The position numbers were made by a program, and so were the translations under genes. A model generated the notes under the pieces. That model was given only the letters and a program-made list of their open reading frames with translations. It was not told where the DNA came from and made no database searches. A stretch of DNA of 64,000 nucleotides from Amphiscolops sp. MND2022 (lineage: Eukaryota): NCBI GenBank assembly GCA_964187785.1, contig OZ076419.1, positions 14,198,001 to 14,262,000 on the forward strand, given 5' to 3'. This document shows positions 1 through 64,000 of the stretch, piece after piece (the stretch's first letter is position 1; every line of letters begins with the position of its first letter).

Positions 1-150
1 ATTATTAAAAATACAGTTTTACACTTTACTCATATTACACCAAGTGATAATTAGTTACACTGAATAACTAAAATTCACTAATTGACTGGTTCACACTAAT
101 TTCCGGGCCATAAATTTACATTAAATGACTGCATTACGCACTTATGCAGT

Positions 151-275
151 ACTACGCACTTTGACTAAAATACGCGATTTTCCACTACGCACTTTGACTA
201 AATTACGCGATTTTCCACTACGCATTTTGACTGAACTACGCCGTCTTACTAATTACGTGGTGTAATTTAGTCAAA
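151..275. repeat. 33-bp tandem repeat (about 2.7 copies) with a downstream 14-bp inverted copy
   Basis: ACTACGCACTTTGACTAAAWTACGCGATTTTCC units start at 151, 184 and 217. GTAATTTAGTCAAA at 262-275 is the exact reverse complement of 193-206. Confidence 0.85.
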
Positions 276-1496
276 TAGTGTAGCACAGTAACGAACTGGA
301 CTACTTTACGCGTTTTGTTAGTCATTGGTTTACCTATTTAAAAATGGTTTTTTAAACGTTGTTGTTAAACTTTAAATTGCAATGGATCAATTTCACTTGC
401 TAGATGTTTCAGTTATTGTCGGAAAACAAACGTTTTGATTGAAAGATGATTAGTATTGTATTCTGAGTGATTTAAATTCAATCACCAGAATTCAAATCAT
501 GAAGTTTATATTTAAAAATTTTGCTTACTGGCATGATCAGTGAGTAATTGGATCAAATCATTAAAGTAACGGTTGAAAATTTTGCTTACTGACATGATAC
601 ACTTAGAACAACAGTTAGCACTTAGTTCAAATGAGCTTAGGAAACTTGGGTTAGTTTTTTCTTCGAGGAAATTAATATTTTTCATTTCAATTCATTTAAT
701 TTCAAAACTGTTAAAAGTTTGATGTTGAAATTCTTTTTGAAAGTGTTCCCGAGATTATGAATAACTTCTAGAAAAAATAACAAAGTATTGGAAGTTTTGA
801 CAAGTAGTGATGTTTTGTTTGTTTGAGGAAAACAGCAAGAAAGTCTGTGAAACGGAATGTCTTGAATGCAGACGAAAAAAACTTCGTTCTCAAGAAAAAC
901 TGAAACTCCCAGAAATACCAACATATCTCATCTTCAAGGTCTCATCTTCAAGGACCCACATAATGTGGGATTTTCGAAAAAACGACCACAGTTACCAAGG
1001 AAATTTAAAATTGATTCAAATCAGAACGTTTCCAGGACTCGAAGCTACTTTCTGCTGTCTTTGATAAAAACAAAAGTTTTGACTTTGATCGATTTTATAA
1101 TTTTATATTATTCCAATTTTAGTATGAGTTCACAATTTTTATTTTTATTCCCTGAAAGTATGCTTGCAAGTTGTTTCTTGCAGAGAACAGAGCTTTTCAG
1201 AGAAAAGAGAATTATTTTCAGAGAGTAATCTCAATGAAAAGTCACCGTGGTGTGATTACGAGTAATCCAATGCGTTATTATATTAGTTGAAGTGAAATAA
1301 CGTCATCATTGAATGATGATTGGTATTGACTTCTAAGTGATTCTAATCATAAAGTTACGGTTGAAAATTTTGCCTACTGTCATGATCGGAACTGTTTAAT
1401 TTAACAAATCGTCAGCCAGTTAAACTCCCCACTATATACTAACTCAATTAACGCCATTTGTTGAACAGTGCAAGAATATAAAGTACTTAAATTCCT

Positions 1497-4420
1497 TTGA
1501 TTACAAGGATCGGCGGCATAGATAGTAGAATACAAGGCGGCCAATCTTTAGGACTGAGTTCGATTCGCGGTAAGGACTTTTATAAGATTGAAAATTTTCG
1601 GAATAAAATTCGAATACTATATAAAATTACGGATCCAGAAGAGCATATTTGTTGCACAGCATGTTTGCTGGTGATAGTTTAGAAGCCACATACGATACGC
1701 ACTTTCCCCTTGTGAATTCACGCAGTCCAAATCAGACTTTGGTCAAATGTTTTCGTTCTACTGTGGGAGAATTAACATCCTGGGAAATTCTGAGAGAAGA
1801 TCCTCAAGTTATTACGAGGTTGATAAACGATTTCCTTGCATACTTGAACGATTCGTCGGCATTACCAAGTGAAGAAAAAAATGGATTGTCTCAGCACTTC
1901 CACATCTCTTACCAAGTTTTGATTGTTGTCTATTCACGTTTATTTGGAGACACAAACCACGAGAAACATTTACATTCGACCTTCTCTTACAATCAACCAA
2001 TTATGCAACAAGCATGGAAGCCAGATTGTATCCCACCAAAAATTCTTGCATCAAAAGTTTTCAGTTTCTTTATTCTGAACTTCTGGAATTTAAATGTTGA
2101 ATTATTTGGCCTTATATTGTTACATTAATGCAATACACATCAACGATACATAAATTATTTGAATACTTTACAAAAAGGAAACATTGTATGCAACAAAAAA
2201 AAGTTGGAATTTATTATGCAAATCATTCAATTTACAAATGGATAATTTTTATACAAACAATGATTTCAACTTACTTTCTCAAGTGTTCGAAAGTATGCCT
2301 TTCTGTGAGTTGCTGTATTGTCCTTTATGTTCAGACGTCCAATTCCTGGAAGACAATGAAAACAATCATAGAGCCAGTTCACATGTAAAAGCTTTCATTG
2401 TCGTTATGTACTGAGGGAACATCGTTTCCTCATCAAGTTCCTCACTCATTTAGAAAATACGGTTGTGAATATGAACATTTAAATTTTATTACGGACACTA
2501 AGGACGAAATACTATTTCGTTATAGTTCATTCTTCACTTCTTTGTGGCTTGACAAATTGCCTTGTCGAATTATACAACAAGTATCAACCAATATTGATCA
2601 TATTTTGATAAAATTACAAAAATCGTGAAAGTGTTTACCTTATTTAGCTGATTATAAAGATTTTATCACTTTACCAGATTCTTCAATCTTTACGAGACAA
2701 GAGAAAATTAAATGCAACCAGCATCATTTACCATTTTCGTGCAATTTTGTAATATCTTCGTATAAATGTTCCATTCACGGCTGCGGAAGACGCTCAAAAT
2801 GGCGATGTCCAAATAAACAATGTTCTTTATGTTGTTGTTCTGTTCATTTCAAAAATTTCATAATAAATTCGGATGACACACTCTTACTGAACGATGACGA
2901 AAACAGCTCCAACAGTTATGAATCTGACTCAGTTGCCATGTCTGTGTCGACAGAAGTAGATTCAGAAGAATCACGTGATCAATTTCTTGGTTTGTCCGAA
3001 ACAGGAAGTTACTGCGAACCAATGTTGAATAGTGAGTCAACTGTTAACCTTCCAAACTACACCACAAATTACAACAGTGTTCCAATGCACGTTTCGCTCA
3101 ATCAGACTCTTCAAGTATTGAAAAGAGCGACGTTCCCGAAGACATTGTCTAAACAGTTTTTACGATGCTTTCAAAACTTTTCTGCATCTAATCCTGAAGA
3201 TGTTGTTTCGTTTTTACAAGTTGAAGCTTTAATGCGTCAGAGTCTGTTTTTTGGCAACAAGCTGACGGCAGCTTTCCTGGGGCAATACATTATTTTTAAT
3301 ACAGCGATCAGCAATTTAATAACAAGCTGAATTTCGCAGGTGTTTATGATCATTTATTGGCCAGATTGAGAAATTTGGAATAGGATGCGTCTGGAAACAT
3401 CAAATACACGATTTTGCTGGTTGATGCTCTATTGAAAATGAGGTTGAATCACAATGTAACAACGCAATTCTTTAAAAGAGGAATTCAGAACAATGAAATT
3501 AAAGGTATCCCATTTCAATGACAGGATGAAAGCTCCAGAAAGTATTCACTAACCGATTCTAAAAGAAATGTCAGTGAGTTCAGTGCTGCAATGAGAGACA
3601 AACCTGCAACGTTGTTTTTCAGTCTAACACTGAATATGAAGAAACACCGTTGATGCAATCGAAAGTTCCTATCCAGAAAAAAGTGAAGAATACAAAGCTG
3701 CATACCAAACTTACATGCCAACAATTCTTCGAATGTGGAGCTTAACTATCGAACTGTTTAAAGATTACCTTTTACATTCTCATGGAAAATTGTTTGGAGA
3801 CATTATGGATTTTTGGGTTCCAAACGATGCGGGTTTCAAACATTAGTGGGCAGCTTTCCTCATTATCATATCCTTTTATGGTTAAAAAGTAACGACTTCA
3901 GTACTCTGGAAAAGTTGGTCATTTCAACGAAAAGACATCTTATGTTTCATTTGGAAAGTCTTTTTCTCTCCAATATCAAAATTATTAAAAACGCTGATGA
4001 TAGGATGTATATAATCAATAATTTCGTGACCATTCAGACTCATTCATGCGAAAAGTCAGGCTTCAGATGTTTTAAAAAAAGCAACGACAATGAGAAAATA
4101 TGTAGATTCCCTCCTTATAAACCATCTAATGAGACTTGGTTGAAGAGTATACCTCAAAAGTTCACAATAGAAGCTGAAGAATTTTTGAAGAAAATTGGTT
4201 TCATTAAGGAAACAGAGTTTGAGACTGTATAAGATACTTTTCTTTCTTGCTCAAAAATTTCTTACGCAGCTGTGTCAGGTGAACACATGATGCCCAATTC
4301 ACAAGCAACCTTTGCCGTTACTCAGTCAAGTGGAAATGTTCTGTTTGTAACCGAAAACTTCAGCTGTAAGTACTTGAATATGCAGCTGGAAAAGAAGAGC
4401 ATCCTGAAGTCAAGTTAAAA
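1497..4420 (+). pseudogene. Helitron-like RepHel, lineage A: N-terminal region and HUH Rep domain (disrupted)
   Basis: Rep motif 1 KPATLFFSLTLNM (~3601), HUH PHYHILLWL (3858-3884), QTHSC...CRFP, and a frameshifted KYLN(K)YAAGKE Y2 motif (~4368-4395). Upstream are FNLLSQVFESMPFCELLYCP (homologous to C/D) and a Cys finger CSIHGCGRRSKWRCPNKQCSLCCCSVH (~2767). Many stops and frameshifts. Confidence 0.85.
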
Positions 4421-4422
4421 TT

Positions 4423-5883
4423 GCTTATAGAAGAGCCTGAGCCTTGGATAGATGGTTCCAATAATGCCAAAATAATTCGATATAATTTTTGCGTTATGTG
4501 AATGATTATGTCGCGGAGAAACTTAGACAAGGGGAAACCATGAATCACTCATTGCAATGGAGAATGTATTAGACAATATGTGTTTGGCCTCATACCAAAA
4601 TACATACCTTGACAAAAGCAATTATTTGTCTTGCAGTACTGCAATTGTTGTTTTTGCAACAGTGTACCCTCAAAATTCATTCAAGTTCTTGTTACACTTA
4701 CTGTATACAATGGGAGAAATTGAAACTGAAATAGATTTCTTTTGTGCAAGCAGTTTGAGGGAATGTTTTGTGAAACCAAAATATTACCCCAGGGAAACCT
4801 AGACGAAACTCATGTTGAAACGTTACATATTAGAACAAATGAAATTTCTGCCAGGAGCATCTGTTTCTTTTTCAAGGAGAGCGCGGAGAGCTGCTATGTT
4901 CAATTGTGAGCAAATACACCTTTTTTGTTTATGTGTTAATACAAACTATGACGTTCCTGCAACAGTTGAGAAGTTGTTAACGAAATTAGGTAACTAACCG
5001 AAAAATCGAGCACTACTTTTGAGTTTGGATTTATTAGTCATCGAAGAAGTTGGAATTGTCAACAGTGAATTACTATGTGTTATTGATTTAGTTTTCAAAA
5101 AGCTGAGAAACAACAACAGTTCATTCGGAGGAGTGTTTATTAATTGTAATGGAGACACAAAACAATTACCAAACATAGACGGATCAGACGTTTTTGTAAG
5201 TCCTCTGGTTTTATTCTGTTTTTAAGCACACTTTCTCCGACATTATGTTAGAATGATGGATCCAACAGCCAAGGAATTATTAGAAATGATGTCTATGAAA
5301 CCTATACCAGGAAAAATATTGGAAAAAATCGAAAAGATAATCGACCGAAACTGCTCTTTTGTGGATCCATGGACTAACATACAAGACAAACGAATAATGA
5401 AAGTCTTTGGCAAACGAGCTGCTGAGCAAGAAGCTATATCATCTTACCAATAAAAAGTTAAACAATCAGCAGAAAAGATTTTGCGAATTTGATGCAATAG
5501 ATGAAATGTGTCCACATTTATCTTCAAACTGGCAGTCTGCGTCTTCTGAAGCAATAATAATTCTAAATACAGAATGTCAAGAGCCAAAAAAGCTAATCCC
5601 AAAAAAGCACTGTATTCTCCGACAGACGCAAAGCACCAGTAAGCTCTCTCAAGGAATTGTTTGTATATAAGCAAAAGTTCCAGACGCAGATGACGTGTCT
5701 ATACTAGTCCCCATTGCCCCTCATGTTGACGCGGTTATGGATCCAAAGGTATATGAAAATAACGATTTCCTCAGCTGGAACAAAGTCAGAATAGCAAAAT
5801 CTGCTGGTTTTATGTATTATGTATTATTAATTATAGTTGTGTATTCAAAAATAATTGGGATGAATTTTATATTATATGATTTA
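4423..5883 (+). pseudogene. Lineage A linker plus internally deleted PIF1-type helicase fragment
   Basis: LDLLVIEEVG (Walker B position) and FGGVFINCNGDTKQLP (motif III). Walker A is deleted and the fragment is truncated after SAGF; 4871-5883 closely matches 13227-14232. Confidence 0.8.
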
Positions 5884-7087
5884 CTTCGAATGTGGAGTTT
5901 AGCTTAACTATCGAACTGTTTATAGAATACCTTTCACATTCTCATGGAAAATTGTTTGGATACATTATGGATTATTGGGTTTCAAACGATGCAAGTTTCA
6001 AACGTTAGTGGGCAGCTTTCCTCATTATCATGTCTTTTTTATGGTTAAAAAGTAACGACTTCAGTACTTTGGAAAAGTCGGTGATTTCAACGAAAAGACA
6101 TCTAATGTTTCATTTGGAAAGTCTTTTTCTCTCCAAAATCAAAATTATTAAAAACGCTGATGATAGAATGGATATAATCAATAATTTCGATACAATTCAG
6201 ACTCATTCATGCGAAAAGTCAGGCTTCAGATGTTCTAAAAAAACAACGACAATGAGAAGATATGTAGATTCCCTCCTTATAAACCATCTAATGAGATTTG
6301 GTTGACTAGTATACCTCAAAAGTTCACGATAGAAGCTGAAGAAATTTTGAAGAAAATTGGTTTCATTAAAGAAACAGAATTTGAGACTGTATTAGATACT
6401 TTTCTTTCTTGCTCAAAATTTTCTTACGCAGCTGTGTCAGGTGAACACATGATGCCCAATTCACAAGCAATCTTTGCCGTTACTCAGTCAAGTGGAAATG
6501 TTCTGTTTGTAACCGAAAATTTCAGCTGTTAGTACTTGAATATGCAGCTGGAAAAGAAGTGCATCCTGAAGTCAAGTTAAAAGCAGGTTATAATGGCGAT
6601 TCTATTTCACCTTTGGAGAATACCAAAAATTCTGGAGTTAGCATATCCAACCTGAAAAATGATAAAGAAAGATCTGTACCTGGCATTAATGGTCTGCAAG
6701 TTTCTCAAACAGAATTTGTATGGTGGAGCTTGAAGCTTCCATGCATTATGACGAGTTTTGATTTCGTCCATGCCCCTTCAGTTTTTTGGAATTCAGAGGA
6801 GCTTTGAAGAAAAAACAAAACGAAAATATGAAAACAATATCACATCAACTTTGAGAGATTACATGAATTTGCCGTCTCATGTCAAATTTGACACGGAGAA
6901 CAGAAGACTATATTTCATCGTATCTGACGGACTCACAAGAATACTTTATGATTCGTTCAAACCAGCAAATGAAGTGAATTTACCAGAATCCTATGACAGT
7001 GAAATGAGCAGCTTGTGGCTACCTCAATTCAGAAAATTGCCAATGCAAACAGACTTGTCATTTAATGAACAATTAGAAGTCACATAA
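5884..7087 (+). pseudogene. Second copy of the lineage A Rep domain plus post-Rep linker
   Basis: 5884-6582 duplicates 3727-4420 (offset 2157). It continues into QTEFVWWSLKLPC, a motif also seen in C and D. Confidence 0.85.
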
Positions 7088-7140
7088 ATTATAATAGGAA
7101 ATGTATTAAAATTATTAACAAGGATAAAACTGCAAGAACA

Positions 7141-8401
7141 TGTCAATCGGTAATGGGAAATCCTGGTGCCGGGAAAAGTTATGTTTCTGGACTTTGTATG
7201 TTATTTTCAATGTTAAATGGTCTGCAGTGTTACCTCACCAGCTTGGCTTCGCGGAAAGCTGCTATGTTCAATTGTGAGCATAAACACCCTTTTTTGTTTA
7301 TGTGTTAATACAAACTATGACGTTCCTGCAACAGTTGAGAAGTTGTTAACGAAATTAGGTAACCAACCGAAAAATCGAGCACTACTTCTGAGTTTGGATT
7401 TATTAGTCATCGAAGAAGTTGGAATTGTCAACAAAGAAATTACTATGTGTTTTTGATTTAGTTTTCAAAAAGCTGAGAAACAACAACAGTTTGTTCAGAG
7501 GAGTGTTTATTAATGGTAATGGAGACACAAACCAATTACCAAACATAGACGGATCAGACGTTTTTGTAAGTCCTTTGGTTTTATTCTGTTTTAAAGCACC
7601 TTTTCTCCAACATTATGTTAGAATGATGGATCCAACAGGCAAGGAATTATTAGAAATGATGTCTATGAAACCTATAACACAAGAAGATATTGAAAAAAAA
7701 TCGAAAAGATAATCGATTGAAACTGCTCTTTTGTGGAATCATGGACTAACATACAAGACAAAAGAATAATGAAAGTCTTTGGCAAACGAGCTGGTGAGCA
7801 AGAAGCTATATCATCTTACCAACAATAAATTAAACAATCAGCAAATAGATTTTGTGAATTTGATGCAATAGATGAAATGTGTCCACATGTATCTTCAAAC
7901 TGGCAGTCTGCGTCTTCTGAAGCAGTAAAAATTCTAAATAAAAAATGTCAAGAACCAAAAAAGCTAATCCTAAAGAAGCACGGTATTCTCCGACTGACGC
8001 AAAACACCACTAAGCTCTCTCAAGGAAATGTTTGTATATTAGCAGAAGTTCCAGAAGCAGATGACGTTTCGATACTAGTCTTCATTGCCCCTCAAGTTGA
8101 TGCGGTTATGGATCCAAAGTTATATGAAAATACCAATTTCCTCAGCTGGGACAAAGTCAGAATAGCAAAGTCTGCTGGTTTTTGTTTCGAAATGAACAAA
8201 ATTACTGTTCGTAGGACACAGTTTCCCGTTACAAATTACGTTGCATTGACAGTGCATAAACTTATGGGAGATTCTTTTTACAAACTAGCCACTCAGGTTT
8301 CTGCATGCGAAAAAAAAATATTCTCTTTGGATGGCGTCCCAACTTTAAGTTATTGTCAGCCGAGTAAAAGAACTGAATAATGTTACTTTCGTTGGTCAAA
8401 A
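7141..8401 (+). pseudogene. PIF1-family (SF1B) helicase of lineage A
   Basis: Walker A GNPGAGKS (7156-7179), LLVIEEVG, NGDTNQLP, QFPVTNYVALTVHKLMGDS (motif V), VIVSRVKEL (motif VI). Frameshifts and a GAA>TAA stop relative to the 10.7-kb copy. Confidence 0.9.
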
Positions 8402-8528
8402 ATTAGTAATTTAAAACTTTTCATTCCAAATAAAAACCAATTATGCATTGGCTGCATTGTTACAAGGTAGTTAATACAAGCATTTATTTAAATTTACTTG
8501 TGACCTTATGACATTTATTCTTTTGTAG

Positions 8529-8895
8529 ATCTGAAACTCTGTGTGCGATAGACTCAATCTTGAGAAAAACATCAATCAAAGAAATACTAGTGCAGCAAGG
8601 ATTTAATCTACTACAGCGAATTGCAGGACCTACTGGAGTTGTTGCAGATTTACCATCCTTCAATTACATACCGCTAAGAATACAAATTCCTACTGTTACC
8701 TCCAGAATTGTTCATTTGTAAGTGAGTTTGAATGATCGACATCGCAACAATTGTTATGTCAAAGAAACATCAGAAAACATGTTATCAGATTTGAGCCGCA
8801 TCAATACTAGTTCATGCAATGAATCTGAAAAATTGAAACATTTGTTACCTTGGGCAATTGTTGCATTTGCATACAATTTCGAAACGGACGTATAA
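8529..8895 (+). pseudogene. GIY-YIG endonuclease-like terminal exon, lineage A copy 1
   Basis: Acceptor TTTTGTAG ends at 8528. Frame reads SETLCAIDSILRK...IVHL*VSLND...CYVKETSENMLSDLSRINT...LPWAIVAFAYNF, aligning with the GIY-YIG segments of B, C and D. Confidence 0.65.
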
Positions 8896-10205
8896 CGGAA
8901 TAATGTTATTATTACTTAATGTTATGGCTTCAGTTACACAAATGGGTTTCCATTGCTTGACAGTATTATCGGAATAAGAAAAATTATTAACTAGAGGTAG
9001 TTAAGGTCCTGTTACGTTATGTAATTGTGTTGGAAGCTCATAGCCCAATTAGTTGACAAAAAAATTGAAATAATTGAATGTTACCAACAACAGTTACATA
9101 CTTATGATAACCTAATCTTGGATAGTTGTTCAACTATTACTATAATACAATAAATAACTAAAAGCAATCAATTAATAACACGAGGTTGTTATGATAAGAA
9201 GTGGCGATTATTTGAAAACTTTTTTGATAATTATCAGCAATTTACCTACGTATATATGGAATGAATATCGAAACTAACAAAAAATTACAAATATTGATTC
9301 AATATATGAAGAATAATTTTTCAATATTTTGTGGAAAAAAGGAATTTAATAGTTTGAAGACAATGTAAAATTTCATGAATGCAATTTATATTTGAGAAAT
9401 AGTCTCAAATACTTTTGACAAATATCCTACACAAAGAAATTTTTCATGCTGAGTTTACTTATGGCATCAATAAATGACATCATTTCATGTCTACAGCATT
9501 ATAACAAAATTTAACTTAAAATAATAGTACTTAGACACTAACAAAGTAAACGATTTATTAACATTAGTGTAATTAAGTTCTTAACCAGCAAGTGTGAAGT
9601 TAATTAAATACATATAGAAAACAACTTTGAATAATAAGTCAAAAAGTCACAAGGTAGAAATCGTTCCAAAATTTAATGTAGTTATTCATATACATTTTTT
9701 TCAATGACATCAAGTTAGATTTAACAAATCTAATAAAATGATATATTTTTCAGAATCAAAAACGGAGGAATCGGCGTCTACAGAAAGGCAACAACTAATG
9801 ATGACAAACCCCTATATTATGAAATATGTTCCTGCAGAGGTTACGTATGAATAAGTTGAAAACTAAACAATTTAGATTTAGTATTTTCAGATTCATATAT
9901 TCTTTGAATGACACTCAGTTTTTTTTCTTTTTATTATACTTACCTTACAGGAAGATAATAAGAATCAATTTGTGGAATTGTGAAAAAATACGCGATTCAA
10001 TATATAAATTTTCCAGAATTAACCAAGGATATTTGCTGTGTGATGAAAAACCAATATTACTACCCTGAATTCCAAAAAAATCCTGAGATTTAATAACGAG
10101 GCAGGTAATTTTTCAACAGAATTAATTTGATAAATTAGCTTCTGAAAAATAGAGATTTTAAATCTAAGAGGTTTTAGAACATAGACGGCTCAGTTTCAAT
10201 GTTAA

Positions 10206-11390
10206 ATGGCCTGCAGTGTTACGTCACCAGCTTGGCTTCGCGGAGAGCTGCTATATTCAATTGTGAGCATATACACCCTTTTTTGTTTATGTGTTAAAAC
10301 AAACTATGACGTTCCTGCAACAGTTGAGAAGTTGTTAACGAAATTAGGTCACAAACCAAAAAATCGAGCACTACTTCTGAGTTTGGATTTATTAGTCATC
10401 GAAGAAGTTGGAATTGTCAACAAAGAAATTACTATGTGTTATTGATTTAGTTTTCAAAAAGCTGAGAAACAACAACAGTTTGTTCAGAGGAGTGTTTATT
10501 AATGGTAATGGAGACACAAACCAATTACCAAACATAGACGGATCAGACGTTTTTGTAAGTCCTTTGGTTTTATTCTGTTTTAAAGCACACTTTCTCCATT
10601 ATTATGTTAGAATGATGGATCCAACAGGCAAGGAATTATTAGAAATGATGTCTACGAAACCTATATCACAAGAAGATATTGAAAAAAAATCGAAAAGATA
10701 ATCGATTGAAACTGCTCTTTTGTGGAATCATGGACTAACATACAAGACAAAAGAATAATGAAAGTCTTTGGCAAACGAGCTGGTGAGCAAGAAGCTATAT
10801 CATCTTACCAACAAGAAATTAAACAATCAGCAAATAGATTTTGTGAATTTGATGCAATAGATGAAATGTGTCCACATGTATCTTCAAACTGGCAGTCTGC
10901 GTCTTCTGAAGCAGTAAAAATTCTAAATAAAAAATGTCAAGAACCAAAAAAGCTAATCCTAAAGAAGCACGGTATTCTCAGACTGACGCAAAACACCACT
11001 AAGCTCTCTCAAGGAAATGTTTGTATATTAGCAGAAGTTCCAGAAGCAGATGACGTTTCGATACTAGTCTTCATTGCCCCTCAAGTTGATGCGGTTATGG
11101 ATCCAAAGTTATATGAAAATACCAATTTCCTCAGCTGGGACAAAGTTAGAATAGCAAAGTCTGCTGGTTTTTGTTTCGAAATGAACAAAATTACTGTTCG
11201 TAGGACACAATTTCCCGTTACAAATTACGTTGCATTGACAGTGCATAAACTTATGGGAGATTCTTTTTACAAACTAGCCACTCAGGTTTCTGCATGCGAA
11301 AAAAAATATTCTCTTTGGATGGCGTCCCAACTTTAAGTTATTGTCAGCCGAGTAAAAGAACTGAATAATGTTACTTTCGTTGGTCAAAAA
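10206..11390 (+). pseudogene. PIF1-type helicase, tandem copy 2 (lacks Walker A)
   Basis: ORFs 10408-10701 and 10722-11336 carry motifs III and V and LWMASQL, near-identical to the 7.2-8.4 kb copy. Confidence 0.9.
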
Positions 11391-11516
11391 TTAGTAATTT
11401 AAAACTTTTCATTCCAAATAAAAACCAATTATGCATTGGCTGCATTGTTACAAGGTAGTTAATACAAGCATTTATTTAAATTTACTTGTGACCTTATGAC
11501 ATTTATTCTTTTGTAG

Positions 11517-11883
11517 ATCTGAAACTCTGTGTGCGATAGACTCAATCTTGAGAAAAACATCAATCAAAGAAATACTAGTGCAGCAAGGATTTAATCTACT
11601 ACAGCGAATTGCAGGACCTACTGGAGTTGTTGCAGATTTACCATCCTTCAATTACATACCGCTAAGAATACAAATTCCTACTGTTACCTCCAGAATTGTT
11701 CATTTGTTAGTGAGTTTGAATGATCGACATCGCAACAATTGTTATGTCAAAGAAACATCAGAAAACATGTTATCAGATTTGAGCCGCATCAATACTAGTT
11801 CATGCAATGAATCTGAAAAATTGAAACATTTGTTACCTTGGGCAATTGTTGCATTTGCATACAATTTTGAAACGGACGTATAA
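11517..11883 (+). pseudogene. GIY-YIG endonuclease-like terminal exon, lineage A copy 2 (open)
   Basis: ORF 11548-11883: SRIVHLLVSLNDRHRNNCYVKETSENMLSDLSRINT...LLPWAIVAFAYNF. Acceptor AG at 11515-11516. Confidence 0.65.
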
Positions 11884-13193
11884 CGGAATAATGTTATTAT
11901 TACTTAATGTTATGGCTTCAGTTACACAAATGGGTTTCCATTGCTTGACAGTATTATCAGAATAAGAAAAATTAACAACTAGTGGTAGTTAAGGTCCTGT
12001 TACGTTATGTAATTGTGTTGGAAGCTCATAGCCCAATTAGTTGACAAAAAATTGAAATAATTGAATGTTACCAACAACAGTTACATACTTATGATAACCT
12101 AATCTTGGATAGTTGTTCAACTATTACTATAATACAATAAATAACTAAAAGCAATCAATTAATAACACGAGGTTGTTATGATAAGAAGTGGCGATTATTT
12201 GAAAACTTTTTTGATAATTATCAGCAATTTACCTAGGTATATATGGAATGAATATCGAAACTAACAAAAATAATTACAAATCTTGATTCAATATATGAAG
12301 AATAATTTTTTAATATTTTGTGGAAAAAAGGAATTTAATAGTTTGAAGACAATGTAAAATTTCATGAATGCAATTTATATTTGAGAATAGTCTCAAATAC
12401 TTTTGACAAATATCCTATACAAAGAAATTTTTCATGCTGAGTTTACTTATGGCATCAATAAATGACATCATTTCATGTCTACAACATTATAACAAAATTT
12501 AACTTAAAATAATAGTACTTAGACACTAACAAAGTAAACGATTTATTAACATTAGTGTTATTAAGTTCTTAACCAGCAAGTGTGAAGTTAATTAATTACA
12601 TATAGAAAACAACTTTGAATAATAATTCAAAAAGTCAAAAGGTAGAAATCGTTCCAAAATTTAATGTAGTTATTCATATACATTTTTTTCAATGACATCA
12701 AGTTAGATTTAACAAATCTAATAAAATGATATATTTTTCAGAATCAAAAACGGAGGAATCGGCGTCTACAGAAAGGCAACAACTAATGATGACAAACCCC
12801 TATATTATGAAATATGTTCCTGCAGAGGTTACGTATGAATAAGTTGAAAACTAAACAATTTAGATTTAGTATTTTCAGATTCATATATTCTTTGAATGAC
12901 ACTCAGTTTTTTTTCTTTTTATTATACTTACCTTACAGGAAGATAATAAGAATCAATTTGTGGAATTGTGAAAAAATACGCGATTCAATATATAAATTTT
13001 CCAGAATTAACCAAGGATATTTGCTGTGTGATGAAAAACCAATATTACTACCCTGAATTCCAAAAAAATCCTGAGATTTAATAACGAGGCAGGTAATTTT
13101 TCAACAGAATTAATTTGATAAATTAGCTTCTGAAAAATAGAGATTTTAAATCTAAGAGGTTTTAGAACATAGACGGCTCAGTTTCAATGTTAA

Positions 13194-14160
13194 ATGGCCT
13201 GCAGTGTTACGTCACCAGCTTGGCTTCGCGGAGAGCTGCTATATTCAATTGTGAGCATATACACCCTTTTTTGTTTATGTGTTAAAACAAACTATGACGT
13301 TCCTGCAACAGTTGAGAAGTTGTTAACGAAATTAGGTCACAAACCAAAAAATCGAGCACTACTTCTGAGTTTGGATTTATTAGTCATCGAAGAAGTTGGA
13401 ATTGTCAACAGTGAATTACTATGTGTTATTGATTAAGTTTTCAAAAAGCTGAGAAACAACAACAGCTCATTCGGAGGAGTGTTTATTAATTGTAATGGAG
13501 ACACAAACCAAATACCAACAATAGACGGATCAGACGTTTTTGTAAGTCCTTTTGTTTCATTCTGTTTTTAAGCACACTTTCTCCAACATAATGTTAGAAT
13601 GATGGATCCAACAGCCAAGGAATTATTAGAAATGATGTCTATGAAACCTATACCAGAAAAAAATATTGAAAAAATCGAAAAGATAATCGACCGAAACTGC
13701 TCTTTTGTGGATCCATGGACTAACATACAAGACAAACGAATAATGAAAGTCTTTGGCAAACGAGCTGCTGAGCAAGGAGCTATATCATCTTACCAACAAA
13801 AAGTTAAACAATCAGCAAAAAGATTTTGTGAATTTGATGCAATAGATGAAATGTGTCCACATTCATCTTCAAACTGGCAGTCTGCGTCTTCTGAAGCAGT
13901 AAAAATTCTAAATACAGAATATCAAGAACCAAAAAAGCTAATCCTAAAGAAGCACTGTATTCTCCGACTGACGCAAAACACCAGTAAGCTGGCTCAAGGA
14001 ATTGTTTGTATATTATCAGAAGTTCCGGAAGCAGATGATGTTTCTATACTAGTCTCCATTGCCCCTCATGTTGATGCGGTTATGAATCCAAAGCGTTATG
14101 AAAAAAAACGATTTCCTTAGCTGGGACAAAGTCAGAATTACAAAGTCTGCTGGTTTTATA
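13194..14160 (+). pseudogene. PIF1-type helicase fragment, copy 4
   Basis: ORF 13599-14120. Truncated after SAGF at the same breakpoint as the 4.9-5.8 kb copy. Confidence 0.85.
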
Positions 14161-14723
14161 AATTATGTATTATTAATTATAGTTGTGTAATCAAAAATTT
14201 TTGGGATGAAATTTATATTATATGATTTACTTGTTCAGCTTATTCTTGGTTTAGTTGAAACGCTATCATTACATATTGATAATTAGTTTAAAAGAAAAAT
14301 TTCATTCGCTCTTAATGCAGAAACATATTTCCAGGAGATTCTTCTTCATAAATATATAATGTAGCCTCCAACAAAAATGTTGAAATGATATTTTATAGGA
14401 ATTTCTTTTCAACATTTAAAACATGATATTTATACCTTGTATCGACAGGTAACTCTTCGCTGTTGCAAAGAAAAATTGAAAATAAGGAAATAGTGAACTA
14501 TTTTCAATCATGTCAGCAGTTTAAATTTAATTCTGGTAAATTTCGTATGATTGCAAAGACAATATGCAAAAATAAATATGAAAACAGTTTCACAACAGAT
14601 TATATGAATTTTGAAATTTACTAAAAGTTTAAATACCACTTTCTATAAAGAAAATGTTTATCAAACCTGGAAACTATTCTCTTTTTATATATAGAAAAAG
14701 AAATAACTTTCAGAAGTTTCGAA

Positions 14724-16152
14724 ATGACTGCTGGATATACAAAAATCGATAAAGAAGCTACCGTTGTTCTAAACGTGGTGTTGCAAAAATTCCAGCAATT
14801 GGAATACAACGAGTTGATAGATGAAGAAATGAAGAAAATGGAAGATTGAGGATGTGCTTTGTATTTCTATTTGCAACAACTGGCCAAAAAACGATCAATT
14901 ACTCCAAGATGTCGAGACACTCAACCAAAGTAAGAAACCAAGAGGTATCTGTCTTCGATAGATTCATGGTACTCGGAGTGGAGGGTACCGCGCATGTGGT
15001 ACTAATCTTTACAAAATCACACGATGAGAGCAGTCGTTTATTAACGTACAATAATCTTATGCCTGGTACTTGTGTTTTTCTTCTATGTCCACGAGTATTG
15101 GGGTTTCTTAAAGGCACACAAAACCCACTCTGCTCAACTGGTGATCCGTTAATTCCATGTGGAAGATTCAACATATAAAAACTACCTCCTGCAGATGTTA
15201 AGATATGCATAACATAATCAAGTTATGTTTTTTAATTCCTTGCTACAAACTTTATGATAATTCAAGCAGTTCCTCGTGACAAGCATGTAGAGGTAAATTG
15301 TGTGATTCACAGTGTGTAGCATCTAGTTGTCCATGCCGTGTTTCAGATTCACGAACACATTGGGTTCTAGAAGTTCACATTACATGTGATGAGTTAAGTG
15401 AACGTTTTACAGAGGAAGAAACTGCCAGATTCAGTTCAAGGTGCTTTACTAAATTAATGATCCATAGCAAAACTTCACACCAATTGAATAACGATGCAAT
15501 TGTCCCTATACAATATGGAGGATTGTGTGCAGCAATTATGTGAGAATATTGATACTGAGCAGAATTTAAGAATTATAGGCTGACTTAAACCGGCACAAAA
15601 TGAAGATGGAAGTGTAAACAGTGGAAATTTTTCGTATCATGTTTCAAGCATTTTTCCAGCTACTAATTTAACAGATGAAAAAAAACAATTGATGTATGGT
15701 GCTGAAAATATAAATAATACAGCATTAAACAAGAATATTCTTCCCGTGCTTTGATATCAGCAAATAATACTGGATCTACCTCAGGTTCTTTCAATATTGT
15801 CCCATAAATGAATGCAGTTAATGCACGAACAATTCAAGTTTCCAATGATGCTGCTCCAAATACCAATACTTCAATTTCTTCATCTGGATCATCTAATGAT
15901 GCTCAGGCAATTAATGCAGTTAATACACTAACAAATCAAAATAATAGTGATGCTTTATTGAATAACAATGGACAAACAGCTTCTTCTGAATCTTCTAACG
16001 ATGTCCAACAAATGAATGCCGATAATATTGAAGCAATTCGGAACAACAGTAATTCATCAGCTACTTCTGTTCCTTCAAATAATATCCAACCAATACAGGC
16101 AGTTAATGTCCAAACAGTTCAAAGTAATGATACAGCTACTAATGAAAATTAA
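14724..16152 (+). pseudogene. Accessory gene of unknown function (Cys-containing, N/S-rich tail); homolog of 46772-48029
   Basis: MTAGYTKIDK...DRFMVLGVEG...LLCPRVLGFLKGTQNPL...CDSQCVASSCPC...GNFSYHVSSI aligns with MHSSGYIKVEK...DRFIVLGVEG...LLCPKVEGFLKQTQNPL...CDAQIDGPRPC...GNFCYNVSSI. Confidence 0.75.
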
Positions 16153-18050
16153 TAACAGCTGTACCACTGATCATAGAAAATACTTCATGAACGATAATGT
16201 TCACTAATTTGAAAGTATTGATACAAAGTAAATTCATTAGTGAGTTGTATGATAATCGTATTCAATAACATTGTATAATCGTGTATGTTTCTTTTGCAGT
16301 ATTACGACAATAATCACTAAAATGGTCACTTTTGATTAGATGAATGTAAGATAACTTGAAAATTAAACATGTAACTGAGAGAGTATGGGCTGTTTCCTCT
16401 TTGAAATCTTAAAATAATGCCGGAATGAATTCCGTGGATCAAATTAATTCTTGTTCCCATTATTTTGAATTTTAGGCAATAAAATTATTCTATGACAATA
16501 TTTTAGAAAGTTGTATTAAATAAACAAAAATTAAAGAATGATTATGGAGATAAAAAAAAACTTGAATGTTTTTTATGGAAATATACAAAAATAAATGTTC
16601 GCTATGAATTTGTGGCAATGTCTTGCTTGGCTTTAGACAATGCAAGGTTATTGCCCTCATAGGTTTCAAAAAATTGTCCAAATGAAAAATATCAATGAAA
16701 GTATTAAATGTTGATAAATACCAAATAAATTATTAATATCCACGTAATACAAGTTCTTTGAATATGAAAAAGTTCAAATCGATTTGACAAAATTAGACAG
16801 TTTAAATAATTTCATTTGCAAGAAAGTTCAATGTGAACAAATTTGATTTAGAATATCTTATTGTACATCAAATATAATACATATAAATATAAGTGTAAAA
16901 TACTTCATCAATTTTTGTAAAAAGTTCAATAAATTTAAATATAATAAATAAATATAATATATTTCAATTTAAAACTTCGATATATACATTTCTCAAAAAA
17001 GTATATTTTTGAAAAATGAGTTACGAACTATTTTTAGATTAGATATACGATACAATTAAAAATAAAATAGTCAAATACTTAGGTAAATTATTAAAATTGT
17101 ATAAAAGTTATTGTAAATTAGAAAAGTGTTTGATAATTGATACAGATCTCTAGTTTTTAAAACTATAAAGTGTTCATATTTAACATCACATCTTTAAATA
17201 ATCTAGGAAAAATGGCTATCGTCTCTCACTAAGTTGTCACAGAAAATCAAAAGAATATACAAGTTGCAATGAGGTCAGTTTTGATAAAAAATTTGTTTTC
17301 ATAAACTGATAAGGTTCAAAATACCCTGAATGTCCTGACAAAAAGTGAAAACAAATGATGATGTATAAACTGGTAAGACTTTGTAAGAAACCACTTACTT
17401 ATATCAAAATTTCATTTTGGACAGTAATACACAAATTTGACTCGTTATAAGTATTTCACAAAATTTTATTTATTTAGAAAATTAAATAGAATCATCTTTG
17501 TATGTATATAATTATAATTATACAAAAGTATGAATACCGCATTGTGTGATGAATAAACAAAAAGATTCTTCAGTCATGTATATACTTCAATACGTTAGTC
17601 ATAAACCCTGGATACTAAAGTATATCAAAGTTCGTCTATAGAAGAAAATGATAGAGAAAAAATTGGAGTTTAATTTCAAAGTTCTGAAAAAGGACTTCTA
17701 TTTATTTTCATCAACGAGAAAAGATAAAAAGTTACGTAATGACCTGAAAATATTTATTTAATATTTATGACTATAGTATGTATTTATCATAATTATATGA
17801 TAACTAAAAAGGCTGTAGAAACAAACTACAGTTCGTTTTGCAAACAGTTTATTTCGTACTGTCTTGTTTTGTTGAAAGCAATATTATGCATACAATGATA
17901 ACAGTGCATGAATGAATAAATTAATCAACTGACAAAATAGCAAATAATTGTTTACAAATATTTGTCAACAAACTTTCGAGATAGCAAATTATCGATTATA
18001 GTATCTGAAAAAATATATTTGTCGAATTTCAGAAATATGAAATATTTTAC

Positions 18051-18118
18051 GGTATCCGGGACCGAACCCGCGATCTAATAATCGGAAGGCTAATGCGCAT
18101 CCTCTATGCTAAAGCGCC
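18051..18118 (-). other. tRNA-derived sequence (degenerate tRNA or SINE head)
   Basis: Minus strand GGCGCTTTAGCATAGAGGATGC...CTTCCGA...AGATCGCGGGTTCGGTCCCG has an A-box-like TAGCATAGAGG, a D-stem GCAT/ATGC and a B-box-like GGTTCGGTCC. Acceptor and anticodon stems do not pair. Confidence 0.5.
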
Positions 18119-18316
18119 TTGAAATTTGTTTGTTTTTAATCAACCATATTTGCTTTGCAACATCCTCCGGGCCCAAGAAGGTGTGAATGCAAAAGGTAAG
18201 AACAAAAAAAAGGAACATTTTTCCGAAAACGGTTTACATGGGTTTTGAAGTACATGTTACATTTTATTCATATTAGGTACGGTTACAAGCGAGAACAAAA
18301 CGAAGGAGGTTAAAGA

Positions 18317-21300
18317 TTAAGAAGGATTGGGACAATCGGGGGACGGGAGAACGGGTGAGAGTTTCACAACTGGGCGCACGAGGGTTCCAGTTGCTGTTTT
18401 CAATTCTGCAGAGCGAGCGACAGCGTCTTTACCGTAGTTCAATCTGACCACTCTTGCAAGTGGGTAATATCCTCGTGGACTCGAAGGTTCGATTATCCAG
18501 ACAAGGTCTCCGGTCTTGAGTTCTCGATCTGGTCGGTTCGACCACTTGGAACGGCGGTTGAGGGAAGGAACGTAGTCTTTCAACCAGCGGCTCCAAATGG
18601 CGTCACTGTATGCTTGTGCACGGGCGTAGCGTTTTCGGTGGTCAAAATCGGCTTGCTGATGCGATGGTAGCGTGGAAGCGGCCATACCGAGCAGGAAGTG
18701 ATTAGGGGTAAGTGCATCCAAATCGGTAGCGTCGGAGCTAACCGGTACAAGTGGTCGGGAGTTGAGGCTCTGCTCGACCAAACAAAATGTAGTTATCAAA
18801 ATCTCATCAGTGAGGCGTCGGTTACCCAGGATTGCGTAGAAGACGTGCTTGAAACTTCTGACAACTCTTTCCCAGACTCCTCCATGATGGGGGGCACTGG
18901 GTGGGTTAAATTTCCAGTGAATTCGCCTTTTGACAAGTTCTTCGGACAACACTTGCTGATTCCAGTTGGTTATGTTCAGTAAAAGTTCTTTTTCACTGGC
19001 AACGAAGTTTGTTCCATTGTCTGACCACAAGACTGATGGTACGCCACGGCGCGCTGCGAATCTGTCGATTCCCATTACGCAACTACTTGTGTCCATGGAA
19101 GGCACAACTTCAAAGTGAACGGCTCTAGTAGTCAGACAGGTAAAAAGGAATCCCCAGCGTTTTTCTGTTGATCTTCTGACAGCTACGTGGAACGGCCCAA
19201 AGTAGTCGATGCCGGAGTTACTAAATGGGCGCTCTTTGAATGCTAATCGTTCCCGTGGGAGATCAGACATTATCGGGTTGAGTGTTCTCGCTCGGCGTTT
19301 CCGGCATGTCACGCATTTCGAAACAATTGATCTCAGGGCTGTCCTAAGTTTAACGATGGCTAGCTGTTGCTGCACCAACGCCCTCAAATAGTCCGCGCCC
19401 TGATGACAATGTGTTTCATGGAGTTGTTCCAAGTAAAGTCTTACGACGGGATGGCGGCTGTCTAGCAGAATGGGGTGTTTTGCATCAAAGTTGGAGGCGG
19501 CGAGCTGCTCCGTTCTGCCGGTAGCTCGCAGTAAACCTTTTGGTCCGACGAAAGGGGTGAACTGACGGAGTTTTGATGAGGCGCTGATCGGTGCTTGGTT
19601 CAGCAAGCTTTTCTTCTCCATAGGGAAAGACTCCTCTTGTGTTAGATAGAAGAGTTTCTGTTGGGCATTAGTGAGTTCCATGGGGTCTGCAATTGACCCT
19701 GTCGCGGTGCGGAAGACTTCGTTTTGAGGTAAAAGGCGCAACATGTAAGCCACTATGCGCAAAAGTTTCTCGAACGAGCTGTACTTTTGCCACTCGAAAG
19801 TTGAAGCAGTCATGGTCACAGTTGTCATTGCGGTTGTCCCAGAATCATCTCGCTCCGCTATTTTAACGTCTAAATGGTTGCCTTTCAATTTTAGTTGGAA
19901 CTCTTTTGACGGCTGGAATGGGAAGTCACGGGTAAAGAGGAGTGCGGGGCCTTTCAGCCACGGGCTGTCGGAGAGGGCACTGGCTGGCAGTCCTCTTGTG
20001 CCGGCATCCGCGGGGTTGTCGCAAGATTGCACGTAATTCCATTCATCAGCTGTCGTCAGATCTAGAATTTCAGCCACACGGTTGGCAATGAATACAGGTT
20101 GTTTTTCGGCTGAATGGATCCATTGAAGGACGGTTGTACTATCCGTCCACATAAAGGTTTGGTTGATTCGCAGCGTTAGCGCTTTCTCGATATCTTTTCG
20201 CAGGCGCGAGGCAAGTAAAGAGGCTTGCAACTCGAGTTTTGGGATGGTAAGGGCTTTCATTGGGGCCACTCTGGCTTTTCCCAAGACGAAAGCTAGTTCG
20301 GTACGGCTTCCATGCGGTGTTGTCACTTTCGCTCGCAGGAAAGCAACAGCGCTAAAGATATCTTGTGAACTGTCGCCAAACATGTGCAGTTCCAACGCTG
20401 TGAATGGTCCTGCGAAGTAGCTTCGTGGTATTTCGATCTGACTCAGTGTCTCTAGCTCCTTGCTCCATTCGATGAACTTGGTTACTGTATCCCCGGGCAG
20501 GTTGTCATCCCACTGTTGACCATGTATTCGCCATATGTCTTTCAGCAATAACCGTGCCGCCACGGTGTAGGGTGCAACAAGGCCTATCGGGTCGTAGACA
20601 GCGGACACGAGGCTTAGGATGACCCTTTGTGTTAAAGTTCGATTGGTGTCTGGGCTTGTCCCGCGACTGACAACGAGGGTGTCAGACGCGTGGTTCCATT
20701 TCAATCCCAAGACGTGTGAGGAATCTTCGGTCTTTGGTATAACTTTTTCCGCGGTCGATAGTGGTTCGCCAGTAGGTTCGAGCTCGTTGGGGATTTGTGG
20801 AACATTAGATACGAACTTCGTCAACTTGAATCCACCTCTCTCGAGTAGTTTAACCAAATCCTTTGCTTTCTTGGTTGCTTCTTCGATGGAGGGACTTGAT
20901 TCTAGGTAGTCGTCCATGTAGAAGTTACTGTGGACACTCTCCGCTGCTTCGGGGTAGTCGGTCTGGTTGTCTGTGGCTGTGCGTTTCAGTGCGTAGTTCG
21001 CGCAGGTAGGGGAGTCTTTTGATCCAAATATATGCCGAACATACTGGTATACAGCAATTTGGGATGCTGGATCTTCGCGCCACAGAAAACGAAGTGACGG
21101 TCGGTCTTTTGGAATGACCCCAACTTGGAGAAACATTCCCTCGATGTCGGCAGATACAGCAAACTTGTGCTGGCGGAACCGCAAAAGAACGTGGATCAGG
21201 CTCTGTAACAAGTCGGGACCCGTTAATAAGGCATTGTTCAGAGATTGGCCTTGGAACTTTGCAGCTCCGTTGAGCACTCTCCGAACTTTGCCGGGTTTAT

Positions 21301-24300
21301 GCGGGTGGACTACCGGATGGTGCGGCAAGTACCACTCCCGGTTGTTGTCTACTTTGAAGCAGTTGGATTTGTCGATTGGGACAATGTATCCCTTTGCCAA
21401 GTCGTCTTGAATGGTTTTGGAGTAATGTTGTTTCAACTCGGGGTCTTTACCGAGACGGCGTTCTAACGATTTCAACTGTACGAGAGCGGAAAAATAGTTG
21501 TTGGGCAGTTTACTTTCGTCATCGGTCCACAACATGCCCACTTGGTATCGGCAACCATCGTGGTAAGTTGTTTCTTCAAGTATTCTGGTCGCTCTCGCAT
21601 CGGCTGCGGAGCGAGAGTCCACTTGTTTATACGCCCCGTACGACTCCATATCGTACCAGCTGCGGACTTGGTTGGCGAGGTCGGTGTCGAAATCTTGGTT
21701 ACAGGCAACAGCTTTAAGACAAGTAGAGACAAAACCTGAGGTCATTGGGAGTGGACCACTTAATACCCAGCCCAACGGTAAGCGGACGGCAACTGGAGTG
21801 TTCTTGCGGTCGGCATCAAGGTACTCCAGTGGGCGGATAAAGTTGAACACATCCTGACCCAGGATCATTTCCACGTCAGCGTAGCTGTATTGTTTCAAAG
21901 GAATCGGTTCGAGGTGAGGGTACTTTGTTCTCAAAAAATCGACATCGATAACATCGGTTCCCACGTTAAGGTTGTCCCTTACATAGGGCTTTACAGCGAA
22001 CGACGAGCAAGAGCCACCCGAATGAACGGGTGTCAACTTGAGCTCCACCATTTGCGTTTCTATGACTTGGTTCGCGTTGATTCCGTGGACGGTAAGTTTG
22101 GTCGGTCGGCCGTGTACGTTCAATCTTTTGGCTAGCTTAGCGGATATCCAGGAATGGCTACAAGCCGAATCACAGAGTGCAAAGACTTTCTCAGACTTAT
22201 CATGTGATTGCAGTTCTACTTCCGTCACTTGTAATAAGCCTTTAATGTCACTGACGGCTGGCAGGCTTGAGCTTTCGACTGTTTTTCCGCTGCTATTAGT
22301 GTTCCCGATGCAGCCAGATGTTTTGGTATTTTCTTGATTCCTGGGTTCTGGTTGTTTTTTGAAGACTCGCTCCGCTCCGTGTAGGAATGTGTTGTGTGTA
22401 CTTCCACATCCTTCTTTGGTACACTTACGGGGCTGCGGGCACTGTCTGAACGAGTGGTCGGGCTGAAAACATGAAAAACACAACTTGTTTTGAGCTACCA
22501 GTTTTGCTCTCTCTGTCGGTGTCTTTTTTCTGAAAGTCGGACATTTCCATAGTGGGTGTTTCTCTGTGCACACGACACATTTCGAGGCGGGTTTGTCAGG
22601 TTTCGTTTTTGAGAATCCGGTTTGTTGAGTTGACGAAGCTGTGGCGGCGAACGTTTTGGAAGCCGTCTTTGTTTTGATCACGTTTCCGTTCTCTAGTGTT
22701 TCCGCTTTCGGTTTGGAAGACGATGATTTCATTCGCTCGTGGGCTTCCGCCTTGTCCTTGAGCCATTCATTGAAATCAATCAATGTCGGTCTATCCAGTG
22801 TTCTCTTCACCGTGTGCATCGACCACGCCTCTTTCATATTGGGTGGGAGCTTTTGTAGTGCTTGGCCTAGCAAGGAAGCGCTGCACAGGTCTTGAAGGTA
22901 GTTGAGTGATCGGAACACTCCGACGAGTGAACAGATCATGGCGGCGTATCCAATGATACTTTCGCTGTTGTGCATCTTCACAGGTGGGAAAGCTGCTAGT
23001 TTGTCAAGATATGCACTTACAACAGCTTGCGGTTGCCCGAACTTTCGCTCCAGGGTCTTGAGAGCATCTTTGTACATCGCGCCGCAATAGGCGAACTCCG
23101 CGATGGCGGTTTTGGCTTTGCCTGTCACAAGAGTCTTCAAGTACGTCAGTTTTACATCGTCGGTTAGTGGCGCGGAGTCAATAGCACTTTTGAATTGTCC
23201 GAACCATTCATGCCACTGCATTGGGTCGCCACTGTACTGCGCCAAATTCCATTCGGGTAGGTGGTCCTTCTTAGTTGATGCAAGTAAAAGCGCCAAGTCT
23301 TGTATGGAGAAGCCTGAGGTACTTGGGTATGGCAGCCTGGGCATCGTAGATGGCACAAAAGTAGCTGCCGTGGGGCTGAGGGTTGCTGCAGTTGGCGCCG
23401 TTGCGATGGGAATGGCAGGGGTACCGGTAGTTGTTGGTTGTACATAGTACACGGTTCCGCCACTCGTTATGGGTATGGTCGGTGTGGTACAAATCGGAGT
23501 GTGAGCAGTTGGTATGCTCGTTGCTGTTGTTTGTTGGCTCGGTCGTAGAACTGTTGTTACTTGGGTCAACGGCTGAACCGTTCGGGTTGGGAAAGTCCAA
23601 GAAGCCAAGTTCGGTAGAAGATGGCTGGTCGGCATCGTCAATGTAGGTGTAGGTTGTGGCGGAGGTTGTGCTATGACGGGGGCATTGACAGTGTTTGCTT
23701 GGGTTACACTCATCGTCGATTGTGGCGGTTGTACTACAATCATTGGTGTGGTAGGTACGGCAGCACTAGAACTACCTAATGCAAGGGTCTGTACACCAGT
23801 CGGCACGTTTGTAGTTGCTGGCGCCGGCGTATAGATTGCGTCCTGGGCGAGCACAGTAGGTTGGGGGCCACCACCCGGTGGCGCTACAGTTTGTGAAACT
23901 GTTGAAGTAGTCGTGCTTGGAGCTATGGTGGCGACAGTGGTCACCACTTCGGTAAGGTTGACAACCTCATTTGCATTCGGTGAATTGTCGACCCAGTCTT
24001 TGATCCTTCGCGTCTCATCAGCTGCACTTGCTCCGCTTAGCCGTGACAACGTTTCCTGAAAGTCTTCGTTTGTTTCTGATAGGTCTTCTGTAAGTTCCAA
24101 TTCCGCAAGATGGGCTTCTGCCAATCGCTTTCGGTTTTCTTCTTGAAGTACTTCAAGTTCCAGCTCTTGCTTCTGTTTGGCGAGTCGTACTGCAGCTTCG
24201 TTCTGCTTCTCTATTTCTTCGCGTTTGTGTTTTGCAATGAGCAGGTCGCGTTGTCTTTGACTGGATGATTTTGACACTTTGCTGCTGGAAGCTTTGCTCG

Positions 24301-24688
24301 ACTTCGCTTTCTTAGTTGTCGTATTGACTGAAGTCTGAGACGATGTGTCTGTTTTGGGATATTGGTCGAGATAATCCCTGGCAGTTTTCAAGACTTCATC
24401 GTTCAAGACCGTGATATCGTTTAGCCATTTTTCTAGATCTGCTGTGACCGATGGTGGGTCGGCCGTTTTCTTGGCTAGTTCAAGTAGTTGTTCGTTTTTC
24501 GCGAACGCTTTCATCATGGCTTCATCACAAGACATCACAAGCCTTTCGACGCGGACACGTCGTTCGGTATTGTTCACAGCGTCTATCACATCTTTCTGGA
24601 ACTTCTTGAGCTCTATTTCGGCTTTGGCACGACTTTCAAACAGTTTATTGACTTTATCCAGGATGGGATCCGCCATTGGTTCAGTCAA
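18317..24688 (-). CDS. BEL/Pao gag-pol polyprotein, 2123 aa, uninterrupted
   Basis: Gag with three Cys/His knuckles (CVVCTEKHPLWKC, CFSCFQPDHSFRQC, CTKEGCGSTHNTFLH), aspartic protease LCDSACS, RT (WYLPHHPV, YMDD at ~20909-20920), RNase H LHMFGDSS/DST/NPAD, then integrase (H..H..C..C, GIDYFGP, SDNGTNF, GGVWER). Order PR-RT-RH-IN. Confidence 0.97.
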   Translation of the reverse strand: MTEPMADPILDKVNKLFESRAKAEIELKKFQKDVIDAVNNTERRVRVERLVMSCDEAMMKAFAKNEQLLELAKKTADPPSVTADLEKWLNDITVLNDEVLKTARDYLDQYPKTDTSSQTSVNTTTKKAKSSKASSSKVSKSSSQRQRDLLIAKHKREEIEKQNEAAVRLAKQKQELELEVLQEENRKRLAEAHLAELELTEDLSETNEDFQETLSRLSGASAADETRRIKDWVDNSPNANEVVNLTEVVTTVATIAPSTTTSTVSQTVAPPGGGPQPTVLAQDAIYTPAPATTNVPTGVQTLALGSSSAAVPTTPMIVVQPPQSTMSVTQANTVNAPVIAQPPPQPTPTLTMPTSHLLPNLASWTFPTRTVQPLTQVTTVLRPSQQTTATSIPTAHTPICTTPTIPITSGGTVYYVQPTTTGTPAIPIATAPTAATLSPTAATFVPSTMPRLPYPSTSGFSIQDLALLLASTKKDHLPEWNLAQYSGDPMQWHEWFGQFKSAIDSAPLTDDVKLTYLKTLVTGKAKTAIAEFAYCGAMYKDALKTLERKFGQPQAVVSAYLDKLAAFPPVKMHNSESIIGYAAMICSLVGVFRSLNYLQDLCSASLLGQALQKLPPNMKEAWSMHTVKRTLDRPTLIDFNEWLKDKAEAHERMKSSSSKPKAETLENGNVIKTKTASKTFAATASSTQQTGFSKTKPDKPASKCVVCTEKHPLWKCPTFRKKTPTERAKLVAQNKLCFSCFQPDHSFRQCPQPRKCTKEGCGSTHNTFLHGAERVFKKQPEPRNQENTKTSGCIGNTNSSGKTVESSSLPAVSDIKGLLQVTEVELQSHDKSEKVFALCDSACSHSWISAKLAKRLNVHGRPTKLTVHGINANQVIETQMVELKLTPVHSGGSCSSFAVKPYVRDNLNVGTDVIDVDFLRTKYPHLEPIPLKQYSYADVEMILGQDVFNFIRPLEYLDADRKNTPVAVRLPLGWVLSGPLPMTSGFVSTCLKAVACNQDFDTDLANQVRSWYDMESYGAYKQVDSRSAADARATRILEETTYHDGCRYQVGMLWTDDESKLPNNYFSALVQLKSLERRLGKDPELKQHYSKTIQDDLAKGYIVPIDKSNCFKVDNNREWYLPHHPVVHPHKPGKVRRVLNGAAKFQGQSLNNALLTGPDLLQSLIHVLLRFRQHKFAVSADIEGMFLQVGVIPKDRPSLRFLWREDPASQIAVYQYVRHIFGSKDSPTCANYALKRTATDNQTDYPEAAESVHSNFYMDDYLESSPSIEEATKKAKDLVKLLERGGFKLTKFVSNVPQIPNELEPTGEPLSTAEKVIPKTEDSSHVLGLKWNHASDTLVVSRGTSPDTNRTLTQRVILSLVSAVYDPIGLVAPYTVAARLLLKDIWRIHGQQWDDNLPGDTVTKFIEWSKELETLSQIEIPRSYFAGPFTALELHMFGDSSQDIFSAVAFLRAKVTTPHGSRTELAFVLGKARVAPMKALTIPKLELQASLLASRLRKDIEKALTLRINQTFMWTDSTTVLQWIHSAEKQPVFIANRVAEILDLTTADEWNYVQSCDNPADAGTRGLPASALSDSPWLKGPALLFTRDFPFQPSKEFQLKLKGNHLDVKIAERDDSGTTAMTTVTMTASTFEWQKYSSFEKLLRIVAYMLRLLPQNEVFRTATGSIADPMELTNAQQKLFYLTQEESFPMEKKSLLNQAPISASSKLRQFTPFVGPKGLLRATGRTEQLAASNFDAKHPILLDSRHPVVRLYLEQLHETHCHQGADYLRALVQQQLAIVKLRTALRSIVSKCVTCRKRRARTLNPIMSDLPRERLAFKERPFSNSGIDYFGPFHVAVRRSTEKRWGFLFTCLTTRAVHFEVVPSMDTSSCVMGIDRFAARRGVPSVLWSDNGTNFVASEKELLLNITNWNQQVLSEELVKRRIHWKFNPPSAPHHGGVWERVVRSFKHVFYAILGNRRLTDEILITTFCLVEQSLNSRPLVPVSSDATDLDALTPNHFLLGMAASTLPSHQQADFDHRKRYARAQAYSDAIWSRWLKDYVPSLNRRSKWSNRPDRELKTGDLVWIIEPSSPRGYYPLARVVRLNYGKDAVARSAELKTATGTLVRPVVKLSPVLPSPDCPNPS

Positions 24689-24830
24689 AACAAATATACG
24701 GGGATTTTACTTGGTATTTGTTTTTGTTTTTTGGGTTAAAAGTAGCCTATGACTACGGGGACGAGGGACGAAGAACTCAAAGTCGCGTTTGGAACGCGGT
24801 CTCAGCTACAATATGTGTTTTCAAAGAGAG

Positions 24831-25037
24831 TCAACCAGGTAGTTAAACCCGGATCCAGCTCCGAAGTTAACTGTACGAATTTCAACCGGCGAGTGAACCC
24901 CGGACACTATTCGAACAGGGGAGCGAAAAAGTAAGAGGTGCTTTCGAAGTATCAACCAGGCAGTTAAGCCCGGACACAACTCCGAAAACGAAGGGAGGGT
25001 TGTTAAGGTTTCAACCAAACAGTTAAGTCTGGACACC
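24831..25037. repeat. Four spaced imperfect repeats in the BEL 5' leader
   Basis: TCAACC-N4-AGT(T/G)AA-N2-3-C(C/T)GGA(C/T)(A/C)C at 24831, 24882, 24952 and 25011. Confidence 0.75.
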
Positions 25038-25085
25038 GCCTTTACAACAGGGAGGAAGCGGGGGGGGCCGTGTAAGGTGCTGAGA

Positions 25086-25814
25086 TTAAGAAGCAGGAAC
25101 GGCCCGCCTAATGGCGTTGCGAGCCCACTTGCTTGGCCGTTTCGGTCGGCTTTTGTCTGTTATTGATGACAATTCGTTCTCTTTACGGAGCAAGAAGTCG
25201 AGATTTTTCAGTTCAAGCTCGGGGCTCTGGTGTAGTGCTTTGAATTTTTTCAGAAGCTCGGAGTCCTTTTGTTTTTTCGGTGAAATGAAGTCTTTGACTA
25301 TATTGAACACATTGATGTTAAGATCGGTTTCCAATGCATTCAATTGTTCAAAAATGTCTGGGGTGCGATAACGATGGCAATACACCAGAGCACTAAGCCT
25401 GTGCTGAAGACTTTTCAACACTTCGATCAATTCGGGCACTGTTAACGAACGAAAATTATTACTATCATGTCGAGAAATACTATTATTCAGAACATCATGC
25501 CAAATAACAATGTTTTCTTTGTCTTTGTGATCATTAACGAGTAAATTCTGAACAATTTTTTTTCGGGTTTTTTGGTGTTTTTATTCAGACTCAGGCCCGG
25601 AATTGAGAATATTTTACGTTGGATGGAGTTTCAACTGGGGAAGATCAGAGAAGTGGACACAGTTTCTTTCAATCACTAACAGAGACCACATTTTGATTAC
25701 TTCATGTATAGAGTTGAAGAAAGAGTCAAAAGTGAACAAAATCTTAAAACAATATAGTTTAACTTTTACAGAAGTCTTTTTCTGAGTTTTTAAAAATGAT
25801 TTCGAAATTATCAC
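25086..25814 (-). pseudogene. SGNH-hydrolase-like ORF (frameshifted) upstream of and co-oriented with BEL gag
   Basis: Joined frames read ILFTFDSFFNS...IFSIPGLSLN...IVQNLLVNDHKDKENIVIWHDVLNNS...ALVYCHR...ALHQSPELE. The DS/PG/ND-like/H spacing resembles SGNH blocks I, II, III and V; the fold call is an inference. Confidence 0.45.
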
Positions 25815-26545
25815 TTCCTCAATGAATCAAATTATCGTGTAAAAATTCACAACAAAAGTTTTGAAATAAAAATTTGAGAAATCAAAGTTTAGTTTATTCA
25901 TGATAGCAAATTGATTAATCTAAGCAGAATTTCAATTTTTTTATTCTTTGAATGTTGAAAAAAAATGAGAATGAAAATGTGGTCTCTAAAACTCAGGTAC
26001 ATGATGACAGTTGAACGCAATTGAAAAATGATGGATCTTGCTACCAAGAATAATCACGGCTGATATTATAAAGGAAAATAAATACCACACACGAGGCTTC
26101 TTTGACAGTGAGGGACGTGGATGGAGAATACAATTGTAGAAGAATTATTGAATATGGTTAGTTTTGTTTTCGAATTTATTATCTGAGTTGTTGCTGCTGT
26201 ATGTTGACTTGATGTGTAGTATGCTGTAGTGTAAGTGTGAACTTAGATGTGTGTAACTGTTGGTTGATCCAAAATCTTTTAATGTTATTGTTTTAGGTTG
26301 TAAGTGTGTCATGGATGGTGCAGTATGTACTTCTGCACAAAACTTTGGTGCATGTTGTTTGAATGTTGTTGCTAGTTCATGTTTGTTTGATGGCTGTTCA
26401 TAACAATATTAATTATAATTTAATAAAATATACAATTTTTAAATCTAACAATCAAGTTTTAAGCCTTACAATATTATAAAACAACTATATTATAATTAAA
26501 TTATAAAATAATATGGAATAATATTTTGAATTACACCTTTATATA

Positions 26546-27011
26546 CAGTACTGTGATTAAGAAGTCGTCCCCCTATGACGTTCTCAGCCAATCAAAATTG
26601 TTTATTTGGTCTCACTTTCAATTCTGATTGGCGCATCAAGTGAAATTCACGTAAATTTAGGAAATTTTACCTTTTGAGCCTGATATTTCGAAATGGTTGA
26701 TCTATTTTGAAATCAAAATACATCAATTAATTCAGTAGATTTGTGGGAGTTAATTGAGCATAAAACTTGCCAAAACAAGTGTGGATAAAGCGGTCAAAAA
26801 TCGGAAAAACGGCAAAAAGTCTCAAATTTGCTCAAAATCAGCTATTTGTAACCTTCTCAATTTTTATCCCAGAATAATTTAAAAAACACTAATGTAAACT
26901 AGATGAAATTCTAAGAAACTTTTATCACTGATGTTTTTCGAAATTCTCGACCGATTTCGAGAAAATCGAGCCTGAAATCGCCCGGGGGACGTTTTCTTAA
27001 TCACAGTACTG
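26546..27011. mobile_element. MITE, 466 bp, Tc1/mariner-type
   Basis: 28-bp TIRs CAGTACTGTGATTAAGAA(GT/AA)CGTCCCCC with 26/28 identity (26546-26573 and 26984-27011), flanked by TA on both sides; no ORF. Confidence 0.92.
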
Positions 27012-28829
27012 TACTTTACTGTAGTGAAATGTAGTATCTAAATTAATAATATTATAAACTATTATAAACTATATTGAGACATTCTATAAATTACAATAGT
27101 ATCTTATAAGAAAAACAAATTTCATATTGTCATAAAAAACGTACAAACTGTAATAGTAAAAACAACAAATCCTAATAAATCATAATTATAATGTATTTTA
27201 CTATAATATACCATACTATGAGATAAATTATTATACTGTAATTCTTTTACTATTGATTTATCATATCACTCTAGAATATACTTTAGTATATACTAACTAT
27301 ATAAAACTATACTTCAATAATGTACATCAAAATTAAAAATTATTTATTCATGAAATTATACTTTAGTACACTATAATTTTGTATTTTATAATGTTTTACA
27401 TTATATTATATTAAAATAGACTATACTATATTGTTCTGTTCTAAACTAGATTTATAAAAATTTGTAGAATAAAAAAATATGTTTCATTTTAATGTAAAAT
27501 ATGTTGTACTTAGCTATATTATACATTTCTACCGTATACTATATGTTATACGGTGTAATACCGAACCGATCCTTTCGGTGACAAACGTCAATCAAACTCA
27601 GATCTTTCTTTGAACTTTTTTTAGAACAAATGAGATTTTTGTTCATACATATTTGTAAACATAGTGCTAAATCTTTCGTACTAAATATATATCATTTGTG
27701 TTACCAATCAGGACAGAAAGAAGATCGCTTTGACTTTGCTTTTGCGTTTAAAGATACTTTTAACAAAATCCACATTGTTTTCTTATCTAACCAAGAAATA
27801 GAACACTATATACTAGAAAATACTATTTAATGCTATAGTATACTATTCAATGCTATTATTTGCATCACTATATCTTAAATTACACAATACTAAACTATGT
27901 TATTCTACTATGGAAGAATGATTTAAGCATTTTGATTTCTTCATGAAGTGAGTTTCTTGAAGCAACATTGTCAGTTGTAACAAGTTTTTGCACTGAAGTT
28001 TATCATGTCGAAAACAGAAAGATATAAAATTGGATGATTTCCAAATAACATCAGTCGTAGTTTAGTTGTTAATCAAAATCTAACTTCTATGTGAAAAGAA
28101 TTATTGATGAAAAAAGAAAATACAATAAGGATCATGTGTGATAATCTCATTAGCATTTTCTAAGTATCATTTCGAGGGACAACAAAAAAATAAGTAAAAT
28201 AAAGGTTACAAACAATTAGGCTTTTAAATTGGGTTTTTGAGAACCATGGAATTTTTTCAAATTAGAATAACCATGAAATTATTCATTTCTTGTAAATTCT
28301 ATTGTAAAAAAAGGTTGCTTGAACTATTCACAAGGTTAAACAGAATGCGTGTGTGAACAAAACAACGATAATTATAGGTAACATCCGCAAACGATGCTAC
28401 TTCGTATTAAAGTTGTAGTCTTCTTTTTTTGGGACGTCAATAATAACAGATACTTTGTTAAAAATTGTACATTAAAAAATAAAAAGAAGAACATATCGAA
28501 CATATCGAACATATATTAGAAAAAAACGTTCCAATTTCGGATTCCAATATCGATAGTACCTACTCTCTCAACGATCACATTCGTAGGCAATTCAATCTAA
28601 AATATATGTCAAATAATCACAAATCAAAGAAAAATACCACGATATTCGTGAACTGAAATCATACGTTAGGAGTGCATAAAATTCAATAGGGTTTAATATT
28701 TCATACCTCAACGCCACATACCTCATATCAACGCCCACCGTCTGTGGGCATGCCGATGCATACCTTTTGACTACCTATACCAATTACATATCCAACGACG
28801 CCCGCACTTTCCGGGCTAGGTACTCAAAG

Positions 28830-29685
28830 GCTTTGGTAAGGGTCACAGTGAATCTGGAAGCTGAGCAACTGTCTCAAGGTCAGGTTGGTGTAGTTCACGA
28901 GGTTCCCACTGGTGACTCGGTCACAATCTACGTCCCAGATAGCAGTGGTGGGGAAGTTGGGAAAGCAGACTCTCTCAAAGCAGACCGGCTTCGTTCAGCC
29001 TTTCAAGAAGAACTCAGTGCGAAGGATACAGTTACCGCTCATGCACTTTGTTGCCATGACAACGCACAAACTCATTGGTGACACACTTGAAAAGCTGGCG
29101 ACGTCCATTTCCGCAACCGACAGTAGCTACGCTTTGTGGATGACGTCTCAAGTTCTTGTAATTGTCAGTCGTGTCAAACAATTGAAAAACCTTACTTTTG
29201 TTGGTGACAAAAACGCGACTTTAAGTGCCATCGAATCCATTTTTGAAAAGAAAGACTTGAAGAGGAACGTTTCTTCAATTTGCTAGACAAAATAAAAAAA
29301 CAACTCAAGGTGCAATTCCAGCGTTCAGCCAATCAACATTTCGAAATTATCTTACGTACCTTTTAACAAAAACATCCCAAGCACTCCTAATGGCTTCGTA
29401 TATTTTTTGATTAGTCTGAACCCGACTTCGCCCGAAATTTTTTAGGTAGGAGAAACTGAGCGCGCGCTGTTAACGCGGTTGTCGGAACACAACTGCGGCA
29501 ACGGTTCAGATTTCACGAGAACACCCCACCGTTTGTGTGGGGCAGTCGCTGCTTTTATCTGCAATTTTTCATCACGTTTTTCGCGCCGGGACTTCGAACA
29601 AGAATTACATCGAGAAATGCGTGTTCGTCATAACAATTTGAAAAATTTAAAAAGACATGCTATCTCTTTTCCAGGAAAAAGTTAA
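28830..29685 (+). pseudogene. Lineage B: helicase C-terminus followed without an intron by the best-preserved GIY-YIG domain
   Basis: QLPLMHFVAMTTHKLIGDT and QVLVIVSRVKQL, then NGFVYFLISLNPTSPEIF*VGETERALLTRLSEHNCGNGSDFTRTPHRL..AVAAFICNF...RRDFE. TAG at 29443-29445 sits at the Tyr position. Confidence 0.85.
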
Positions 29686-29755
29686 CGAAAAACTGTAATT
29701 TTCATTTTTGTGTTTGCGGTGAAATGCAGTCGACATAAAAATTTAAAAATACTTT

Positions 29756-29942
29756 GGTGGAATCGACGATGAGCGTGGTTCCAGGTTTATTATATTTAGC
29801 CTAATTTGCTGGGATCGACGATAAGCGTGGTTCCAGTTTTTTTAAACATTGATTTAATTCGGTGGAATCGACGATAAGCGCCGTTCTAGTTTTTTTCAAA
29901 TTTGATTTAATTTGGTGGAATCGACGATAAGCGTGGTTCCAG
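29756..29942. repeat. Minisatellite, 4 copies with 52-53 bp period
   Basis: Core GGTGGAATCGACGATAAGCGTGGTTCCAG at 29756, 29808, 29861 and 29914. Confidence 0.9.
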
Positions 29943-31838
29943 GTAATATTTCCTTTAGAAATACCAGCAGTGATGTAGTTAAAGAAGAAAAGGATGAAGA
30001 ACGATGTGACGGACAGATGATGACGATCTAGAAGAAAGATTAAAAGTGTAAAAGCTTGTGTACTCCTTCCAATCTTATACACAACTTTAAAAAAACATCA
30101 AAACAAAACATATAACCAGTGTGGCAGCACGTGTACTCTTTGAGCTTACCACGCTGACACACTCTACCTAAATAAAAATCGTAAAATCCCAAAAACTGAA
30201 ATTTTATACCAAAACCAGACTTTCCCAAAACCGACTTTTTCTACTTCGACTTTTTGACTAAAAGACGTTAAGACTGAGACGTGACTTTTTTAAAACCGAA
30301 CCGTTCTTTTTCCTCACATAAAGAGAATGAGTGGAGTTGATCATTGAGACGTTTTTGGCTTCAACCAAAGTAGTGTTCATGATAGATCGTCCACAGGAGG
30401 CAGAAAAGATTTGGGAATTGATTCTAATAATCCTCTTTTGTTTCTTGTGCTTCACGTTTTTTGAAAGGTTGTAGGTTTAGGACAGGCTGTAGTGATTAAG
30501 TTGAACAATTTCACATGATTGGACATGTTTCCTGCATATCACTGGGAGCCCTAACTGATAGTTCTCGTTTTGTAGATAAAAATGAACAGTTCAAATCTTG
30601 TAATAGTTGGCGCCAGTACCCTTTTCTATAGCAAACACCATCTGGTTGCCTGCAACTGCGAAACAACAGAATGCCTCCGAAACGAATCTCTTCTACAAAC
30701 GAATCTCTACTACAAACATATTCCAAGGTCAAGTTTGAAACTCATTGCTCGGACAGGAGGTGGGTTTCAACACAGAAGAAATTCATATAAGTCTGGTCAA
30801 TAAATCGTTACTTTTCCTGAAATTCATTCCTTCATCTACCACCGCTTTGTCAGTTTAAGCGCTTTAGCTTAAACTACCGGGAGCCTTCAGAGGTCGTTCG
30901 TGGTGCGGGCCTTCTGATTTCGTACACAGTAAAACCGTGTGCGATTTCAGTAAAACGAGAAAACCAACCCAGGTCGTTAAAGGTGCGGGCCTACTATTCC
31001 GTGAGGGGTAGTGAAACCAGAAAACCGGTTTTTGATGTCATGATCTAAAATACATATCCGTAATTTTTAATGTTTATCCATTTTGAAGTTTAACCTTTAA
31101 ATTAAGGACTGACCAAGCGCCCGTGTAGGCCTGACACGATTTTGGGCAGCGCGTTTCCTGAAGCCGGTGAGATAGGTAACTTTAACGTATTTTAATACTC
31201 TGTGTGTGAAGGTTGGGTTTTCAGGCTCACGTTTAGTTTTATGTTCTTAGGATTAGCTTTCTTCACAAATAAGTTTCTTGGGATTAGGTTCATTAAGTTA
31301 TCTTGTATTTTTTTTCATCAGAGTCAGCAACGACGAAAAAAAGAGAGTAGATTGACGAACCTTTTTTTAAAGTTTAATTAGTCACTATTTATTTTTCATA
31401 GATTGATTATTCATTTCATTTATTTCATTTCTTAATCTATTGATGATTATATTCATGTTAATTGAAACCTTCATAACCGAGTCTTTAATCAATCCATTAC
31501 ACATTTTTGCAATTATCATATTACTTTCAGCATGATTCACATGCGGCTTTATAATGTTTCATTCAATTTTAACTGTCGTTTTTCTCACTTTTTCCATTTG
31601 CCTGTAAACTTTGTCCTCGGCATGAGAAAAACCAGGCCTCCATCGCCTCAATTTTTTTCTGCTTTTGTTGTCGAAAAACATACTTCAATTTTTTTTCAAT
31701 TGTCTTTAAATCGGAAAATAACATTTGTGCCTTATTCTAAATTTCTCTTCAGTTACTATTTTTTTTACTCCTTATGCTATTAAACTATTTTTGTAAGCTC
31801 GTTGTATTCCAAAGCTATGTATTTTTCAGACCTTCGGA

Positions 31839-32406
31839 ATGACTACTACGAAACTAGTTATCAACGGGCTCAAATTTTCGGCTGTTTTGAAGGAGTCCAA
31901 TAATAATTCGGTTATTTTATTTGCAGATTCTCTGATAAGAAATTTCCAAATGACGGAAATTGACAAAGTCTGCTTGCCGGGAGGACGATGTCAAGATTTC
32001 AAAGCAGTCATACAGTCCATGAATTTTTCGCGACACAGAGTTGCAATAATTCTGTTTGGAGGGAATGACCTGGAGAGCAGGTTCAAGGGGAATATCTGGC
32101 GGCAGCGGTTGTCCCCGCAAACGATAACACAAGAAATAATGGAAATGGCGTTTTTTATCCAATCGACAAGTTTCGGTATACGTGGTTGGTGTGCCACATC
32201 GTGGGAATTCCTCGTTTACAGGAAGAAAAGACTTGAACTCTATGCTATTTAACAACCGCGGCCACGTTCTTTCGTACGTAGGTTTAGGCAGTCAAATGTT
32301 TAAACAGTCAAAAGGAGGCCGTTGTTGGACTGAGCCGGCTGAAGACCATCTTCAAAAAGAAAATTTTAAATCATCTGAACTAGAGCAACGTTTGTTTGCT
32401 TTTTAA
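31839..32406 (+). pseudogene. SGNH/GDSL esterase-like gene, copy 1 (one frameshift)
   Basis: VILFADSL (block I), CLPGG (block II), IILFGGNDL (block III). Continues in another frame as VGVPHRG. Acceptor TTTTTCAG lies 9 nt before the ATG. Confidence 0.75.
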
Positions 32407-32834
32407 TCTTATTGTCCTTTGCTTTTTACTTCTGGTCATTGTTTGAACTGATTGCTCGTTTTAAAAAGCTGTTTGTTTCGCCTTGTATACTGTCTACTTG
32501 CATTTGAGTTGAATTGAATTGTTTCTTTGTATATATTTCTTTTCTTATTTTTTTGAATCTAAACATACCACTTGTTCATGAATTTATAGTGTAGCCTAAC
32601 TTTATCCTAACCTTTATAGTGGTCTTCGGATTTTTCCTTCTACTCATGAAATTAAACATCTTGAAAGGTTCGGTAAATTTCGAATTACATCGAGAAATGC
32701 GTGTTCGTCATAACAATTTGAAAAATTTAAAAGACATGCTATCTCTTTTCCAGGAAAAAGTTAACGAAAAACTGCAATCTTCATTTTTGTGTTTGCGGTG
32801 AAATGCAGTCGACATAAAAATTTAAAAATACTTT

Positions 32835-33020
32835 GGTGGAATCGACGATGAGCGTGGTTCCAGGTTTATTAAATTTAGCCTAATTTGCTGGAATCGACGA
32901 TAAGCGTGGTTCCATTTTTTTTAAACATTGATTTAATTCGGTGGAATCGACGATAAGCGCCGTTCTAGTTTTTTCAAATTTGATTTAATTTGGTGGAATC
33001 GACGATAAGCGTGGTTCCAG
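32835..33020. repeat. Second copy of the 52-bp minisatellite
   Basis: Same four cores, inside duplicated unit 2. Confidence 0.9.
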
Positions 33021-34901
33021 GTAATATTTCCTTTAGAAATACCAGCAGTGATGTAGTTAAAGAAGAAAAGGATGAAGAACGATGTGACGGACAGATGATG
33101 ACGATCTAGAAGAAAGATTAAAAGTGTAAAAGCTTGTGTACTCCTTCCAATCTTATACACAACTTTAAAAAAACATCAAAACAAAACATACAACCAGTGT
33201 GGCAGCACGTGTACTCTTTGAGCTTACCACGCTGACACACTCTACCTAAATAAAAATCGTAAAATCCCAAAAACTGAAATTTTATACCAAAACCAGACTT
33301 TCCCAAAACCGACTTTTTCTACTTCGACTTTTTGACTAAAAGACGTTAAGACTGAGACTTGACTTTTTTTAAAACCGAACCGTTCTTTTTCCTCACATAA
33401 AGAGAATGAGTGGAGTTGATCATTGAGACGTTTTTGGCTTCAACCAAAGTAGTGTTCATGATAGATCGTCCACAGGAGGCAGAAAAGATTTGGGAATTGA
33501 TTCTAATAATCCTCTTTTGTTTCTTGTGCTTCACGTTTTTTGAAAGGTTGTAGGTTTAGGACAGGCTGTAGTGATTAAGTTGAACAATTTCACATGATTG
33601 GACATGTTTCCTGCATATCACTGGGAGCCCTAACTGATAGTTCTCGTTTTGTAGATAAAAATGAACAGTTCAAATCTTGTAATAGTTGGCGCCAGTACCC
33701 TTTTCTATAGCAAACACCATCTGGTTGCCTGCAACTGCGAAACAACAGAATGCCTCCGAAACGAATCTCTTACAAACATATCCCAAGGTCAAGTTTGAAA
33801 CTCATTGCTCGGACAGGAGGTGGGTTTCAACACAGAAGAAATTCATATAAGTCTGGTCAATAAATCGTTACTTTTCCTGAATTTCATTCCTTCATCTACT
33901 ACCACCGCTTTGTCAATTTAAGCGCTTTAGCTTGAACTACCGGGAGCCTTCAGAGGTCGTTCGTGGTGCGGGCCTTCTGATTTCGTACACAGTAAAACCG
34001 TGTGCGATTTCAGTAAAACGAGAAAACCACCCCAGGTCGTTAAAGGTGCGGGCCTACTATTCCGTGAGGGGTAGTGAAACCAGAAAACCGGTTTTTGATG
34101 TCATGATCTAAAATACATATCCGTAATTTTTAATGTTTATCCATTTTGAAGTTTAACCTTTAAATTAAGGACTGACCAAGCTCCCGTGTAGGCCTGACAC
34201 GATTTTGGGCAGCGCGTTTCCTGAAGCCGGTGAGATAGGTAACTTTAACGTATTTTAATACTCTGTGTGTGAAGGTTGGGTTTTTAGGCTCACGTTTAGT
34301 TTTATGTTCTTAGGATTAGCTTTCTTCACAAATAAGTTTCTTGGGATTAGGTTCATTGAGTTATCTTGTATTTTTTTTCATCAGAGTCAGCAAAGACGAA
34401 GAAAAAGAGAGTAGACTGACGAAATTTTTTTAAAGTTGAATTATTCACTATTTATTTTTCATAGATTGATTATTCATTTCATTTATTTCATTTCTTAATC
34501 TATTGATGATTATATTCATGTTAATTGAAACCTTCATAACCGAGTCTTTAATCAATCCATTACACATTTTTGCAATTATCATATTACTTTCAGCATGATT
34601 CACATAAGGCTTTATATTTCTTCATTCATTTTTAACTGTCGTTTTTCTCACTTTTTCCATTTGCCTGTAAACTTTGTCCTCGGCATGAGAAAAACCAGGC
34701 CTCCATCGCCTCAATTTTTTTCTGCTTTTGTTGTCGAAAAACATACTTCAATTTTTTTTCAATTGTCTTTAAATCGGAAAATAACATTTGTGCCTTATTC
34801 TAAATTTCTCTTCAGTTACTATTTTTTTTACTCCTTATGCTATTAAACTATTTTTGTAAGCTCGTTGTATTCCAAAGCTATGTATTTTTCAGACCTTCGG
34901 A

Positions 34902-35467
34902 ATGACTACTACGAAACTAGTTATCAACGGGCTCAAATTTTCGGCTGTTTTGAAGGAGTCCAATAATAATTCGGTTATTTTATTTGCAGATTCTCTGATA
35001 AGAAATTTCCAAATGACGGAAATTGACAAAGTCTGCTTGCCGGGAGGACGATGTCAAGATTTCAAAGCAGTCATACAGTCCATGAATTTTTCGCGACACA
35101 GAGTTGCAATAATTCTGTTTGGAGGGAATGACCTGGAGAGCAGGTTCAAGGGGAATATCTGGCGGCAGCGGTTGTCCCCGCAAACGATAACACAAGAAAT
35201 AATGGAAATGGCGTTTTTTATCCAATCGACAAGTTTCGGTATACGTGGTTGGTGTGCCACATCGTGGGAATTCCTCGTTTACAGGAAGAAAAGACTTGAA
35301 CTCTATGCTATTTAACAACCGCGGCCACGTTCTTACGTACGTAGGTTTAGGCAGTCAAATGTTTAAACAGTCAAAAGGAGGCCGTTGTTGAACTGAGCCG
35401 GCTGAAGACCATCTTCAAAAAAAATTTTAAATCATCTGAACTAGAGCAACGTTTGTTTGCTTTTTAA
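34902..35467 (+). pseudogene. SGNH/GDSL esterase-like gene, copy 2
   Basis: The 137-aa ORF is identical to that of copy 1. Confidence 0.75.
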
Positions 35468-36797
35468 TCTTATTGTCCTTTGCTTTTCACTTCTGGTCAT
35501 TGTTTGAACTGATCGCTTGTTTTAAAAAGCTGTTTGTTTGGCCTTGTATACTGTCTACTTGCATTTGAGTTGAATTGAGTTGTTTCTTTGTATATATTTC
35601 TTTTCTTATTTTTTTGAATCTAAACATACCACGTGTTCATGAATTGATAGTGTAGCCTAACTTTATCCTAACCTTTATAGTGGTCTTCGGATTTTTCCAT
35701 CTTCTCATCAAATTAAACATCTTGAAAGGTTCGGTAAAATTCAAGTGATATTTCATGACATGTATTCGTTTAATTGTCTTTGATTTTCATCACTGATCGA
35801 CGGAAAGCGTGGTCAGTGATTAGGATTTTTAAACAAAATAAGGTAGAAGTGTCATCAGTGTTCGAAGGAAAGCGTGGGTGGTGATTAGGTGAAAATTCGT
35901 TTTACATTAAAAAGCAGAGAATGAGGTGCCTTTATCTTTTTGCGATGTCTAACACAACGGCGTTTTTTAAGATTTGATCTGTTTGAATTGAGCCATGCCA
36001 CGCGGTGGAGACCGAGGACATTCTTGAACTTCATTAACCACTGATTAACCTCTAAACCAACACCCGACTGACGACGACTTCTCCAATCACGTGAGTAACT
36101 TTCCTTTTTAACACTTTCCCGCCTTCTTGACTCTCTCCGTTCAACCGTGCACGTCTGGGTAACGGGGGGGGGGGTGTCACCAATCAATTATAGCGAGGGG
36201 GGTAGGGCCCAATACCCGAGCATTTGACACTAAAAGTTTAGATCAAGTGACGACCTCTCCAGAAGTGATTTTGGATTTGAACCGTAGGAATTTAATGGTA
36301 TTTTGGCCCCCGCTAGAGATTTGGATTATAAGCGCCCCTTTATAATCCTTATTGATTTTTGTTGAAATAAATTTGTTGGTTCAAAAAACACAATATATAT
36401 ATATAGCTTTTATTACTCATGCCAGGTATTAGCGATAATAGGGTTTTTTGATATTATATGGTGGAATTAGTGGTTTGAAAATTGATATATATTAATTTAA
36501 AACATATTTAAAAATAAAAATACATCATTTTTTCCATTAAATGTATACCTTTTTAAATATTTATATGTAATAGGTTGCATTAAAAATTATTATAATATTT
36601 CAAAAATATTTCATAAAAAAATTGCAGCGTCCATTCGAGACCAGATTTAAATTCGAGCAGAGTATTATTTTTTTCATCATGTAAATTTATAAAACGTTGT
36701 GAATTGCAAGACATAATCATTTTGTGTTTCAGTTTCTCATTTCTCAGCGCTCAATGTGAAGGATGTGGTTCCAGATTTGAACTTTTTCAGGAAAAAA

Positions 36798-37426
36798 ATG
36801 AATAACATGAATACTAGCAATGCTGAACGTGTTAGGGCGAAAGAGGTTCTGAAAGAATCTGAGAGTAATGAGATGTATTTGACAGTGTTTATGAAGTCAA
36901 AGACCAAAAAACCTGATGTTGATTTCCATACAAAAAAGGCTTATGATTTTGCTGAAAGCTTATTGCGTAAAATGAATTTGGGTGCATCAAAAGTTTCTGT
37001 ATCTGGATTCAAACAGCTATGGGTTCACTTGAATTTTGAACGAATCAAGGTTAACATTTAACAACATTTGTGCCAACGCCATTTTTTCACAAAAATGCTT
37101 TATAACTTATTTTTTTAACTTTTAAGGATGCTAATCTCTGCAACGAGTGGATTGATTGTAACAAAGATCTGAAAGAAAAATATGAACTTTACACAACTAA
37201 TTTCCAAAAAAAACCAAGCATATTCCATCAAAATTGTAACCAAGGAATAAAAAGACCACCTCAGCATTTTCTCGCCCCCACCATTATAGAACAACCTACA
37301 CCAAGTAGACAACATACCGCAAAAGACCTAACATCGAGAGATTGGCAGATCAACCATGACATATTTATCAAGAAAAAGAACAAAGATTTTTTTGTCAATA
37401 AAGTAGTTTGTCTCCAAAGAAAGTGA
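36798..37426 (+). CDS. ORF-X, spliced basic protein of unknown function; homolog of 50134-50700
   Basis: NAERVRAKEVLKE..YLTVFMKSK..FAESLLRKMNL..FKQLWVHLNF. Intron 37050-37126 (GTTAAC..TTTAAG), then TNFQKKPSIF..CNQG..RQHTAKD..HDIFIKK. Full frame integrity was not verified. Confidence 0.55.
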
Positions 37427-38168
37427 CACCATGTGCCGCAGATGAAACTCAAAGACGTCTGGATTTGTGGATTGGAAATATAAAAGAATCCTCTTGAATT
37501 AATTTATAAGGTTATTTGACATTGCAATGTCTTGTTTTCAAGCGTAATACTCTGACTCGAAAGAAATTTGAACACGTTTGTTAATCAAAAAAAATCGTAT
37601 TTCCGAAAAACAATTCAGCAGAATTTAAAGATCGATGCTGAAAAATGGAATTTGCAATTTTTCTTCAATTAGTTGTAATAGCCTAATTTTTGAGTAACTA
37701 TATTTAAAAGTTTTTGAATATGTTTATAAGTAGTTAAAAAACTATTTCAGAATGTGCTATTAGTGTTGGACAGCAAAAATTCGTTGTCAACATAATTTTC
37801 TAAATCTCAAATACTTCTTCATATCTTTCGATGATGATATTGAAGTTATTTAAATTTTAATTACAATATACTAATTTATAAATACTCAAAGAAAACTTTT
37901 TACAGTATTTTTCAATTCGATCGAGATTTGACAATGAAGACAGTATTATCGTTACTCTTTATCAAATACTATTTCATTTTTCTTTATTACATAATAAACT
38001 ATAACGTTCTATTTTATATAAAAGATACATGAATATTAAATTCAAAAGTACTTATTCAACCTTGACATTAATTATACATAGTGATTAGGTTTATCTACAA
38101 TTTATAAAATAAAAATACAAAATTTTATTCAAAAAATAGTGATTTTAAAATTTTCAAAATAAAAAAGG

Positions 38169-38318
38169 AGGGAAACATAGATGGTAAATATATGCGGCTC
38201 ATCAGAAGTTAGCTTGCGGCGTTATGCTGAAGTCCCTTCTCCTGATGCTATGTCCCCCCTATTTTCAGTGGGCAACCTATGCCCAATTTTTTTTTCACGA
38301 AAAATTTTCCAGCATTTC
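38169..38318 (+). other. Conserved non-coding motif with hairpin and T-run (putative element terminus or promoter), copy 1
   Basis: CGGCTCATCA..GTTAGCTTGC.GCGTTAT...GCTATGTCCCC...TGGGCA-ACCTA-TGCCCA (38269-38285) then T9. Homologous to 51559-51700. Confidence 0.75.
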
Positions 38319-39169
38319 GAGCTACAGGATTCTTAATTGAATTTTTTTTATTTGCTGAATTTCAATTTGTCATTTTATCATCAAATAATGCAATTTGTGA
38401 TTTAGAAACATTTGATTTCAATTGAGACTGTTCAATTAAAATTGCTTTTAAAGGAATAAAATTGCTTTTGTATAGTTGAAATCAGAAGAAGACATTATTG
38501 TTTGTTTAGTTATGAAATCAAGCGTGTCAAAGTGAAAATCAGTGAAGATTGTTTTAAATACATTTTTGATATTTTCTTTGAACAGTCATTTTTCATATGA
38601 AGGTCAATTTCATGTCAAGTATTATTGTTAGTTATGCAGCTTTTGTATTTCGCTAATACCGTTCAGTTTATTGTACAAGTCCATAAAATTATCTTGCTCA
38701 ACCTGTTTTCATCTAAGTTTTAATTTTTTTATTCAGAGTAGTCCGTTTTCATTTTAATGTCTCATCGATACATTGTCTGTAATAAGTAAGATAGTTCATT
38801 TTGTTATTTTGTTTCGCAACGTTTCAAAAAAAGACATTCAAGCTTCTTAATTTTTCATCATTTTGTCCAAATAAGAAAGTGCCAAAAAGGTTTCATGAAA
38901 AAAATTAAAAGTTCATTTCCAAAAGATCCAGATATATCTTTCTTTCATGTCATTATGTTTCGAAATTTGTTCAATGTGCTTTTTATTGAAATCGAAAACA
39001 ATTTTTTCCTTGATGTACTTAAAATCTTCAAGGTTTTTCAAAGTTTTATACTTGTGGTAATTGTTCAATGAAGTAAATTTTAAACCACTTTTAGATGACT
39101 TTTGCTTACAGTATTTGTTTATAACATTCGAGTGATATTTGCATCATGTAATTCTTTGTTTCAGACAAC

Positions 39170-42100
39170 ATGCGAAAAAAAATTGCGCAGATCTGCCAAT
39201 GGGCAATTCTGTGGGACTAACATTCAGACATCTGCGGATACAGATACTTTCGTCACAGAAACACAAGCATCAACACTTATCGACAATGTTATCGACAATC
39301 ACTTTGATGAAGCGGCACACATAGACACTATTGACTGTGACTTTGAAACAGTTAATCAAATTGAAGACAACACTTCCAATGATGTTACTTTGCCTGCAGA
39401 ATTATCAAATACAGTTACTGACAACAACATCAAATTGGTCGACAGACATTATCGGTAAAACAATTAAACGCATGGTTTCTCCAGACTTTGCTATATTGTT
39501 ATGACCAGCTTCTACAATACTTACAAGTCTCAGTATCAACCATGTTTGTGAAAAATGTTGCAGAGAATCAACTGAACATTATCCTTTACAATTTCAAAAT
39601 GTTTCGACTGCAACTTTGAGATCACGACAATTTGGACGACAGGTTAAATCAAAGCCAACAGCCATGTTGTGTAACGAATGTTTGTTGTATAGCTCTAAAC
39701 GATTATGGAAATATGCATGGCCATCTGTTTTATTCACTTTGTTTTTCGATGATTCAAAGTTTTCCTGCAACGTTCCTTACTTTTTCCAGTTATTTCCTAG
39801 AACCTTAACGGAATCATGGCGAAAGTTTGCATTCAATTATGGATTTAGTTACACGGTTTCGTTATTTCTTTTTTAAGATTAAAGTGTAATTAAATCGTCA
39901 ATGATTAAAGCGCACAAAGGCTGCAATTTGAAAACGAAGTTCTGTCAATATTCATTTCCCTTTATCAAATGTCCGGTTGGTTGTTGTGTAATGATATCAG
40001 AAGTAGGGAAAATTTCTCTTGTGCATTTATTGAACTTACTCTTTCCTAGTTTTTAGCATTTTGGAGGTAACAAAATTATCTGCAAGGAATGAAACAAGAT
40101 TGGTTACATAGTACCCTCCATTTAGAAACTTATTTATGTTCTCCTTGTTTATGTATTGACGAAAACGGATTATCGATTGTTACTTGTTACTTACATAACT
40201 ATAATCATAATAAACGGTACATACACATGGCTACCTCACCGTTGGGTAATTTGACACATCCCCATTTTGATAGATTGGCTCCTTTAGCAACAAAGATTAG
40301 AGGTTATGTTCCATCCAAGAGAGGCGAGTTTACAAATGGATTCACAACTTCTACCAGCATAGGACGAGAGTGTGGTATTAGTAGTCTCCGATTGACTGAT
40401 ACAAGGAATTTCAATGTGAAAAGTGAGAATTTGTTACCATCGATTGAGCCTTTGACTTATCAAAATCGTCAAGACATTCGGACTGTAACGAATTTGTTAT
40501 TCAATGATTCCTCCATAAATCAAGATGTTATAGATTACAGAATGACAAGCAAGGCATATTACCAAGTGAATTGTTACATAATTTTACTGCTACAGCAAAT
40601 CATATGACAATGTTTTCTATGCTGTCAGTAAAAAATATTTTAATGAAAACGAAAATTTATTCAGAAGTATTCCTTGTTCTTTACTTATTTGCCATCAAAA
40701 CGACAAAAGAGGTACTGAACCTATTCTCCCAACTCAGAAAAATTTCCAAGACAAACTTTCCGTTTACATAATCACTACGTGGTTTGTCAATTTTGGTTCA
40801 ACGAGCTGTTTGGTTTCATACTTCTAACAAATGAACGCTTCAAAAGTGATACAATTGACAATTTGAACACAATAAGCAGAAATATGAGTGTCAAAAAAAC
40901 AAATTGCGAAAAAAGGGGACTTAGAAAGACAATTGTGTGAAGGCTTTGAAATTTACTCTTTAAATTTGAACAAGTTTAATCTTCTAGCACAATTATTACA
41001 GACTTTGGCAAATTGTGACCTTTTATACTGTCCCTCGCGTCAACGTATAGACGAATATCAGTTACAACACTTGAACAATCCCAATGGGAGAGTTAAAACT
41101 GTTACAATACTAACATAAGAAGATATTTTACTACGCATTGCAATGTTCCCAGACAATTTATATTTAGATGGAAACGAGGTTCAATTGGTGCACGTATTTT
41201 CATCTATCACTGGTTTTTGAATGTTACGTTACGGTGATTTATTTGATGAGTGGTGGTGCTTTGACTCAAAAAATAATTTACTGGAACAGATAAAACAAAT
41301 TGTCGTGGAGTGTTGAGAAGAAGTTGGGAAGTTTTACTGTATATTACAAAATACACAGATCTTATTACATATGGAGTTTCATCATTGTTTGAATCCGGTC
41401 GAGATAAAGTTTCATGTGGTAGTCACAAGGTTTTCCTGTCAACAGATTTGAATGATACTAGTTTCAAATGTTCAACGACTGGTTGCAACAGAAAATCGTC
41501 TTTCCGATGTCCAAAAAAGATTGTGATATTAGTATCTTTAGAACACATCTCAATTTATTCGAAAACAATAATCAAACTGTATTCCTTACATCGGACAATG
41601 ATTTAATTACAAGTAATTATAAGGACAGCTTACAGTTGTGTCGACTTGTTGAATGATATGAATCAGACTTTGGTTTTCCACCAGAATTGATACTCATTGA
41701 AGAAACTGGCTATTTCAATTGTAGTTCAGTAGATAGCGAAACCACATCCAATGTTCCCAGAGTTGAGACTTGCTCTAATGCCGATACTATTCCCTTTCAT
41801 TTGTTTTTCAATCAAGGTATGCAGTTGTTTCGACGTATCCGCAAAGCAACAAATGTATGCAAACTAGTTCAAAGACTTTTTCAAAAGTTAGCAGCATCAC
41901 AACCACAGCACACTGCTTCTTTAATACAACCAGAATCACTGCTTTGTCCCTCGTTATATATCAATCAAAATGATGATGGGCCATTCGGAGGAGCAATACC
42001 TTGCTTTCTGCATGGGGATTGTGTTGCCAACGGTAAATTGGGTTACGCCAGTTTTTATGACCACGTTTTTAGTAGAATAGACAATCTCGAGCTAACAGTT

Positions 42101-45100
42101 AGTGGAAACAAAGTATTTATACTACCTTGCTGATGCTTTTTTAAATAACTTGCTTGAAACCATGTCTTGTCATTATTTCCAACGTGGTATTCAAAACATA
42201 CATATTAATAGAGAAAAAATTAATGAATCAGTTATTAAAGCCAACTTTTTATCTGTGACGAATTCGAAAGAAATGGCACGAGCAATGGCGTACAAATGCT
42301 CAACAGTTTTCTTTACATTCACGTTAAACTTGAGAAAACATCCAGGTCCTGCTGCTTTGATGAAAACTATTGACAATCTCTTCCCAGATAAAAATTCTGA
42401 AGAACACAAACCTGTCATGCAAACGTTCGTGCCTGTTTTTATGAGAATATGGAATTTCACTGCGCAATTGATTTTGGAGTATTTGAGTAATTCTTCAGAA
42501 CAAATACTTGGTGAAATTGAAGATTACTGGGGAAGAGTAGAACTCCAAAACTATAGTACTATAGTGGCGATCCACCCCATTTCCACTTTCTACTTTGGTT
42601 GAAAGACACAGTCGCAGTTATTCAACAGAAAATAGCTTCAAAAAGGAAACATCTTGCATCAGCGTTTAAAACATATTTGAATCTGTCTTATGTCTGATCC
42701 AAAACCAAGACGACCTCGATGAGATATACCAGTTATGTTTGCGTATTCATACTCATGACTGTGCTAAAGCTTCAAACAGATGTAGAATTAAAAGAGATCA
42801 TCAAGGCAATGCGATATGTAGAATTCCACCGTATCAGCAGTCAAATGTGTATACAATATATATAAAATATTACAATTCCTTACAAAAAAGAAACTTTCCA
42901 ACTACTTGAAGAGCTTGGCTGAGCTAAATCGTTCGATGAATTCAGTTATACCTTGGACAGTTCATTAGCTGCCCAAAAATAGTCTTAACCCGCAGACAAA
43001 GGCTGTCATTTAATGCCAACATGTCCTGGACTATTTGCTATCACCAAATCCAGTACAAATGTTTTATTGATTTCCAAAATATTTAGCTTACGCTATCTGA
43101 ACAAATATGCAGCCGGAAAAGAAAAACATTTGCATGCTTCTGTAGAAACAGGACAACCAAATCAGTCTTGGAAAATTATTGAAGGAAATATCAACAATAC
43201 AAAACTTACAAGCTCGAAGTTACATCAAGAAGCTGAACTGGAAAAAAGAAGGACAAGAAAACAAAATCATGCTGCTACTATATCCCAAACTGAACAAATT
43301 TGGTGGGCATTAAAGTCACCATGTATTAATTCGTCGTTCGATTTTATTCATGTGCCATCAATAGTTATGGAAAGACGTGGTGGCGTTTTGAAGAATTTCA
43401 AACAAAATTTGAATGTTATAGAAAAGTACATGACAACCCGGGAAGATTTAAACTTACCACAAGACAGAATATTTACTTCGAATCAGAAATTTATCATTTA
43501 TGATGCTTTCACATCAAGTTATTGCATGGACAAAGTAACAATTTTTTCGTTGAGACCACCAGAACTTCTTTGTGTGTATACAATGGAGTCCTATTTCAAT
43601 TTTTTCGTAAGAGAAGAAACAGTTAAATCAATTGTTTTGTTGAACAAGTTACTGACAGCAAACCCTCACCATTGTATTGATGGATAAAATCATATAGTGA
43701 GGATACGACTATCGGCAATTAAAGAGTTGTATCAATGGTTAACAAACGTTCAGAGAAATGAAAGCATAAAAACTTATTAATCTCTTGTCGACTTTCAATT
43801 CCTCAAATTACGAAAATACATATCTATCACAACAAAAAGGTACAACACGAAAAGCCATAGTAGTTTTTTCGAATGTATACCAAAGCAACCTCTCAATTTC
43901 CTACTGCACTTGCTGTATACAATGGGTCACGTCGAGACGGAATTAGATATTTTCAACAGTACTTTGTTATTGGATGCTTTCAAGAAATCGAAAATACTTC
44001 CTTCTGATACCACAACTAAATCAGACGCTTATAACTTGATAAAACGATATCTGTTCGAGCAAATGAGTTACATTCCTGGAGGAGATATTTCACTTTCATC
44101 TCGTTTATCACATGCCTTCTCCTCAATGGTCTCACTAGTTACCGAATTTTCACTACCTTACTTCAACTTTCCTATCGTTTTAATGTCCAAATTAACAGAA
44201 CAAGTTAAAAGTTCAGTTGAAATGTACCTCAGAGAAACAAGCTAAATTATACGAACGACTGAATCCTTTAAACCTAAAAAACAAACCCTCTGAAATACCA
44301 CAAGAAATTATTACTAGTTGGAGTCCTGAAATGATACAATTGGAAGTTCAATCAAATGAGTCTTTCATGGAGCAATCTAGTGTGCTCCAAAAGATGTTAC
44401 TATTTATAAACGCCAGATTGGTTTCAAAATTTGAAAATTGTAGAAAAAATTTCGTCATGCTTGGGAGACCGGTCTCAGGGAAGAGCCATGTAACATCAGT
44501 GATTACACTTTATGCTATGCTAAGCGGATTAAAATGTTACGTCACTAGTTTAGCTTCCAAACGGTCTTCGAACTTTAACTGTGATCATTTCCATCGATTA
44601 TTTTGCCTAGAAGTTATTGCAAGCATTAGTCCTACAGATCATGCTCATATTGCTCTGAAAAGAATCTTGAAGTATCCCAGAAAACACACATTTCTTTTTA
44701 TCATTAGATTCGTTAGTGTTAGAAGATATTGGTTTGATAAATGCAGAATTGTTGGATACTATTGACATTATTCTACAATTACTACATGACAATAATTTAA
44801 CATTTGGAGGCATTACTTTGATTTGTAATGGAGATACCAATCAACTTCCTGCAATAACAGGAACAGACACGTTTCTGAGTTCGTCTTTGTTTTTCAACTT
44901 TCAATGTTATTTTCTTGACTACGATGTTCGTATGATCGACTCTGAAGGACAACTTGTTTTGGATTCAATGTCTAAAAACTCAGTTAGCCCGGAAGCAATT
45001 GAAAAAATTATCGAAATCATTCAACGACGGTGCACTTTCGTTGACTCATGGGATGATATTGATGATGTCAAAATCTTGAATGTTTTTGGAAAGAAAAAAG

Positions 45101-46313
45101 CTGAGAGAGAAGCTATTGCTTATCACAAAGAGAGAGTAGGTGGGACGTCAAAAAGCACCGTAACAATCGAAGCAGAAGACGAAATGTGTATGTCGAAAAG
45201 TTCAGCGTGGCTACAGGCAGCGGAAAAAGTTAAAAACTTTTTAGACATTAAAATGCGAGAACCACGATTATTGTTATTACATGAACACTGTTTACTAAGA
45301 AATACAATCAATTTAAAAAATATTTCTCAGGGTCAAGTTTGCATATTAGCAGAAATGCCTTCAGAAACTGACAATTTCATTTCTGTTTATGTACCACCTG
45401 ACGCCAATTCACTTTCAGATGCAAAATTGTGGACTGAAAGTTTATTTATCAATTGGCCTGTCAACATATTATACAAATCACTGGGATATGTATTGTACAA
45501 AAATTGGACTGTCAGAAGAAAACAAATACCAGCAGTTACCAATGCAGCAATGACTTGTCATAAACTCATGGGAGATACTTTTCTGAAAACTGCTAGTAAA
45601 ATATCTGTTACTGATGTGGATGGATTGTTATATGTTATTGTCAGCAGAGTTAAACAATTATCAAATGTCATCTTCGTTGGTCCTCGGTTAGTAAATCATT
45701 ATATTTTCAAAAAGTAAAAAAAATTCAACGCAATAGTCAGTTTAAGATAAAGTTTGAAAATTTTGAAAAATTCAATTGAAAATGTTCTCAAGTATTGAAA
45801 ATAAAATCATGTTTTCAGAGACGAAACACTTACAGCAATGAGGGTTATTTTGGCAAAAACGAGTCCCCATGAAATTGCATTACAAAAACGATTCGAATTA
45901 TTGAGAGAAGCAAATGAGAAAGAGGAAGCTGCCGAAATCGTTTTGCCAGAAGTATTGATGTCTCCAATTATTTGTACTATTCCTCAAGTAGAATTTGGAT
46001 TTGTTTATATACTAGTCAGCAAATCGCAGTGTCCCAGGATTGTAGAGTTTGTAGGCAATACTGAAAGCAACCTTTTACATTGTCCAAGAAACAAAATTCA
46101 GATGTTAATTTCCTCACTACATCTTTACCTTTGAGACCTTGGTGCTTAATCGCTTTCATTTATAACTTTAATTCTGATAATGAAAGAGATTGTTGCGAGT
46201 CATACTTGAAAAACTGTATACTTGCTGAGTATTTTAAAAATAATGAAATTTACCAAGATGTGGAGCTTTGCTTAAAATGTTTCGATGAATCAAATCTACG
46301 ATATTATAAATGA
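39170..46313 (+). pseudogene. Lineage C RepHel-GIY-YIG polyprotein gene (about 7 kb, disrupted)
   Basis: STVFFTFTLN (motif 1), YWGRVELQ..PPHFHFLLWL (HUH, ~42575), RYLNKYAAGK (Y2), GRPVSGKS (Walker A), LVLEDIG, FGGITLICNGDTNQLP, TCHKLMGDT, YVIVSRV. Intron 45687-45818, then GFVYILVS..FVGNTE..RPWCLIAF. Confidence 0.9.
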
Positions 46314-46771
46314 GCTCATGAAATTATAAATAAATTAAGATGATTCAAACTTCTTTTCAATATTTTAATTGTTGTCAAGGAATCAACAATTTTGGAACTG
46401 TCAATTCTTTCAGTTTTTCATTTAAAGCTATATACAAATCAAAGAAGGAAATATGAGATTTCAAAATGAATTTCGAGCTTTCACGAAAGTTTCTTGCGTG
46501 AAAGCGAGAACCCTTAGTTGAATTTTTAAATTATTCTTGTTTTAGTTGGAAAAGTCATTGAAATTTAATTCAAAGTTTTTTTAGAGAATAAGTATATTAA
46601 ATGGTCAGTGAAAGTATAAAATTTCCTTTGATAATGCAAAAGAAGTTATTTTTTATTCTTTTTAATTGTGTTTTTACTTTTTCGAACCTATAAACTTTAG
46701 AAGCAAAACATATTAGAAATAATGTTTGTTTTGAATTCCAGATTCTTTGAAAAACTTCAAAACTGAAAAAA

Positions 46772-48029
46772 ATGCATTCAAGTGGGTATATCAAAGTGGA
46801 AAAATCGATCACCGAAGTGCAAGAAATGGTAGAGAATAGATTCACAAAAATCTCTTTTGGTGACCTAACGGATGACGAGGTGCAGAAGCCTCGTAGATTT
46901 TAAATAAAGTGTGTCTACCTTCATTCAACACTTGGGCAAAAAAGTAATTTCTTCAAACCCAACAGAACCGGTGCAAAAATGAAGAAAAACGAGGTTACAA
47001 GCTACGATAGGTTCATTGTGTTAGGCGTGGAAGGAACAGATAATGTCATCCTTGCATTTACAAAAACTGGAGATGATTTAAAAAAATTCTTCTATATCAT
47101 GAAATTGGTTTGCGTCCAGGATCACCCGTGTGGTTATTGTGTCCAAAAGTGGAAGGATTCTTGAAACAAACACAAAATCCTCTAATTTCAACATTCGATC
47201 CACTTGTTCTCACATATCAGTCTCCTCTCTACAGAAACCCGCCTCAAGAAGTAGGAGTAGCAAATTTTGTAAACTTTGATTTTCGAGCCACAAACTTCAT
47301 GTTGAAACAAGCCGTACCAAAAAACAAGGTTTGCACAGGATCACTTTGCGACGCCCAGATTGATGGCCCACGTCCATGTATAGCGGCCAAGCCTAGAGAA
47401 CATTCGGCACTCACATTTGTGTTTTGCCGCGACGAGCTTTCAGAAAGAGTTACCGGAGAAGAATGAATAGGCTTCACATCTATGGGACCGACCAAACTCT
47501 TTGTACATTTGAATAAAAGTAAAGAGCCCCTATCTTCCAATGAAATAGTGGTTTTTGATATGGAAGAAGCAGTATGCGACATGGCCACAGTGATTGATTC
47601 GGCAGCTGGAAATTTCTGCTACAATGTCAGCTCCATTTCGCCATGTTCGTCTTAGAATCCATACCAGTTGAAATTAATATGTGGGCCACCATCAACAGAT
47701 GATTTCTCATGCTCGTCGTCACAGGATGGAAATTCTGTAATCACACAAGATCATCTCTTGGGTCCATCGCATCAATTTGATAATTCACAAGAAATACAAA
47801 AAAAAACGATTCGCTATCGGTGATACCTTATAATGTTGAAACATGTGAAAGCAGTCAAGCAGTTGGAGAACATAATGGTGAGGACAAAAATGACAACGAC
47901 GACGATGAAATATATGGTGTAACACAACCAGCAGGTAATGATAATAGTCAAGGAGATGATTTTTCTGAGAGAAAAGCCTTTTGCAATATTGATCTTCCAG
48001 AATTGACATTCGGGCCGGCTATTTATTGA
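46772..48029 (+). pseudogene. Accessory gene of unknown function; homolog of 14724-16152
   Basis: See the 14724-16152 alignment; ORFs 46979-47164 and 47110-47466. Confidence 0.75.
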
Positions 48030-50133
48030 AAAGAAACAACAATGACAACTAAATGATAAGACAAGAGTCATTGAACTTGTACAAACAATCAGTAAACTTT
48101 AAATCAAGACATAACTATGAAAATTATTATAGATTTTGTGTTGCATAATGTTGAAATATAAATTATTAAATTTATTCGAACTGATACAAATGTTTTTTTG
48201 TGGTAAAAACAAGTGATTAAGAAATTTTTAACATGTTTAAATTGAAATTTCAAACAATTAAAATGATTGAAAATTTCCGAGATAGATTGATATAGTGATT
48301 TATTTTGGATTTTTCAATGACATATTAGTGAGAAATGTAAATTTAATGTTTACTAAATAAATATTCCTCTGATGTGAAAGGCAAATTTTTGATGTAGATG
48401 AAAACATTATATGATCAATTGTTTAATCGGTAAAATGTTCAGTTTATGATTTGATATGTGTATTACTGCATTGTTGACAAAATGTTAAAGTAAATTTAAT
48501 TTGAATTATTAAATTGATGATTAAACTCCTAATTAAACTTTATATATATTTATATTCACCGTTACGGACTTGGCCCCGCAGCCTAACCCCTATGTCACCG
48601 GAAATGACACTTGTTCACAGCAAAGTGTCAGTCCTAGCTCGGCAAAGTTATGAAACTTTTTGTAGACCGCTATGGGACGAGTTGGGGATATAAGTTCAGT
48701 CACCCCCATAAACCCTTGGAATCAGAAATGGCCGTTATGAAGGAAAAATATCATTTTTATACTTTTGGAAGGCTATTCGGGATGAAATGGAGCCCTAGTA
48801 TGTCTTCGGACAGTGTAAAATGAAAGTTTTGGTGTGGAAAGAGCAATCTGAAGTAACCGTTATTCTGTTTCGGAAGTCACTGTAATAGCGAAAACGACCG
48901 TTATGTAGTGAAAAGTCCAATTTTATTAATTTCGATTGGCTCTTCAGGCCAGGAAGTAACTGCAATAGATCTTTAATCACTACATGATGGATGTGGTGTT
49001 GTGAAATTATCATACGGAATTGACTCTTATAAAGCTCCTGAAGTTGCTCCGGCTGAGGAAGTTTCTGATATTTGGCTATCTTTTTTGTTTTTGTTCGAGA
49101 AAACATGTAATTTCATCAAACCAAAGTTCATTCACTGTTTTTAGAAAGCTTAACTGTGTTTACGATGTATGTTGCTTTTTTTCCTTGTTATTTTGATGAT
49201 ACAAAAAATTGAACCATCCGGTCAAACATAAGAGTGGGATTTCATGATGGAACTGAATGGCACTGTTGAGTTTGAATTATTTTTTTTGTAATAATTTCAC
49301 AAAACAAAATTATAACTTTCGAAACAACACGGTATTTGCTAATTCATGAAATAGTTTATGCTTTTAGTTCAATGTGAAAACTAATGTTTTGTGTTAAAAG
49401 TGAAACTAATATGCGGCTAAATTATGTTGACTTCAATACTTTTCCAGAATATCATTCACTAGTGATTGATTACTTGTTTGTGGTGGTTGATTCAGAACGA
49501 ACTTATTGGAAATTAAAAAAACCTCCGAAAAGAAGAAACAATTTACCGCAATGGTCAATTAACAATGATAAAGCTTGATCATGAATTTTTCCGAAATATT
49601 GAAAACCAGAATTTTACTTATGCTAAGTTTTTCTTTAATTCAAAATACACACATCATGATGAATGATAATTATTCATATGTACTTTAAATATTGTGGTAA
49701 CACATCATATTTGTTTATATCTGCAATCGTATTGGTTTCAGAATTAGGATGAGAATGTCAAGTATATTAAAAAATCTTAAATTCTATTTTATAAATGTTT
49801 ATAATAATAAATCCTAATTTAATTTAATAATGATACTTTGTAAAATTAAAACTTTATATATTAATCAACATTCGTCAGTGGAACATAAATCTTCGAAGAT
49901 GAGATTGGGTAACAGACGAAAAACTTTCAATATAAAACGTTTTCGTTGTAAAGAAAAAAATGATGCAACCTGATTCTCTTGCAAAAACATTTAATATTGT
50001 TGCATAATGTTTCATTTGATCGAGCTATTGAATTTATCATAAATTTACTTAGTATAGCTTCTGTTTTCCAGCATCACTTTGTCAAGAATCATCAAACAAA
50101 TGGCTACAACTAAAATTTTTCTGAAAAAAAAAC

Positions 50134-50700
50134 ATGAGTAAAAATTTTGTAAATGCGAATGCTGAAAAAGTGAAAGGGAGAGAAGTAATGAAAGAAGGTG
50201 CAAAAGACAAGTTTCTTACTGTGGTTATGAGGTCGAAAAGTTAAAAGTTGGAGGTAAATTTCGTGAAAAAAATGACTGCTATCTATTCGCAGAGGGTCTT
50301 TTGGATAAAATGAAATTGAAACCTGCAAAAAGTACTGTCGCAGCATTCAAGCAACCTTGGATATATTTCAATTTTAAAACAAGGAAAGTTAAATGTTTAC
50401 TGAAAATTCGTTCAAAACCATTACTTTTTACACATAAAATATGCTTCACAGGATGCGAAAGAATGCAGGAATAGCTGGCATGTAACCAAGAAATAAACGA
50501 AAAGAATGATGTTCATGTAACCAATTTTCAAAAAACACATAGCATCTTTTATTAATGGTTGTAACCAAGCCTTCAAACAACCAACCCTTTTTTCGACCCC
50601 AAACCCAGCGACTCGACTCATCCAACCAGACAGTTCACTGCCAAAGACTCAAAGACACAACCGCACCACGACATTTTCATTTAAAAAAGACCAAAGAAGT
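50134..50700 (+). pseudogene. ORF-X homolog (disrupted)
   Basis: NANAEKVKGREVMKEG..FLTVVMRSKS*..FAEGLLDKMKL..AFKQPWIYFNFK. Acceptor CACAG at 50450-50451 resumes with GATGC as in the 37-kb copy; then TNFQK..RQFTAKD..HDIFI. Confidence 0.7.
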
Positions 50701-51558
50701 AACCATGTATCGATTCCAACTTTAATTTGACTTTTACGTTAAACTCTGGAAATACAATTACTAATTAATGTTTTTGTTTTTGACAAGTTTAGGATTGACT
50801 TGCAGTTGAGACTTTTAAAAGCATAACATTTTTATTTCCAAACTCGAAAAATTTTGTTTAAATGGAATTTAATGTGAATTTTATTTTTTTTCGGAATAAC
50901 AACTTCTTGTTATGATTTTAAATAAAGTCTCTCAGGTACGTGGCAACAGTGTATCCTGATTTCAGCGGGTTCTTCAACAATCACATTTGGATCAGACGTC
51001 ACAACCTAACACTTTCAAAAGGTAATTGATCATGATTGGATTTGCACATCGATCAAATGAAACATTAGGAAACAAAAAATATCAAACATTTTGCTGAGAC
51101 ATTCATGATGTCAAAGTTCTGCGTATTGAAAACGGTTAAATATGATGAAATGAAAATACTATCTGGATGTATTTGGATATATATCTATAATTCGTTTTTG
51201 AATTACATCTAAATTGTAATCTTGCATTTTTTATCTATGGATTTTTATGAATATCATCTTTTTGAAAAAATCAAAACGAATGTAACATATTTTCCCGTTA
51301 AAAGACGCCTTTTAAATTCACTGCATTTTCAGTCAATCAAGAATATTTCCCAGAGATTGGAATTGTTCAATTTATCGAAAAAATTGATAATTGTTTTATG
51401 CATGAGGCCTGATTAATAACTATTTTGTTACAAATTAAACATAATTAATTTAAAAAAGGCCAAAATATAAAAAGTATTCCAAAACAATATTATAAGGGGG
51501 CTTTTTTGAAGGTTGACTAAATATATAAAAAATTATTAATTAATATAAAAAATGGTGA

Positions 51559-51700
51559 AGGGATGAACAATGGTTAAAATACGGCTCATCAAGAGTTAGC
51601 TTGCTGCGTTATACGGAAGGCCCTCCTGATGAAGCTATGTCCCCTTTTTTTAGTGGGTAACCTATGCTCAATTTTTTTTCAAGCAATTTTTCCCAGCTTT
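51559..51700 (+). other. Conserved non-coding hairpin motif, copy 2
   Basis: ACGGCTCATCAAGAGTTAGCTTGCTGCGTTAT...GCTATGTCCCC...TGGGTA-ACCTA-TGCTCA (51654-51670) then T8. Confidence 0.75.
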
Positions 51701-52514
51701 AAGTTCCCAACCTTGTCTTTATTCTTCATCGACAAACATGAAGTTGAATATTTATTTTTTCCATTCTTGATATCATAAATTTTCGAAATGTAAGCTATCA
51801 TAAAAAAATGTTTTTCCATGCTTTTGTAACTGAACAACATCCGAACAACTATCGATGTTCATACGGAAAGAAACCGACAAGCTCATGTCATTTTTAAAAG
51901 TTTTTTCAAAATAAACTAATTTTGATACAACAGTTGTTTAGCTACTTGCAACTTTGAATAATTTCAATACTCCATAATGAGTTTATAAATTTTATGTATA
52001 AAAATTTATATGTAATTTAGAATATTCATACACACTTTCTCATTTCCTTTGATAGCTTTACGTCCTGGCGTTATTAGTGATATATTCACCGTTTGATCAT
52101 CACTATTGTTCGCTTATTCATGATTGTATTTTGCAAAAAAACTTAATGCCCATAAGTTATGTATTACCATTCATATTTTTTCACGGATCAACCATCACGA
52201 AACCTATTTCAGCCACTCGTATATGATTTTTTGAAATGGAATCATAATCACCTTTTTTTCCGTCGAGTGTTAGATAATTTTTGTAAATTATATCAAATGA
52301 ATTTTCAACATATCAAAACATTTCCAAAAAAATATAATTTCTCAAATTTTCAAAGTTGCCATTATCTATTGATTCTAAACTCGTAGTTTTTCATTAACAC
52401 ATTCATACAAAAATTGATTTCATCTGTAAAGATGAATTTGAGCTACAAAAATTTTTCTGTAGCATGTCATCCCTATCTGTTTGATCTGAATGGTTAATTT
52501 TTTGTATTTTTAAG

Positions 52515-55500
52515 ATGACAAGGAGGAAAAAAATGTAACAGAGACCCTTCAACGGGGCGATTCTCTGTCGGACTCGATCGCCGATATCTGTTGATTATGA
52601 TGAGCTAGTTCATTACACAATCAGAAATCTTAGAAGACGTTTCTCCCGCTGCAAATAAAGATGATGTTATTGATACAGTAAATTACAATTTTGCTGAATC
52701 ATCTATTGATCATTGCCAAGATCCTCAAGTCGGTTCCAATGATTCAGAGGAAAGCATCGTATCAGAAGTCAATAATAACAATCAAGAGGGCCAAAATCTA
52801 AATCTTTCGGTCGGACTGGTAAGACATTGGTAAGAAATTGGTAAGACAATGAAGAGGATGTTATCAATCAATTGGAAACAACTCTACTTAACTTCAACAA
52901 TTCTATTGTCCTTGACAACGATTGTAGACGTGCAAAATGTTATCGACAGACAACAGAAGATTATCCAAAGAATTTTGTTCATGTCAACACAACTAATTTA
53001 CCTAATCGCAAGTTTGGAAGAAACATAAATCTGAAAACTACATCAAAATTGTGTTAACACTGTATCTATTACCATACCAAATCTTGTTGGAAGTATTCTT
53101 GGCCATCAGTTTTGTATACTTTCTTCGATGGTTCAAAGTTTTCGTGCAACGGACATTACTTCTTTTCGCTTTTCCCAAAGTCTCTTACAGATAGTTGGCA
53201 AACTTTTGCAGAGCAATTGTGACATCACAGCATGAGTTCTTTACCGTTATTCGAAGACCAAGGTGTTATTGAATCAAAATTTAACGAAATGTTGCAATCC
53301 CTTAAAGTCTCCAATATAAAATACAAATTGTGTCAGTTTACCTTTCCATTCATTGAATGTCCTGTTGGATGCAGTGTTCTGATAACAGAGGTTGGAAAAG
53401 TAAGTTTTGTTCATTTACTGAATCATTCGTTTAACAACGTCAAAGCATTTTGTGCAAACAAAGTTCATTTGAGAGGTATGCAACAGGATTGGTTAAACAG
53501 TACACTTTATTTGGATACTTATTTGTGTTCACCGTCTCTCATCATTGACGAGAATGGTTTATCACTTGCAACATGTTTCATTGATGACAAAAGTATCAAC
53601 AAGAAAATCATTCATTTGGCTTGGTCGCCTTTTGGAAACTTGACGCATCCTCATTGTGACCGATTAGCTCCTTTAGCCACAAAAATAGAGGTTATTTACC
53701 ATCAAAAACTGTGGAGGTTTCGAATGGCTTCACAATATCCACAAGTGTTGGAGGTCAAGCTGGTATAAGTAGTCTCCAAATAACCAATATCAGAAGTTTC
53801 AATGTTAAAAGCGAACTGTTTATTACCACTGACTGAGCCGTTAATTTATCAATTGAGAGAACACATTCGCAATGTAGCAATCTTAACCACTCTTCTATAA
53901 ACCACGATTTCCTTGAAGATCTTCGAGATGAAAGTGCTGTTACCGCCAAAGAACTAATTGAACAATTTACTTGTACCGCCAACAATCACACAATGTTTTC
54001 AATGCTGTCAGTTAAAAAGTCTCTGGAAGAGAACAACGATGTAAACAAGGTAATACCGTGTTCGTTGCTGATATGTCACAACAACAACAAACAAGGAGCT
54101 GAACCTGTATTCCCAACATCAAAATCTTTTCGTCGAAGAATATCTTTGTTTGTCATTACAACTTGGTTCGTTAATTTTGAGATATTCGGTTATTTGAGTT
54201 CGCTTGATGACAAATTCTTCAACGGTATTTATAAAAATTCAAATATAAAGGATGCACAGAAAACGGTAAAAGAAGTTTAAAAGAGTTTGAGACAACATTT
54301 CAACATTGGAAATACGATAGTTTTGAATTACGATTTGCTGGCACAACTTTTGGATAGAAAGGAGAATTGTCAGGTTGTTTATTGTCCTTCACGTTGTCTG
54401 ATTGATGGGTCCGATTTCCCAATAATAAACAGCTCATATAACATTGTTTATGCAGTTTGTGTTTTGTGTTCTGAAAAAAGAGGTTACGATATTCCTGGAA
54501 AAATCTTTATTTATGGCTCCGATTTCAAGTTGATTCATGTATTCTCTTCAGACAACGGAATACAAATTATTCGTTATGAAAGCTGTTACAATGACTGGTG
54601 GATTTATGCACCGGAAAGTGTTTTGAAAAAAAAAAAACAAAACAAATTTGTGGACATCAGTTAGAAAGAAGTTGGCAAGTTCTGTTTTATTTGACTGATT
54701 ACACCTGTATTAAACAAACAGTTATTTCTACATTATTTCTAAGTCGTCAAAATAAAACTGCTCGAGACGACCACAAGAAGTTTTTGTCTGCAGACATAAT
54801 TGAAACACCTTTCAAACGTTCATTATCAGAATGCCAACGGAAATCAGCATTCAGGTGTCCAATCAAGATTTGTGAAACTTGTATATGTAAATTTCACTTG
54901 AGTCAACTCGACAACAACATGGAAACTTGTTTTTTTTTGCATTCCAACAATGAATTCAATTCAATTGATTTCTCTGAAACTGAATTACTCACAAGCAACT
55001 ATTCAACTTCTGGTATTGACATGGATTTCCCAATTGAAATTCAAGCAATCGAAGAAACTGAGTATTTTAAAGATTTCTCATCGCAAACAGAAACAACATC
55101 CAACCTACCAACAGTCGAAGTTAATTTGAATACTGATAAAATACCATTTCACTTTTTCTTTAATCAAAGTCTCCAAATTTTCCGCCGTTTGAAAAAAGTA
55201 CCAATTATTTCAGAGTATGTCCAACGATTCTTTCAAAATTTTGCAGCAGCCCAGCTGCATCATAGTGTCTTTATTTCAACCTGAATCTCTTCTTTGTCCA
55301 TCACTGTTTCTGAAACAAAATCATGACAGTTCTTTTGATATTGCCAAACCTTATTATCTTCATGGTGACATTATTGCTAAGGCCAAATTGAGGTTCGCAA
55401 GTTTCTACAATGTGTACTGTCGAATCAACAATCTTGAATTAGCTGTCAGTGCGAATGTCAAACATTTGTATTATCTTGTTGATGCACTTTTGAATATCAA

Positions 55501-56745
55501 CCTTCATAAATCATTAACTTGTAAATACTTCAAACGAGGTATACAGAATATTGAAGTAAAAGGAGAAAAAATTAACAAATCAATTGTACAGTCCAACACA
55601 ATATCCATTACAGATTCGGAGAAAAACGTAAAGGAATTAGCTCGAGCAATAACCTACAAAGGCCCTTCAGTTTTCTTAACTATTACCTTGAACATGACGA
55701 AACATCCAGGAACAGCAACGCTAATCAGAACTATTGGCACCCTCTTTCTAGACAAAACATTGGAAGAATACAAAGCAGCTATGCAGACCTTCATGCCTGT
55801 AATTATGAGAATCTGGAATTTAACGGTTCAGGTTCTATTAAATTATCTGATTAAATCACCTGCACATTTGCTTGGAAATATAGATTATTGGGGTAGGGTT
55901 GAGTTCCAGAAAAACAGCGGCAACTCACTACCATTTTCTACTGTGGCTGAAAGATTCAATGAATGATATACAACAAATATTGCATCTACAAGAAAGAACC
56001 TAGCAGCTGCATTTACAGACATACTGGTATCAAATTTTAAAATAATGAAAGATGAAGATGATCTAGAGACTATTTATAATTTATGTTTACGAGTTCGTAC
56101 ACAAGATTGTTCAAAACAATCCAATAGATGCAAAATAAAACGAGACCATCAAGGTTATGCCATCTGCCGTTTTCCTCCTTATCAGCAGTCAAATGTTTTT
56201 TGGTTGAAAGATATAACAATTTCATTTAGAAAAAAAACGTTCGTGCTGCTAGAAGAACACGAACGCGCAAAATCGATTGATGACTTTTCATTTGAACTTG
56301 ACGGATCTTTGCTTCCAAATAAAGTTTCTTCCCGCCGACAGGGGTTGTCATTTGATGCCAACTTGTCCTGGATTATTCACAATTACAAATTCAAGTACCA
56401 ATGTTTTACTCAATACAAAAATTTACAGTTCACGTTATTTGAACAAATATGCTGCAGGAAAAGAAAAAGTGTTTATGCTTCTGTACAGACAGGTTGATCA
56501 AATAAAACGTGGAATGTGGTACAAGATGAAAATAAAACCGTGAAAACAACTGGAAACGAAGTACGTCTCGTGGCACGGAAATATAAACAAAGGCAAAGAA
56601 AAGAAATAAAAGCTGTAACAGTATCACAGACCGAACAAATTTGGTGGCCTTTAAAACTACCTAGCCTATTGACTTCTTTTGATTCAATCTTGTTCCATCG
56701 ATTGCAATGGAAAAACGCGGTGGAATAATGAAGAGATATCAACAA
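52515..56745 (+). pseudogene. D1: C-like RepHel N-terminal region and Rep domain, truncated after Rep
   Basis: DRLAPLATKI, QPESLLCPSL, SVFLTITLN, YWGRVEFQ, frameshifted HYHFLLWL, RYLNKYAAGKE and QTEQIWW; collinear with C. Confidence 0.88.
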
Positions 56746-56810
56746 AGTGCGCATTACATCACGCAATGTATTTCAGTCAGCGATAATCAAAGAAAAAAAA
56801 TAGCTTATTC

Positions 56811-59800
56811 TTGGATGTTTTTCCATATTCAATGTTATGCAGAACATTGAGGAGTGTTTTTTTAAACAAATTTAGTGAGAACTATAGAGCGGCTTTACAA
56901 TTTTATATGCCTGTTATATTGCGTATGTGGATTATGACTGTTGATCGTCTGGTTGATTATCTTTTACGATCGCCTGAAAAAATGTTGGGTGAAAAATTGG
57001 ACATTTGGGGTAGATGCAAAAAAGACACTTTAATTGAGAATGTACCACAATATCACTTCCTTTTGTGGCTGAAACTTCAATGTAAAAGTTAGAAATAATG
57101 GTTGCTTCCACTTGTAGACATTTACAATTCCATTTCGATAATTTATTTACATCCAATTTTGAACTAATCAAAGATGAATAAGACTTGCATCAATTTCCAC
57201 CGACTTCATTAACATTCACACTCACGACGGTCACAAAAATAAAAGTAGCTGTTTCCGGAAAAGATCTTCTGATGGTCAACTTATCTGTAGATTTCCACCT
57301 TACCAAGCAGCAAACACTGTTTGGTTGAAAACGATACCTCAAAACTTTTCAGCAGAAATTGTTGAAATTCTCCAAAAGCTCCAGTTGGTGAATACAAACT
57401 CCGATGATTTTGAAATTGATATAGATCCTGTTATAAAATGCTCTAAATATTCCTATGCTGCGGAACCTGGAAAACATATCATGCCCAATTCACCCACTTT
57501 GTTTGCCCTCACTCAATCGAGCGGAAACATTTTGTTTATTACTGAAAATTTCAGTTCAAAATACTTGAACAAGTACGCTGCGGGCAAACAGGAGCACCCG
57601 GATGTTTAATTAAATCAGGTTCCAGCGCGAATTCCATCAGAGTTGAGGTCGGTGGTATTGAAAATCGGAAAATAAGTGTAGCTTCCATACAATACGAGAA
57701 GGACAAACTTAACAGAAGATCTACTGCGGGAATCAGTGCACTACACCTTGCCAAAACAGAATTTATTTTGTGGGCTTTGAAGCTACCATGTATTATTACT
57801 ACATTCTGTTTTGTGCGTGTTCCATCCGTGCCATCGGAATTTCGAGGTGCCTTTAAATTATTGTCAAATAAACGGTTGACTGAAGGAACTCAGGTTTCAA
57901 TTCTTAATATTCTTGATATTCATATAAATGAAAAATTTACAACAAACCAAAAATTATATATTCAAGATTATTTAAATTCTAACCTTTCTTTGGACACGGT
58001 TACATGTTTCTCTTTACGTCCTCCATTATTGCTCGTTGTTCGGAAACTGATAGATTACTTTTCCCATTTATTTTTCCTTCGAAAAGTCGAACGTGATGAT
58101 CTTACACAGGAGTTATCAAAAACACCACAGCCTTGGATTGATGGTTCATTTTCTATAGTTAAAATTCGTTACCATTCATTCCCATTTATAAATGACCTTC
58201 TGACAATGTTTTTGGATCGTGGTTACTCATCTCCTGCAATACTTGAACCGAAGTTTATCCTGGATCACATTCATTTTCCAATATATTTCGATACCTTCGT
58301 TTCAAAGAACCTTCAATTATCGAAATCTCCCCTGTAGTTGTTTTCGCATCAGTGTATCCCCAGCATTCTTTTAAATTTTTACTTCATCTACTATATTCTA
58401 TGGGTGAGTTCGATAAAGAAAATGAATTACTTCAAGGACGTACACTAGAAGATTGTTTTGTTAGAGCAAAACTTTTACCTTATGAACAACTTGATGAATC
58501 CCATGCCTGTGATATCGTGAAAAAAAGTAGTGGAACAGCTAAAATATTTACCTGGTGGAACAGTTTCGTTTTCAAACAGATTGATTTGTGCTTACGAAGC
58601 TATTACTTCTTTAATCTTGAAAGATAGTTGGGATAAGAAGTCATATCCTTGTGTTTTGATGTCTACATTAACGTACAAGTCAGAAATTGAGATCTCTCAA
58701 TGTATCAAGACTGTACGAATCATATATTTCGAGCGGTTAAACCCCCCAATCTTAGCAATTTACTAGCCACTTTAATAAGTACAGACCGTTTATGGATTCC
58801 GAAATTAATCAAGTTTGATGTACAAACTACTGAATCTTTCGAACAACAGACAGCAGTTATCAACAAAATAATCGGAGAGGTGAAAAAAATTAGGACGAAA
58901 CAAAAGAATATCGAAGAAACACATAAATTTAGGAAAACCAGGCGCAGGTAAGAGTCATGTTTCCAGTATATGTCTTCTTTTCGTGATACTGAGCGGTCTA
59001 ACTTGCTTTGTGACAGGTTTAGAGTCAAGGAGAGCAGCAACAATCAATTGCGAACATTTACATCGTTTGTTTTGTATTGGTACAAACATGGAACTTGGAG
59101 TCAAAGATGTGGTCGACAAAGCAGTAAAATAGTTAAATTTCAATCCAAAGAAACGTGCAACGTTACTATCTCTCGATTTATTAGTGATTGAAAAAACTGG
59201 GTTGATATCTCGAGAGTTGCTAGCAATTGTGGATATGATTCTACGAGTTAAGAGCAATGATGAATGTTTTGGTGGTGTTTTCATTATTTTAAATGGAGAC
59301 ACAAATCAATTGCCTAATATTGAAGGATCAAAAGGAGCAGAAAATGAGCACAAAACCTATTCAAGAGCAAGACATTCTATAAAATACAAATGTAATACCT
59401 GAACACTGTAATTTTGAGGACGATTGGGCTTCAGTAACAAAGGACAGTGATATAAAAGTGTTCGGAAAAAATGGCAGAGAGAGAAGCTATCAGTGCTTAT
59501 CAGAATCGAATGAAGCAAGGTCAAGGACGTTATTGTGAATTTAAGTCTATCGATGAAACGAGTTCAGCACAATTTTATATGGCAGTCTGCATCGAAAAAA
59601 GTAATCAAATTTCTGGATATAGAAGTAAATGAGCCTCGTTATTTGGTGCTTAAAAAACATTGCATTTTACGTCTAACTGCTAATATTGACACTTTATGTC
59701 AAGGAAATGTTTGCTTCTTAGCAGATCTTGCTGAAACTACAGATTTTTCGATCGCAGTAAACGTTGCTCCTCACGTGGACGCTGTCGCCGACACAAACTT

Positions 59801-60739
59801 GTTTATTAAAAAGATTTTCTAAATTGGCCGCTAAAAAAGAATTAGCCGAGTTGTTGGTTATACTATGTCTATGGAGACTACAACAGTGCGTAGGACACAA
59901 CTACCTGTTAATAATTATGTAACCCTGACAATACATAAATTATTGGGAGATACCTTTGGTAAACTGAAATCTCAGATTTCTGTTACTGAGAGCAAATACA
60001 ATCTTTGGATGGCATCTCAATTATGTTATTCTTAGCAGAGTAAAAAAACTCAAAAATATCACTTTCGAAGGGACGAAGATAGTTTGGTGTTTCATCTGAG
60101 AAACTGTACGTTTAAAATGAAAAACAAATTATTTAATTTAAATTCTTAAACATAGCTCATACCTGATATCCAACTTAAATTACTAATTTATTTGAAATTA
60201 AATCTATTACTGTAATTATTGAAACACCAAACTATTCGGGAAGAGACTTTGTCAGCAATACTTCAAATCCGGCATCATGTTGATAAAAAGGAACTTGAGG
60301 TTCAGGCCAGATTCAAAATGTTAAAACAAATTTAATCGGCACGAGGAACAGTTATTGATTTGACAGATGAAGCAGTTATACCCTTGAGAGTCGAGGTGCC
60401 ACAAACAGAAAATGGTTATGTATACTCGTCAGTTAGCCTCGGTGACAGAACGTTTGAAACGAAATGTTTTACAAAAGAAATCTACCTAAAACTCTGGGAC
60501 GTAACAACTCAGATTCCGACATTTCAAAAACCAATAAAAAAGACATGAGGCCGTGGTCACTAGCGGCTTTTGTTTTCAACTTTCAAGATGATGAAACGAG
60601 GATAACATATAGAAACGAGCTCGCTAGTATTACAAATTCTTCTCTTCATTATAAAGTTTGCAATGATTACATGAAGCGGTTATATACACGTTCGCCTTAC
60701 GAACAAACAACATTCTGTTGCTGCAATCGGAACAGCTAA
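56811..60739 (+). pseudogene. D2: A-like Rep (3' half), PIF1 helicase and GIY-YIG-like domain (disrupted)
   Basis: YMPVILRMW, PQYHFLLWL, KYLNKYAAGKQEHP, GKPGAGKSH (~58932), LLVIEKTG, NGDTNQLP, TIHKLLGDT, NGYVYSSVS..RPWSLAAFVFNF. Confidence 0.88.
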
Positions 60740-61440
60740 AGAGATACACGGTAATGATGACAACATAGATGTTTAACTTTAAAAACAAAAGTTTTCAAAG
60801 GTTAAAAAATTTTTTTGTTTTCAAATGTAAATGTACAGACATTTCTGTAAATGTAAATTGTCATGTACAGACATTCCAGATTTCTCAAACATCTTTCTTT
60901 GAACATTAATCAGTGAATTTGAGGTACAGATTTCGAAGTGAATATTATATAAATTCAAGATTGTTGTCATCATTGTGAGGCAAGTATGCCTTCCAAAGGG
61001 AAATCCATTATATCTACATTCATCTCTGATAATGATCATATTATATATAAATAATCTTTAAGGGTTATACAATCTTGTTGATTTAAATTACAGTATCAAT
61101 ACATGTTTTTCTCATTGTTTCTCAATGAAGTTTTTTGTATGGAATAGCAACATTTTATTATTCAATTTTTTATTAATCAATCAAAATATGAAGGATCATT
61201 GATTAATAGCTTTATCTTAAACATATCTTTTTATTAAGTTTACTGATTGTAAATTCCTTCAAATAAATGAAAATTTCGATATATAAATAACTCTTTAGAT
61301 AAATAAATAAATAAATATATACTTTTACCGTAAACACTTAATTCGTCATGATTACTCAAGCAGTAATTTTCTGCCTCTTCAAACTACCCGAACATTTCGA
61401 TAATGGTTTCACGTTTTTCAGAACATTGCAAGTAAACAAA

Positions 61441-62104
61441 ATGACAAGAGTGCTAATTATTGGTGATAGCCACCTCAAAAGGATCAACCATGAATTGCTG
61501 GAGTATCATGTATCTGTTTGTGCAAGGGAGGTCTAAATGTATCAGAATTGAACGAACAACTTTTTATTCAGGAATATGACATTTCCTTTTTATTCGTCGG
61601 AGGAAACGACATTCCTTTCCACACTTTCTATAACCCAGAACCTAAAACCGTTGACGCTACAGCTAACAAACTCATCCGTTGTCAAACTGTTTTTTCTTAC
61701 AATGGAAATTGAATTTTTAAACTATGTTTCCATCTGTTTGAGATGCTTCAAATGCTGATCGTTTTTTCACAGCTCATACAATTATATAACTTATCCAGTT
61801 CAAAGAAAATGTGTTTTTGGAAAACAGTTTGACAACTATTAGAGGCTTGACACAAGGTTGCAATTCGCTCCCTGGTAAACAAGGCTACACTTTTGGAGTT
61901 ATGCCACGGAAGACCTCTCCTGGAGTACCTAAACTTAACGAAACACCTAAAGAAAGATTGAACAATGACTTCATCCCCACTGCCCACCTTATTAGGAATT
62001 GCTATTTGAGTAAAGACCGAGTGCATCTACGTCCAGCTGCGTATTATCACCTGGTCAAAACAATCAATAAAACCTTAACAGATATTCTCTCTCACAATCG
62101 CTGA
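61441..62104 (+). pseudogene. SGNH/GDSL hydrolase gene (frameshifted)
   Basis: VLIIGDSH (block I), KGG (block II), FVGGND (block III) and SKDRVHL (block V DxxH), spread over three ORFs. Confidence 0.85.
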
Positions 62105-63633
62105 AATTACATACTATTTAATCCCCATAGTTTGTTTTCATTCATTCGAATGAGTTATCATAGTCTTATATTATAAACATAACGTTTAATTGTTCGCGCG
62201 AGTTGTTTGAACATATCTTCTCAACTGCAGAAATTTTTTTAGCTACTAGAAGATTGGTTCAAGTTTAATGACAGACAGAAAATTGAAAATAGATCGCATC
62301 GTTTTGGAAAATATTTATTGTCAACTTTCCTGAATTCCAGCAACTTTATTGAGCGATTCATTTTTTAAAAAATTTATGCTACCAGGACTGATCAATATTT
62401 TCATATACTTTCACGGAGTTCTACAGTTTATTTAAATACTGGCACTAAAAATTACCAGGCAAAAATGACTTCATCGATATTTTGAAGTCAATAAGGTTCA
62501 ATATTGGTTTTTTCTCAAATCCGTTTTTCTTGATGGTGAAACATTGCAAACATTTTTTATCGATGCCAGAATAGCCTGTGTAGAAGGTTTTTTGTTTTCC
62601 AATGTTTCAATGTTCATTTCAACAATTCACATCTGCAATTCATTCATTTCGCTATCTAGCCGAGTTTAATAATTTTCACGTTTTCTAGATACACTAATGT
62701 TACTTCTATGTCAGTAATATGGGCAAAAAAAGTTAGTTGTTTGTTCCATTTTGTCTAATAAGGTATCAAAAAATCATTGCAAACGTAGGTTGGTATACTT
62801 CAGAGAAGAGTCGTTACCAAATGTGGCGTTTGTGGCCGCTTTGTGTCATCTAATTAGTTGTTCTGTGTTTGCACCAACCAGAAACTCCTCCAGTTGTAAC
62901 TTCACTAAAGCACTTTAGCATAATATGATCGGATAGGGCTTCAAATTTTAAAAGTCTTTTGTTCCGTTAAAGATCCAGAATAATGACACTGATCACCCCG
63001 CGGAAAAAATTCCAAGGAATAATAGGTTGGTAGAATTCCAACATTATGATTGGTAGCAGAAGCATGATCGACTAAATTAGGTCACTGTACTGCTCAAAAC
63101 TGCGAGTTGAGAAACCACTCTGGTATTTATCAAGTTAACCTTATAAACCATTTCTTTTGATTACATTGAACAAGTTAGATTTGTGTTGATAACTCCTTTG
63201 CTCATGAAATGAGTTATTGACTAGAAACTTGTAGCTATAAGGAATTCTTTGGGTTATACCTTTTTCACAATTTTCCAGTTTATTCATTTTTAAACAAAAT
63301 GTTATATTTCATATGTCCATTTTTTGCATATACCCGAAATACATAGAATTAACGAATGTGGTACTGATGTTACGAAGCAACTGCTTCAATCATTGTATGT
63401 TCGTTTTAAGCAAACAAACTTCGCCTTTTCCATCACCTCCTTTTTTTAAGAACACGTAGACGGTTCTTTCCCATCAATTGCAAGTCCGGTTGTCTTTCGA
63501 TTGTTTCGGAGAAGCCTTCGTCATTGCGGGTATCACAACGTGCTCAATATTCACTACCTTTCTTGTTTAAGCCCTTAATCCGACAGCAAGTTGCTCCACG
63601 CATCTTCCGTCAAACGATGATCACGCGTCGAGT

Positions 63634-63963
63634 TTGCGCGAGACCATTTCCAACTACATGACGCATGCCGACTCACAGTCGCGTCTGCCTACACCAGGTC
63701 CATCTTTCATCCCCATTCCTAACGTCTACCAATCCCCTCCTCCGAACTGTCACGATGATCACCTCAACATGCAAAAGAAGTTAAAGATGCATTTGGTCAC
63801 TGTAATTGGCGATGTTCTGAGTATTCACGATGCGTCTTTAACTGGCGAAACTTGTGATAAACGTCTGCGAACGTCCCCTCTGTCTCACAAGTTTTTGATC
63901 CCTAAACACTGTCAAAAAAAACAAAAAAATTTGTCACAAGCTCAACCTAAGCACTTCGCTTAA
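63634..63963 (+). CDS. Hypothetical 109-aa ORF in a GC-richer stretch
   Basis: Open frame with a Pro/Ser-rich start; no recognisable motif. Confidence 0.2.
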   Translation: MRETISNYMTHADSQSRLPTPGPSFIPIPNVYQSPPPNCHDDHLNMQKKLKMHLVTVIGDVLSIHDASLTGETCDKRLRTSPLSHKFLIPKHCQKKQKNLSQAQPKHFA

Positions 63964-64000
63964 ACTCTGACTCTGCTGCAAAGACTAAATAATCAGTGAC

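What the first reader, a model, noticed from the sequence alone, without database searches (positions are those of the whole stretch)
29341..29685. Helitron/Helentron-like family whose RepHel is followed by a GIY-YIG endonuclease domain in all lineages present
Seen in sequence: after helicase motif VI, B reads NGFVYFLISLNPTSPEIF*VGETERALLTRLSEHNCGNGSDFTR..AAF..RRDFE. C (45819-46313) reads GFVYILVS..FVGNTE..RPWCLIAF..CE, D2 (60360-60739) GYVY..RPWSLAAF, and A (8529-8895, 11517-11883) IVHLLVS..CYVKET..LPWAIVAF. Established knowledge: this is the GIY..YIG..R..HN.G..RPW.L...E pattern of SLX1/UPF0213-type GIY-YIG nucleases, whereas the endonuclease usually described on Helentrons is APE-type, and GIY-YIG in transposons is best known from Penelope-like elements. 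Inference: a possibly undescribed rolling-circle TE clade with a structure-specific nuclease for resolving or integrating intermediates. Only B keeps the catalytic-position Arg.
Basis: partly seen in the sequence, partly recalled or inferred. Interest (0 to 1): 0.9.

Follow-up and report, generated by a model that had tools for sequence, protein, structure and literature searches.

The report
Helitron-like transposase with SLX1-type nuclease
The window holds decayed copies of a rolling-circle (Helitron-like) transposon family whose giant transposase ends in an SLX1-type GIY-YIG nuclease domain; intact copies of this barely described architecture sit elsewhere in the genome, and relatives occur in a crustacean, in Perkinsus and probably in diatoms.

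Summary
They are the 3' remnant of a RepHel gene, with a TAG at the YIG tyrosine codon and a late frameshift.

The same genome has at least 23 open frames of 2231-2853 aa that carry Helitron_like_N, PIF1 and a C-terminal GIY-YIG domain. Pfam scores for GIY-YIG reach 28-38 bits against a cut-off of 22.6.

A profile of the domain hits SLX1 (E 2.9e-9). An AlphaFold model matches SLX1 and At-HIGLE with Foldseek probability 1.0. Between sublineages the domain shows dN/dS of about 0.04-0.09.

Copies A, C and D carry the homologous domain behind a phase-2 intron that arose within this subclade. Their relatives have lost catalytic residues.

On RepHel trees the GIY-YIG clade is one branch (99/98), apart from canonical Helitron, APE-Helentron and DUF6570 references. 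No member scanned has APE or DUF6570.

Relatives occur in Perkinsus olseni, Hyalella azteca and many metagenome contigs; an automatic ESM Atlas label points to diatoms.

Prior art found is one sentence on a moss HLE2 family with a "captured" GIY-YIG. The scan's first readers noted the same architecture on two other pieces of this genome.

The nuclease's role is inferred, not shown. Termini, target site and transcription remain unresolved.

The parts
28782..29340 (+). Copy B: remnant of the helicase C-terminus, equivalent to residues about 2052-2240 of the intact 2371-aa ORF. The copy is 5'-truncated.
   Evidence: tblastn with L021 ORF: 28821-28958 is 100% identical and 28969-29652 is 87% identical, E=4e-136.
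29341..29685 (+). Copy B: decayed GIY-YIG domain, which is the finding itself. TAG at 29443-29445 replaces the YIG Tyr codon, PW is changed to CG, and a frameshift lies near 29650.
   Evidence: translation. Pfam GIY-YIG E=0.0015, sub-threshold; the intact paralogue is above threshold.
29686..30770 (+). Copy B: 3' non-coding region of the element, with short tandem repeats at 29750-29945.
   Evidence: blastn to the region downstream of the intact copy (E1 8860-10188), 83-87% identity.
32682..33830 (+). Tandem duplicate (period about 3.06 kb) of B's ORF tail and 3' region.
   Evidence: residues 2327-2371 of the query, 79-93% identity. E1 8700-10188.
36019..36160 (+). Block shared with the distal 3' region of B-type elements. 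It ends in ...CACGT CTGG, next to 5'-region-like sequence.
1817..8402 (+). Copy A: rearranged, frameshifted RepHel fragments (Rep, helicase, and a second partial Rep-helicase).
   Evidence: tblastn with the A-like intact ORF from L030, 37-65% identity, E down to 1e-139.
8521..9031 (+). Copy A: GIY-YIG-like exon lacking catalytic residues. The intron donor upstream is no longer GT.
   Evidence: (E=9e-45 to L030 exon 2).
10196..12019 (+). Second partial A copy: helicase C-terminus 10196-11390, intron remnant, and GIY-like exon 11509-12019.
   Evidence: One search reports 99% identity to the 8.5-kb copy.
13184..14160 (+). Third partial A copy, helicase only.
39451..45686 (+). Copy C: near full-length RepHel broken by frameshifts. 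Helitron_like_N lies at 42096-42599 and PIF1 at 44671-45714.
   Evidence: Pfam; tblastn to L029, 42-65% identity.
45687..45818 (+). Copy C: 132-nt phase-2 GT...AG intron between the helicase and the GIY-YIG exon.
   Evidence: Same position as the 67-nt intron of L029 and the introns of L030 and L031.
45819..46331 (+). Copy C: GIY-YIG exon, with a frameshift and a stop inside.
   Evidence: and (E=7e-36 to L029 exon 2).
52837..60078 (+). Copy D: near full-length RepHel with frameshifts and an internal duplication around 56829-57600.
60237..60730 (+). Copy D: GIY-YIG-like exon, frameshifted and without catalytic residues. The intron donor upstream is mutated.

Best explanation
SHOWN. The stretch is the decayed C-terminal nuclease domain of a Helitron-like (RepHel) rolling-circle transposon. 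In intact copies one ORF of about 2370-2850 aa encodes four parts in order:
- a Cys/His-rich N-terminal region;
- an HUH / two-tyrosine Rep nuclease;
- a PIF1-type SF1B helicase;
- after a linker of about 50 aa, an SLX1/URI-type GIY-YIG nuclease of about 90 aa, followed by a tail of about 45 aa.

The domain belongs to this RepHel clade. It diverges together with the helicase, it is under strong purifying selection, and its catalytic Tyr, Tyr/Gly, Arg, His-Asn and Glu are kept in most members.

INFERRED (about 40% likely). HUH nucleases cut only single-stranded DNA. The GIY-YIG module may supply the cut in duplex or branched DNA, at the donor end or the target, that lets the 5'-to-3' helicase load and expose single strand for Rep. 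That would be the role usually proposed for the unrelated AP endonuclease of Helentrons.

One subclade (window copies A, C and D and their relatives) gained a phase-2 intron in front of the domain and lost catalytic residues. Those elements probably no longer use it as a nuclease.
For: Architecture:
- Pfam on the intact ORF of L021 gives Helitron_like_N 2e-10, PIF1 3e-11 and GIY-YIG 2e-6 at 28.4 bits against a cut-off of 22.6.
- L027 gives GIY-YIG 1.6e-9 at 38.4 bits.
- 18 of 21 long relatives match GIY-YIG.
- The HUH histidines are nearly invariant and the two Tyr invariant across the 21.

Nuclease type:
- The domain profile hits SLX1 4xlg at E=2.9e-9, At-HIGLE 7wme at 1.8e-8 and UPF0213 1ywl at 1.6e-4.
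- The AlphaFold2 model has pLDDT 82.7.
- Foldseek's top hits are 7wme, 6sei and 7cq3 with probability 1.0 and TM 0.6-0.67.

Function retained:
- dN/dS of the GIY core is 0.04-0.09 between sublineages, like the helicase at 0.05-0.11.
- Catalytic residues are kept in about 16 of 21.
- Helicase and GIY-YIG distances correlate, Mantel r=0.50, with 0 of 5000 permutations as high.

Transposon behaviour:
- The own genome gives 90 matches, at least 23 in open frames of 2231-2853 aa, plus many broken copies.
- Head-to-tail arrays flank the autonomous copies.

Distinct clade:
- The GIY clade is one side of a branch with support 99/98.
Against: - No biochemical or transposition data exist, so the nicking role rests on analogy alone.
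- SLX1 proper needs SLX4 and a RING finger. Both are absent here, so activity and substrate could differ.
- Several lineages keep the domain without catalytic residues (L030, L031, P0014, P0123, Hyalella). This shows that transposase-like ORFs can persist without an active GIY-YIG.
- dS is saturated (above 1.4), so the dN/dS values are approximate.
- Termini and target site were not resolved, so nothing ties the nuclease to a particular cut site.
- No RNA data were available.
Confidence: 0.6

Rival explanations
1. The GIY-YIG acts late rather than early. As a structure-specific nuclease like SLX1, it would cut the flap, fork or junction left after Rep-mediated strand transfer or at termination of rolling-circle synthesis. 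It would resolve intermediates rather than open duplex DNA.
For: The closest sequence and fold relatives are SLX1 enzymes that cut 5' flaps and branched DNA. The domain sits directly behind a 5'-to-3' helicase that would create such structures.
Against: There is no RING finger or SLX4-binding part. No data on substrates exist. This reading cannot be separated from the nicking model by sequence alone.
Confidence: 0.25
2. The domain is kept mainly for a non-catalytic role, such as DNA binding, folding or regulation of the helicase. Nuclease chemistry would be dispensable.
For: A whole subclade (L029, L030, L031, P0014, P0123) and the Hyalella protein keep a well-aligned domain without Arg, Tyr, His or Glu. 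Some sit behind long open RepHel frames.
Against: About 16 of 21 deep-branching members keep every catalytic residue. Whether the lineages with dead domains still transpose is unknown. The window copies of those lineages are all pseudogenes.
Confidence: 0.1
3. The GIY-YIG is a passenger: a host gene fragment picked up by Helitron-style gene capture, as the HELIANO paper words it for the moss family, with no role in transposition.
For: Helitron-like elements often capture host gene fragments. PMC11417382 calls the moss domain 'captured'.
Against: The domain is fused in frame at the same position across proteins only 23-38% identical. It is under purifying selection, diverges together with the helicase, and marks a single clade on the RepHel tree.
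Confidence: 0.03
4. These are host helicase-nuclease genes, not transposons.
For: NCBI annotates relatives as ordinary 'uncharacterized protein' or 'ATP-dependent DNA helicase' genes.
Against: The family has dozens of dispersed and clustered copies at every stage of decay, plus tandem head-to-tail arrays. The HUH/Y2 Rep domain is typical of Helitron transposases.
Confidence: 0.02

Closest known systems
HelenSM92, an HLE2 family of the moss Sphagnum magellanicum (HELIANO paper, PMC11417382)
   Same: A Helitron-like element reported to carry RepHel plus a GIY-YIG domain.
   Different: Here the domain is fused in frame, conserved across a deep clade of animal, alveolate and probably diatom elements, and of the SLX1 type. 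GIY-YIG is not among the recurrent accessory domains that paper names in its text.
Helentrons (HLE2 subgroup b) with AP endonuclease
   Same: The RepHel transposase is extended by an accessory endonuclease. OTU or UCH-type cysteine protease domains occur in some members (P0013, P0235). The elements form tandem head-to-tail arrays.
   Different: The endonuclease is a GIY-YIG, not an Exo_endo_phos (APE) domain. No member scanned has APE or the HLE2 marker DUF6570. The APE-bearing reference P0245 lies outside the clade.
Canonical Helitrons (HLE1; Helraiser, PDB 7lcc)
   Same: An HUH/Y2 Rep is followed by a PIF1-like helicase in one protein. The Helraiser helicase matches the family profile at E=7e-18.
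   Different: The Rep part of Helraiser is not matched by the profile. The HLE1 references sit on a long separate branch with support 100/100. The proteins here are about 800-1300 aa longer and end in a nuclease.
SLX1 / At-HIGLE / UPF0213 (URI-type GIY-YIG nucleases)
   Same: Same motif set (GxxY, YxG, R, HN, RPW, E) and same fold. These are the best sequence and structure matches.
   Different: The domain is a module at the end of a transposase. It has no C-terminal RING/PHD finger and no sign of an SLX4 partner. It is related at the level of the domain family, not as an orthologue.
Penelope-like retroelements
   Same: A eukaryotic mobile element whose main enzyme is fused to a C-terminal GIY-YIG nuclease, thought to nick the target.
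   Different: Penelope couples the nuclease to a reverse transcriptase, while this family couples it to an HUH Rep plus helicase. No RT domain is present in any ORF here.

Membership tests
Helitron-like elements (RepHel rolling-circle transposons, broad sense) | Rep domain with an HUH motif and a two-tyrosine motif | tested here: met
   Pfam Helitron_like_N 2e-10. The HxH motif (for example HYHILFW, PHIHALIW) and RYLxKYAAG, with both Tyr invariant in 21 proteins.
Helitron-like elements (RepHel rolling-circle transposons, broad sense) | PIF1-type SF1B helicase downstream of Rep in the same protein | tested here: met
   Pfam PIF1 3e-11. PDB Pif1 helicases and the Helraiser helicase are matched.
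Helitron-like elements (RepHel rolling-circle transposons, broad sense) | Multicopy and dispersed, with decayed and non-autonomous derivatives | tested here: met
   90 matches in the own genome, at least 23 in long open frames. Pseudogene copies A-D in the window. Units of about 1.28 kb sharing the 5' and 3' regions form arrays.
Helitron-like elements (RepHel rolling-circle transposons, broad sense) | Defined left and right termini, no target-site duplication, specific dinucleotide target | tested here: inconclusive
   Every boundary examined was a junction between tandem units (...CACGT CTAG or CTGG, then GTGCC...). No array edge or empty site was available, and no significant terminal hairpin was found.
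Helentron / HLE2 | AP (Exo_endo_phos) endonuclease domain, which defines Helentron | tested here: not met
   Absent from all full-length ORFs scanned.
Helentron / HLE2 | DUF6570 domain upstream of Rep, the HLE2 marker according to PMC11417382 | tested here: not met
   No hit in 21 proteins at E<=0.001 and none in the N-terminal 993 aa of L021. The marker is present in the HLE2 reference P0246.
Helentron / HLE2 | RepHel groups phylogenetically with HLE2 | tested here: inconclusive
   The GIY clade plus P0235 is separated from all references at 99/98. Its position relative to HLE1 and to the two HLE2 references is unresolved at 57/0. Only 5 outgroup sequences were used, all on long branches.
Canonical Helitron (HLE1) | Rep and helicase cluster with HLE1 such as Helraiser | tested here: not met
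   The Helraiser Rep is not detected by the family profile. HLE1 references lie on a separate branch of length about 1.8-2.0 with support 100/100.
Canonical Helitron (HLE1) | 5'-TC ... CTRR-3' ends with a 3' hairpin | tested here: inconclusive
   CTAG or CTGG occurs at the unit junctions, but it cannot be assigned to an end and no hairpin stands out (z-scores +0.7 to +1.6).
GIY-YIG superfamily, SLX1/URI (UPF0213) branch | GIY and YIG motifs plus catalytic Arg, His/Asn and Glu | tested here: met
   Met in intact B-type copies and about 16 of 21 relatives. Not met in the window's own copies, which have a stop at the YIG Tyr in B and eroded residues in A, C and D.
GIY-YIG superfamily, SLX1/URI (UPF0213) branch | Profile score above the curated threshold | tested here: met
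   28.4 and 38.4 bits against a cut-off of 22.6 for L021 and L027. The window piece alone scores 19.3 bits, below the cut-off.
GIY-YIG superfamily, SLX1/URI (UPF0213) branch | GIY-YIG alpha/beta fold closest to SLX1 | tested here: met
   The model has pLDDT 82.7. The top 11 Foldseek hits in the PDB are SLX1 or HIGLE at probability 1.0.
SLX1 proper (orthologue) | C-terminal RING/PHD zinc finger and SLX4 partnership | tested here: not met
   The ORF ends about 45 aa after the domain. No zinc-finger family was hit. Partnership with SLX4 is not testable here.
Penelope-like elements | Reverse transcriptase fused upstream of the GIY-YIG | tested here: not met
   No RT domain in any of the ORFs. The only RT in the window belongs to a separate BEL/Pao element on the other strand.

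The most novel reading that the evidence does not exclude
RepHel-GIY-YIG elements may be a third deep lineage of eukaryotic rolling-circle transposons, beside canonical Helitrons and HLE2/Helentrons. The lineage would span animals, alveolates and diatoms and still be active in this genome. Its SLX1-type nuclease would do the same job as the unrelated AP endonuclease of Helentrons. That would make an accessory duplex-DNA nuclease a repeatedly acquired part of eukaryotic HUH transposition.
Probability: 0.3. Interest if true: 0.8.

Novelty: new variant of a known kind. Interest (0 to 1): 0.62.

Why it matters
How Helitron-like transposases gain access to single-stranded DNA in chromatin is unsettled, and so is what the accessory endonuclease of Helentrons does. 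A second, unrelated nuclease fused at the same end of RepHel gives an independent handle on that question.

The family offers useful material. It has many naturally intact copies, and it has natural variants whose nuclease residues have eroded.

It also matters for annotation. These proteins of 2300-2850 aa are currently labelled 'hypothetical', 'ATP-dependent DNA helicase' or 'GIY-YIG superfamily endonuclease'. Pfam-based transposon classifiers see only weak Helitron_like_N matches (7 of 21), so the clade is easily missed or misfiled.

Tried and rejected
- RNA evidence for expression and for splicing of the helicase/GIY-YIG intron. No RNA run was on record, and the four runs that were laid are DNA contigs without a joint.
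- Exact termini and target site. Comparing copies gave only internal variant boundaries (a point where two 3' variants diverge) and junctions between tandem units. The ends do not fold better than shuffled sequence.
- Homology between B's 5' region and the conserved motif of about 130 bp upstream of C and D. None was convincing.
- DUF6570 or APE as HLE2/Helentron markers. Both are absent.
- Matching Rep to Helraiser. Only the helicase aligns.
- Chance resemblance, a Penelope origin and host-gene readings were considered and rejected (see the rival explanations).
- Literature. Of 32 papers holding both 'Helitron' and 'GIY-YIG', only the HELIANO paper and its preprint link the two. Two reviews that were checked (PMC6431247, PMC5718144) list RPA, OTU and AP-EN for Helitrons and give GIY-YIG only for Penelope-like elements.
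- Supplementary tables of HELIANO are not held.
- The host species was not identified.

Full report
**What is at the coordinates**

It starts with a GFVY motif. A TAG at 29443-29445 sits where intact relatives have the Tyr of FYVG. The reading continues VGETERALLTRLSEHNCGNGSDFTR, then AAF, then RRDFE.

The copy is a remnant in four respects:
- It begins only at the equivalent of residue 2052 of the intact protein.
- It has the in-frame stop described above.
- PW is replaced by CG.
- A frameshift near 29650 cuts the tail.

Pfam on the stop-free piece alone gives GIY-YIG at E=0.0015, below the curated cut-off. The quoted strings for copies A, C and D2 are also present at the stated places.

**Intact copies**

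Searching the whole genome with the 79-aa piece gave 90 matches. At least 23 of them lie inside open frames of 2231-2853 aa.

One such frame (L021, 2371 aa) carries three domains:

| Domain | Residues | E-value | Score |
|---|---|---|---|
| Helitron_like_N | 1031-1129 | 2e-10 | |
| PIF1 | from 1776 | 3e-11 | |
| GIY-YIG | 2257-2333 | 2e-6 | 28.4 bits, cut-off 22.6 |

A more distant 2853-aa frame (L027) scores 38.4 bits for GIY-YIG. The nuclease is therefore part of the transposase reading frame, not a neighbouring gene.

Across 21 long relatives, the HUH histidines are nearly invariant (at least 90% of rows). The two Rep tyrosines and the helicase Walker motifs are invariant.

**Kind of nuclease**

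- A profile of eleven domain sequences hits SLX1 of Candida glabrata (E=2.9e-9), the plant SLX1 homologue At-HIGLE (1.8e-8), yeast SLX1 and a bacterial UPF0213 protein.
- An AlphaFold2 model of the last 137 residues has mean pLDDT 82.7.
- Foldseek's best eleven PDB matches for that model are all SLX1 or HIGLE at probability 1.0. UvrC and I-TevI rank far behind.
- The family consensus reads GFVYLLVS, YIGET, RL..HN.G, RPWAL.AF, FE..W.
- There is no RING finger. The protein ends about 45 residues after the domain.

**Is the domain used?**

- Between B sublineages the domain core has dN of 0.10-0.25 against saturated dS. This gives dN/dS of roughly 0.04-0.09, the same range as the adjacent helicase.
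- All catalytic positions are kept in about 16 of 21 deep relatives.
- Pairwise distances of helicase and nuclease correlate (Mantel r=0.50; none of 5000 permutations as high).
- This argues for one old acquisition followed by joint descent, not repeated capture of a passenger.

**The window's other copies**

tblastn maps copy A at 1817-9031, with partial repeats at 10196-12019 and 13184-14160. Copy C lies at 39451-46331 and copy D at 52837-60730.

In A, C and D the nuclease part lies in a separate exon behind a phase-2 intron. The intron sits directly after the codons for F-V-G-x-K/R:
- It is GT...AG in window C (45687-45818).
- It is also GT...AG in intact relatives: L029, where it is 67 nt and removing it restores the frame exactly, and L030 and L031.
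- The donor is mutated in window A and D.

On a RepHel tree the intron-bearing lineages form one clade (support 100). That clade is sister to two intron-less proteins with dead domains. Both together are sister to lineage B, nested well inside the family. With the reference sequences as outgroup, the intron is therefore a later gain, not a relic of the fusion.

In this same subclade the canonical Arg is missing (L029), or Tyr, Gly, Arg, His and Glu are all gone (L030, L031, P0014, P0123).

**Spread and relationships**

- An exhaustive profile search of 1.84 billion cluster representatives found 1081 proteins at E<=0.001 and 337 at E<=1e-10. Among the 150 best listed, 27 are over 1000 aa, and in 26 of these the domain lies at or near the C-terminus.
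- Named relatives include partial proteins of Perkinsus olseni and an 'uncharacterized protein' of the amphipod Hyalella azteca. The Hyalella domain is recognisable but catalytically eroded.
- An ESM Atlas cluster with PIF1 plus GIY-YIG is labelled mostly diatom.
- Most close hits come from one ENA assembly that is probably this same species. They are not independent evidence.
- Some members add cysteine-protease domains: OTU (P0013), Ulp1/Peptidase_C48 (P0171) and UCH (P0235).
- None of the 21 scanned has the AP endonuclease of Helentrons or DUF6570.
- With three canonical-Helitron-like proteins, one APE-bearing protein and one UCH/DUF6570-bearing protein as references, the GIY-YIG family is a single branch (99/98) with P0235 as sister. 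The order among the deep groups is unresolved.
- The Helraiser Rep is not detected by the family profile, although its helicase is.

**What is known**

Reviews list RPA, OTU and AP endonuclease as Helitron/Helentron accessories and give GIY-YIG only for Penelope-like elements. [quoted passage not shown] It does not name the domain in its text among the 20 recurrent ones.

I therefore rate this a new variant of a known kind. It is not categorically new, and its novelty depends on a Repbase/Dfam check that I could not make.

First readers of this scan noted the same architecture on two other pieces of this genome.

**Mechanism**

The following is shown: the domain composition, the fusion, the selection and the clade.

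The following is inferred. Rep can cut only single strands. The SLX1-type module may provide a cut in duplex or branched DNA that lets the helicase load, or alternatively it may resolve branched intermediates. Sequence cannot separate the two.

Lineages with eroded residues show that the domain can persist without chemistry.

**Limits**

- Element ends and target site were not resolved. Every boundary found was a junction in head-to-tail arrays.
- No RNA data were available.

Noticed in passing
window 18317-24688 (-): An uninterrupted 2123-aa ORF of a BEL/Pao LTR retrotransposon lies between copies A and B. Pfam hits are Peptidase_A17 2e-40, DUF1759, RVT_1, Integrase_H2C2 and DUF5641.
   Followed up: partly
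window 29620-36160: The tail and 3' region of copy B are repeated in tandem with a period of about 3.06 kb. The repeats include two equal-length 137-aa ORFs (31839-32252 and 34902-35315) with no Pfam match.
   Followed up: partly
window 38175-38330 and 51562-51715: A non-coding block of about 130 bp upstream of RepHel in copies C and D is about 80% identical over the 240-nt stretches aligned. The encoded proteins are each only about 45-50% identical to a common relative. The block contains a short GGGCA...TGCCC stem followed by a T run. B-type elements have no clear counterpart.
   Followed up: partly
L069, L070, L021+L033 (G000:C1:73.48 Mb): Autonomous B-type copies are embedded in head-to-tail arrays of units of about 1.28 kb. 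Each unit is made of the element's 5' part (about 790 bp) and 3' part (about 490 bp), so the units look like non-autonomous derivatives. On one contig two full RepHel genes follow each other 13.4 kb apart.
   Followed up: partly
G000:C1:73.4-76.5 Mb: At least 14 of the long open RepHel-GIY-YIG frames cluster in about 3 Mb of one chromosome.
   Followed up: no
L029:8121-8187; L030; L031; window 45687-45818: A phase-2 spliceosomal-type intron sits at the identical codon position between the helicase and the nuclease exon. It is confined to one subclade and is inferred to be a gain. Splicing is not confirmed by RNA.
   Followed up: yes
P0013, P0171 (L067), P0235: Members of the clade carry different ubiquitin/SUMO-type cysteine protease domains. 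OTU is at the N-terminus of P0013, Peptidase_C48 follows the GIY-YIG in P0171, and UCH is in P0235.
   Followed up: no
window 60458-60736 and G000:C11:14288268-14288546: Copy D's nuclease exon has a 100% identical twin 29.8 kb downstream, outside the window. This suggests a recent segmental duplication that includes D.
   Followed up: no
window 10196-14160: The partial A copies (helicase plus nuclease exon) recur with a period of about 2.99 kb at 7.2, 10.2 and 13.2 kb, so they are tandem duplicates of an already broken element.
   Followed up: no
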